Shown in pieces: positions 1 through 64,000 of a stretch of 64,000 nucleotides of DNA. Within the stretch, counting starts at the first letter, position 1, and every line of letters begins with the position of its first letter. A model generated the notes under the pieces. It worked only from the letters and a program-made list of their open reading frames with translations. It was not told the DNA's origin and did not search any database. The stretch covers positions 1 to 64,000 of the forward strand of contig NIVC01000242.1 in the NCBI GenBank assembly GCA_002269645.1, written 5' to 3'. This DNA comes from Macrostomum lignano. Its lineage: Eukaryota. The translations under genes and the position numbers were made by a program.

Positions 1-141
1 TATTGATTGTCAAAACTATATTAATATGCATATAAGGACAAAACAGCCATGCATTGGCTATTCACGTATAACTATTTTAAACAAGAAATCTCTGCTTAGA
101 ATTTCTGATTAGAAGCACAAGAAATCGTTTACATTAACAAC

Positions 142-3100
142 CTTGCCGGCGACGCCGATCTCCGACTCCATCATGGTCGGGTCCATGACCACGCTGCAAA
201 CTCAATGGAGCCCTCGAGGCTGGCGGCCCGCTCAGAGTCTGGACAGGAACCGTTCAGCGGCAGGGTCGTGAAGATCAGCCCGATTTGAATCCAGAAATAT
301 TTTGGCCCGTAGGCGCCCAGGCTCTTGATCTGGGTTTGCGGGGGTAACGAAATGGCTTTTTAATGAGCTTGGATAATCCTCAAAGCTTCAATTTAAATGC
401 TTGCTTCAGATCATGCATGTAGCATGTTTTCTGTGTGATGAAGCTTCTATTGATAGCTTCGATATTTTTTTTATCCTGTGTTTAGTGAAGCCTAAAAAGT
501 TAATTAAAGAATTGCGGGACTAGAAAACTGTAAAATTTTTCGTTTTTTCTACTGATTTATTTTCTGTCAGTCTCATGTCATTCAGATTGTAACTCATACG
601 GCTTGATTTTTCCACCTGACTGAGCCTGTCTAGTTAGTAAGAGGCTCTAAATTTAACAATTAGCAGATGCTGTTAAAAATCACGTTAATTAGCATTTGCA
701 TCCACATTTGCATTCGCGTTTCAATTTAAATTTGCATCTGCATTTGCGTCCGCATCAACACACGCGTCCACCGATCCGCATCCGCATCCGCATCCGCATC
801 CGCATCCGCATCCGCATCCGCATCCGCATCCGCATCCGCATCCGCATCCGCATCCGCATCCGCATCCACCTGCATCCACATCTGCATCCTCATCCACATC
901 CACATCCGCATCCATACCCACATCCGCATCCTCATCCATATCCACATCTGCATCCATATCTACATCCGCATCCTCATCCACATCCACATCTGCATTCACA
1001 TCAGCATCCACATCCGCATCCTCATCCACATCTACATCTACATCCACATCCGCATCCTCATCCTCATCCTCATCCTCATCCACATCCACATCTGCATCCA
1101 CATCCGCATCCTCATCCTCATCCTCATCCTCATCCACATCCACATCTGCATCCGCATCCGCAGTTTGAGTGCAGTTGAAACATTTCAAAACCTGCATTCC
1201 TGCTGGACTTACCACGCACTCTAATCTCTTGCCGTAGTCTTCGAACGGAGCGATGCGAATCGCTATGAAGATTCGATAGTTCTCTTCTGCAGTCGATGTC
1301 GATTTTTTTACAAAATTTTAAATGTGTAATGCAAGGTAAAATTAGGCAGGTGAAAAAGGCAAAAGTAGAAACAAACCAGCAAAGTAGAAATGGACTCCGT
1401 CGGATCGCCTTTGAATATCATCTTCTGATAGGACGTTATATTGCTTCTTTGTAAAGCGTCTTCCAGTTTCCGGGCAATCTGAATATTTCAAGTTATTATT
1501 TTGACTGGAATTAATACGCGCTCGTACATTATTCTTTGATCAAGCTGCTCGTACTACTAGACTAATGCAGTTGCGAATGACTTCTAGCCTATACGATATG
1601 TAACATATTACGAGCGTCATAGTGTCACACGAGTAAGCCTACGTGAGTAATCCACAAGACATCGACATACAACGCGCACAGCTTAACTCACCGGATAGAC
1701 AATCTCGTGGTCAGACGTTATCAAGGCGATCTTCTTCCAGCCGAATCGCTTCAATAACTCAATGGTGGGCTGAATGAACAGGTTGTTGGTAATTGGCATA
1801 CGAATGTAAAACGGGTAGGAGGACTTGTCGCTCAGCGCTGGCGAGCTATTCGCGTAGCCAATCTAAAATGGTTTCCGAATGATTTACTTTACTTCCTTCT
1901 TGGGAGTTTGCGACTAATCCATATACTAAAAATGGTTTGTCGGTGTCTATCTGATCGATTAAAGTAAAAACGGCTCAATCGATTTTTTTCGAACTTGCCC
2001 AGCAAATACTTGTCGCATATTTAAAATTGCGACAGTTTTATGGTAGCGAAAATTTATTGAATTACCTTGATCCGTAAAATGATTCGCTTCTGGATTCAAA
2101 GACATCTTCTCGAGCAGGGCTAATGCTGATGAGTGTGACATCAAAGGGGAAATTCCGCATTGAAATTCTAGCCCATGTCTGTGCGACTGCAATTAGACTG
2201 CGATATCTATAGCTGGCAATCTAGGAGGCAATCTAGCTGGTACTGCCGACAGAAATTCAAAATTAAATCTCTCAGCCATCTGTTCTGTGAATTGGTTAGC
2301 TAAATTTCGCCTCAATGTCATTTAAGGAACTTGCGAACTCTTTTTAGTGCGCATGCAGGTGCCGATAGTCTGTCAGAGCTGAATATGCGAGCGCAAAAAA
2401 CGCACACTATTTTGGCATAAGATCTGATTCAAACCATCGGCAGCCTTTTGAACGCTATATATATCATAATTTGAATGAGGCTGTGATCTTAATAGCTTCT
2501 TCTCTTGAATCTTGACCCAATGAGACATTTATGAGCCACATGCAGCAGTTTTGCTGTATGAGCTGTTGAGGACGTGAGAGTGATCGAGATGAGAGTGGAG
2601 AGGGTGAAAGCTGGAAAAACGGTAGCAATGTGTTGTGAATACAAAAAAGTAAGCTGACAAACGGTTTCATTATCATGGCAAGCTCGTCGCAAATTTCACA
2701 GCTCAATTAGACTCACCTGTGGCAGGTAATAGTACTTGGCAATGTCTGCAACAATCTGCGACTGCTGCGAGAATGCTGCACCCAGAATTAGGGCTTTGTT
2801 TGGCGGCTGCAGGTATCCGTCTATGAATGCCTTGGCGGCGCTGCCAGTGGCCTCCTGTGCGCAGGTATTTGAAGCAGAAAGGAACAGAAGGTGAAAACAG
2901 GAAAATATTTTTCTGCTAGAAAACAGGCAGAGTTCCTGCAAAATGTATTTTGTAGGTTGCCGTAGTTCCCAATTACCCTTTTTAGACTCTTTCTTCATAA
3001 ACCTTCGTTTCTGTATTTGTATTTCCTAAATATTTTAATTTTAGAACTATAAGAACTGAACAGCTCTTAAAGATGAAATAAATTAAACCTCTCAGGGGAG

Positions 3101-3581
3101 TTTTGGGCAACTTGGGCAACGCCTTTGGCGATATCGGCCTACACTGATGCAATTCTACTCATTCCGCTGACTCCTATCCGTAGGTACGCACTCATACAGC
3201 AGCTTTGTAGCCCTAAATTTCAAACTGTCTGGCGCGTACACCTTCTGTGCTTTTAGGAGCACGGAGTCAAACCAGGGGTCGCGGCGTGAGAGGCTCTGCC
3301 CCTCAATCAGTTTTGTTATCGTGGAATGCTATGCACGCGCGGTAGGAACCAAAGCTTACCGACAAAGCCAGTTTGGTAGTACAACTGAGTTGAAATCCGG
3401 GAAACAGGTGACTGAGATTGTTGTTGATGTAAGAAAAAGAGAAGTTGAAATAGGCGGAGTCGGTGGCGAAACTCGAGGATGTGGAGCTGATGCAGAGAAG
3501 ATGCACAATCTGCCTGTCGTCAGATGCTCCGCCAGCTGCTGCCAGGAGCAGCAGAATTAGCAGAGTTACCTGCTTGAGCAT
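142..3581 (-). CDS. GABA-B-receptor-like class C GPCR, paralog 1 (exons 1-6 only; gene continues past the left edge; two apparent 1-bp frameshifts)
   Basis: GT-AG exons: 3360-3581 (signal peptide [18 protein letters not shown]), 2717-2854 ([25 protein letters not shown]), 1692-1862 ([21 protein letters not shown]...FGWKKIALI), 1377-1478, 1213-1286 and about 142-329 ([14 protein letters not shown]). The SSPALS..YP.F.R and GW..IA motifs are Venus-flytrap signatures. Exon lengths 138/171/102 equal those of paralog 2. Confidence 0.85.
775..1162. repeat. (GCATCC)n hexamer microsatellite degenerating into CATCCA/CATCCT variants (intron 5 of paralog 1)
   Basis: Pure GCATCC run at about 775-865, then variant hexamers. 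It explains the His/Pro, Asp/Ala and Arg/Ile ORFs in the track. Confidence 0.95.
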
Positions 3582-3710
3582 GACGCCGCAGCTCGTCGAC
3601 TTCAAGGTTAGCAACACGGCAGCCGGAGCAATGGAGTTGCCTTATAGCTCTCGATCTATGTATGCTAGCTCTTTATGGGGTTGTCGGCGCTCCCTTATTG
3701 GCCAGCTGGC

Positions 3711-3717
3711 TTTTATA
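3711..3717 (-). promoter_or_regulatory. Candidate TATA box of GPCR paralog 1
   Basis: TATAAAA on the minus strand, about 130 bp upstream of the ATG at 3581. Confidence 0.35.
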
Positions 3718-4005
3718 CGGGCTGGATACGCTTCCTTTTGATGCAGCTCTTTTCATGTCTTCCTTGATTGCTACTCATTTTGATATCCACGGCTCTTTGT
3801 CGGATATTGCGTGCGAATTAAATTGGTTTTGCTGAGAAAGTACTGACTTATTTGTTAGTAGCTATGTCGCAGGGCCGCATTTATATGATAGAATTCCCAC
3901 TGGTTCAGCATGTTCATTACCAGAACTGCAAGTTAATTAAATTTTTCGGCGGATGGTTGTTCTACACATGCATGCAGCTGAACTGACTGCTTGCCCACCT
4001 GTGAA

Positions 4006-4377
4006 GGGGGCCGTAGCCCAGCGGTAGCGCAGCTGCTCTGGTGTGCCGGCGACCAAGGCTCGATTCCAAGTGCAGTCACATTAATTTGGGGCTGAATTGG
4101 AATCTCGGCTTGGCTCTGCTCGTGCAATTAACGGCCTTGAGAGCGAACCCCCAAGGCGCAGTGAAGTGTACATGCCTAACGATAATATAAAGTTACATGT
4201 AGGGCCGCTGTACACTCCTGTGTGAGTGTGTGCCTGCGTACGTATCCGCGCGCTTGTATGCCTGCTCAGGGGAGTCAGCGGAATGGGCAGTAATAGTAAT
4301 GCCTCTCGCCGGTTGTGTGTTGATGTCGCTTAAAGTGCGCCAGGGTGCACACAACCCCTGCCTCTAGTAAAAAAAAA
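4006..4377 (+). mobile_element. tRNA-derived SINE (family A), full length with 14-bp TSD
   Basis: Head GGGGGCCGTAGCCCAGCGG (A box) ... GGCTCGATTCC (B box) and an A-rich tail. Direct repeat TTGCCCACCTGTGA at 3991-4004 and 4378-4391. Near-identical copy at 15687-16052. Confidence 0.9.
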
Positions 4378-5260
4378 TTGCCCACCTGTGAGGGAGTGGT
4401 CAATTTATAGATAGGTAGCAGCTCTGATCTGAGCTACAGAAATACAGGATGCGAGTAATGGAAGCAAGTACACAAAACATTTACCGCACAAATGCAGCGG
4501 GTCAGGCGTATTTCTTTATTCTGATGATACGCGACAAAACCTTTTGTAAGCAAGCTTCTTAGTCAGAACGCTCTGTTCCAAACTGAGAACAATTGCTGGA
4601 CTTATAAAAAGTATTAAATACCTGAGTGGCGGCTTAGCTCGTGAGTTTTCATTGATGCAATCGACAATTGCATCGTTTTCACCTGTTTAGCTGGTATTTC
4701 AAAGAGCTAAGCCTAGTGTATGTATTGTAGGTGTATAGAAATTCGCATCTCTGCTCCACAGGCCTTTCATTGCTGATGTTCTTTCAGCCTTTAATGAAGT
4801 TCCTTCCAGTTTGTTCAACAGCGCCAGCTCCAACAGGTTTGAAGTTCGAGTTTGGGTTCAGAACCAACAGTCGACAATACGGACGAAACGCTTCTCGTGC
4901 TCTAGTACAGGTGAAATAAAACTGAAAATCATGTATCTCGCTAAAGCATTATGAAGCTTAAAAAAATTCCATAGCACAGCAGACGAGATCAGAACCGGAA
5001 GGCAACTCCAGTGCCTTTCGTGTTGATTCTAGCGTGCTCAAGTTTCACTACCAAACAAGTGAACAGATGCGCCCTACTCAGATGAGCAGCGAGTCCTGCA
5101 TTGTGCGAGTCACTTGTTCAACAAAATTTAGCAAAGTTCTATTTAAGCTTTTCTAGGCTATTGAGCCCTTTAATTGAAATACCTCCTGGTCTAAAAATGA
5201 AATGGCTGAGTCATTTTTTAAATTGCATTTGACTCAGCCCACCAAGCGCATGGTGAGAGA

Positions 5261-5397
5261 TGATCAGGAGAGGGTAGGTCAGAGGAAAAGGGCGGATCAG
5301 GAGAGGGTAGGTCAGAGGAAAGGGGCGGATCAGGAGAGGGTAGGTCAGAGGAAAGGGGCGGATCAGGAGAGGGTAGGTAGAGGAAAGGAGCGGATCA
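5261..5397. repeat. 33-bp minisatellite, about 4 copies
   Basis: Unit GCGGATCAGGAGAGGGTAGGTCAGAGGAAAGGG; source of the ADQERVGQRKG ORF. Confidence 0.9.
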
Positions 5398-6372
5398 TGA
5401 AAAAGAGGTCAGATAATAGGATTAAATATTTAAATTATCTACTAGAGCCGATTTGAAAGAGTCCAATGAAATTCAACAGCCGGTACGTGCATCGTGAATA
5501 CTGTTGGTTCAAATAAAAAGCCAAAAAGTGAACACTGAAACGATTTGACTAAGAAAAGCAGAAAGCAAGAATGTGTTGTATTTTATTAACTGTTAGTACG
5601 TACTTAAACAACAAACGCTACTTGAAAAAAAACATTTGTTGCCATTTGCTGTTTTGTGCATTGACTAAACTGACAGATCTTAACACGCTATAGATGGGTA
5701 CGGTCAATGATACTTTAGAGAGGTTTTGCTTTTCAAGACGTAGAATTTTATACGCTCCGCTCGTAGTTGGTTAGACAGCAGATGAAAGTGATCAACTAAA
5801 AGCATGACAGTGCAATTCGAGACATGGCAACCACTGTCGGTGCTACATTAGAACTACGTTAACAGACTATCGATTAGTTCTCGAATTGCACTATTGCACT
5901 GTAGAGTGATGTTTTCGGATATGATGATAATATAATTTAAGAATCATAATGAATCAAGACTTGGGCTGAATACTGTTTTCTATACATAATAGACAACAGT
6001 TATTCGTAATGTTACGTTTCGTTTTTTTCTTTGGTTTTTTAAACGCAAACGCAATGAATTTATGGTAAAAACAGTTGCTCCACAGCATTGCCAGTAAGCT
6101 TGATCTACGAGCTACGTGACAATAAATTACACGAGTGGCCCATCAGCGTGGTTTTACGCAGCATTGCAATTTTGTCATGCTAAGTTGAAAAACGGAATCC
6201 AATGTTGAAAGGCTAATTCAATACTCGAAGACTTACTTGTCTCTCAGCCAGACATCTGCGGCTGTCTATGGTCCAACCCATCTTTATTCTGCAGGATTTC
6301 AACTTTGGGTGCCCGTTTTCTAACTTATAGCTTGACAAAAGCTACAATGTCTGTGCTGTATGTCTGTGCTAT

Positions 6373-6850
6373 AATGACATTTAACGCCCGATTGTCATTG
6401 TTTAACAAGTTGACGATCAATATTCACATTTTTAATGCAGAACAATCCATTACTACAAACAATGCATTGTATGTAGGATCGTCAAATAAAAAAACAATGC
6501 AAAGAATCAGCGGTCGCAGCACGTGACAACGATTTGTCTATGGCTCGCGCCTACCGAGCGCAAGCCCTGACAATTTATCCATTGTCAAACTTACTTTAAT
6601 GCAAATTAGCGGGCAGTTAATGGATAAATAATCAGCGGTCCCAGTGCGTGATAACGATTGTCTGGCGAGCGCCGGTAGGCGCGAGCCATAGACAAATCGT
6701 TGTCACGTGCTGCGACCGCTGATTCTTTGCATTGTTTTTCTGTTTGACGATCCTACAGACAATGCATTGTTTGTAGTAGTGGATTGTTCTGCATTAAAAA
6801 TGTGAATAATGATCGTCAAATTGCTAAACAATGACATTTAACGCCCGATT
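6373..6850. repeat. Foldback / long inverted repeat (arms about 165 bp)
   Basis: About 6393-6557 is the reverse complement of about 6671-6837 with few mismatches. The 21-mer AATGACATTTAACGCCCGATT occurs as a direct repeat at 6373-6393 and 6830-6850. Confidence 0.85.
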
Positions 6851-6901
6851 TTTCTGTCCCCTTTGTCAAGGACACAAATGTCTATGGCACAATAATAGTA
6901 G

Positions 6902-6997
6902 TACCCATGCTTTAAGGGCGTTAATGAGGAATCCTCGGGCGCTAACGGCCTAACGGCGCCCTCTGATTTTCCCAATAACGCCCTTAAAGCATGGGTA
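6902..6997. mobile_element. Small MITE-like element with perfect 22-bp inverted repeats
   Basis: TACCCATGCTTTAAGGGCGTTA (6902-6923) and its reverse complement (6976-6997). Confidence 0.6.
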
Positions 6998-7055
6998 TTA
7001 ATGTACTATTGTGTATAACAAACTGATGGATGAAAAAGAATAGTTATAAAAAATA

Positions 7056-7632
7056 TAGTACTTTGCAAGCTAGTAGAGACTACGAGCAAGCAATTTAATC
7101 CAAGATAGCAAAAACACATGCATTTTGAGCCTCACTGCTAGTTGTCTATGGTAAAAAGTGTGTCAAACCGGCAGGCAATTCAATCAGCACTCATTTAAGC
7201 ACTGAAATCCATAAACAGCGCTGTCTATGCCGTTCCACTCTCAGTTTTTCAACATGTCAGACGAAAGTGACCAAGCCAGCACCATTTTTGAAGACATCGA
7301 CAGAATCGCTGCCGAAGATGCCGGAGCGCCACCTGTGCAGTATGCTAAGATTAGCGACGAAAAGCATAGAATGATAATCGACGCTATCGACGGAGGGATA
7401 ACAACAGAAGCATTGCCAACTTGGCACGCAGGCAAGAATTCGCACAGGCTGTATCGCTGGGAGGTGATTATGTAACTCCTCCTTGTAGGTGAGTGCTCCA
7501 AGGATTGAAGTGCCTGCCGGTTTGACACACTTTTTACCATAGACAACTAGCAGTGAGGCTCAAAATGCATGTGTTTTTGCTATCTTGAATTAAATTGCTT
7601 GCTCGTAGTCTCTACTAGCTTGCAAAATGCTA
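7056..7632 (+). mobile_element. Non-autonomous Tc1/mariner-like element with about 125-bp TIRs
   Basis: About 7056-7185 is the reverse complement of about 7503-7632, flanked by TA. The internal ORF 7227-7475 has an HTH-like segment (YAKISDEKHRMIIDAIDGGIT) but no catalytic domain. Confidence 0.7.
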
Positions 7633-9257
7633 TATTTACGCATAAGAAATATTCGTTCTGGGTGTGACGCATGATATTTGCAGCTACGGTATGGAATTTG
7701 CCACTGACACAACAATTAGCGAACTACGCTTATTCATTGAAGTGTTTCTAACAATCAGTCGATTCTAAAATTATGTACTCAAAAAGTAATAGGCCGTATC
7801 AAACTCTGAGTAAAAGGAACAGTTCGAACTCGAGTAAAAACCCTTTAGTTTGAGCAAAACTCAAGATCGGTTTGATTGAATAAAGAATTGGTTCAAACTC
7901 GGAGCTGTTAATCAACAATCTGAGCGGCTGAATCAATCGTGATTTGAGTTATGACATAGACATAGCATAGCCAGAGTCAGCCAGAGTCATAAACATTCAG
8001 TGCTGGCTCCATGCCAATTCTCTTAACAATTTGCCTGGCCTTATGAGGTAAAAGTGAAAACTCGTTTCCACTCCAGAGTGCTAATTATAGAACTCCTTGA
8101 TGCAGACAAGAGTTTCTATTCGAGTTTGAGCAACTGGTCACTTTATTTATACGACCTAGTAGAGTTGGAGGGTATTTAGAACAGTCACCATGTAGAGAAA
8201 ACAACATCTAAATTGCAGTGCAGGCGCGAATTTTGATAAATAAAATATTAAATAATAGTGCAAATCTACCACTAATACTACTATACCAGTATAGCAGTAA
8301 TATTCGACTTTAACTTTGTAAGCTTGCGTTGGTTTTTTATCAACTTCCTTGAAAACTTGATTAAGCTTTAGTAGTGGTACTTCGTGCTCAATGCTACTTT
8401 GATCAAAGCGTGCTTATAAAATATAAAATATAGTTAGCAAACGCTGTTTGCAGTGCTTGAAACCAACATGAGTCCTTCTCAATGTTTTTCTCTGGCTCTA
8501 TTAAGTGGTAATTTTGGTCTCAATTTTCTTTTTTTTTTCAAGCCACTGCGCTAGCCATCTCGTTTTTTTAGTAACACCATGAGCATAGCAACTTTCACTC
8601 GAACTCTGTATTCTCCATCTCTCTCCCTATTCATTCGCGATTATTAATTGATTTGGTGGTCAACTCTCGCCCATTCTCTCGCCAGCTCTGTCTGTCTTGC
8701 CTCTCCCTCTCTCCCCTTTCTCCCCTCTCTCCCCTTTCTCCCTCTCCCTCCCTCTATCCTTCCACAGGTACTAGAATAACTAGATGGGCCACTCAGCACG
8801 TTTGCGTGTAAGCTACTTTCAGTTCAGTAGTAAGTTAAACTGAAGCATTTTAATGTATTTTTAAAGCCAAGGCTCATTTATTAGCTTTACCCCCAGCTTA
8901 AAGCATCTAACCGCGCCTTTCCGCACTACCCCTCCCCCGCCCCGCCCCAATTTTATTGCCTTTCTCGGAATTCCAGCCTAAAGCTGCCATGTACATTTCA
9001 GTGGACTGGCTAATGTACATTATTGCTGACCAATTAGCAAGTTGTTTACGCCTGCAAGCTTGGGCTTCAAAACTTATCAAAGCCATTTCATCTGCCTTTA
9101 TTTTTATAAAATAGCTTATGTATTCTTCTTTGCTACTGAACTGTAAGTAGAAAGCTGTTTTACTAAGTATATGCCTGAATGGCCCATCCAGTTATTCCCA
9201 GTATCTGTGATCCTTCTGTCCTCTCTCCCCCCTCTCTCTCAGCCGGACCGGGCAGGC

Positions 9258-17969
<8,712 letters not shown>

Positions 17970-18964
17970 AGTTTTGCTGGCGATGTGTTCTGGCGTCTTT
18001 TGTATCAAGGAAGCAGCTTGCGTAGCCTGTGCTCCTGTCTGGTATTTATCCTCTTCAGCGCATTCCACGGGAAGGGTGAAGCAGTGGCCAATAAGATTCG
18101 AGCTTTCTGCTCTGGGAAGCTGGCACTACGAGCTACTTTTCTGTTATCTCAAAGCCGTGTTTGAGATCTGCCATCTGGCAGTCGACGAGTCGCGTCAGCT
18201 GCTGCACCTCCTGCCTGACTATCAGGCAGTACGACTCGTGCGCAGAAGAAGTGGCCAGCGATAGGTAGTCTGGACGGCCAAGGCGATGCAGTGTCGCGTT
18301 GGAAACTCGCTCGTCGCCGATCTGGAAGACATGCAGCGAACAGCAGGCCTGCGTCAACTTGCTGTTTGAGCGAGTCCACAATGCACTGCAAGATCCTCGT
18401 GGACATCGGAACCAGAACTGCTGAATAGTTTTACAAAGAAATTGTCTTTCATCAGCGCAATAGGTAACAATTCTCCAAGAGTGCCATCCCAAATCTAGGT
18501 ATTGCTAATCACACGTCACACCTGAATCGAGCCTATATGGGTATTATCCTTACATGTATATCTTAAATTGTAGAACAAGAATTCCTGGATTCCGTGATGC
18601 ACGGGTTGCAGGATTATGGTTTGCTGGAAACAAACAAAAATCTTTTTCGCTGCTATGCAATAACATATTTTTTATTATCCGGGCGTACCGGCCTTTTGTA
18701 AATCGACCTTGCTGATTAATTCAAAATACATCTCCCGCTCCTAATTCCTCAACACTTGACCATCTGAGCACTCCACATGTACCCTTGAGCTGCTGGTCAT
18801 CTGAGAAATTCCGCATAGATTATAACAAATCTGGCAATTAAATTTTGCGATATATTTAGCGCAATATTACATGGATTTCTGATACAATACCGGTATACAC
18901 TCAAGGACTACTTAGGACTTCAGTGGTCCTTGTATACACTATACATGTACAAGCTGTATTTACT

Positions 18965-19547
18965 ACCGAGCTGAGCCTTCCGAGCGGCGAAACGATCTCA
19001 ACCTGCCAAGACTTCCGCTACTTGGGCGCGCTGATCTTGATCCTGAATCCTGAAGATATCATAACGGACCTAAAAGCACAAGCCTGGCGTGCAAAGATCA
19101 AGCTTTTCCGCGCCATAGTCGAACCGATCCTGCTCTACGGACTGGAAACCATACCGGTGACCACCACCCGGGAAAACGCGGGAAAACGCACTAAACGGCA
19201 TCTACCGGGCGCTTCTCCGCTACACACTCGGCATCCGATTCTCCGAGACCATCTCGAACCGCGATCTCGACCGGCGCACCGGCCTTCCGCCTCTCAGCGT
19301 TATCCTGCGGCGGCGGCGACAAACCCTCGCCGGCCACGTTCTGCGACGGCACGGTCGCGGTGAAGCCAACCCCCTCGCGATGGCGCTGCTTCACCCACCG
19401 CGAGAGCGGCTTGACGTGGCCAAGGCCGTGCTGCCTCGCTTATACAGACTCAGCGACCTTGACCTGACCCCGAGTGACACTGCTCTATGCCCCTCTGAGA
19501 ATTCTGTAACCCTATGCGTCTTCTCTATTCTTCTATTCTATTCTATT
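18965..19547 (+). mobile_element. RTE/L2-like LINE 3' fragment, frameshifted
   Basis: Peptides QDFRYLG, KIKLFRAIVEPILLYGLET and LLRYTLGIRFSETISNRDL...LRRRRQTLAGHVLR; (TTCTA)n tail at about 19520-19547. Confidence 0.75.
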
Positions 19548-21256
19548 TACTACCAATGTATATTGATCCATTAAAATAAATATTCGTAAACCTTTTACAG
19601 TAATTAATCATTTAAAGCTCTAGTAGGAATAATTCAAGCAATAGGTGCCTATTATGACTTCTGATTTCGGCCTTTTCTGCTTTTTTGCCGCATGGTTAAT
19701 AACGAGTTTATCTGACCTTGAAAGGCTACTGGCCATAGGTAGTACAGCCAAGACTCCGCTGTTACTTTGTTACTTTCAGCAAATATGTAACACTGTAATC
19801 ATTTGAGCTGACTTGGGTTGAGGCGAACGGTAATCCTGTCCTGCATTTCCTAGAAAGTAGTTCTCACTTGCATCATTGTCTAAGAATAAAAAATTCGGTT
19901 TTAAATGCACCCCTCGTAAAGTTTTCCATAACAGTTGTGCAAGAACAAATAAGGGATTTCTAACCAGTCATTACATTGAGGCAAATTGAAACCGTATTAC
20001 TAAATACCTACACGTCTCGTGTCTTAAATGGAAGTCTAATGAAAGAAGAGGTTTGTAGTCAGGGGCTGTGTCTATACGTGTGTCAATGTTGCGCTTGGTC
20101 TCTTTCGATTGCGGGCAGCTGTCGTTGTCATTTTTTGTTGTTGCTTTTATATTGCTGTTGTTATTGTTATTCACAGCGAATACAGAAGGCCAAATACCGA
20201 GGTACATGTAGTGACTGTTTTTGCTGTTGTTTTTCAACTGTGCATGGATCCATCACGACCCATTCAAGTCAAGAACAGTAACTGAGTCCTAGCGCTCAAT
20301 TCACTGTCTCGCAATACGAGTAGATATAGTCACCCCACAACCCTGCTTGTTTCCGAACGGGGGGGGGTAATGTCTAATTTACAATTCGTGCCGATTTTTG
20401 TTGTTTTGTACCATGCTTGGGCGCAACCTAGGGTTCGATTCAACCGGCCTTCTCTATGTCACTTCATCAAAAGCGTCCTTGAATAGTTTCAATAGCCATC
20501 TCAAGTCAAGTACTTGAAATTCAAACTTATTCTGCATATACATAGCTTTTAATATTGAGTCACTGTGTGTAGTAGAGCGCCTATACTAAAAAAATTCAAC
20601 AAACTTTGCATGCATCGATTTGATATTTTAATTGCTTTCATTTTTTGTTACGAATTTATTCGGCTTAACTGCAAACCGCGAGGTATCGCATGGTACAAAG
20701 CATACATGCGCAACCTAGGGATTCCCCCGGCCGTTTCTATTGGCAACACACATGTAAGTCACGTGACTGCTCCCAGCCAATAGCGACTTACATGTAAATA
20801 TGTGATACGTAAAATGATACGTCCAGGACCACCGTGTTACCCCTACTCTCCTTGCATGGATAAATCATGGATGAAGCATCCATGATGCCATGTATGGATC
20901 ATACCTGAACATGTATGGAGCCATACCTGATCATACATGGTTCCACGTAAACTTCATCCATGGTTACTTTCCATCCATGTACATTGATGTATGATTTTAA
21001 ATATAATTTTCCTTACTACACTACTGTTAGTAGAACGCAATGTTTGCGTAGGTTCATTTTAAAGCTGAAATTTTCTAAACAAATTCGGCAGCATCTTTAG
21101 TGCTGCTGAGAAATATGTTTCCATTCCCTTATAAATCACTTTCAAAACAAAAAAGTATCAGAACAAATACTTATGCAATTAAATGTAGAAGTAATTGAAA
21201 ACTCGTATGATGACCATTTCGAGACTTATATTATTAATGATAATTAGGCATAATTC

Positions 21257-21806
21257 ATTTCAAAGTACTGTAAGAAAAAATAAGACAGCTCAGTCTCAGA
21301 GAGCTTTAAAATACAGAATGGACAGAATTTGACGCATTTCAAGGTACTGTAAGAAAAAATAAGACAGCTCAGAGAGCTTTAAAATACAGAATAGACAGAA
21401 TTTGACGCATTTCAAGGTACTGTAAGAAAAAATAAAACAGCTCAGAGAGCTTTAAAATACAGAATAGACAGAATTTGACGCATTTCAAGGTACTGTAAGA
21501 AAAAATAAAACAGCTCAGAGAGCTTTAAAATACAGAATAGACAGAATTTGACGCATTTCAAGGTACTGTAAGAAAAAATAAAACAGCTCAGAGAGCTTTA
21601 AAATACAGAATAGACAGAATTTGACGCATTTCAAGGTACTGTAAGAAAAATAAAACAGCTCAGAGAGCTTTAAGATACAGAATAGACAGAATTTGACGCA
21701 TTTCAAGGTACTGTAAGAAAAAATAAAACAGCTCAGAGAGCTTTAAGATACAGAATAGACAGAATTTGACGCATTTCAAGGTACTGTAAGAAAAAATAAA
21801 ACAGTA
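21257..21806. repeat. 73-bp tandem array (about 7.5 copies) inside the EnSpm element
   Basis: Unit TTTCAAGGTACTGTAAGAAAAAATAAAACAGCTCAGAGAGCTTTAAAATACAGAATAGACAGAATTTGACGCA; starts at 21337, 21410, 21483, 21556, 21629, 21701 and 21774. Confidence 0.95.
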
Positions 21807-22133
21807 AATTTTACTGAACAGTCAATAAATAGAATTAGCCGAATTCGGTACGCATTAAGGGCAAGGGCCGACTAATCCTTTACGAAACGAAGTTAATGCT
21901 GCATTAGTCAATTATTTGCGCACAGAAACTTGGAGATTTTGAATATGGAGAGATCGGACAAAGAGAGGTAACGGTGGGAGTCTGAGAGGGAGGAAGTTGG
22001 GCATCTGGAAAGTTATTCTGATTCCCTGATGGTTTTATCTTGGTCATGGAGCATAATTTTATTTTCTGCCAGACTTTGCAGCATTAATAATAAAATAATC
22101 GGATCTAAGGTACGGACACATACTCGTACCTTT

Positions 22134-24434
22134 TTAATCATGTTCAAACTCTTTGAACAATGGCACAGCGCAATAACAGTCTTTGCTGAACGATTCTACT
22201 GGAACAGCGATGCAGGGTCGATCGACCTCTGAAAAATTAACTATACGTTCGCGTCTGGCCGATCTGGGCGCATTAGACAGGGATATCAATACAAAATTGA
22301 ATGTCGAAGACTTTTTGAACATGGATTCCAGCAATGCTTTCCAATTAAGTAAATCGATGGGGAAAGTTGCTGCTGGTACTCGTAAAACAAAATCAAACAG
22401 CGAACCAATGGGATCCAAAATTTGCACTCGAATAGTATTAGGCTCGAGGAACTCTGCAATAGTGCAGATTTCGCCGGACTTCAATTGGCAAAGATGGTTA
22501 GAATTTTTCGACGCACAAGCTGAGCTTGTCGAGAAAAAATGTCCATTAAAATAAGCAAGTGAGTTTCGAAGAATACCATGTGGCCTGGATGGCTCTAAAG
22601 ATATAGAGTTAACTGCATCCACTACAATAGAGTCCTTAACACAAGAAAAGTAGTGATGTAGCAACTTTTGAAACAAAAACTTGCGAACAAGCTGTGGGCC
22701 AAATGACACAGTTCCGCATAAGAACTTTTTGAACATGCCAATGGAGCTCTCAAATGCGAACATAGAATAATTAAATACAGGTCCGTACAATTCGTACTGT
22801 TCAGCCATATGCAAAAGCAGGTGGAAATTAAGGCGGAGTACTTTCGGTCCGAATATTTGCTGAGCATTGGAGATAAAAGCTTTGCATAGCTTTTCGATAT
22901 CAGTCTTATTTGATTGGGGGCTATACAACATGTGATAAATAAGAACTAAATTAGTTAACAGCAGTTTCAATGGAAAATGCGAAATTCTCTGCAAAAACGT
23001 AGGAAGAAGAAAGTATAGCGCAAAGTTTTTAAAATGCTTTGCTTTCCAATCTGAAAAGCCTTTAAAATTTGTGTTGATTGTGATGCTAGAAGGAGTTATA
23101 GATTGACGAATACAATTAGATATGAAATCCATGCAATTAGCTGAGCAAAAATACAACTCGCGCCTGTTTGCAGGTAATGACAGCTCTTCTAGTAGATACT
23201 TGGTGTGGCCTTCGAAAAAGCAGTGTAAACTGTCAATAGGATTGCAGCTGGGAAACGGAACATAGTCTAACAAGCAACTGCGCATCTTTACGCCAAAAAC
23301 AGGCCGATTTCGAATTTGTGCGAGCCGACAGTGTTCAAGATGGGAAGATGGGTTTCTCAAAGGAAACAAGTAGCCTTCACCATAGCGGAAGATCCAGTTT
23401 TTACCTTTCTCGGATACTTTAAAGCTCTCACCTGGGTGCAAGCACCTAGGACAGCTAAACGCACCATTGTACTGGTGAATGCAGAAGAGCTTAGCAAGAG
23501 CGGGCAAGTCACAAACAAAGAGTGTGTAATGGACATGAACGGTGTATTCCGAGAATATAAACTGTTTTGGCAAATTGTTCATAATTTCAGACAGAAAAGA
23601 CTGGAAATGCGGGACTGCCTTCGATGAAACAAGAGCAATTAGAATTAAATTTGCAAAGCGTTGACGGATGTAAACAGGAAGGTTTAGAAGTTGAGCCTGA
23701 AATGGCCAAAAGCTACTCTGAACAGATTCAAAAAAATTGGCGCCATCAGCTGAGATTAGAAGATGCAAGTGAAGCGACTTGCCAGAAGATAGGCTTAAGC
23801 CTTGTTCTTTAACTATTTTGGAATTCAAAACGTCTGTGTTTTTATCCTTTTGCAATTCTTGCTCATACTGCAGAATAGTTGAAGTGTGGCTGCTTAAGAT
23901 AGTCCGCAGCTGTGGAACAATATTGAGCTGTGTCACAGCAACCTTTGACTTTGGGGAATGAACCTGACACTGGCTTTTGCATTCTGGGCAAAAGCCAAAT
24001 TCAGACACGTCACTATCATCAAGAGGGCAAGTATCTTGAATCAATGATTTGAGCAACTTGACGCTATTTGGAAGAGCTAGAGAATCTCTACTAAAAATAG
24101 AAAGTAGCTTCAGGAGTCTATCAAGAGCAGCCTCTGAAACTCCGGAAGTAATTGCCCACTGAAAAATCAGAGCCGCCTGCACACTGGGATCTGAGATGGA
24201 AGCCAAATTCGCTAAGCTATCTGAACTCTCCTCAAGCACAGGCACAGCATTGTTTTCACCAATAAAAGTTTCCACAGCGTCAGGACAGCTGTGCGAGTGC
24301 GTTACACCGGCTTCGCTTGAAATTGAACTCCTATTACTTGTAGAAAAACTATTTGAGGGAGAAGAAATCGCCTGACAAGAGTAGGCTGAGTAATTAGTAG
24401 AAAGAGAGTGCTCAGATTCTGATTTACTAGACAT
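22134..24434 (-). CDS. EnSpm/CACTA-type (Tnp2/TnpD-like) DDE transposase, 766 aa, uninterrupted
   Basis: CMC motifs: CPEC..C..H, ISADG...SFWP...LNLP..IR, VCDLPA...HQYNGAFSCPRC, IDSLHCFFEG, FHLLLH....YELYGP....SMFAFESSIG. Confidence 0.9.
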   Translation of the reverse strand: MSSKSESEHSLSTNYSAYSCQAISSPSNSFSTSNRSSISSEAGVTHSHSCPDAVETFIGENNAVPVLEESSDSLANLASISDPSVQAALIFQWAITSGVSEAALDRLLKLLSIFSRDSLALPNSVKLLKSLIQDTCPLDDSDVSEFGFCPECKSQCQVHSPKSKVAVTQLNIVPQLRTILSSHTSTILQYEQELQKDKNTDVLNSKIVKEQGLSLSSGKSLHLHLLISADGANFFESVQSSFWPFQAQLLNLPVYIRQRFANLILIALVSSKAVPHFQSFLSEIMNNLPKQFIFSEYTVHVHYTLFVCDLPALAKLFCIHQYNGAFSCPRCLHPGESFKVSEKGKNWIFRYGEGYLFPLRNPSSHLEHCRLAQIRNRPVFGVKMRSCLLDYVPFPSCNPIDSLHCFFEGHTKYLLEELSLPANRRELYFCSANCMDFISNCIRQSITPSSITINTNFKGFSDWKAKHFKNFALYFLLPTFLQRISHFPLKLLLTNLVLIYHMLYSPQSNKTDIEKLCKAFISNAQQIFGPKVLRLNFHLLLHMAEQYELYGPVFNYSMFAFESSIGMFKKFLCGTVSFGPQLVRKFLFQKLLHHYFSCVKDSIVVDAVNSISLEPSRPHGILRNSLAYFNGHFFSTSSACASKNSNHLCQLKSGEICTIAEFLEPNTIRVQILDPIGSLFDFVLRVPAATFPIDLLNWKALLESMFKKSSTFNFVLISLSNAPRSARRERIVNFSEVDRPCIAVPVESFSKDCYCAVPLFKEFEHD

Positions 24435-24483
24435 AAAAATAGCAATTCAAATATTCAAAAGTTACTAGAATTTTTTCCGCAAT

Positions 24484-26434
24484 TCACGGTCCCATTCGCC
24501 TTGAGCGGGAAATGGAATCCCCTGACTCGGGTCCAGAAGCAGCAGTTGAAGTTCGCTTTCTCGCCCGTGTCTCCTCCCTGGCCAGCTGATTGAGATGGTC
24601 TCGTACAGACTTCCAGATTTCGTGGAAGTCGTAGCCAGATGTTCGATAGCACAATTGAAGCAAACCTGAAAATTCACGAGTATAGTAAAATATTTTTACA
24701 ATAGACATTGTGTACTGTGTTTATAGTAGAAATAGGCTAAATTTAAAAGGAAGTTGATTTATGATGCTAATCATTAAATAGGTCAATGGGATGTATTGAA
24801 CTTTAGAACTATTTTTCCTCAATTTCTTTTATCTCAGACCTAAATGTGTTTTTTTAGAAAATATCCCAAGTATTGGATTCAGATCATTTAGCATTAATTA
24901 GCCTAAATTGCTTTATAATAAAAAAATTGCACAAAACTGTGAAAAAATTATATATATATATTTACGTTGAAACTCTGTCACATGCTCAGATGGAGCAGGC
25001 CTTCGGGAACTGCGAGCACCACAGGATGAATCGATTATATGCTCAAGCAAGTAGCCTTCGCCAAATCGCAGCTTGATATACCTTCGGAGGAACACCTTAG
25101 GATCGTTGCAAAGAATTGAAGACAGCTCAGCTAGGGAACCATCAATGCACCTAAATTCCTAAAAAATGTTATTATATAGTAGAACTTTTATACTACAGAC
25201 GTGATGCTGCTGATGCTAAGAAAAAACTGACATACCTCATTTTGGTATTCTTTAATTGTTAGCATTCCACCAAAGTTGTCATCCTTTTTTAAAAGTCGGC
25301 ATATCCTTGCAGCAAGACGCTTCTCAAGAGAAAGCAACTCGGATTGAATGAACAGTTTTAGATCTAGAGTAAGATATATGCTCATATATAAAAATATGGT
25401 GATTTTGATTTTTAATAATGTGATTGTATCATATTAAAAAAATAAAATTATACCTTTCATTGTTGCATCCGATTCACTGTTTACTATCTGTACCCCTCGG
25501 AGGGGTTGCACTTCTTGAATTGCACCTAGTGATAAAAAAGGCTTATTGCTACAAAAATATTGACTCATTTGGTATTTGGTTTTCAATTAGGTGTAATAGA
25601 ATATACAAACTTGATTCCAAGAGGCCTGTGGCACGAGCTTGCTCATTTTCAACCAAAGATGCCTCTCTCTCAAATGCAGAAATGGCTTTTTCTAAAAAAT
25701 AATAATTAATCAAATAATACAACAAAAAAAACAAATTGCAAACAATTAATAGTTCATATATATTGCAGTTTTACCCATTGATTGAGTAGCTGGTATCGCC
25801 AAATTTGGTTCGCCACTTTCACTATCCACTTCATAAAGCTCGTCAAGTAGTCCATGCTGATGACAACTAGAACTTGAAGCAACCTGCTTTGAACTAGATG
25901 ACCTTATTGTCCTTACATTTGCAATGCCAGCTTGGGGATCTTTCATTGCAAAAAGCTCAATAGCTTGGCTAATCAATGAATCAGTATTTTCAGCCTCACT
26001 AACCAAGTTGGAAAGTTGGTTCATAGTTGAAGCCATTTGCCTTTCACTACCTTTTGCCACAAGTGTAGCAGAAAATAGTTTGCCATACATGCGTAAAAAG
26101 ACTTTAGTCCCCTAAAATATAATTTAATAAAGTAATATTACATTTGTAGTTGGAATAATTTGTTTTAGAAACCATGTACTCAATAACAAAATATTATGCA
26201 TATAAATCCAACTTAAAATCTTACTTGTGCAAGTTCCAACTTTTCATCATTAGTTATTGTACTTGGCCAATAGGGAGACCCAAATGCAATGGTCACATAT
26301 TGCTCATCATGGCCAACATTGTGAAGAATAAAGCAGAAAAACAATGCTGAATTGTCATTTCCAAATTTAGAAGTACTTTTTGTCTGCTTTCGAAGAGGCC
26401 TAGAATTAGATGCACTTAATCCAATATCATCCAT
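24484..26434 (-). CDS. Transposon accessory gene (TnpA-position), 7 exons, 400 aa, coiled-coil plus C-terminal BEN-like domain
   Basis: Phase-consistent GT-AG exons: 26225-26434, 25775-26111, 25611-25691, 25454-25525, 25236-25363, 24966-25158 and 24484-24665 (1203 nt, no internal stop). The C-terminus FLRRYIKLRFGEGYLLEH...LLQLCYRTSGYDFHEIWKSVRDHLNQLARE fits the BEN/DUF4806 pattern by eye. Confidence 0.75.
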
Positions 26435-29369
26435 AACAATTTGTTCTGAAAAAGTTTCACAAGGAGATAAGGTTTGAAGAATCAATCAAGAGGCCAATGA
26501 CAAACCAATTAGAATTGTATATAAAAAAAATTTAATGTAGGGACCCTAGGCCCCTATGATTTTAAATAAAAATTATAATATAAGGCCTAGGCCCTATATA
26601 TAGGCCTATAATTATAAAGTTGTGCCATTGTGGATTTTCTGATACAAAGTAGACAATATTAGGCCTAATTGGGCCTAGTCTAGTCTAGTTTTGATTATAG
26701 ACTGTATATTAGATACAAAGGACATGAAAGGTCTCGAAATTAAGTACCAATTACCATAATATACTATTATTTTTTATTATTTTGAAACTGTCAGCCTACC
26801 ATGTGATTTTTATCATTAGGCTATGGCCTAGGTCTAGGATGCCACTTTAGACTAGGCCTTTGGCTTTGGTTAGGCCAACCTATCATTATAAAAATGCAGC
26901 AAAATATCATTCAAAAATATACATCTAACCCCTATAGGTTATCTTTGCATCCCAAATATAATATATAATAGGGTTTCTATTTTCTAATATATCTACAAAT
27001 ACAATTTTCACTGAAGGAGTGAAGATCAAAATTAGCATGTCAAAAAACCTTACAAGCCACCGAATTTTAAAACTAGCTACCAAAAGTGGAACTGGAAGTA
27101 TATAGCTAAGAAAAAACATAAACATAAACATAGCACATAGTGACACATAATGAAATGATGACAACATGCAAGAGTGACAGAGTCCTCTTAGAAAGGAAAA
27201 ATAGGCCTAGTAATTTATGTTTATGGGAAGTTAAGTCCGTAATTAACTAAACCGAAACAAAATGGCCAACAAAATTGCTGGTAATATATTCAAAGCAATT
27301 TGTAGGTGAAGATTTTAACAAATTTATTAAACTATTTTTTGTATTTACAATTTCGCTTTTATTAAATATATTTAAAACTTTATTAGATATACATAAAATA
27401 GCCTGAAATTTTTTATAAGCTTAGTTATTTATTTTCCCGTATGAACTCCCTGACATGGATGATTTTACCATGGAAAGTTTTAAAAATCCATGCATGAAAA
27501 TACCATGAACATGCATGATTTATCAATGGATCATGGATCATAGATGATTTATCCATGATAAGAGAGTAGGGACGTAAAAAAGCTGCTCGGGACTGTATAA
27601 TTAATTTTCAGCGCCATAGCCCATGTGTTTATACACATGTGTTTTAACGCAGCCCCGTCACAATGTATACACGCGTATTTACGCTTAGGTATCCATGTAA
27701 ATTAATCGTATACATGTAATGTACTGTTCACAATTGTATAATAGTCGACTGATCTGCAGGGCTCTCTTATCGCCTTACCTATACATGTATATGCATTATA
27801 TATTATGAAATGGATGATGAAGTCATAATTCAGGGATCACGTGGTTGGATATAGATAGACAGTCGCGCGTGGTGAACAACGTACATGTACCGCGGTCCCA
27901 TTCGGTCAACAATAGCATAACCCGGATTTTTATCTGAGGGATCACGAGCCAAGATCAGTCATAGCACTCCTCATAGTCAATGTCACTGTGACATAATCAA
28001 GCTCCAGGGTATTTTTCAGTGAGGCAAGAATCACTGAATAAAATGACTTAGCGCCACAGGCTAGGCGAGGGTTTATAGCTTTTAAGTCGTGTGTTCTTCG
28101 TGTATCGATGATCACCTTAATTTAATTTTGCTGACAATTAAAAAAGCAATATTCTAAATTTCAATAGTCGGGTCTCTGTGGGCTATGAACCCCATGACCC
28201 TCTTTGGCTACGCCCAATGGCGGTTCAGGACCACACCACTGAGTATACGTTATCGCCTAAATACATGTAAGTACATGTAGTAGAACTGCACTAGTATAAA
28301 TGTCACTTCAAAATAGCGTCCTTGAATACGAGTAGTTTCAGTAGCCATCTAAAGTCAATTACTTGAAATTCAAACTTTTTTGCATGTGTGTTAATATTAT
28401 GTGCGTAGTAAAGCGCCTACTATAAATTCAACAAATTTTGCATGCATTGATTTGATATTTTGATTTTATTTCTTTTGTTACGAATTTATACGGCTCAACT
28501 GCAAAACTAATTTTGACATAAAATGATAACGAAAAGGCTTAAGCATTCAAGAATTCTTAACTTTAACTAAAAGCTACTATTGTGCTTATCTTTTGTTTTT
28601 TAGTTATTTAAAACTTTTTAAAATACGGTTTTCACAGAAAACATCAACAAAACTATGATCTTCCATATACGACTATGCAAGACATAATCACATAAGTGAA
28701 TCATCTAAGACTCTAAGAGTGAATAAAGAGGCGTAATGTGATACCTTTACCCGATAAAAATCTTTTTTAAGTAAATTTTTCTTCTCCCTATACATACGTA
28801 AGTAATAATCTCCAGCCCACTATCATATCATATAGGCATATGGCCTATAGCCTAGATATAGATAGATACCGTATAGCGGCTTTAAGGAAAAAGACACTGA
28901 TCGTTGATGTATGACTATAAGTGCTGTATATAGCTGGACTGACAGGTAAAGGCCTACAACTGACCCTAAAATATTATTATTTAATTTTTGACTCAAATGT
29001 CACCTGGTCCTGACTCCTGAGCAGACATGTCACTGCATTTCTGGTGCCAAATTTAAACCTAGGTTACACTTCTTAGTTAAATTCAACTGAGAATGAATGT
29101 AAAATCCATAATAGATGCTAAAAAGTGTACTATTCTACTACAATAATGTGCAATAAATGTTAGGCTAGGTCTATTTTCTCCATATAATGTACATTTAAAT
29201 TCTAAGTTAAGTTTAAATATTTTGATTTTGGAGCTAGTAAAATGGTATATAATAATAGTATAGACAAGATATAGTAGTTAGAGATATATTTACTATGAAT
29301 ATAAATAACTATTTTATGACTTATATTTGTAATTATATAATTTAACTATGCCCTAGTAGCCCGGCCCCT

Positions 29370-30015
29370 AGATTATAGTCATTTTGGTGACATTTTGGTG
29401 ATAGTCTTTTTGGTGACAAGCAATTGTCATTTTGGTGACAAGAAAAATACCCTTTTAGTGATAGCCATTCTGTTTTTAAATAGAAAATAACCTTGCAAAT
29501 CTTAAGGGATATTAAACCTAAAAATGTAAAAATTTTTTGAAATGGTTAAATATTGCTTTATTTAATTTTGTTTATTTACAATTACAGGGTTGCAATCTTT
29601 TGAATTTATGTTTTCCAATCCAAATAATACAGTGTCCAGTGAATATCTCTGCTTTTCTTGTGGTTGACATTTCATAAGGATTTATAGGTTTATAGTTTAT
29701 GTCTAAATATTCTAAGACAATTTAAAACAATCTGCTCAAAAATAAAACAATCTAATTGGTTTGATTTCTTTTCTTAAAATATTAATCTTTTGGCAAAAAA
29801 TTTAAATATATATACAAAGCATAAATCTTAACAATATAACTTCAAGCTAATATTATAAAGCACCTGTTATCACTAAAATAAATATACTCTTAAAATCTTT
29901 ATTTTTTCATCAAAAATGAAGTGGTCTATTACAAAAGCAACTTGTCACCAAAACGACTATTTGTCACCAAAATGTCTGTCACCAAAATGACTTGTCACCA
30001 AAACAACTAGTATCC
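29370..30015. mobile_element. Non-autonomous MULE/foldback-like element with subterminal repeats
   Basis: Termini AGATTATAGTCATTTTGGTGACA and the reverse complement GGATACTAGTTGTTTTGGTGACA. TTTTGGTGAC occurs about 4 times at the left end and GTCACCAAAA about 4 times at the right end; the interior is AT-rich and non-coding. Confidence 0.7.
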
Positions 30016-31641
30016 TATGCCCAATGGCTAAAGAAATATAAAAGTTTAATGCTTTTTTATAGACTTATAGCTATAACTATATCAATATTTTTATATTGAA
30101 TTGTTAAGCTAAATAAAATAAAACAAAATTATTTTAATAATAGTATAAATCAATAAAGACAAGTAAATAATAGCATAATAATTAAAATAGAATTAAAGTT
30201 TTGCTTACAATCATATTTACAATGACTTATAAACCCTAGAAAATAGCTTATCTATATTATTCTTGTTAAGTAATTTATTAATCCTTATTACTCAAATTTA
30301 AAATGATATTTTTTAATTTAATATTGATATTTTTAATGTTTTTGCATTATATTATTTTTAATAATAAATACATATAAGTTAAATTCAGTAAAAACTTTGG
30401 CCTTGGGTTTAGGATTTAAACTTATATTCTATAATCCTATGATTTAAGGATTATAATTAGGTTTTTTATACTTCTAATTGTAAAGGTTTATTATTAATAT
30501 AAATTTCTTAAAATATAATATTGAATGGTTATTTGTCACTTTAAGTGATTTCCCACTTAATGAAATTTTTCTTTTTGGCAATAAGTAATGTTTAATTTGG
30601 CAATAATGCTACTTGATTAAAAGTGTGTTTTCTGCAAAAGGTGCTTTAGGTATTTATTTATTAATTTTTTTGCAAAAAGTATGCTTCTCATTAAAATAGG
30701 ATTTTTGCTAAGTAAAATACTAGTTGTTAAGTGAAAATATTCATTGTTGTTAACATCAAATCTTTATGCATTAACTTTTTTTGTTAATAAAATCCTAATT
30801 GATATATTGTCATAAATTTTATAACTACCTAGCAATTTATGCTAGAAACTAGAGACTAAGCATGACAACATCAAAAGTGGCTAGTAGCCTTGGCTCAATT
30901 CAAAGTGCAATCAAATTACTTTTGAAGCTAAATTGGAATTTTGGCTTAGGTCTAATTGCTTATATTAATTAGTTATTAATTAGTTATAATTAATGCCTTT
31001 GAAAGCCAAGTTAGCTTAGCTATAAAAGCAAAGAAATACAACTCCCAAGACTTGTATATGCCTTAAAAATATAGTGAAGGTTGCTATACATTCCTTTGTG
31101 TGTGCCTACTCAAGGGAGTTAGTAGAATATATAGTAATGCCTTTTGCCAGTTGTGTAACAATGATGTTTGAAGTATGCTAAGGTATATACAATCTCCTTG
31201 CTGTTTAAAACAATTCAGTGAAAATCCCAAACAAATAAAAAATGATTGGTAAATCTTAAATTTTCCCATATATATATTAAAATGAAAAATATTAAATCCA
31301 TATACTTAAAATGAGTTGTTTGTATGTGTCTCTTGTATCTATTCTTCTATGTGTAGAAATTTAAATCGCTAATGAAACCTTGGTTTGACCAATCTGGTAT
31401 CAGAGGCTAAGTACAATTTTTCATGGCAGTTGCCAAATTCAAATTTAGTTTAATATTTAATTTATAGTTTCCTAAGCAACAACAAGTTCAACGTTCAGTT
31501 ATATGATTTTTTCACTGCCATAATTGCAGATCTGAGCACAAATTCTCCAGATCAAACTCTTGGGATGCTCACGGAGCTGCGGTTGCTTGCAGACTTGGAG
31601 AAGAGCAAACGCAGAAGCGGCAGCAGATTCTGCAGCAATCA

Positions 31642-34600
31642 ATGAAAGTGACGGTGAGCTTCGGTTCCACAAAGCTGGTGGTGCCATGCGGCGCCGGCGA
31701 GATCACCATACGCGATCTGGTTGCCAAGGCAACCAGTCGATTCAGATCAGCTGCCGCGGCGGCGGCGTCTTCATCATCAAACTCGACCTCTTCTCCAGCT
31801 GCCGGGGTAGCCACCGCACCACCGACTGATGCTGGCGATGGCACCGCCGCCACCTTGGCTGAGCCGCCGTTTACCGTCACCTGCGTGACTCTGGCCAGGG
31901 ATGGCGGAATTCTTGACTGGGACGACCGGGTTGCCGATGTTCTGGACGATCGAGAAATGGTGAGTTGGGTCAACAGCGTAGTGCAATCTCTCATAGAGAA
32001 AGTGAAATCTCCCATAGAGAAAGTGCAATCTCCCATAGAGAAAGTGCAATCTCCCATAGAGAAAGTGCAATCTCCCATAGAGAAAGTGCAATCTCTCATA
32101 GAGAAAGTGCAATCTCTCATAGAGAAAGTGCAATCTCCCATAGAGAAATTGCAATCTCTCATAGAGAAAGTGCAATCTCCCATAGAGAAATTGCAATCTC
32201 CCATTGATAAAGTGCAGTCTCCCTGAATGACTTAAATCAATATTTCCTGTGCAGCTCATCGCCCAGACGCGGCCAGCATCGTCCGAGGCGTCTACAGCTG
32301 ATGGCACAGACGATCTGCTTCTGACGGAGTTTCAGCAGCAGCATCAGCTGCATCATCCGTCTCTTCTGCCGCCTCCGCCTGCGGATTTTCTGCCTACACT
32401 GCCCGAGTCGGACGGCGAGGCTGAGCGATACGATTCTCCCCCTGGCGAGGCTGAACTCGAATCGGACGATGCTCAAGAGTTTGAGTCGGCCAGTTATCTG
32501 ATTCGCATCTCTATTGACCGGGCATCGGCCGGCGCTGCTAGGAATGCGGTCGGCATGACAACAAAACCGTTTTTAGATCGCAGTCAACGAACTGCAGGCC
32601 TAGAAATTCAGGCCCTGGGTGCCGGCGGTTCGGCTGCCAAGGACGGCCGATTGAGACCGGGCGATCGAATTGTGGAAATCAATGGCAACTCTTTGTTGGG
32701 CGTGTCATTCCAACAGTGAGTCTGCTGGCTGGGTTGGGTTGGGCTAGTTAGAATAGTACTTAACTGTACCTAGGCCTGTGACCGCGAGTCTAGGGTCTAG
32801 GGTCACCGGTGTGACCTTGCATTGTGACCGTATTGTCTAGGGTCATCGGTGTGACCTTGCATTGTGACCGTATTGTCTAGGGTCATCGGTGTGACCTTGC
32901 ATTGTGACCGTATTGTCTATGGTCACCGGTGTGACCTTGCATTGTGACCGTATTGTCTATGGTCACCGGGGTGACCTTGCATTGTGACCGTATTGTCTAG
33001 GGTCACCGGTGTGACCTTGCATTGTGACCGTATTGTCTATGGTCACCGGGGTGACCTTGCATTGTGACCGTATTGTCTATGGTCACCGGTGTGACCTTGC
33101 ATTGTGACCGTATTGTCTAGGGTCATCGGTGTGACCTTGCATTGTGACCGTATTGTCTATGGTCACCGGGGTGACCTTGCATTGTGACCGTATTGTCTAT
33201 GGTCACCGGTGTGACCTTGCATTGTGACCGTATTGTCTATGGTCACCGGTGTGACCTTGCATTGTGACCGTATTGTCTAGGGTCATCGGTGTGACCTTGC
33301 ATTGTGACCGTATTGTCTAGGGTCATCGGTGTGACCTTGCATTGTGACCGTATTGTCTAGGGTCACCGGTGTGACCTTGCATTGTGACCGTATTGTCTAT
33401 GGTCACCGGGGTGACCTTGCATTGTGACCGTATTGTCTAGGGTCACCGGTGTGACCTTGCATTGTGACCGTATTGTCTATGGTCACCGGGGTGACCTTGC
33501 ATTGTGACCGTATTGTCTATGGTCACCGGTGTGACCTTGCATTGTGACCGTATTGTCTATGGTCACCGGTGTGACCTTGCATTGTGACCGTATTGTCTAT
33601 GGTCATCGGTGTGACCTTGCATTGTGACCGTATTGTCTAGGGTCATCGGTGTGACCTTGCATTGTGACCGTATTGTCTAGGGTCATCGGTGTGACCTTGC
33701 ATTGTGACCGTATTGTCTAGGGTCACCGGTGTGACCTTGCATTGTGACCGTATTGTCTATGGTCACCGGGGTGACCTTGCATTGTGACCGTATTGTCTAG
33801 GGTCACCGGTGTGACCTTGCATTGTGACCGTATTGTCTATGGTCACCGGGGTGACCTTGCATTGTGACCGTATTGTCTATGGTCACCGGTGTGACCTTGC
33901 ATTGTGACCGTATTGTCTATGGTCACCGGTGTGACCTTGCATTGTGACCGTATTGTCTAGGGTCATCGGTGTGACCTTGCATTGTGACCGTATTGTCTAG
34001 GGTCATCGGTGTGACCTTGCATTGTGACCGTATTGTCTATGGTCACTGGTGTGACTGTAAATTGTGGCCGTTTTTTTTTATTTATATAGGTAAAATTTAA
34101 AGAAAAAACTAGGCAGGTACATGCGTGAAACTCAAACCGCCCCAACAGAGCTCAGGAATTGTTGCGCGAAGCGGTGCAAGAGTTGCGCTTAGATCTGCGC
34201 ATTCTCAAACAGCAGCAGCAACCGCAGGAGCAACTATGCCGCAATCTAGACGAAATTGCTCGAGCTCACACTCAGTCGATTATGATGCAGCAGCCAGAAA
34301 ACTCTGAAAGATCCGACTCACCTGTGCTAGTTGCACCGCCACCGCCGCCCCCGCCGCCGCCTCCGCCTCCACCGTATGTGCCTATTAGTAATACTAAAAC
34401 TGTCGTTAAGGCTGCTGCCACCGCTGCGGCACCTCCGTCTTCTTCGTCCCCGCCGCCGCCGCCGCCGCCTCCGGCAGTGCAGTTGAAGCCATCGACTCCG
34501 CCTCGATCGCCATCGCCGCCTCCAGTTATGCCTAGACTGCGGAAACCGTTGTTAAATAATAATCGGCGCCCTGCTGTCGATCCCGCCCCCGCATCCGCCC

Positions 34601-37600
34601 CGCATCCGGCCCGACCGACGGCACTGCGGATGCTGGCTCTATTGTGCACACTTTCACTATCGATATACGCAAATCAGCCGACGGATTGGGCTTCTCTGTT
34701 ACAGCTAAAGAGTCGCAGGATAATAGCAATGGGATCTATGTGAAGAATGTTCTAGGCAAAGGTTCGGCTGTTAAGGACGGCAGGCTGAAGGCTGGCGATC
34801 AGCTGCTAGAGGTGGACGGATTTAAACTGACTGGCCAGACTCAAGCGGACGCTGTTAGTCTGTTGCGCGCTATACCTGTTGGCGCCACCGTCAAGATGCT
34901 GGTGTCTCGGGTGGGCGGCCAGCCGCCGCCGCCGCCACCGCAGCCGCCGCCTGCACCAGTCATTAACCATCTTGGTCAGGGCGGCGTTGAGGTTAGTTGT
35001 TAATTCATTTATTAAATATGTTCTGCATATATTTGCTCGGGGAGCGGCTCTCGCTCATGAGGGCCAAGCCCGAAGGCTTGGGGTGCAGCTCTTTTACACG
35101 TACTATTTCTATTGTAACTCTATCATTACAAATGCTGAATATTCTGTGCTAGTCAACAGTATTTGAACTGACCATACAAAATGAATGACGGCATTTTAAA
35201 AAGAATGCAGACGCTGACAGAAAAAAAAATAGATGTCAATCAGGTGAGCTTTGCAGCAAGCTAGCCAGAAGAAAAGTATGTTAATATATAGTTGTCGAAT
35301 CCAGTCAATAGAAATCATGCTCAACCATGCTCAACGGTTAGATTTTTTTGTGTGCGCACGCAAAAAAATCAGTCAAAATTTTTTTGTAACCATGATGAAA
35401 AGAATGAGGAGGCAGACATATAGTACAGTAAATGGGCTCAATTGTCAGACACTTGGCATTGTCCTGTACTGGCCACTGCCGGGCTGCTTGCTTGTACTCT
35501 TATTACACTGACTTGACCGCCGGAAGATGGCGGGACAGGGGCTGCTGAATCTAAGGAGGCCTTAAACCAGATTCTGGGAGTGCGAAAGTCTTCCCATATA
35601 AAGCCTTGATTTCTCAGACAGTTACCCGGTAGACTTCAGGTTTTACTGTTTGCACGCAATGGTAGAAGGCCGAATCTTAGTCTCATTCTAAAGCTAAATA
35701 GATTCTCACTGTCTCGGTAAATATAATCAGATTTCGAATCATAATAGAACTTTGATAAATGCTTGTTTTACGCAAGGACTACTCAAGTACTCGTAGGACG
35801 GATGATACGTGTTTTACACAAGGACTACTCAAGTACTCGGACGGATGCTGCGTGTTTTACGCAAGGACTACTCAAGTACTCGGACGGATGCTGCGTGTTT
35901 TACGCAAGGACTACTCAAGTACTCGTAGGACGGATGATGCGTGTTTTACGCAAGGACTACTCAAGTACTCGTAGGACGGATGATGCGTGTTTTACACAAG
36001 GACTACTCAAGTACTCGTAGGACGGATGATGCGTGTTTTACACAAGGACTACTCAAGTACTCGTAGGACGGATGATGATGTTTTACACAAGGACTACTCA
36101 AGTACTCGTAGGACGGATGATGCGTGTTTTACACAAGGACTACTCAAGTACTCGTAGGACGGATGATGCGTGTTTTACACAAGGACTACTCAAGTACTCG
36201 TAGGACGGATGATGATGTTTTACACAAGGACTACTCAAGTACTCGTAGGACGGATGATGCGTGTTTTACACAAGGACTACTCAAGTACTCGTAGGACGGA
36301 TGATGCGTGTTTTACACAAGGACTACTCAAGTACTCGTAGGACGGATGATGCGTGTTTTACACAAGGACTACTCAAGTACTCGTAGGACGGATGATGCGT
36401 GTTTTACACAAGGACTACTCAAGTACTCGTAGGACGGATGATGCGTGTTTTACACAAGGACTACTCAAGTACTCGTAGGACGGATGATGCGTGTTTTACA
36501 CAAGGACTACTCAAGTACTCGTAGGACGGATGATGCGTGTTTTACACAAGGACTACTCAAGTACTCGTAGGACGGATGATGCGTGTTTTACACAAGGACT
36601 ACTCAAGTACTCGTAGGACGGATGATGCGTGTTTTACACAATGACTACTCAAGTACTCGTAGGACGGGGGAACCGACGTTTCTTGGAAAACTTTAGAGGA
36701 GTCAAAAATCAAAGAAAATCTTTCTGTTACACATTTTTGGTACAGTAATAAAGCTAAGAATAAAGCTGGTTTCCCGTCCCACTTCAGTAGTCCTTGATTT
36801 CCTATATTTTCTCACATCCATTGAGGGCCAACCTACAAGGCACAGAAAGCCAGGGCCGATGTACACCCTGTGTGAGCGCGTGTGTAAGAGTGCGCGCTTG
36901 CATGTGCTCAGGGGTCAGCGGAATGGGCAGAATTTGCCTCGCGGGTTGTGTGACAATGTCGCTTATTTGCATGTGTGCTTGCAAACTGGAAACTTGCTGT
37001 CCGCCTAATCGTGTCTGTCTTAAGGTTTTAATAAAGCTTTTTTTTTAAATCCAGCTTCTCGTTCAAGATTTTCTTGGGCCAAGTTGCTCATAGCAACCCA
37101 TCGGTTCCTTGTGCGAAATTCCCCACAGGCTTGACAAAAGTACCAGTGGGAGATTCTTTTTGGCGACAATAAAAGAGCAATATTTAATTGTGCCGTCCGT
37201 CTCTGCGCTGGAAACAACATTATTGCGTATATTGTTTTATATTCATAGACGGTATCTACGAGTAAAACTGGTTCATATAAAAAGCTCGTAAACTTGATAA
37301 TGTCTGCAGCCTTATTGCATTTGGCTGGAAATCTGGGCTGCACTCTTGAGTACCGCTGCGTGCTCTGTAGCCAGTTCTGTATGTGTGTTGCAGCGCAGTG
37401 TGAGTAGATAAGGATGCTGCAGTTGTAGGCACAATTTAATATTGCATGTATTTCTTGAGTTCATAATTCATGCTCATCAATTTTTTTATTGGCAGCGTAC
37501 AGAAATCTATTTTGATGATCTAAAAGTATCTCAGGATAATCTTACGGTGTCTACAAATAATGTAAGGGTCTACGGATCTACGGATGGTCTAAGGTTATCT

Positions 37601-40600
37601 ACGGATAGTCTAAGGGTATCTACGGATAGTCTAAGGGTATCTACAGATAGTCGGGCAGCTACGGATAGTCTAAGGGCATCTACGGATAGTCTAAGGGCAT
37701 CTACGGATAGTCTAAGGGCATCTACGGATAGTCTAAGGGCATCTACGGATAGTCTAAGGCATCTACGGATAGTCTAAGGCATCTACGGATAGTCTAAGGC
37801 ATCTACGGATAGTCTAAGGCATCTACGGATAGTCTAAGGCATCTACGGATAGTCTAAGGCATCTACGGATAGTCTAAGGCATCTACGGATAGTCTAAGGC
37901 ATCTACGGATAGTCTAAGGCATCTACGGATAGTCTAAGGCATCTACGGATAGTCTAAGGCATCTACGGATAGTCTAAGGGCATCTACGGATAGTCTAAGG
38001 GCATCTACGGATAGTTAAAGGATAGCTATCAGATACCAAGGGGTTGTAACCTAGTGGTTAGAGCTTCGGACTCACGACTTTAAGGTCGGGGGTTCGATTC
38101 TCGATCCACGCGGAACTGCAGTTTGTGTCCTTGAGCAAGACACTTAAAATTGTCTAGCATTGCTTCAGTTCACCCAGCTATAAAATGGGTGCCAGCGTTA
38201 GCTGGGGTAATTCAGGGTTTGTGTGGGCACCCTCCAGTCCTTGGATTAAACAGTCGTACGCAGCCTTCAGATGCGCCGCGCAATAGCATATAGTGTATAA
38301 AGTTCTACGAATATTGGCAATGTAACTATCAGCTATCAATTTGAGTGTTGTCAATAAGAAAAAAAAAGATTTTTCGGGAAACATCGTGCACTTTTTCTAA
38401 CCCAATTTTAAAAGTTAAGAATAATTACATCGGGGTGGATTAGTGCTCTGTGCATAAACTGAAGCATCGAAGCATGCACTGAGCATGGACTGCTCCGCCT
38501 GTTGGCCGCCTCGACTCTTGAGGCAACTGAGCAGCATCGAGTGTCATGCATTGACTTTACTATTGCCGCTTGGCTAAATTTTCAAGAGACTCTCGGGGCA
38601 AATGCTTTTCCGAGTAATAAGCGATTCCAGGTTGAGCGTCCCCCCAGTCTTCATCGATACTTCTGGCTTCATTTCAATTGGCATGCTTTCAAGCTCTGAT
38701 ACTGATCAGGAGACTGAGGACCTACGCAAGCTATTCATTCACTGGCTGGAGTGCGATGGAGATTAGTAGAGAGATAAGTAGAGGGATGCACTTAGCCAGA
38801 CAGGGAGCTCTTAGATCTATAACTTGGGAGTAGCAACTCCTTATGACAGTTTTGAGGTGTTTTATTACTCTAATTAAGCACAATGGACTGCTCAATGCAG
38901 TCAAGGCAAGAAAAATACTTGCCTTGGGGGTTGGCCCTCAAGGACGTTAATTGCACGAGCAGAGCCAAGCCGCGATTCCAATTTAGCCCCGAAATAATTT
39001 GACTGCATTTGGAATCGAGCCTGGGCCGCTGACACAGAGCGCCGCGCTAGACAACTGGGCTACGGCCCCCATAGGTCTACATGTAGATCTCCTTGACTTC
39101 TTGGTCCGGAAGTGTGCAGGGCGGACCGGGCTGCCCGTGTCTTGTTCTCATCCGCTCTCAGCCTTTTTGAGCCCTCCCGGATCCGCTTAGCTCTCCTTAC
39201 CATATTTCTGTCTCCTGCCAGACAGAATCTCCCCTCTAGGATCTGACTTCGCCCTTCCCCTCCGCCAGCCGCCCCACATCTGCTGGCCTGCTTTCATCGG
39301 TATTCATAGATAGACTGTTTGGCAGCGGTGGCGGCAACCTCCGACCCCGATAAGAAGCATGAGTATAGTATCGGTAGAGTTGAAAAAGTGAATAAGACAT
39401 GGCCGAGATGAAGAGCTGAAAAAAGTTGTGAACAAGGAGACACCCCTGACCCTTTCCCCTTCTAAATACTTCGAATCCAAAATTGAATAAGTATAGGCGT
39501 TTTAGGACAAAGACAAAGACTGTGGATAGAAAATCAATTTAGGTCAACCTAGATCCACAACCATATAGTAGACATCAGTACAAAGAAGGACACCAGCAGC
39601 AACCTCTTTCATAGTAGACTCTCTATATCTCAGTGATGTTATTCAATTTATGAGCTCACTGAAATCATGCTTAAACATCGATTTCCATGAAGTGAAGATC
39701 AGGATTATCAGGATAGGACCCCAGTGATTACGCAAAAAGCGTTGCAATGTGCTAAAATGCTTTCTAAAAGGAGTTTCCGCAGTTTGCGAGAAACAACTCT
39801 GAATCGTCAACCGCGTGAAGCTGCAGAAATCAACCTTGAGCGTTGGAACGAAAACTGGCTTCATAATTTATCTGCGTCTCTTGTTAGGCAGCCTGTCTGC
39901 CTAGACTAGATATCTGCTAGTCTGACAAGCTGAAAAAATTCAATCCAAATCTGCCATGCCCCCCGCAGTTGCTACTCTATCATCTGCAGCTTGCCAACGT
40001 GCCCGAGTATTCTCCTCAGTATCCAGGGCTCAACTGGGATTTGAGATCTTGGATTAAGATTCTCTGATTACTTTTGGCGTTTCGGGTATCACGATCGGGT
40101 TGCTTTATTGCTTTACTAATACTACTACTACTACTACTACTAATATTACTGCTGGGTGTAGCAGTGTTTTTCATTGCTATTCGTTTTATAGTGTGTTAAG
40201 ATGGATGGCTCGCGTGTCAATGAACTTCTCTCTTTCAATTTTTCTACCCCCCCCTCTCTTCCTCTTCGCATGGCATTGGGCAATGCAACATTTTTTGTAA
40301 GAGTATATCAGATATATGCTTTCACTGTAAATGCGGGGTTTTTGCTACACGCTGCAGGTTGGGTCTCCATACCTTTGCCTTGCAACTTCTATATTGTCTG
40401 TTGGGCGTACGACTCGACTGTCCAGTGTGTTGCTAAATAATGTAGACTGGAATTGTGCCTCAAACTATGCCGACTGGATAAAGCACTGAGTATAAGGACA
40501 GCGTAGGATAGATAAATCCTATGCCCAATAGATAGACTGGATAAGGCGCCAGCTGCATAGACTGGATAAGGCGCCAGCTGCATAGACTGGATGAGGCGCC

Positions 40601-43600
40601 AGCTGCATAGACTGGATAAGGTGCCAGCTGCATAGACTGGATAAGGCGCCAGCTGCATAGACTGGATGAGGCGCCAGCTGCATAGACTGGATAAGGCGCC
40701 AGCTGCATAGACTGGATGAGGCGCCAGCTGCATAGACTGGATGAGGCGCCAGCTGCATAGACTGGATAAGGTGCCAGCTGCATAGACTGGATAAGGCGCC
40801 AGCTGCATAGACTGGATGAGGCGCCAGCTGCATAGACTGGATGAGGCGCCAGCTGCATAGACTGGATAAGGTGCCAGCTGCATAGACTGGATAAGGTGCC
40901 AGCTGCATAGACTGGATAAGGCGCCAGCTGCATAGACTGGATGAGGCGCCAGCTGCATAGACTGGATGAGGCGCCAGCTGCATAGACTGGATAAAACGCC
41001 AGCTGCATAGACTGGATAAAACGCCAGCTGCATAGACTGGATAAAACGCCAGAATTTTCCAACGCGTGATTGCAATGCTTAAATTGGCTTATCCTCCGCG
41101 CCTAGCTTATTTCTCTGATCCCTAATTCGTCGGTAGGACCGAACCAAGCTTCTAGGAAATTAGGAAACACCTATATAGGTTCGGTCTGCCTTTAACCCTT
41201 TAATGGTTTGCATTTCCCATGCGATTTGAAATCCCCTCTCTGTCTGTGTGTGACTGGCTGCACCAGCTCTAGCGGCTTGCGTGCTGCGGCCCCGGCCTAC
41301 AACTAATTGCGGGCAGCGGCAGTGCCTCCGACCCCCGATAATGAGCATTTAGACAGCGGCCCACCGCCTCTACGCCTCCCCCGATTAGAGTGGCTTAGTT
41401 AGCCGTCTCAGCTCCTCCTCACCGTCTTATGACTAATGAGCCTTGCAGTCTCGAAAAGCACCTTAATGAAATCTAGTAGCTGGATGGGCGGGTGGATGAG
41501 TAGGGAGCTAGGAGAGGAGAGGCGCGAGTTGATGGTGGCTAGTATTTATACATAGACTAAGCCCGTCTGTCTAGCAGGAATGCGAACCTACTCCCTTATA
41601 GGAAACCATTCCCTTAGGAAACCACTTAGGAAACCACCCACTCTCTTAGGAAACCACCCAATCCCTTAGGAAACCACCCACTTCCTTAGGAAACCACCCA
41701 ATCCCTTAGGAAACCACCCAATCCCTTAGGAAACCACCCACTCCCTTAGGAAACCACCCACTCACTTAGGAAACCACCCACTCACTTAGGAAACCACCCA
41801 CTCTCTTAGGAAACCACCCAATCCCTTAGGAAACCACCCACTCTCTTAGGAAACCACCCACTCCCTTAGAAAACCACCCACTCCCTTAGAAAACCACTCA
41901 CTGTCTTAGGAAACCACCCACTCCCTTAGGAAACCACCCACTCTTAGGAATTCACTTCCCTAGGAAACCACTCATTTAAGAAACTGCGAGCCTCCTCCAT
42001 TAGGAAACCACTCCCTTAGGAAACCACTCCCTTAGTTAACCACTCCCTTAGGAAACCACTCCCTTAGGAAACCACTCCCTTAGGAAACCACTCCCTTAGG
42101 AAACCATTCCTTTAGGAAACCACTCCCTTAGTTAACCACTCCCTTAGGAAACCATTCCTTTAGGAAACCACTCCCTTTGGAAACCACTCATTTAGGAAAC
42201 CACTCCCTTAGGAAACCACTCCCTTAGGAAACCACTCCCTTAGGAAACCACTCCCTTAGGAAACCACTCCCTTAGGAAACTACTCCCTTAGGAAACCACT
42301 CCCTTAGGAAACCACTCCCTTAGGAAACCACTCCCTTAGGAAACTACTCCCTTAGGAAACTACTCCCTTAGGAAACTACTCCCTTAGGAAACCACTCCCT
42401 TAGGAAACTACTCCCTTAGGAAACCACTCCCTACTAGACTATCCGTAACCTACTCCCTTTAGTCTCTTTAGCAACCGGCTCCCATTGGGTTTAGGTGTAA
42501 TAGTAATTCCCATCTATATATACAAACTGAATTCGTAGTTGATTTGTAATAAAATCGAGCCATCAATAAACTCAAAAAAGATATTGTTAACATTATAGTT
42601 ACCTGTCTTTGTTTATGCATTTCGGGGGAACTTTAGGGCAGCAAGTTCAAGAGGGCTCTTGTACGATTGTTGTCTTAGCTTATTAAAGTCAAGTCAAGGT
42701 TTAACAGACACAAGAGGTCAAGTGGGAGTTTAAAAGACTTGCATTTTGTTGCTGAACTGCCCTGCAATCCTGAAAGCTTAAAGGCTAGCATATCGCTCAT
42801 TCACAATGACAGAAAAAAGCTAACCGACTGTTTTTTTCACTGTCAGGGAGTGCAACAGTAGGCCTAATAAACTGCTTGGGCAAATTATATCTGCATAATG
42901 CTATTGCAGTTTAGGCCGCGCTATGCATTGGAATTTAATTATGGGTCTGCCCCCCCCCCCTAGTTCGCTAAGTGCCCGCAATGGCTGGCTGTACAAGCCG
43001 AGGGCGGGGACAGCTGACCTTCCGTTGGTCTTCCGTTCGATTCAGTTGGTTCGTGCGCAGAAAAATATATTTCCCCTAATAATCCGCACTGCCCCCCGAT
43101 ATGTGCCGCTGGATTTTTTCTCGATAGCTGCTTTGCCTCCGAGCGGGGCAAAAATTTGTGCGCCAAATTACTTCCTGTTTTTCCTCTCTTGCCTCTCCAT
43201 TGGCTTCGGGTAAGCTATCAGTTTTCCTCACTCTTGGCCTATCGTTCGGTCTTTGGTCTACAATGCAGCATTAGAGCAACTAGCGTTCGGTTGCTTGAGG
43301 CTGCTCTAAATGAGATTGATTGTGATAAGGGAAGTTAAGTGTAGTTGTTATCTCATTAAGCTTGGCACAAGCCTGGGGGGACTGGCTAATAGATTCAGAC
43401 AGACAGACACAGACAGACAGACAGACAGACAGACTGACACTAAGACACTAAGACACTAAGACACTAAGACAAACATCAAAATGCTAAGACAGACTGACTG
43501 AATGACTGGAGAGGCAGACAGGCATAACGACAGACAGACGAGCAGACGCATAAGACAGACGTATGGACAGTCATATGCTAGCAATCTGTATCTGTCAGCC

Positions 43601-46600
43601 AACTCTACAAAGCCATGTTCCTTTCAACTTCCCTTCGTAATCCACTTCGCGGATCCAGGCAGCAGTGGGAGGCAGGCGGTTCAAGGCGAATCTATTTTGA
43701 AATCAGTGAATCGCATATACAGCACACAGTGCGGGATAAAAGTGCGGAAGGGTGCGATGAAAGGGCACGTCGGCGGACTGATGCGAGATTATTTGCGCGC
43801 AAACTGGCTATTCAGCAGGGACGCGCCGTAGAAGCGCTTTTTGCGTGTTTCTGCTGTGTCTGGTGCAGCCGGGCCGAGACTGGATTTGCCATGATGAATA
43901 GCCACGCCACGTCATAAAACACATTCGCTTCGTATCTTCGTATTAAATGACAAGTCAAAGGCACACACTTGCGACACAATCTTCGCATCAAACCATGCAC
44001 CGTGCGAGACATATTTTAAGCATGGGGCTCAAGCCAGCCCCCATACCTAGGACGGAAACGGCTGCACTGTACATAAGAGTGCGCTTGAATAAGAAAGATC
44101 AAACCATGTACACGCAGAAAAGTACAAATCGCAAACACGAATATATAAATGGGGGAAAGACAGTGACATGTCGGGAAAAGTCGGTGAGAGCGACTTTCCG
44201 TAGGCCGTAGTGCGTCGTACGTAGGCCAGTACGAAGTAGGAGTGAGTGACAAATGCGGGAGAATGAGTGACAGATGCGGTGAAGTAGTGAGTGACAGATG
44301 CGGTGAAGTAGTGAGTGACAGATGCGGGGAAGAGAGTGAGTGACAGATGCGGGGAAGTAGTGAGTGACAGATGCGGTAAAGTAGTGAGTGACAGATGCGG
44401 GGAAGAGAGTGAGTGACAGATGCGGGGAAGTAGTGAGTGACAGATGCGGGAGAATGAGTGACAGATGCGGTGAAGTAGTGAGTGACAGATGCAGTGAAGT
44501 AGGAGTGACAGATGCGGTGAAGTAGTGAGTGACAGATGCGGGGAAGAGAGTGAATGACAGATGCAGTGAAGGAGTGAGTGGACAGTCTGCGTTCGTGAGA
44601 TAATTGGTAGGTCATTACTATTGCATGCGATTCTTACAGCTTTACGGATATATGTATGAGCGGTTTATATATATATATATACATACGGCATATGTACTCC
44701 CATCGCGTTTTAATGAGCATTGCCAATTTTGAAATTTTTCAAATTAGGCAAAAAAGAAGATGCCATCATAAATGTGCGAGTATAACGATATGGATGTTGA
44801 TATGGATATGGTTTCGGATCTTACTTTATTCAGGCCTGAATTTCACTTGCAGCACCAGATGCGCAGGCATTAGTCACTATGCGCGGAATTCTGAGTCTTT
44901 TGATTAGTTATTCCCAGCTGCCCTTTGTTATGAGTTTCAATTAGGAATTGATCATTTGGATTTTGATATTCGTCAGTCAGTCAGTCAGCCAGGCAGTCAG
45001 GCAGTCAGGCAGTCAGTCAGTCAGTCAGCCAGTCAGGCAGTCAGTCAGGCAGGCAGGCAGTCAGGCAGTCAGTCAGTCAGTCAGTCAGTCAGTCAGTCAG
45101 CCAGTCAGGCAGGCAGTCAGGCAGTCAGTCAGTCAGTCAGTCAGTCAGTCAGCCAGTCAGTCAGTCAGTCAGCCAGTCAGTCAGTCAGGCAGGCAGGCAG
45201 GCAGGCAGTCAGTCAGCATTCCAACTCCCCCCTCCAGCAGTATCTGGGCCTGGCAGCTGACATTGGCGAACCATTCGCTGGATTGGCGGCAGCGGCAGCG
45301 GCCGCATCCTCAACGGCAAGCTCAGCCCAGGACACCGACCGGCTGGTACTGAACTTGGACATCCCGCTGGCTGATGCTGCGGCTGGTAGCCTTGGCGTCA
45401 GCGTCAAATCTTTGCCGTTGTCGAGCGGCAGCAATGGCAGCGCCAGCAGCGACTCCGGCGGCCGCGGCGTCTTTGTGAAAAGCGTCATCAGTGGAGGCGC
45501 CGCTTACAAGGTTTGTGGCCTTTATGGCACCCTGAGTTTTATGGCGAGGTCATGGCCTCAAACTGGCAGTATCTGACAGACACTGGGGTCAGCGGCCAGC
45601 GGGGTCATGACCTCACACTGGCAGTATCTGACAGACACTGGGGTCAGCGGGGTCATGACCTCAGACTGGCAGTATCTGACAGACACTGGGGTCAGCGGGG
45701 TCATGACCTCAGACTGGCAGTATCTGACAGACACTGGGGTCAGCGGGGTCATGACCTCAGACTGGCAGATACTGGGGTCAGCAAGGTCATGACCTCATGC
45801 AGAAAGCTGTCTCTGGAACTCCTTGTACAGGATGGCCGGCTCCGCGAGAACGACCAGCTGCTGTCCGTGAACGGCTACTCGCTGGAAGGCGTCAACAACA
45901 CGGAAGCGACGGCCACTCTGCGTCGAGCAATCCGCGAATGCGGCGGCCCGGGCGGCTGCCTCCGCCTGTCCATTGCCAGGCGTCAGCTGAGGCAGCAGCC
46001 GGGCTCCCAGCAGCACTGGCGGGCGCAGCACGGCAGGCACCATCAGCAGCAGGACTCCGGCTCCAGCGGTTGGCCACCTGCGTCTAGCATCAACACAGTC
46101 AGCAGCGTTGGCAGCAGCGGCAGCGTCACAGTCAGCGCTGATGTGCACCACTCGCCGCCGCTGCTGCCGGCCCTGGCCGAGGGTCGACCGACTGCGGCAT
46201 CGACTTCCGCCTCTAGCGAGGAGAACAGTCATCTGGCATCGCCCACAGCTCAGCAGCAGCAGCAACAGCAGGAACAGCAACAGCAACAGCAAAAGCAACA
46301 GCCGCCTCCTTTGCCTCCAGTGAGTTCCATTCAGTTTATGCCGAGGCTTCAAATTTAGTCACTACCTGATGTCTAACTGATGCGATATTTTTCTCTTTTT
46401 GCTGCTACATTTATTGAGTTGAGCATCTGTTGTCTTTTGTTGAGTTCATGTCTATCTATTTATTTTGCAATGGATATAGGTTAGGCTAATTAAGCTAGTT
46501 CGGCTCAGCAGGGGGTTGAGATTGCACTGGATTATAACAAATTATATATTAGAGTATTGACTATTGCGGTAATAAACCGCATGAGTGTAAAAATAGTGTT

Positions 46601-49600
46601 GTTTAAAGCATTCTGAACAAAAAAGCAAAAGGGAACCTGCTTCAGCGGCACAAACAGCAGCATCAGTATAGTGTTGCGCTTTTTCTTTCCTCTTCAACTT
46701 TCTCTCTATCCATCCCGCACCCTGTGTTGGCAGGCTGGGCAGTTGAGGGCTAGGAGAAGGCTTTAGCTCTGATTACGGTAGCCTTCGGTGCTAGGCTAGT
46801 TTGACTTGGCGCCTAATTTGATAACCTGCTGTCCTTCTGGCTATGCACTGGAGCCTTAATCTCTCCCTCTTGCCCTCCTATTTTTCAACCTTTCTCTCCT
46901 CACATTTAGTCAGTAAATACATATACATACACGAAGCTAATCCGTCATTCAGTTAGAGAGGTGGGCTGAAATGCATATAAGAAATCTTTAAGAAACTATT
47001 TTAGGTCACGATTGGTAAGCACTTGTGCTAGACTAAAAACTGCTTGATGAATCAACTTTACAGCGGTTAGAACTTGAATGTAGAACTCGGATACAGCATA
47101 GCAACGGTATCTTAATCCAAGTGTGGGACCATGGATACAGCATAGCAACGGTATCTTAATCCAAGTGTGGGACCATGACTACAGCATAGCAACGGTATCT
47201 TAATCCAAGTGTGTGACCATGGATACAGCATAGCAACGGTATCTTAATCCAAGTGTGGGACCATGACTACAGCATAGCAACGGTAGTAGCTTTATACAAG
47301 TGTGTGACCATGGATACAGCATAGCAACGGTAGCTTTATACAAGTGTGTGACCATGGATACAGCATAGCAACGGTAGTAGCTTTATCCAAGTGTGTGACC
47401 ATGACTACAGCATAGCAACGGTAGTAGCTTTATACAAGTGTGTGACCATGATACAGCATAGCAACGGTAGCTTTATCCAAGTGTGTGACCATGGATACAG
47501 CATAGCAACGGTATCTTAATCCAAGTGTGGGACCATGACTACAGCATAGCAACGGTAGTAGCTTTATACAAGTGTGTGACCATGGATACAGCATAGCAAC
47601 GGTAGCTTTATCCAAGTGTATGACCATGGATACAGCATAGCAACGGTAGCTTTATCCAAGTGTATGACCATGGATACAGCATAGCAACGGTAGCTTTATC
47701 CAAGTGTGTGACCATGACTACAGCATAGCAACGGTAGTAGCTTTATACAAGTGTGTGACCATGATACAGCATAGCAACGGTAGCTTTAACCAAGTGTGTG
47801 ACCATGACTACAGCATAGCAACGGTAGTAGCTTTATACAAGTGTGTGACCATGATACAGCATAGCAACGGTAGCTTTATCCAAGTGTATGACCATGGATA
47901 CAGCATAGCAACGGTAGCTTTATCCAATTGTGTGACCATGGATACAGCATAGCAACGGTAGCTTTATCCAATTGTGTGACCATGGATACAGCCAAGGTGC
48001 GGTGCAACTACACTAACCGATTAGTTGAACTCACTCGCTAGCAATGCACATTTTATAATACGCAAGCTCTAATAACTGATTCTGCTTTAGCTAAAATGCT
48101 GCGGCTGCGGATTAGCTAATCTCATTACACGGCTTATTGATTTTCTGTTTGCTCTCTCTTTTTTTCAGAGGCTATCATCGCTGTCGAGACGGTCTTGAGT
48201 GAAAGCTAGTCAGTTAGTGCTTTAGCAGCTTTTCATTCATATTTTTTTGTTAATCTCGTGTGCCATCTTTAAACTTTGCAATATCGGTGTCCGATTTAAG
48301 AGCTTGGAAGCTGGATTGAGCTTTAAAAAATTCCTCCATCTACCCTGCCCCACCCAGCTTTAGAAGTTAGCAGGTTATTTTTCCACTGTCTCCGCTTCTG
48401 TGGCTGCCGCATGTTTACTACTAATAATAATAAAACTCGCGTTTTGCGTTGGCAATTAACATTGGCTAATATAAAATATATTAGTAGCACCACGAGATCC
48501 CTTCGCTTCTTGATATTTTAGTATAGATGAAATTCTGAAATCGAGTACCTGTTTTTCGTGGAAAATTGCATCATTTTTCACCCAATTTTTGGTGCGCTTA
48601 CGTTGCCTCATTCGTGTGCCTGCACAGAAAATGAGGCTACAAGAGGAAGGAAACCCGACGTTAATTAGCGACAGAATCTTTGCAAATGTCAATTTTTAAT
48701 CGGCATATTCTACTCATAGTGGCAGTTAACGCATGTTGGCATGCAAAAATTTCTAATGGCTTTTTTTTAAGCAGCTAAGCCAAGTGACAGCCCAATCCCG
48801 ACTTGCCAACTCGCAGGAGGTCGCCGCTTTCGATTCACGCCGACAAGCCACAGACTCTCTGCCCCCCACCCCCGCCGCCGCGACACCGCTGACTGAGGCA
48901 CCGCTGACTGAGGCACCGCCAACACCGCCTCCTCGAGCGCCTCCACCTTCGACATCTTCGGCCACTATTGGCGATGCAGTCGCTGCCGCCGCTGCAGCAG
49001 CCGCAGCCGCCGCTGCAGCAGCCGCAGCCGCCGCCGCAACGGCCGCCGCAGTGTGCAACGCCAAGGAGGAGTGCGGAAAGAGGCGGTCCTGCTCGCTGGA
49101 TGAACTGCTGCTTGAGGACCGGGCGAATAATAGAGAGTAAGATTTCCTTGTGCTGCTTGCCTCTGCTCAGTGTTTCAGTGCCGTCCCAACCGGTTTTCAG
49201 ATGTTCTTCCAGCCATTTTGTGGGTATCTCTAATCGGTATTTGGGTACCGCTAACCGGTATTAAGACATCCCTAATCGGTATTTGGGTATCCCTAACCGG
49301 TATTAAGACATCCCTAATCGGTATTTGGGTATCCCCAATCGGTATTTAGGTATCACCAACCGGTAATTGGGTATCCCCAACCGGTATTTGGGTATCCCCA
49401 ACCGGTATTTAGGTATCCCCAACCGGTATTTAGGTACCCCCAACCGGTATTTAGGTATCCCCAACCGGTATTTAGGTACCCCCAACCGGTATTTAGGTAT
49501 CCCCAACCGGTATTTAGGTATCCCCAACCGGTATTTAGGTACCCCCAACCGGTATTTAGGTACCCCCAACCGGTATTTAGGTATCTCCAACCGGTATTTA

Positions 49601-52600
49601 GGTATCCCCAACCGGTATTTGAGTATCCCCAACAGATATCTTCCCCAACAGATATCTTCCCCAACCGGTATTTAGGCATCCCTAATCGGTATTTAGGTAT
49701 CCCCAACAGATATCTTCCCCAACCGGTATTTAGGCATCCCTAATCGGTATTTAGGTATCCCCAACAGATGTCTTCCCCAACCGGTATTTAGGCATCCCTA
49801 ATCGGTATTTAGGTATCCCCAACAGATATCTTCCCCAACCGGTATTTAGCTATTCGGCCATGATTCCCAATCAATGGCTAATTAACCCCGCAGCAGCGTG
49901 GCCAGCCCCCCGTCAGGTTGCGGCAGCGTAGTGCAGCTGCGCACCCATCGACCAGCCAGGCGTCGTTCAGCCATCGAGGCAGTCGTCGCTGCCGATGTTA
50001 ACAGCGACTGCGGTGCGAGTTCTACTACGGCGGCTACTTCGTCGGAAACAGCAGGTGCGGCCTTGGAACCCCCGTCGGTGGTCCCAGGTTCGAGTCTCAA
50101 GCTTAGTTTCATTTAATTGATGGTATTTACTCTAAGCTCCCGTCGGTGGTCCTAGGTTCGAGTCCCAATTTTCGTTTCATTTAATTAATGGTATTTTACT
50201 CTTTCCCTGGAAACTCCCGTCGGTGGTCCTAGGTTCGAGTCCCCAAGTTTAATTTAATTATTTTTGTGTTTTTAAACTTGCTTCACAACTAGGCGAGTGA
50301 ATATAAGCTGGAGTGGGCCAGTGCTGCAAGTTAAGCAGAGTTGGCTGTGGTTAGTATGCTCGGGTCCCCCTACGCCTACAGGGAGCCACAGTGATAGAAT
50401 GGAAAACTGATCTGAGCTCCAGTCCCCCTGCTGCGATAGGGCGGCAGCGCTTGAGCAGCAGTGAATGGCCAGAGCCTACCATCTTACTACTCAACTGATA
50501 GTAGCCAGTAGCGAACATCTTTCTGTTGCAATTATTTTACAGCAGCCCCGTTCAGCAGCGCCAGCCGTCCCCAGCAGCAGCAGCAGCAGCTGTACTACAG
50601 CGTGAACAACAACGTTGGTTACGACTCCTCGTCCTCCCGCTCGTCCTCCTCATCCGCCGCTGCTTCTCTGTCCGGCGGCTCCAGCGACAACAATGGCAGT
50701 GACCATAATAAAGCCGCATCGGCCGATTATGAGAACACGGCCGGTGTGCTCAGGGCGGCTGCTCAGAGCGGATTGCACTGCTTTGATCATCTCAATCGGC
50801 AGGCTCTGGTGCTGATGGAGCATCGGGCGGAGGCTGTGCCGGTGCCGCTGCCGCCAATTCTGCCACCTACTGTGCCGCTGCCATCCGGTCTGCCTAGGGA
50901 GCAGCGGCAGCACCATCAGCATCCTCCCCAGACTCCTCAGCCTGCGACTCAGTTAAATGCTCAGCCGCCGCAGTCTGGCGGCAAAAGAGGCTTCTTGCGC
51001 GGCCTGTTCAAGTGAGCTGATGGCTTATTGATAATTGATTTTTCATATCGACATCTATGATATCCGATCAAAACTCTCCCATGCCTAATAACTCCGTTAG
51101 GTACCGTTTTAGATGTGTCTTCAGGGATGTGTCTTCAGGGATGTGTCTTCAAGAATGTGTCTTTCGGATGTGTCTTCAGGGATGTGTCTTCAGGGATGTG
51201 TCTTCAGGGATGTGTCTTCAAGAATGTGTCTTTCGGATGTGTCTTCAGGGATGTGTCTTCAGGGATGTGTCTTCAAGAATGTGTCTTTCGGATGTGTCTT
51301 CAGGGATGTGTCTTCAAGAATGTGTCTTCAGGGATGTGTCTTCAGGGATGTGTCTTCAGGGGTGTGTTTTCAGGAATGTGTCTTCAGAAATGTGTCTTTA
51401 GGGATGTGTCTTCAAAGATGTGTTTTCGGGATATGTCTTCAACTATGTGGCTTCGGGATGTGGCTTCAGAGGTGTCTTTAGAAATGTGTCTTCAGGGATG
51501 TGTCTTCAAGAATGTGTATTTCGGATGTGTCTTCAGGGATGTGTCTTCAAGAATGTGTCTTTGGGATGTATCTTCAGGGATGTGTCTTCAAGAATGTGTC
51601 TTCAGGGATGTGTCTTCAGGGGTGTGTTTTCAGGAATGTGTCTTCAGGGATGTGTCTTCAGGGGTGTGTTTTCAGGAATGTGTCTTCAGAAATGTGTCTT
51701 CAAGAATGTGTCTTTGGGATGTATCTTCAGGGATGTGTCTTCAAGAATGTGTCTTTCGGATGTGTCTTCAGGGATGTGTCTTCAGGGATGTGTCTTCAGG
51801 GATGTGTCTTCAGGGATGTGTCTTCAAGAATGTGTCTTTCGGGTGTGTCTTCAGGGATGTGTCTTCAAGAATGTGTCTTTGGGATGTATCTTCAGGGATG
51901 TGTCTTCAAGAATGTGTCTTCAGGGATGTGTCTTCAGGGATGTGTCTTCAGGGGTGTGTTTTCAGGAATGTGTCTTCAGAAATGTGTCTTTAGGGATGTG
52001 TCTTCAAAGATGTGTTTTCGGGATATGTCTTCAACTATGTGGCTTCGGGATGTGGCTTCAGAGGTGTCTTTAGAAATGTGTTTTCAGGGACGTGTTTTCA
52101 GGGACGTGTTTTCGGGATTTGTCTTAAAGGATGTGGCTTCGGGGGTGTCTTCAGAAATGTTTCTTCAAGGATGTGTCTTTAGAAATTTGTCCTCAAGGGT
52201 GTCTTCAATTCTGTGTCTTCAGAGATGTGTCTTCTCAGAAATGGGTCCTCACGGATGGTGTCTTTAAGGATCTTCCGTCTGGTGATGTTTTCAGTTCCGC
52301 GTGCCTCAGTCTTACTGATACCTTTGCTATATCTACCAATTCCCCACTATATTCTCAGACTTCGTCGGCCCGGCCGGTCAAAGTCGCAGCACCAGCACCA
52401 GCTGCAGCAGCAGCAGCTGACGCAGCAGCACCGCAACCAGGGCGGCAGTCCGCGCCCGCTGGCCATCAAGCTGGACAGCTCGGAGCCGCCGTCCAATTCT
52501 GGCGGCCTCAGGCCCGATTCGGGCCACGCCTGGCTTGTCTCCTCCCCGCCGCCGCTGTCCCCGCCGCCTCCGCAACCGCCGCCGCCGCCTCCGCCGCCTA

Positions 52601-52827
52601 CGCAGCCGCCGCCGCTGCCACCTCCGCCGCCGACTCCGCCGCCGTTGCCACCGCCGCCGCCGGCGCGCTACAGTCCGCACAGCACGCAGGCGGGGGCTGG
52701 CGCGGCCGGTGCTGCAGCAGCTGCTGGCAGTGCTGGTGGCGCCCCCTCTGTCAGCGCTGTGGTTGGCGAAGAGCTCTACGCCACCGTCATCAAGAATCGG
52801 AAACTGCAGCCAGTTAGCGACTCCTAA
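31642..52827 (+). CDS. par-3: Par-3 / Bazooka polarity scaffold (9 exons, about 1288 aa after correcting one 1-bp frameshift)
   Basis: Exons: 31642-31959 (CR1 MKVTVSFGSTKLVVPCG...DGGILDWDD), 32255-32715 (PDZ1), 34149-34991 (PDZ2 GLGFSVTAK...DGRLKAGD), about 45217-45510 plus 45831-46319 (PDZ3 split at GGAAYK|DGRLRENDQL), 48775-49136 (RRSCSLDEL), 49894-50054, 50543-51011 (KRGFLRGLFK) and 52359-52827 (EELYATVIK, similar to PARD3 LYAQVKK). Splice phases are consistent apart from a missing C near 34598-34601. Confidence 0.92.
31985..32223. repeat. 21-bp minisatellite, about 11 copies (par-3 intron 1)
   Basis: Unit CCCATAGAGAAAGTGCAATCT. Confidence 0.95.
32796..34055. repeat. 40-bp minisatellite, about 31.5 copies, no indels (par-3 intron 2)
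   Basis: Unit TCTAGGGTCACCGGTGTGACCTTGCATTGTGACCGTATTG, varying at only three positions. Confidence 0.98.
35764..36665. repeat. 46-bp minisatellite, about 20 copies (par-3 intron 3)
   Basis: Unit AAGGACTACTCAAGTACTCGTAGGACGGATGATGCGTGTTTTACAC. Confidence 0.95.
36820..37045 (+). mobile_element. SINE fragment with family A central blocks but a different 3' tail
   Basis: GGGCCAACCTACAAGGCACAG, GGGCCGATGTACACCCTGTGTGAG and GCTCAGGGGTCAGCGGAATGGGCAG; tail ends TTAATAAAGCTTTTT. Confidence 0.7.
37575..38016. repeat. 20/21-bp minisatellite, about 21 copies
   Basis: Unit CTACGGATAGTCTAAG(G)GCAT. Confidence 0.95.
38040..38287 (+). mobile_element. tRNA-derived SINE (family B), second copy
   Basis: Highly similar to the reverse complement of 16860-17096; A box, B box and CORE-like domain present. 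Confidence 0.85.
38921..39070 (-). mobile_element. SINE family A, 3'-truncated copy
   Basis: Reverse complement matches the tRNA-like head and the first central block of 4006-4377. Confidence 0.85.
40525..41052. repeat. 25-bp minisatellite, about 21 copies
   Basis: Unit GCATAGACTGGATAAGGCGCCAGCT. Confidence 0.95.
41596..42432. repeat. Compound 20-bp then 16-bp minisatellite
   Basis: CTTAGGAAACCACCCACTCC units switch at about 41990 to CTTAGGAAACCACTCC units. Confidence 0.95.
44244..44580. repeat. 25-27-bp minisatellite, about 13 copies
   Basis: Unit approximately GAGTGACAGATGCGGGGAAGTAGT. Confidence 0.9.
44972..45216. repeat. (CAGT/CAGG)n microsatellite abutting par-3 exon 4
   Basis: Tetramer run ending directly at the CAG acceptor at 45216. 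Confidence 0.95.
45560..45793. repeat. 48-bp minisatellite, about 4.5 copies (par-3 intron 4)
   Basis: Unit CTGGCAGTATCTGACAGACACTGGGGTCAGCGGGGTCATGACCTCAGA. Confidence 0.95.
47090..47992. repeat. 41-46-bp minisatellite, about 21 copies (par-3 intron 5)
   Basis: Unit approximately GGATACAGCATAGCAACGGTATCTTAATCCAAGTGTGGGACCAT. Confidence 0.95.
49225..49848. repeat. 21-bp minisatellite (par-3 intron 6)
   Basis: Unit AACCGGTATTTAGGTATCCCC. Confidence 0.95.
50070..50245 (+). repeat. Three tandem 70-80-bp units, each with a tRNA B-box-like motif (par-3 intron 7)
   Basis: CCCGTCGGTGGTCCYAGGTTCGAGTCYC at about 50070, 50138 and 50216. Confidence 0.8.
51112..52265. repeat. 14-bp minisatellite with larger internal duplications (par-3 intron 8)
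   Basis: Unit GATGTGTCTTCAGG and variants; source of the MCLQGCVFRDVSS ORFs. Confidence 0.95.
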
Positions 52828-52887
52828 TAATTCTTTTAATAATGTGCTTTTGACTGCAGCTGCACCTCTGCTGGCTTGAATCGCCTG

Positions 52888-53330
52888 TCTCCCAGATCCT
52901 CAGTTGCTGGGCCAGCCTCCCAGATCCTCAGTTGCTGGGCCAGCCTCCCAGATCCTCAGTTGCTAAGCCAGCCTCCCAGATCCTCAGTTGCTGGGCCAGC
53001 CTCCCAGATCCTCAGTTGCTGGGCCAGCCTCCCAGATCCTCAGTTGCTGGGCCAGCCTCCCAGATCCTCAGTTGCTGGGCCAGCCTCCCAGATCCTCAGT
53101 TGCTGGGCCAGCCTCCCAGATCCTCAGTTGCTGGGCCAGCCTCCCAGATCCTCAGTTGCTGGGCCAGCCTCCCAGATCCTCAGTTGCTGGGCCAGCCTCC
53201 CAGATCATCAGTTGCTGGGCCAGCCTCCCAGATCCTCAGTTGCTGGGCCAGCCTCCCAGATCCTCAGTTGCTGGGCCAGCCTCCCAGATCCTCAGTGCTG
53301 GGCCAGCCTCCCAGATCCTCAGTTGCTGCG
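52888..53330 (+). repeat. 28-bp minisatellite, about 16 copies, just after the par-3 stop
   Basis: Unit CCCAGATCCTCAGTTGCTGGGCCAGCCT; the same family occurs inverted at 61945-63110. Confidence 0.95.
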
Positions 53331-53527
53331 GTCAGAATGTGCAATCACTCTAGACTTCATTAAGATAAAAGCTTTCCAAAGTCAGTTAGTTCACACTCGA
53401 CTGTCATAGGCAAAGCCGGTGCATGAAGTTTCCACCGATAACGCTGCTGTGATGTTAAAAATACTCTGGATTTTTTAAACTTGTATTCGCATTAAGTGAG
53501 TCTGTTTTTTTATTAATTTCTGTGTTA

Positions 53528-54835
53528 CGAGGGGCGTACTGAAAGTTTTGAGATATGGTTGACTCATAAGTCACAACTGCACAAATTTTTATGTACATAC
53601 TCTACCACCCTTAAGATGATTGGGTATAAATTTTCAGCCTTCGCGCTTTTGTCAATTTTTCACAATCACTCTTCAAAATCAATACCCCCTACCAAACTGT
53701 ACTTGCTCCAATGGAGTTGACAAACCGCGACTTTCGTGCCATGATAGTTTACGACCAGCGAAAAGGTCTCACGCAGGAGCAGTGCGTTGAAAGTTTACGT
53801 GCTGCCTTTGGAGACCAAGCCCCTTCACGTGCCACAGTTTTTCGTTGGTACAGCGAGTGTAAGTGGGGCCGAAGCAGCCTTGATGACGAGCCTCGGACGG
53901 GACGTCCAGCTTCCGCAGTCACGGATGAAAACATCGCTGCTGTTCGGAGAATGATTGACGAGGACCGGCGAGTGACCTGTGCCGAGATCAGAGACGCCCT
54001 CGGCATTGGATCGGCAGCGGTTACGACCATCCTGCACGACAAGCTGGGAGCCTCCAAGCGGTGTGCCCGATGGGTGCCCCACAACCTGACGGAGGACCAG
54101 AAAGCGGAGAGGGTGCGTTGGTGCGAGTTTATGCTCGAAAGATTCGATTCTGGGGCCTCGAAGCGATGCTGGGAGATCATCACAGGCGATGAGACCTGGG
54201 TCTACCAGTACGACCCGGAAACCAAGCAGCAGTCGGCAGTTTGGCTCCTTCCGGACGATGCCACCCCAACGAAGGTCAAGCGGGCCCGCAGCGTCGGGAA
54301 GCAGATGGTGGCGACTTTCTTCAGCCAGGCTGGCCACCTGGCGACTGTAGCGCTCCAAGACAGGCGGACAGTCAATGCCGACTGGTATATCAACCAGTGC
54401 CTGCCACTCGTGCTCGATGCGTGGCGCAGACGCCGGCCGCGCACCGGACTTCGTGGTCTGCTGCTGCACCACGACAATGCCAGTGCGCACACAGCTGCTG
54501 CAACATTGGCATTTCTGGCTGAAAATGGAGTCCAGTTGGTGACGTATCCCACATATTCCCCTGACCTGGCACCCTGCGACTTCTTTCTCTTCCCTTTGGT
54601 GAAGAACCAACTGCGTGGGACTCGGTTTGAGAGCCCTGAAGCAGCAAGATTCGAGTTCGAGCGGGTAGTGTCAGCAGTGCCAGAAGAACAGTGGGCTGGA
54701 GCCTGGACGCAGTGGTTTCACCGGATGAGGAAATGCGTACAAGCGGGTGGCAACTACTTTGAAAAGTTGTGACAAAAATTTTGCTTCAGACATTTGTGGT
54801 TTCGGTGTATCTCAAAACTTTCAGTATGCCCCTCG
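53528..54835 (+). mobile_element. Intact mariner (DD34D) transposon, 1308 bp, probably irritans-like
   Basis: 28-bp TIRs CGAGGGGCGTACTGAAAGTTTTGAGATA with 1 mismatch; TA TSD at 53526-53527 and 54836-54837. Confidence 0.95.
53711..54772 (+). CDS. Mariner transposase, 353 aa, uninterrupted
   Basis: N-terminal HTH, WVPHNL, TGDETW, HHDNASAH and YSPDLAPCD; 34 residues between the second and third Asp. Confidence 0.96.
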   Translation: MELTNRDFRAMIVYDQRKGLTQEQCVESLRAAFGDQAPSRATVFRWYSECKWGRSSLDDEPRTGRPASAVTDENIAAVRRMIDEDRRVTCAEIRDALGIGSAAVTTILHDKLGASKRCARWVPHNLTEDQKAERVRWCEFMLERFDSGASKRCWEIITGDETWVYQYDPETKQQSAVWLLPDDATPTKVKRARSVGKQMVATFFSQAGHLATVALQDRRTVNADWYINQCLPLVLDAWRRRRPRTGLRGLLLHHDNASAHTAAATLAFLAENGVQLVTYPTYSPDLAPCDFFLFPLVKNQLRGTRFESPEAARFEFERVVSAVPEEQWAGAWTQWFHRMRKCVQAGGNYFEKL

Positions 54836-55235
54836 TATTCAATCCCTGAGCTTGCTAAACTAACTTATGCGTATAGAGATGGCGTATTACTGACCTAAAG
54901 CATTCTACTACTATAAGTAGGTGCGCAGCGAATTTTGTACAGTTTATTTATCTTAGCTAAAGTCATTTCGCACGAATTATTTTTACACAGTCTGTGATCC
55001 ATATTTCAATTTGTTAGAGTCAATCATGCATTGTGAATATCCTAAATGCTGTTCCTATCGTTTGCAGCTGCGCGCTCTCTCTCTCTCTAGTCCGAACTGC
55101 AAAGCTTTTCTAGTCGCTTCAGGGCTCTCAGCCTTGTTTTTTTATTATCTTTATATTTAGAATGCTTTTTACTATTCAACATTTACTCTCATCCACTGGA
55201 TCCCTTCCGCTATTGATGTGTTTTATGTAAAGTCG

Positions 55236-55612
55236 CTGATTGGCCAGCCAATTAGAGACTAGCTAGAGATATACAGGCACTGATTGGTCAGCCAATTAAA
55301 GACTAGCTAGAGATATGCAGGCACTGATTCACCAGCCAATGAGAGACTAGCTAGAGATATACATGTACAGGCACTGATTGGTCAGCCAATTAGAGACTAG
55401 CTAGAGATATACAGGCACTGATTGGCCAGCCAATTAGAGACTAGCTAGAGATATGCAGGCACTGATTGGTCAGCCAGTTAGAGACTAGCTAGAGATATGC
55501 AGGCACTGATTGGTCAGCCAGTTAGAGACTAGCTAGAGATGTAGGCACTGATTCTCTAGCCAATTAGAGACTAGCTAAAGATATATAGGCACTGATTGGC
55601 CAGCCAATCGGA
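55236..55612. repeat. 44-bp minisatellite, about 8.5 copies, with ATTGG/CCAAT in each unit
   Basis: Unit CTGATTGGCCAGCCAATTAGAGACTAGCTAGAGATATACAGGCA. Confidence 0.95.
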
Positions 55613-56300
55613 GACCCGTTGATTTCAGCGCCATATATTTTTGTTCCCTTAATTTCGTTTAGATGGGTATTTTATTTTACCCTGTCTAAATGTGTTATTT
55701 TGTCTTGTTTGACAAAATTGTCTTGTTTTATACAATCTTTCTTTCTGCTATTTTGTCCCAGCCACATTTGTGTCGAATTGTGTGCAATCATTCATGACAT
55801 TTTGCCCCTTTACTTTCGCGAAATATTATTACCATGGAAGTAATATACAAATTAATAGAATGTAATAGTACTTAAATTTCCTTAATGTAATTCTATTTTA
55901 AATTAAATCAATATCTCAGTTCCTCTTCTATTTTTTATATAACTTTGAGAACAGTGCATTGGATTTGGTGGTTATTTTGGTTGCTACGGCCAGCGTCTCA
56001 CGCATACGAGCATTGGGTACGAGAAGAAAATAATAAATCATATCGTTTTGTTTTAGTGCAGAATTTTTGTGTGCTTCACTGGTCAGTCTGGGCGCATGCT
56101 GTGCCAATGCGAGTAGCAAATATGCAGTGCTCAGGCGTTCCTTGCCACCTCCCCAATGCGAGGGGGTGAGTTCTGCTAAGCTATGCAAGTACAACATGCA
56201 GGATCTACACCCAAATTGAGAATGAGCAGGGGAGCATTTAGTATAGATGCATGATATGAGATTGACTGATTGCTAAGGTAGTCAGACAAGTGAGTGATTG

Positions 56301-56668
56301 ACTGGGGGATTGGGGTCAGTTTGGGTCAGCGTGTCTGGAGTGACTACTGGGGTATTGGGGTCAGTTTGGGGTCAGCGTGTCTGGAGTGACTACTGGGGTA
56401 TTGGGGTCAGCGTGTCTGGAGTGACTACTGGGGTATTGGGGTCAGCGTGTCTGGAGTGACTACTGGGGTATTGGGGTCAGCGTGTCTGGAGTGACTACTG
56501 GGGTATTGGGGTCAGCGTGTCTGGAGTGACTACTGGGGGATTGGGGTCAGTTTGGGGTCAGCATGTCTGGAGTGACTACTGGGGGATTGGGGTCAGCGTG
56601 TCTGGAGTGACTACTGGGGGTTGGGGTCAGCGTGTCTGGAGTGACTACTGGGGGATTGGGGTCAGTGT
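56301..56668. repeat. 35-bp G-rich minisatellite, about 10 copies
   Basis: Unit GGGGTCAGCGTGTCTGGAGTGACTACTGGGGTATT. Confidence 0.95.
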
Positions 56669-57962
56669 GACAGGGCGGGGGTGTAGTACGGCTAAGTAAA
56701 TAAGGGGTCTCATGAGGGACCTAACTGTACATGTACGAGCGTAGGAGCTAGTGAATGTGGTACTGGGGAGAGTCACTTAGATGTGAATTGGTTGATTGCA
56801 AGAGTGAAAGAATGGCGGGTGAACGAGTGCATAGAGTGATAGTGATAAAAGATGAGATCGCTGTGAGCACACAGGCTCTCCCACACGGAGACGCGGGGGA
56901 GCCATAGAGGTCAGAGCTGCGGGGCCTCTGGCAACCCCCCCCCCCTGTGCTGAATGGGCGACAGCTTCTGCCGCGTGTATTTGCATTTAGAAGGGGATTC
57001 AAATCCCCTGCGCTTGATCCCTCAGCCGTGGCTATTTACTGTATATTGAAGCCTCTGGCTGGCCCGGGCTGTATTTAAAGCTGGACTTCCCTCCTGCAGC
57101 TGTTACCGCGGCTCCTGCAAGCCTCACGGTTGAACTGCCGCCTCAGACTGCACGCATTGCAGACGCGTTTCTTAACAGTCTGAGCGAGGCTCTGTAGTAC
57201 TGCAGACTTCATTGCTGCGCACTGCTCGCTGAGAACAGCTCGAGAGGCATATCGGTTGCCATGGAGCAGCCCTCTGGTTGATGGAGCAATCGCACGGTCA
57301 GGTATATACGTGCTATTCGCGCTAAAAATGAGTGTTAATAAAATTCCAATATTCACTAGTTCCATTCCCATAACGAATGTGTTTGCCGAGTAGCCCAGGG
57401 GAGTCCCCCGGTGCTCTTGCCGTTGGAGAGCAAACAATCAATTCCATAGCATGATGATCTCACTTAAACTACCGCTAGAAGCACTTTTTCAGTATTTTCC
57501 TTTCACCTTGGAGCAGCGGCCAACCAACGGAAACGGAAAACAGTAGAAGAATTCAGAGAGAGAATTAAAGGGGAGAAATTATTACAGAGGAGACCGCAAT
57601 TTGATTTGGCTGCGACAGCCCTCTCTGCCCCGCTGTCTTGGCCCACATCGTGTGCGCTCTCTACTGTCTCGCAACTGTCAGTCTTTCGTGTGCGCGGCCA
57701 GCCATGCAGCAACCCGAAAGAGTAGAGAGAAAATCCTTTCAACTACTTTAGTTTCGGTGAGAGCCGAACGCGACCTCTGCCGCAAGTCGCACTTCAGCGC
57801 GCGCACAGACAGAGAGGCAGAGAGAAGCGGAGAAACAAGTGGCACGCACCACGAGCGAGTAACCGTTTGGCTCTCTATAGTCCATCCATCTCAGCCGCTG
57901 CTCGCCGTGCGCTCTCTCCGTTAAGAGGCTCAGTTTGCACGCTAGCCGCAATTGCAGCCAGC

Positions 57963-57970
57963 TATAAATA
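57963..57970 (+). promoter_or_regulatory. TATA box of the type II membrane protein gene
   Basis: GCTATAAATAGG about 120 bp upstream of the ATG at 58090, with no intervening ATG seen. Confidence 0.6.
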
Positions 57971-58089
57971 GGCGACCCCGCGAGTGCAAAATTACAACAG
58001 CAGCAGTTGCCCCCCTCCCTCTCGACCCAAAGCGATATTAAAAACCCAAAAGTGCTGCAACTGCTACAGTCGATCGCGCGGTCCCCTCA

Positions 58090-58876
58090 ATGCAGACCTC
58101 ACTGTGGACTGGCTCAGCTGGTCGAGGAGGCGGCGGCGGCGGTAGCGGCGGCGGCAGCGGCCGGCGGCCCTCCTCTGTGGCTGGCTCTGTGTCGGCGGCA
58201 GCTGGAGGGGCGTCCGCCGGATCTTCATCTGCAGGCGGCGGCTTCCGGTTCGCGCACAGCGAGCACAGCAAGGAGCGCCACCGGGCCGAGAACCTGTCGG
58301 CTTCCCGGTCGCTGCTGGGTGGCTCCGGTGACATTGGCGGCTCTGTGGAGCTGCACCACCCAGCGTCCGCGGCGGAGGCGCACCTGGCCGCCGGCTGTCC
58401 GCGCCTGCGGGTCCTCCGGCTGGCCGAGCCGCCACCGCCGTCGTCAAATTCGGCAACGCCGACGCCGTCAACTGGCGGCCGGACTCTGACGCCGCCGTCG
58501 TTTCTGCTGACTCTGCCAAACGACACGGTCGACGGAAACCTCGCCAATTACCACGGCGACGAGGACGACGACGAGCTGCGTCAGCTACAGCAGCTCCGGC
58601 AGCAGCGGCAGCACATCGAGGCGTCGATCCGCTCGTTGGCAGCCTCTGTCGCTTCGTCAACGCAGCAACAGCTGGCGGCAACCGGCTGCGCCGAGTCTGC
58701 CGCTGCCGAGTTGCACGTGGACTCTAGGCTGACGCCGGACTCGCCGGAAGAGCAGCGACGCGTCAGGCGAAAGAAGCTGCGCCGGCGGGCCCTGGTTGGC
58801 GTCTACCTTACCGCCGTGCTGCTGGCAGTCCTGGCTGTGGTCTTCCTGGCCGCCAAGGGGGTCTTTTATACGTCGG
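58090..58876 (+). CDS. First coding exon of an unidentified type II single-pass membrane protein
   Basis: GC3-rich ORF; about 235-aa low-complexity cytoplasmic N-terminus, a basic cluster RRVRRKKLRRR, a hydrophobic helix ALVGVYLTAVLLAVLAVVFLAA, then donor G|GTGAGC at 58876/58877. Downstream exons were not found. Confidence 0.75.
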
Positions 58877-58879
58877 GTG

Positions 58880-60110
58880 AGCTGCCAGTGTCACTCTGCC
58901 TGTCTGCCAGTGTCACTCTGCCTGTTCATGTCACTGTCCGTCTGCCAGTGTGACTCCGCCTGTCTGCCATTGTCACTCTGTAGGTCGGGCTGCCAGTGTC
59001 ACTCTGTAGGTCGGACTGCCGGTGTCACTCGGACTGTCTGCCAGTGTCACTCTGTATGTCGGGCTGTTAGTGTCACTCCGTTTGTATCTCTCGACTGTCG
59101 GTCTGCCAGTGTCACTCGGTCTGTCTGCCAGTGTCACTCTGTATGTCGGGCTGTTAGTGTCACTCCGTTTGTATCTCTCGACTGTCGGTCTGCCAGTGTC
59201 ACTCTGTCTGCCAGTGTCACTCTGTCTACCCGTGTCACTCTGTCTACCTGTGTCACTCTGTCTACCCGTGTCACTCTGTCTACCTGTGTCACTCTGTCTA
59301 CCTGTGTCACTCTGTCTGCCAGTATCACTCTGTCTGTCTGCCAGTCACTTATTCACCTGTGTCACTGTCTGTCTGCCAGTCACTTATTCACCTATGTCTA
59401 AGGTCTGTCTGTCTGTCACTTATTCACCTGTGTCACTGTCTGTCTGCCAGTCACTTATTCACCTGTGTCACTGTCTGTCTGCCAGTCACTTATTCACCTG
59501 TGTCACTGTCTGTCTGCCTGTCACTTATTCACCTGTGTCACTGTCTGTCTGCCAGTCACTTATTCACCTGTGTCACTGTCTGTCTGCCAGTCACTTATTC
59601 ACCTGTGTCTAAGGTCTGTCTGGCAGTCACTTATTCACCTGTGTCTAAGGTCTGTCTGGCAGTCACTTATTCACCTGTGTCACTGTCTGTCTGCTAGTCA
59701 CTTATTCACCTGTGTCACTGTCTGTCTGCCAGTCACTTATTCACCTGTGTCACTGTCTGTCTGCCTGTCACTTATTCACCTGTGTCTAAGGTCTGTCTGT
59801 CAGTCACTTATTCACCTGTGTCTAAGGTCTGTCTGTCAGTCACTTATTCACCTGTGTTTAAGGTCTGTCTGGCAGTCACTTATTCACCTGTGTCTAAGGT
59901 CTGTCTGTCAGTCACTTATTCACCTGTGTCTAAGGTCTGTCTGGCAGTCACTTATTCACCTGTGTCTAAGGTCTGTCTGTCAGTCACTTATTCACCTGTG
60001 TCACTGTCTGTCTGCCAGTCACTTATTCACCTGTGTCACTGTCTGTCTGCTAGTCACTTATTCACCTGTGTCACTGTCTGTCTGCCAGTCACTTATTCAC
60101 CTGTGTCTAA
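58880..60110. repeat. Compound 18-bp then 35-bp minisatellite starting right after the donor site
   Basis: CTGCCAGTGTCACTCTGT units change to GTCACTTATTCACCTGTGTCACTGTCTGTCTGCCA units. Confidence 0.93.
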
Positions 60111-60896
60111 GGTTTGTCTGTCTACACCCTTGAAGCCCTCTAAATCCCTCGAAACTGAATTTAGTTTTCCAAGCGGATTTGCAGACGTTTTCGTGGCACC
60201 AGCTCTTTAATGTACATGCAGGAAAAATTATAACGCCTTGCAATATCATTTAAAGCTTAAGTAGCTCTTTACTTTGCTCAACTTATGTAGTGGCCTCATC
60301 CTACGAGCGTATATCTTAGCTGATGTGCTGCCACTAAAGAGATAATTTAGAATTTTGTATTGCAGCTGTCACCCCAGTTAGTTACTGCTAGTGAATTTCT
60401 CGGACAGGCTCAATCCGCCTAAAACGGATGAATTATTCATTTTTATCCCCCACTTCTCCAATTACTCGACCCGCTCGTGATGTCGCATGATATTCAGGAA
60501 AAATTGAACTCGGGGAGCACGGGGCAAATAAAGCATATAATAAACCAGAACATCCTGTGCAGCAATATGTAAGTTATTATTTACCTGTAAAAATTATTTT
60601 TCACAGGTGTCACCAATTAATAAATATATAGGGCCATAAGGTGAGGCAACCACGCTCGTAGAACTTGCAGTGGCTTACTATAAGTAGCGAGTTTGGAATT
60701 TGTGTACTAATACGAGCGTAAACAATTTGAAATAATTGTAGACTATAGCAAATTTTGTGGTTTAAATAACTGGATTGAATTTGGCTTGTTCTAATGCGTT
60801 TAACTGCTCACACATCTGCGGCGACGCATGCGCTTACCTCCCCATAATTTACAACCTGAGACTGGGTGAACCCTGAAAAATTCCTGTCCTGAAAAA

Positions 60897-61340
60897 TACC
60901 AGCTGATCCTGGGGTAAAAGTACAAAAATGCTACCAGCTGATCCTGGGGTAAAAGTACAAAAATGCTACCAGCTGATCCTGGGGTAAAAGTACGAAAATG
61001 CTACCAGCTGATCCTGGGGTAAAAGTACGAAAATGCTACCTGCTGATCCTGGGGTAAAAGTACAAAAATGCTAGCAGCTGATCCTGGGGTAAAAGTACGA
61101 AAATGCTACCAGCTGATCCTGGGGTAAAAGTACAAAAATGCTACCAGCTGATCCTGGGGTAAAAGTACGAAAATGCTAGCAGCTGATCCTGGGGTAAAAG
61201 TACGAAAATGCTACCAGCTGATCCTGGGGTAAAAGTACGAAAATGCTACCAGCTGATCCTGGGGTAAAAGTACGAGCGTACGAAAATGCTATTGTCCTTG
61301 AGTAAAAGTACAAAAGTGCTACCCTGGGGCAAAAGTACAA
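60897..61340. repeat. 35-bp minisatellite, about 11 copies
   Basis: Unit CTACCAGCTGATCCTGGGGTAAAAGTACAAAAATG. Confidence 0.95.
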
Positions 61341-61944
61341 AGATGCTACCCAGACGCTGATCCTATCTAGACCCTGGACTAAAACTACATAAATCCAAAG
61401 CAGACTCAATGATAGAAATGTAAAGAATCGTACAACTGAAGGACAAACTCTTCAATCCCATTAATTTCAGAAGTATCCGGCAAGGAGCACCATCACGACT
61501 GACCGCCAAGAGTGCCCTTCAGTTCTTCCGTGCTACAAGTTTACAGATAAGAAGCCGCAGGCAAAAACTACGACAAATTGATTCAAATTGCCATGCATTT
61601 TCATTTGACGCGTAAAGAAAAAAAACTGCACATATCGGCCGCGTCTGAATTTTACTAAGCATTACCTATCGTTCACGCTCAGCCATTTAACTTTCGCTTA
61701 ACCCACAAAATTGAACTTTTCCGCCCAAATCAAGCAGACTTGGCTGCGAATGTAAAATGACAAATGATTGAAAGGTGTCAAGGTGGATCTTGATTGATAT
61801 TAGTTTGAATAAATTCTTGAATGCCACTGCTACAAATGCTAGTTTTGCATATACTTATGTTGGTTTTGTTGCTGATACAACACAAATAAAAGCCTTTTTG
61901 CCGTTCGTTTTTTACAAATAGTTTAATTTAAATGTCTGAAAATC

Positions 61945-63110
61945 GGGCCAGTAACTGAGGATATGGGAGACTGGCCCGGCAACTGAGGGTCTGGGAGGCT
62001 GGCCCAATAACTGAGGATCTGGGAGGCTGGCCCAGCTGATCTGGGAGGCTGGCCCAGCTGATCTGGGAGGCTGGCCCAGTTGATCTGGGAGGCTGGCCCA
62101 GCTGATCTGGGAGGATGGCCCAGCTGATCTGGGAGGCTGGCCCAGCTGATCTGGGAGGCTGGCCCAGCTGATCTGGGAGGCTGGCCCAGCTGATCTGGGA
62201 GGATGGCCCAGCTGATCTGGGAGGCTGGCCCAGCAACTGATGATCTGGGAGGCTGGCCCAGCAACTGAGGATCTGGGAGGCTGGCCCAGCAACTGATGAT
62301 CTGGGAGGCTGGCCCAGCAACTGAGGATCTGGGAGGCTGGCCCAGCAATTAAGGATCCGGGAGGCTGGCCCAGCAACTGAGGATCTGGGAGGCTGGCCCA
62401 GCTGATCTGGGAGGATGGCCCAGCTGATCTGGGAGGCTGGCCCAGCTGATCTGGGAGGCTGGCCCAGCTGATCTGGGAGGCTGGCCCAGCTGATCTGGGA
62501 GGATGGCCCAGCTGATCTGGGAGGCTGGCCCAGCAACTGATGATCTGGGAGGCTGGCCCAGCAACTGAGGATCTGGGAGGCTGGCCCAGCTGATCTGGGA
62601 GGCTGGCCCAGCAACTGATGATCTAGGAGGCTGGCCCAGCAACTGAGGATCTGGGAGGCTGGCCCAGCAATTAAGGATCCGGGAGGCTGGCCCAGCAACT
62701 GAGGATCTGGGAGGCTGGCCCAGCTGATCTGGGAGGATGGCCCAGCTGATCTGGGAGGCTGGCCCAGCTGATCTGGGAGGCTGGCCCAGCTGATCTGGGA
62801 GGCTGGCCCAGCTGATCTGGGAGGATGGCCCAGCTGATCTGGGAGGCTGGCCCAGCAACTGATGATCTGGGAGGCTGGCCCAGCAACTGAGGATCTGGGA
62901 GGCTGGCCCAGCTGATCTGGGAGGCTGGCCCAGCTGATCTGGGAGGCTGGCCCAGCAACTGATGATCTGGGAGGCTGGCCCAGCAACTGAGGATCTGGGA
63001 GGCTGGCCCAGCAATTAAGGATCCGGGAGGCTGGCCCAGCAACTGAGGATCTGGGAGGCTGGCCCAGCAATTAAGGATTTGGGAGGCTGGCCCAGCAACT
63101 GGGGATCTGG
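61945..63110 (-). repeat. 28/22-bp minisatellite, reverse complement of the 52888-53330 family
   Basis: GAGGATCTGGGAGGCTGGCCCAGCAACT interleaved with a shorter GATCTGGGAGGCTGGCCCAGCT unit. Confidence 0.95.
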
Positions 63111-63446
63111 TAAGAAAAAAGGATGTATTTCTTCTTGGCAGAAAAACTGAAAAGAAAAAGACAAGCGAAAGAAATTCAAATGAAAATTAGTTCTGTACTT
63201 TAATGCTGCAACTGTACACAAAAATGCAGCTGTAGAGAAATAAATTAACAGGAGTCATGAAAAGCATTTTGAAAGAAAATCTATGCACCAGCAAAGCAGT
63301 TCTCAGGCTGGCAGTGTCACTGAAAGACTAGAAAGTCTGTAGAAGTCTGCTGCTACTGCATGCAGTTAAGAATAATATTGTACATACAGGCCAATCGGCA
63401 ACAGAAATGCGAGGCACCAAAAATGATATTGTTGATTAATATTTGC

Positions 63447-64000
63447 TCAACTGTCGGACAGGCGGACAATCCAAGCGGACAAGTCGGATCCGGCCACTTC
63501 AGACGGACTGTCGGCCGTGGCCGCGGAATCTGTAGCTGCCGCTAAGTCGGACTCGCCGATGTCCCAGAGCTTCTGAATCTGAGGATCAACCGGCTGCTTC
63601 TGGGCAGTTGCCAACAGGCTGAGCGCACCAGGTCTCTGGGAGACACCCGGCTGCTGCTGAGCTGCACCGCATCGGCCCGGAACGGCAGTCACAACAGCAG
63701 GGACAGCGGCTCCGCTTTGTGCCGCTCCGCCGCGATAAACTTTTAGCACGGGAAACCCGGCCGCTCGATCGCTCCAACGGACTGAAGCAGCCGGCCACGG
63801 CGGCGGCTGCTGCTGCTGCTGCGGTTTCCTCGGCGGCCTTGGACGCTGCTGCAGCACCTGCTGCGTAGCTTCATCTTGGCGCCCATCCTGACGAAATCCC
63901 ATAGCCATAAACTTTACTATACGCATCTCTGGCGGCGCGAACGGCACAATGGGGTAGGCTGTCTTCATTCTACGCCGTTGGTCATCGGCGGCGGCCAAGT
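63447..64000 (-). CDS. Probable terminal exon of an unidentified gene entering from the right edge
   Basis: 183-codon stop-free, GC3-rich frame open to the window edge, with Q/P runs like the other host exons and ending AWIVRLSDS*. No recognisable domain. Confidence 0.45.
   Translation of the reverse strand, partial: LAAADDQRRRMKTAYPIVPFAPPEMRIVKFMAMGFRQDGRQDEATQQVLQQRPRPPRKPQQQQQPPPWPAASVRWSDRAAGFPVLKVYRGGAAQSGAAVPAVVTAVPGRCGAAQQQPGVSQRPGALSLLATAQKQPVDPQIQKLWDIGESDLAAATDSAATADSPSEVAGSDLSAWIVRLSDS

What the first reader, a model, noticed from the sequence alone, without database searches (positions are those of the whole stretch)
24484..26434. Hidden 7-exon transposon gene encoding a coiled-coil plus BEN-like protein
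The gene is invisible as a single ORF. Seven small exons join with perfect phase consistency into 400 aa: an N-terminal small beta-type domain (YVTIAFGSPYWP...GTKVFLRMYGKLFSATLVAKG), a disordered linker, an amphipathic helix (MKDLKLFIQSELLSLEKRLAARICRLL) and a BEN-like C-terminus. Known: BEN domains are DNA-binding chromatin regulators and occur in some transposons. Inference: this is an animal functional analogue of plant TnpA that binds subterminal repeats or counters silencing. It is the best candidate for an undescribed system in this window.
Basis: partly seen in the sequence, partly recalled or inferred. Interest (0 to 1): 0.72.

Follow-up and report, generated by a model that had tools for sequence, protein, structure and literature searches.

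The report
Hidden BEN-fold gene in flatworm transposon
A recently active DNA transposon of the flatworm Macrostomum lignano carries, just upstream of its transposase, an unannotated seven-exon gene for a protein whose tail has the fold of a BEN DNA-binding domain. This protein is probably the element's own DNA-binding helper, comparable to TnpA of maize En/Spm.

Summary
On the minus strand, 26434..24484, seven exons join through six GT..AG introns into a 400-aa ORF. RNA could not be checked, but comparison supports the gene. Two sister transposon families in the same genome (transposases 62-63% identical) carry the same gene with the same phases. Exons 3, 5 and 6 have identical lengths, dN/dS is 0.12-0.18, and the introns do not align.

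The gene lies in a 6,731-bp CMC-superfamily element (20841-27571). The element has CCCTA... terminal inverted repeats, 2-bp target duplications (7 of 7 copies) and CATGGA subterminal repeats. Copies are 99.7-100% identical, so it moved recently.

No Pfam BEN or DUF4806 match exists. However, AlphaFold models hit only BEN domains in the PDB (top 18 hits, probability up to 0.99, TM 0.55-0.68). The best sequence-profile hit in the PDB is also a BEN domain, BEND6 (E 0.039). The N-terminal domain is a tentative Tudor-like barrel.

Relatives 20-25% identical sit beside related transposases in two other, unidentified lineages. They are absent next to more distant CMC transposases.

The TnpA-like role (binding the subterminal repeats) is plausible but untested. 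I rate this a new variant of a known kind, of moderate interest.

The parts
20841..27571 (-). Complete autonomous CMC-superfamily (Mirage/TRC-like) DNA transposon, 6,731 bp. Gene order on the minus strand: 5' TIR, 7-exon accessory gene, transposase, 73-bp repeat array, 3' TIR.
   Evidence: Inverted repeat I1. The element is 100% identical over 6,731 bp to L003, which has different flanks, and 99.7-99.9% identical to six other copies.
27533..27571 (-). 5' terminal inverted repeat (CCCTACTCTCTTATCATGGAT... in gene orientation)
   Evidence: 39-nt arms, 82% complementary. The same terminus is found in 5 other copies.
20841..20879 (+). 3' terminal inverted repeat (CCCTACTCTCCTTGCATGGAT... read inward on the + strand)
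20839..20840 (.). Target-site duplication AC (left copy)
   Evidence: AC on both sides. 2-bp TSDs in 6 of 6 near-identical copies with both ends, and in L009.
27572..27573 (.). Target-site duplication AC (right copy)
27454..27557 (.). 5' subterminal cluster of CATGGA / ATCCATG repeats (5 copies, both orientations)
   Evidence: Of 14 CATGGA sites in the element, 10 lie in the terminal ~140 bp of the two ends.
20855..20979 (.). 3' subterminal cluster of CATGGA / ATCCATG repeats (5 copies, both orientations)
   Evidence: The same motif clusters at both ends of the sister element L009.
26225..26434 (-). Exon 1 (aa 1-70): variable N-terminus and first strands of the beta-rich N-terminal domain
25775..26111 (-). 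Exon 2 (aa 71-183): rest of the N-terminal domain plus two helices (to about aa 125), then the disordered Ser-rich linker
25611..25691 (-). Exon 3 (81 nt; same length in all three families): helical linker
25454..25525 (-). Exon 4 (72 nt, phase 1 in and out). Poorly conserved linker exon, 54 nt in L009 and 57 nt in L010.
25236..25363 (-). Exon 5 (128 nt): conserved amphipathic helix directly before the BEN-fold domain
24966..25158 (-). Exon 6 (193 nt): first part of the BEN-fold domain. It covers two beta-strands, alpha helices and the basic alpha3-alpha4 loop (G.RS.RRPAP).
24484..24665 (-). Exon 7 (to the TGA stop): alpha4, the long C-terminal helix (LNQLAREETR...) and a basic tail
24435..24483 (-). 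49-nt spacer between the accessory gene's stop and the transposase ATG. It has no AATAAA or ATTAAA.
22134..24434 (-). Single-exon transposase, 766 aa, CMC superfamily
   Evidence: DUF1258 1.2e-14; DUF4218 and Transposase_21 below their cut-offs. Invariant D230, D309, C328-x2-C331, H538-x3-H542 and E562. The identical protein is found on 8 contigs.
21256..21804 (.). 73-bp tandem repeat array (7.5 copies) in the element's 3' non-coding region. Copy number varies between insertions.

Best explanation
The seven exons form a genuine second gene of an autonomous Mirage/TRC-like (CMC superfamily) cut-and-paste transposon of Macrostomum lignano, and the gene is under purifying selection. Its 400-aa product has four parts. 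The first is a beta-rich, possibly Tudor-like N-terminal domain. The second is a disordered acidic/Ser-rich linker. The third is a conserved amphipathic helix that probably mediates self-association. The fourth is a highly divergent BEN-fold DNA-binding domain.

The most likely mechanism is that the BEN domain reads the short CATGGA/ATCCATG repeats clustered in both orientations within about 140 bp of each end. Oligomerisation through the helix would then bring the two ends together, or mark them for the transposase. This is the role TnpA plays for maize En/Spm.

Shown: the gene, its selection, its linkage to one transposase clade, the BEN fold (predicted) and the subterminal repeats. Inferred: DNA binding, the identity of the binding site, oligomerisation and any role in transposition. 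The gene and the transposase are probably expressed from one transcription unit, because the spacer is only 49 nt and has no poly(A) signal. M. lignano uses SL trans-splicing and operons. This last step is also inferred.
For: Gene model and selection.

It belongs to the element: it lies inside the TIRs. It is identical in 5 of 8 near-identical copies, with one amino-acid difference in a sixth. It is kept in the sister families L009 and L010 and has diverged about as much as the transposase, 60-61% against 63-64% aa identity.

Deep linkage: relatives 20-25% identical lie on the same strand near related transposases in two other lineages. In L011/L012 the transposase is 29% identical (E 3e-55). 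In L014-16 the transposase is 32% identical and the BEN part matches at E 3e-12.

BEN fold: the domain-only model of relative P0010 has pLDDT 85.7. Its top 18 PDB hits are all BEN domains, with probability up to 0.99 and TM 0.55-0.68 over about 110 columns, and everything below is noise. The window protein's own model hits Bsg25A, BANP, NACC1 and BEND6 BEN domains. The family profile's best PDB sequence hit is BEND6 BEN (E 0.039, 17.4 bits, nearly full domain). Two accepted BEN domains score only 19.6 bits against each other. hhalign gives E 2e-4.

Topology: the model has two N-terminal strands, helices, a long alpha3-alpha4 loop and a long C-terminal helix. This matches the NACC1 BEN description in PMC11472053. 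The family's conserved residues (G..RS.R; W..V...LNQ..R) lie in the two elements that contact DNA in solved BEN complexes.

Candidate sites: CATGGA clusters at both ends, also present in L009. There is precedent for a BEN domain reading CATG (NACC1).

Expression: no poly(A) signal in the spacer. Operons in M. lignano have a modal spacing of about 100 bp (PMC8629364).
Against: No Pfam BEN or DUF4806 hit for any member. The sequence-level evidence is marginal. The structures are predictions from a shallow alignment of 7-8 sequences.

Nothing shows that this protein, rather than the transposase, binds the CATGGA repeats. The repeats and the protein are both conserved between W and L009, so no co-variation test was possible.

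The distant element L011 has a different repeat (CCCATTAGATCGAAA). That neither supports nor contradicts the idea.

Gene order differs between lineages: upstream of the transposase in M. lignano, downstream in L011 and L014. Co-transcription therefore cannot be a conserved requirement.

Eleven more distant CMC transposase loci lack the gene, so it is not essential to the superfamily. No transcript evidence was available.
Confidence: 0.5

Rival explanations
1. The protein is a transposon-encoded chromatin or regulatory factor, not a transposition cofactor. It could be a BEN-type repressor or insulator-like protein that controls the element's own promoter. It could shield the element from host silencing. 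It could also tether the element to particular chromatin through the Tudor-like domain, which would bias target choice.
For: Known BEN proteins are mainly transcriptional repressors, insulator factors or chromatin factors. The N-terminal domain gives weak hits to KDM4A/JMJD2A hybrid Tudor histone-mark readers (probability 0.44-0.80, TM 0.30-0.40 to target, 63-67 columns). Maize TnpA itself also regulates the element's promoter and its methylation (PMC1636069 background). Fungal CMC-related elements carry epigenetic accessory genes such as TET/JBP (PMC12730594).
Against: The Tudor assignment is weak. No sequence-level support was found in Pfam or the PDB, and no aromatic cage was examined. Clustering of the repeats at both termini fits end recognition better than promoter control alone. 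This rival overlaps the best explanation, because TnpA does both.
Confidence: 0.25
2. The seven exons are not an independent gene. They are upstream exons of the transposase transcription unit. Alternative splicing or recoding would fuse some of them to the transposase and give it a BEN DNA-binding module, much as one En/Spm transcription unit yields both TnpA and TnpD.
For: The spacer is only 49 nt and has no poly(A) signal. The first poly(A)-like signals lie after the transposase stop. Spacers are also short in the sister families, at 176 and 194 nt. The transposase N-terminus is low-complexity Ser-rich sequence.
Against: A conserved in-frame stop ends the ORF in all three families. The stop-to-ATG distance is not a multiple of three, and its remainder is not the same in the three families (1, 2 and 2; my arithmetic from the coordinates). 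Simple readthrough therefore cannot fuse them. In L011 the two genes are 2 kb apart, in the opposite order, and both lack introns. Relatives P0007, P0008 and P0010 are free-standing ORFs.
Confidence: 0.1
3. The gene is a captured host gene, a passenger with no role for the element.
For: DNA transposons do capture host fragments. No function has been demonstrated.
Against: It is intact and under purifying selection in three element families whose synonymous sites are saturated (dN/dS 0.12-0.18). It is linked to the same transposase clade in two further lineages at 20-25% identity. No free-standing host homologue was found among 1.84 billion representative proteins; that search gave only 7 hits, all short fragments or proteins from small environmental contigs.
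Confidence: 0.05
4. It is a chance concatenation of short ORFs and not a real gene.
For: No RNA evidence was available. The assembly's annotation does not call it.
Against: Junctions, phases and exon lengths are conserved across families, with a codon-position signature. Full-length intronless homologues exist. Two domains are modelled with confidence.
Confidence: 0.01

Closest known systems
TnpA of maize En/Spm (CACTA) elements
   Same: It is a second, non-transposase protein of a CMC-superfamily transposon. The element carries short repeats clustered in both orientations in the subterminal regions, which in En/Spm are the TnpA binding sites. The accessory gene and the transposase lie on the same strand and are close enough to share a transcription unit.
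   Different: There is no sequence similarity to plant TnpA or to any Pfam family. The DNA-binding module here has a BEN fold. The termini are CCCTA... rather than CACTA, and the TSD is 2 bp rather than 3 bp. Here the accessory ORF is upstream and separate from the transposase ORF. Binding and function are untested.
SmTRC1 / 'TRC' animal CACTA-superfamily elements of Schistosoma mansoni (PMC1636069)
   Same: The host is also a flatworm. The transposase is Transposase_21-type, TSDs are 2 bp, and TIRs in this animal group start with CCC (shown in the paper for an Aedes aegypti element). Shorter spliced products without the transposase domain (SmTRC-PrA) were proposed there as TnpA analogues.
   Different: The authors found no fold, no domain and no homologues for SmTRC-PrA. 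I could not compare sequences because none are held. Here the accessory protein forms a family with a recognisable fold, and it is conserved across element families and lineages.
BEN-domain DNA-binding proteins (Insensitive, Elba/Bsg25A, BANP, BEND3/6, NACC1; cryptic BENs such as LIN-14)
   Same: The predicted fold and topology match: two beta-strands plus five helices, a long alpha3-alpha4 loop and a C-terminal recognition helix. A coiled-coil or helix precedes the BEN domain, as in BANP. Like LIN-14, it is detectable by structure but not by the Pfam HMM.
   Different: Those are host chromatin and transcription factors. This one is encoded by an active transposon next to its transposase. It falls below Pfam's BEN threshold, and its N-terminal domain has no counterpart in known BEN proteins.
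Mirage / DUF1258 transposases of Caenorhabditis (CMC superfamily)
   Same: The best Pfam match of the transposase is DUF1258. The TSD is 2 bp.
   Different: No phylogeny was made, so assignment to Mirage rather than another CMC lineage is provisional. I found no record of a BEN-fold accessory gene in Mirage elements, but Repbase could not be consulted.

Membership tests
BEN domain (Pfam PF10523) | Match to the Pfam BEN HMM at or above the gathering score | tested here: not met
   No BEN hit at E<=10 for the window protein or any of 9 family members
BEN domain (structural definition) | Globular fold of five alpha-helices with a middle (alpha3-alpha4) loop and a long C-terminal helix alpha5. NACC1 also has two N-terminal beta-strands (PMC10789644, PMC11472053). 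| tested here: met
   This rests on predicted structures only. The P0010 domain model (pLDDT 85.7) has all top 18 PDB hits as BEN domains, TM 0.55-0.68 over 105-114 columns. The window protein model also hits BEN domains (TMt 0.46-0.60). The secondary-structure order matches.
BEN domain | Detectable sequence homology to a solved BEN domain | tested here: inconclusive
   The best PDB hit of the family profile is BEND6 BEN, E 0.039 and 17.4 bits, spanning the domain. hhalign against a 2-sequence BEN alignment gives probability 46% and E 2e-4. Yardstick: BEND6 against Insv scores 19.6 bits.
BEN domain | Sequence-specific DNA binding through alpha5 in the major groove | not testable with these tools
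   The only indication is that conserved residues fall in the alpha3-alpha4 loop and the C-terminal helix
DUF4806 (Pfam PF16064) | Match to the Pfam HMM | tested here: not met
   No hit at E<=10 in any member
CMC (CACTA/EnSpm-Mirage-Chapaev) transposon superfamily | [quoted passage not shown] | tested here: met
   DUF1258 scores 54.9 bits, above its 33.1 cut-off. DUF4218 and Transposase_21 are below their cut-offs. D230, D309, C328-x2-C331, H538-x3-H542 and E562 are invariant in a 6-sequence alignment. Motif definition from PMC12730594. The catalytic assignment is inferred.
CMC superfamily | Terminal inverted repeats with short (2-5 bp) target-site duplications | tested here: met
   39-nt TIRs. 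Perfect 2-bp TSDs in 7 of 7 insertions with both ends.
CACTA/EnSpm sensu stricto | CACTA termini and 3-bp TSD | tested here: not met
   The termini are CCCTAC... and the TSD is 2 bp. This fits the Mirage/TRC-like group better.
En/Spm TnpA-type accessory protein | Sequence homology to plant TnpA | tested here: not met
   No Pfam family of any kind was hit
En/Spm TnpA-type accessory protein | Binds subterminal repeats and is needed for transposition | not testable with these tools
   The repeats exist. Binding is unknown.
Tudor / hybrid-Tudor readers | Five-stranded barrel with an aromatic cage | tested here: inconclusive
   Foldseek hits to the KDM4A/JMJD2A tandem Tudor have probability 0.44-0.80, TMt 0.30-0.40 and 63-67 columns. 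There is no sequence support, and the cage was not examined.

The most novel reading that the evidence does not exclude
This is the first recognised family of transposon-encoded BEN-fold proteins that act as the end-binding or regulatory partner of a eukaryotic DDE transposase. If so, mobile elements of this kind may be a reservoir from which animal BEN-domain transcription factors and insulator proteins were repeatedly domesticated. In M. lignano the element would also exploit the host's operon and SL trans-splicing machinery to express two genes from one promoter.
Probability: 0.15. Interest if true: 0.75.

Novelty: new variant of a known kind. Interest (0 to 1): 0.55.

Why it matters
Two-gene CMC/CACTA transposons are well understood only in plants. 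For animal members the accessory protein has remained an unidentifiable, fast-evolving ORF.

This finding gives that protein a conserved family, a domain architecture and a testable DNA-binding module with an obvious candidate site. It comes from an element that still looks active, with copies 99.7-100% identical, in a flatworm that can be made transgenic. It therefore offers a tractable system for asking how animal CMC transposases recognise their ends.

It also adds a transposon-borne member to the growing set of BEN domains that only structure comparison can detect, which bears on where host BEN factors came from. Practically, it shows that M. lignano annotation misses multi-exon transposon genes.

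Tried and rejected
- **Word-indexed homologue searches.** The spliced protein gave nothing. The family alignment returned only P0010.
- **Pfam scans.** Scans of all members showed only sub-threshold noise. Peptidase_C7 scored 19.6 bits against a cut-off of 27, and only in the three closely related M. lignano proteins, over the BEN region. I reject it as chance.
- **PDB sequence searches.** The full-length protein and the full-length profile gave nothing useful. The N-terminal-domain profile gave nothing.
- **Viral structure library.** No meaningful hit.
- **Structure prediction of the window's own C-terminal domain.** I used the relative P0010 instead.
- **Metagenome scans.** Alignments A2 and A3 were too diverse to scan with. 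The P0010+P0008 scan found no relatives. The transposase-side scan found 11 distant loci without the accessory gene.
- **Stop-codon readthrough fusion to the transposase.** Rejected because the frames differ and are not conserved (from the coordinates).
- **Bacterial-type promoter/terminator scan of the spacer.** Irrelevant for a eukaryote and uninformative.
- **Literature.** Pan et al. 2023 (Curr Biol), on structure-based BEN discovery, is not held. Searches for BEN accessory genes in DNA transposons found nothing relevant.
Full report
**1. The observation**

The finding lies on the minus strand. Reading 26434 down to 24484, I spliced seven exons: 26434-26225, 26111-25775, 25691-25611, 25525-25454, 25363-25236, 25158-24966 and 24665-24484. 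They form a 1203-nt ORF of 400 aa that ends in TGA. All six introns begin with GT and end with AG after a pyrimidine-rich tract. Five are 77-113 nt long and one is 300 nt. Each carries stops in all three frames. Intron GC is 17-30%, against 36-53% in the exons. The coordinates and the '400 aa' are exact.

**2. Organism and element**

The 766-aa ORF immediately downstream on the same strand (24434-22134) is a CMC-superfamily transposase. It matches DUF1258 at 1.2e-14, above that family's cut-off, and matches DUF4218 and Transposase_21 below theirs. The identical protein occurs on 8 contigs of Macrostomum lignano assembly GCA_002269645.1.

A 39-nt inverted repeat (20841-20879 and 27533-27571) delimits a 6,731-bp element with CCCTACTCTC... 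termini. Copy L003 is 100% identical over the full length but has different flanks. The other copies are 99.7-99.9% identical. All six near-identical copies with both ends in hand have perfect 2-bp target duplications (GT, TG, TA, TA, TA, TC), and the sister element L009 has CA.

In an alignment of six transposases, D230, D309, C328-x2-C331, H538-x3-H542 and E562 are invariant. That is the C(2)C / H(3-4)H arrangement described for the CMC clade (PMC12730594). The combination of 2-bp TSDs and CCC-starting termini matches the animal 'TRC' group first described from Schistosoma (PMC1636069) and Mirage-like elements. It does not match CACTA in the strict sense.

CATGGA (extended form ATCCATG) is not enriched in the window as a whole. 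Inside the element, however, 10 of its 14 copies lie within about 140 bp of the two ends, in both orientations. Element L009 shows the same pattern. A 73-bp tandem array in the 3' non-coding part varies in copy number between insertions.

**3. Is the seven-exon gene real?**

The gene calls held for this assembly list nothing upstream of the transposase in any of the ten loci. One UniProt entry (A0A1I8G9A9, 78 aa, named 'Transposase') is a mis-spliced fragment of the L009 version. I had no RNA data, so I tested the model by comparison.

Two sister families in the same genome, L009 and L010, have transposases 63% and 62% identical to the window's. Both carry the gene in the same place. Explicit models there give intact ORFs of 364 and 382 aa. 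All introns are GT..AG and the phases are identical (0,1,1,1,0,1). Exons 3, 5 and 6 have identical lengths of 81, 128 and 193 nt.

Protein identity is 60-61%, close to the 63-64% of the transposases, so the two genes have diverged together. dN/dS is 0.12-0.18 with synonymous sites near saturation. Identity by codon position is about 0.70/0.77/0.46. Exons are 61-64% identical in nucleotides, while introns sit at the 48-50% background.

Among the near-identical copies the ORF is intact in six of eight. L004 is truncated at the 5' end and L007 has an indel near exon 3. Chance concatenation is excluded.

**4. Relatives elsewhere**

An exhaustive HMMER search of 1.84 billion representative proteins found only seven hits. 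Three are full-length and intronless: P0007, P0008 and P0010, at 20-23% identity over full-length alignments. They come from environmental assemblies and share the same architecture. None matches any Pfam family.

P0010 lies 2 kb downstream, on the same strand, of an 855-aa transposase. That transposase is 29% identical to the window's (E 3e-55).

A third lineage is L014-L016, whose transposase P0004 is 32% identical. It has pieces of the gene on the same strand downstream of its transposase, including the C-terminal domain at E 3e-12.

Eleven more distant CMC transposase loci (23-29% identity) show no trace of the family in the flanks available. The gene is therefore a conserved partner of one transposase clade and not of the whole superfamily. 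Its position relative to the transposase is not fixed.

**5. Structure and the BEN question**

AlphaFold2 on the window protein, with a shallow alignment, gives mean pLDDT 64.9. Two domains are confident:
- Residues ~30-125 (pLDDT about 88-92): four modelled strand segments followed by two helices.
- Residues ~275-385 (pLDDT about 75-89): two short strands, helices, a long loop and a long C-terminal helix.
- Residues 130-227 and 256-272 are modelled as disordered or as isolated helices. The conserved helix 229-259 directly precedes the C-terminal domain.

Pfam does not recognise BEN or DUF4806 in any member at E<=10. Three other results converge on BEN:
- **Foldseek, whole model.** The specific hits for the C-terminus are BEN-DNA complexes (Bsg25A, BANP, NACC1, BEND6), with TM 0.46-0.60 normalised to the target. 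The E-values are weak because the query is a mostly disordered 400-mer.
- **Foldseek, independent domain-only model.** The model of distant relative P0010 has pLDDT 85.7 and pTM 0.76. Its top 18 PDB matches are exclusively BEN domains (Bsg25A, BANP, BEND6, NACC1, Insensitive, BEND3). Probability is up to 0.99 and TM is 0.55-0.68 over about 105-114 of 114 columns. Below them the list drops to noise at TM<0.25.
- **Sequence alone.** The family's C-terminal profile has the BEND6 BEN domain as its best hit among 177,635 PDB sequences (E 0.039, 17.4 bits, profile 18-98 against chain 13-97). For calibration, BEND6 and Insensitive, two accepted BEN domains, score only 19.6 bits against each other. 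hhalign against that pair gives E 2e-4 with probability 46%.

The modelled topology matches the published description of NACC1 BEN. That description has two N-terminal beta-strands and five helices. The alpha3-alpha4 loop contacts the backbone and minor groove, and the C-terminal helix alpha5 reads the bases (PMC11472053). The family's most conserved residues (G..RS.R.PAP, and W..V...LNQ..R[DE]) fall in exactly those two elements.

I conclude that this is a highly divergent BEN-fold domain. It belongs to the class that only structure comparison reveals, as happened for LIN-14 (PMC10789644).

The N-terminal domain gives only weak matches to the KDM4A/JMJD2A hybrid Tudor domains and has no sequence support. 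'Tudor-like' is a lead and not a finding.

**6. How it most likely works**

[quoted passage not shown] The gene is encoded inside an element whose two ends carry clusters of one short motif in both orientations, and it is inherited together with the transposase. This is the anatomy of the En/Spm TnpA system.

I therefore rank first a TnpA-like role: binding the subterminal CATGGA repeats and helping to pair or mark the ends. One BEN protein, NACC1, is known to read CATG, so the candidate site is chemically reasonable. That is precedent and not evidence.

I put the probability that this is a real, selected, transposon-encoded BEN-fold protein at about 0.9. I put the specific end-binding cofactor mechanism at about 0.5.

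The main rival (0.25) is a regulatory or chromatin role: repression, anti-silencing or tethering. This overlaps with what TnpA also does. A fusion or alternative-splicing relationship with the transposase (0.1) is suggested by the 49-nt spacer without a poly(A) signal. It is weakened by the conserved stop, the non-conserved frame offset, and the separate intronless genes in L011.

M. lignano trans-splices about 30% of its genes and has operons with a modal spacing of about 100 bp (PMC8629364). A two-gene operon resolved by SL trans-splicing is therefore a reasonable, untested way to express the pair.

**7. Comparison with what is known, and novelty**

Accessory proteins in CACTA-superfamily elements are known from plants (TnpA), and one was proposed for Schistosoma SmTRC1. 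BEN is a known DNA-binding fold.

What I could not find described is the combination. The accessory-protein family is conserved across element families and lineages. It has a cryptic BEN fold and an unassigned N-terminal barrel, and it sits in an apparently active animal CMC element. Repbase and Pan et al. 2023 could not be consulted, so prior description there cannot be excluded.

I class it as a new variant of a known kind, with interest 0.55.

Noticed in passing
window 24435-24483: Only 49 nt separate the accessory gene's stop from the transposase ATG, and there is no AATAAA or ATTAAA. The first poly(A)-like signals are after the transposase stop (22138, 22063). The sister families have spacers of 176 and 194 nt. 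This suggests a bicistronic or operon-like unit, possibly resolved by SL trans-splicing; a TTCTAG lies 31 nt before the ATG.
   Followed up: partly
window 21256-21804: A 73-bp tandem repeat array (7.5 copies, 97% matches) lies inside the transposon's 3' non-coding region. Its copy number differs between insertions, giving element lengths of 6658-6877 bp.
   Followed up: partly
window 31642-32719 (+): This is the start of a Par-3 homologue: Par3_HAL_N_term at 3.5e-20, then a PDZ domain. The transposon lies about 4 kb upstream of its start codon. A 21-bp tandem repeat (11.6 copies, 31980-32223) follows the N-terminal domain and is open in several frames.
   Followed up: partly
window 32795-47992: A striking series of long minisatellite arrays, presumably in Par-3 introns: 40 bp x31.5, 46 bp x19.9, 20 bp x22, 25 bp x20.8, 16-20 bp x49, 24 bp x14.5, GTCA x61 and 44 bp x20. 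The 44-bp array accounts for the CATGGA hits at 47130-47981.
   Followed up: no
window 29371-30014: A MITE-like structure. Multiple copies of a TTGTCACCAAAA(T/C)G motif lie in inverted orientation about 500-600 bp apart (inverted repeats I3, I6-I10, I16). It sits inside the same AT-rich block (about 20-32 kb, GC 0.31-0.40) that holds the transposon.
   Followed up: no
window 20786-20807 and 28251-28272: A 22-nt inverted repeat (ACTTACATGTAAATATGTGATA) brackets the transposon at about 50 bp and about 700 bp from its ends. The element may have inserted into another repeat.
   Followed up: no
P0006 = UniProt A0A1I8G9A9 (78 aa, 'Transposase', M. lignano): This database entry is a mis-modelled fragment of the L009-type accessory gene. 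It contains exon 5, part of exon 6, and read-through into intron 6 (…EFQR|NVICTMLV). The public name is therefore misleading.
   Followed up: yes
P0003 (L010 transposase): Its UniRef label reads 'DUF4806 domain-containing protein', but the precomputed Pfam list shows only DUF1258. I found no DUF4806 match in the window's transposase or in the accessory protein. The label probably comes from another cluster member.
   Followed up: partly
L011 46-652: The distant element carrying P0010 has a different subterminal motif. CCCATTAGATCGAAA occurs 5 times forward and 3 times reverse near one end. A comparison of motif against BEN recognition helix across families would be informative.
   Followed up: partly
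window 18923-19363 (+): A 146-aa ORF just outside the AT-rich block has a segment (…IVEPILLYGLETIPVTT…) that, from memory, resembles the C-terminal part of non-LTR retrotransposon reverse transcriptases. Pfam gave no hit at E<=0.01.
   Followed up: partly
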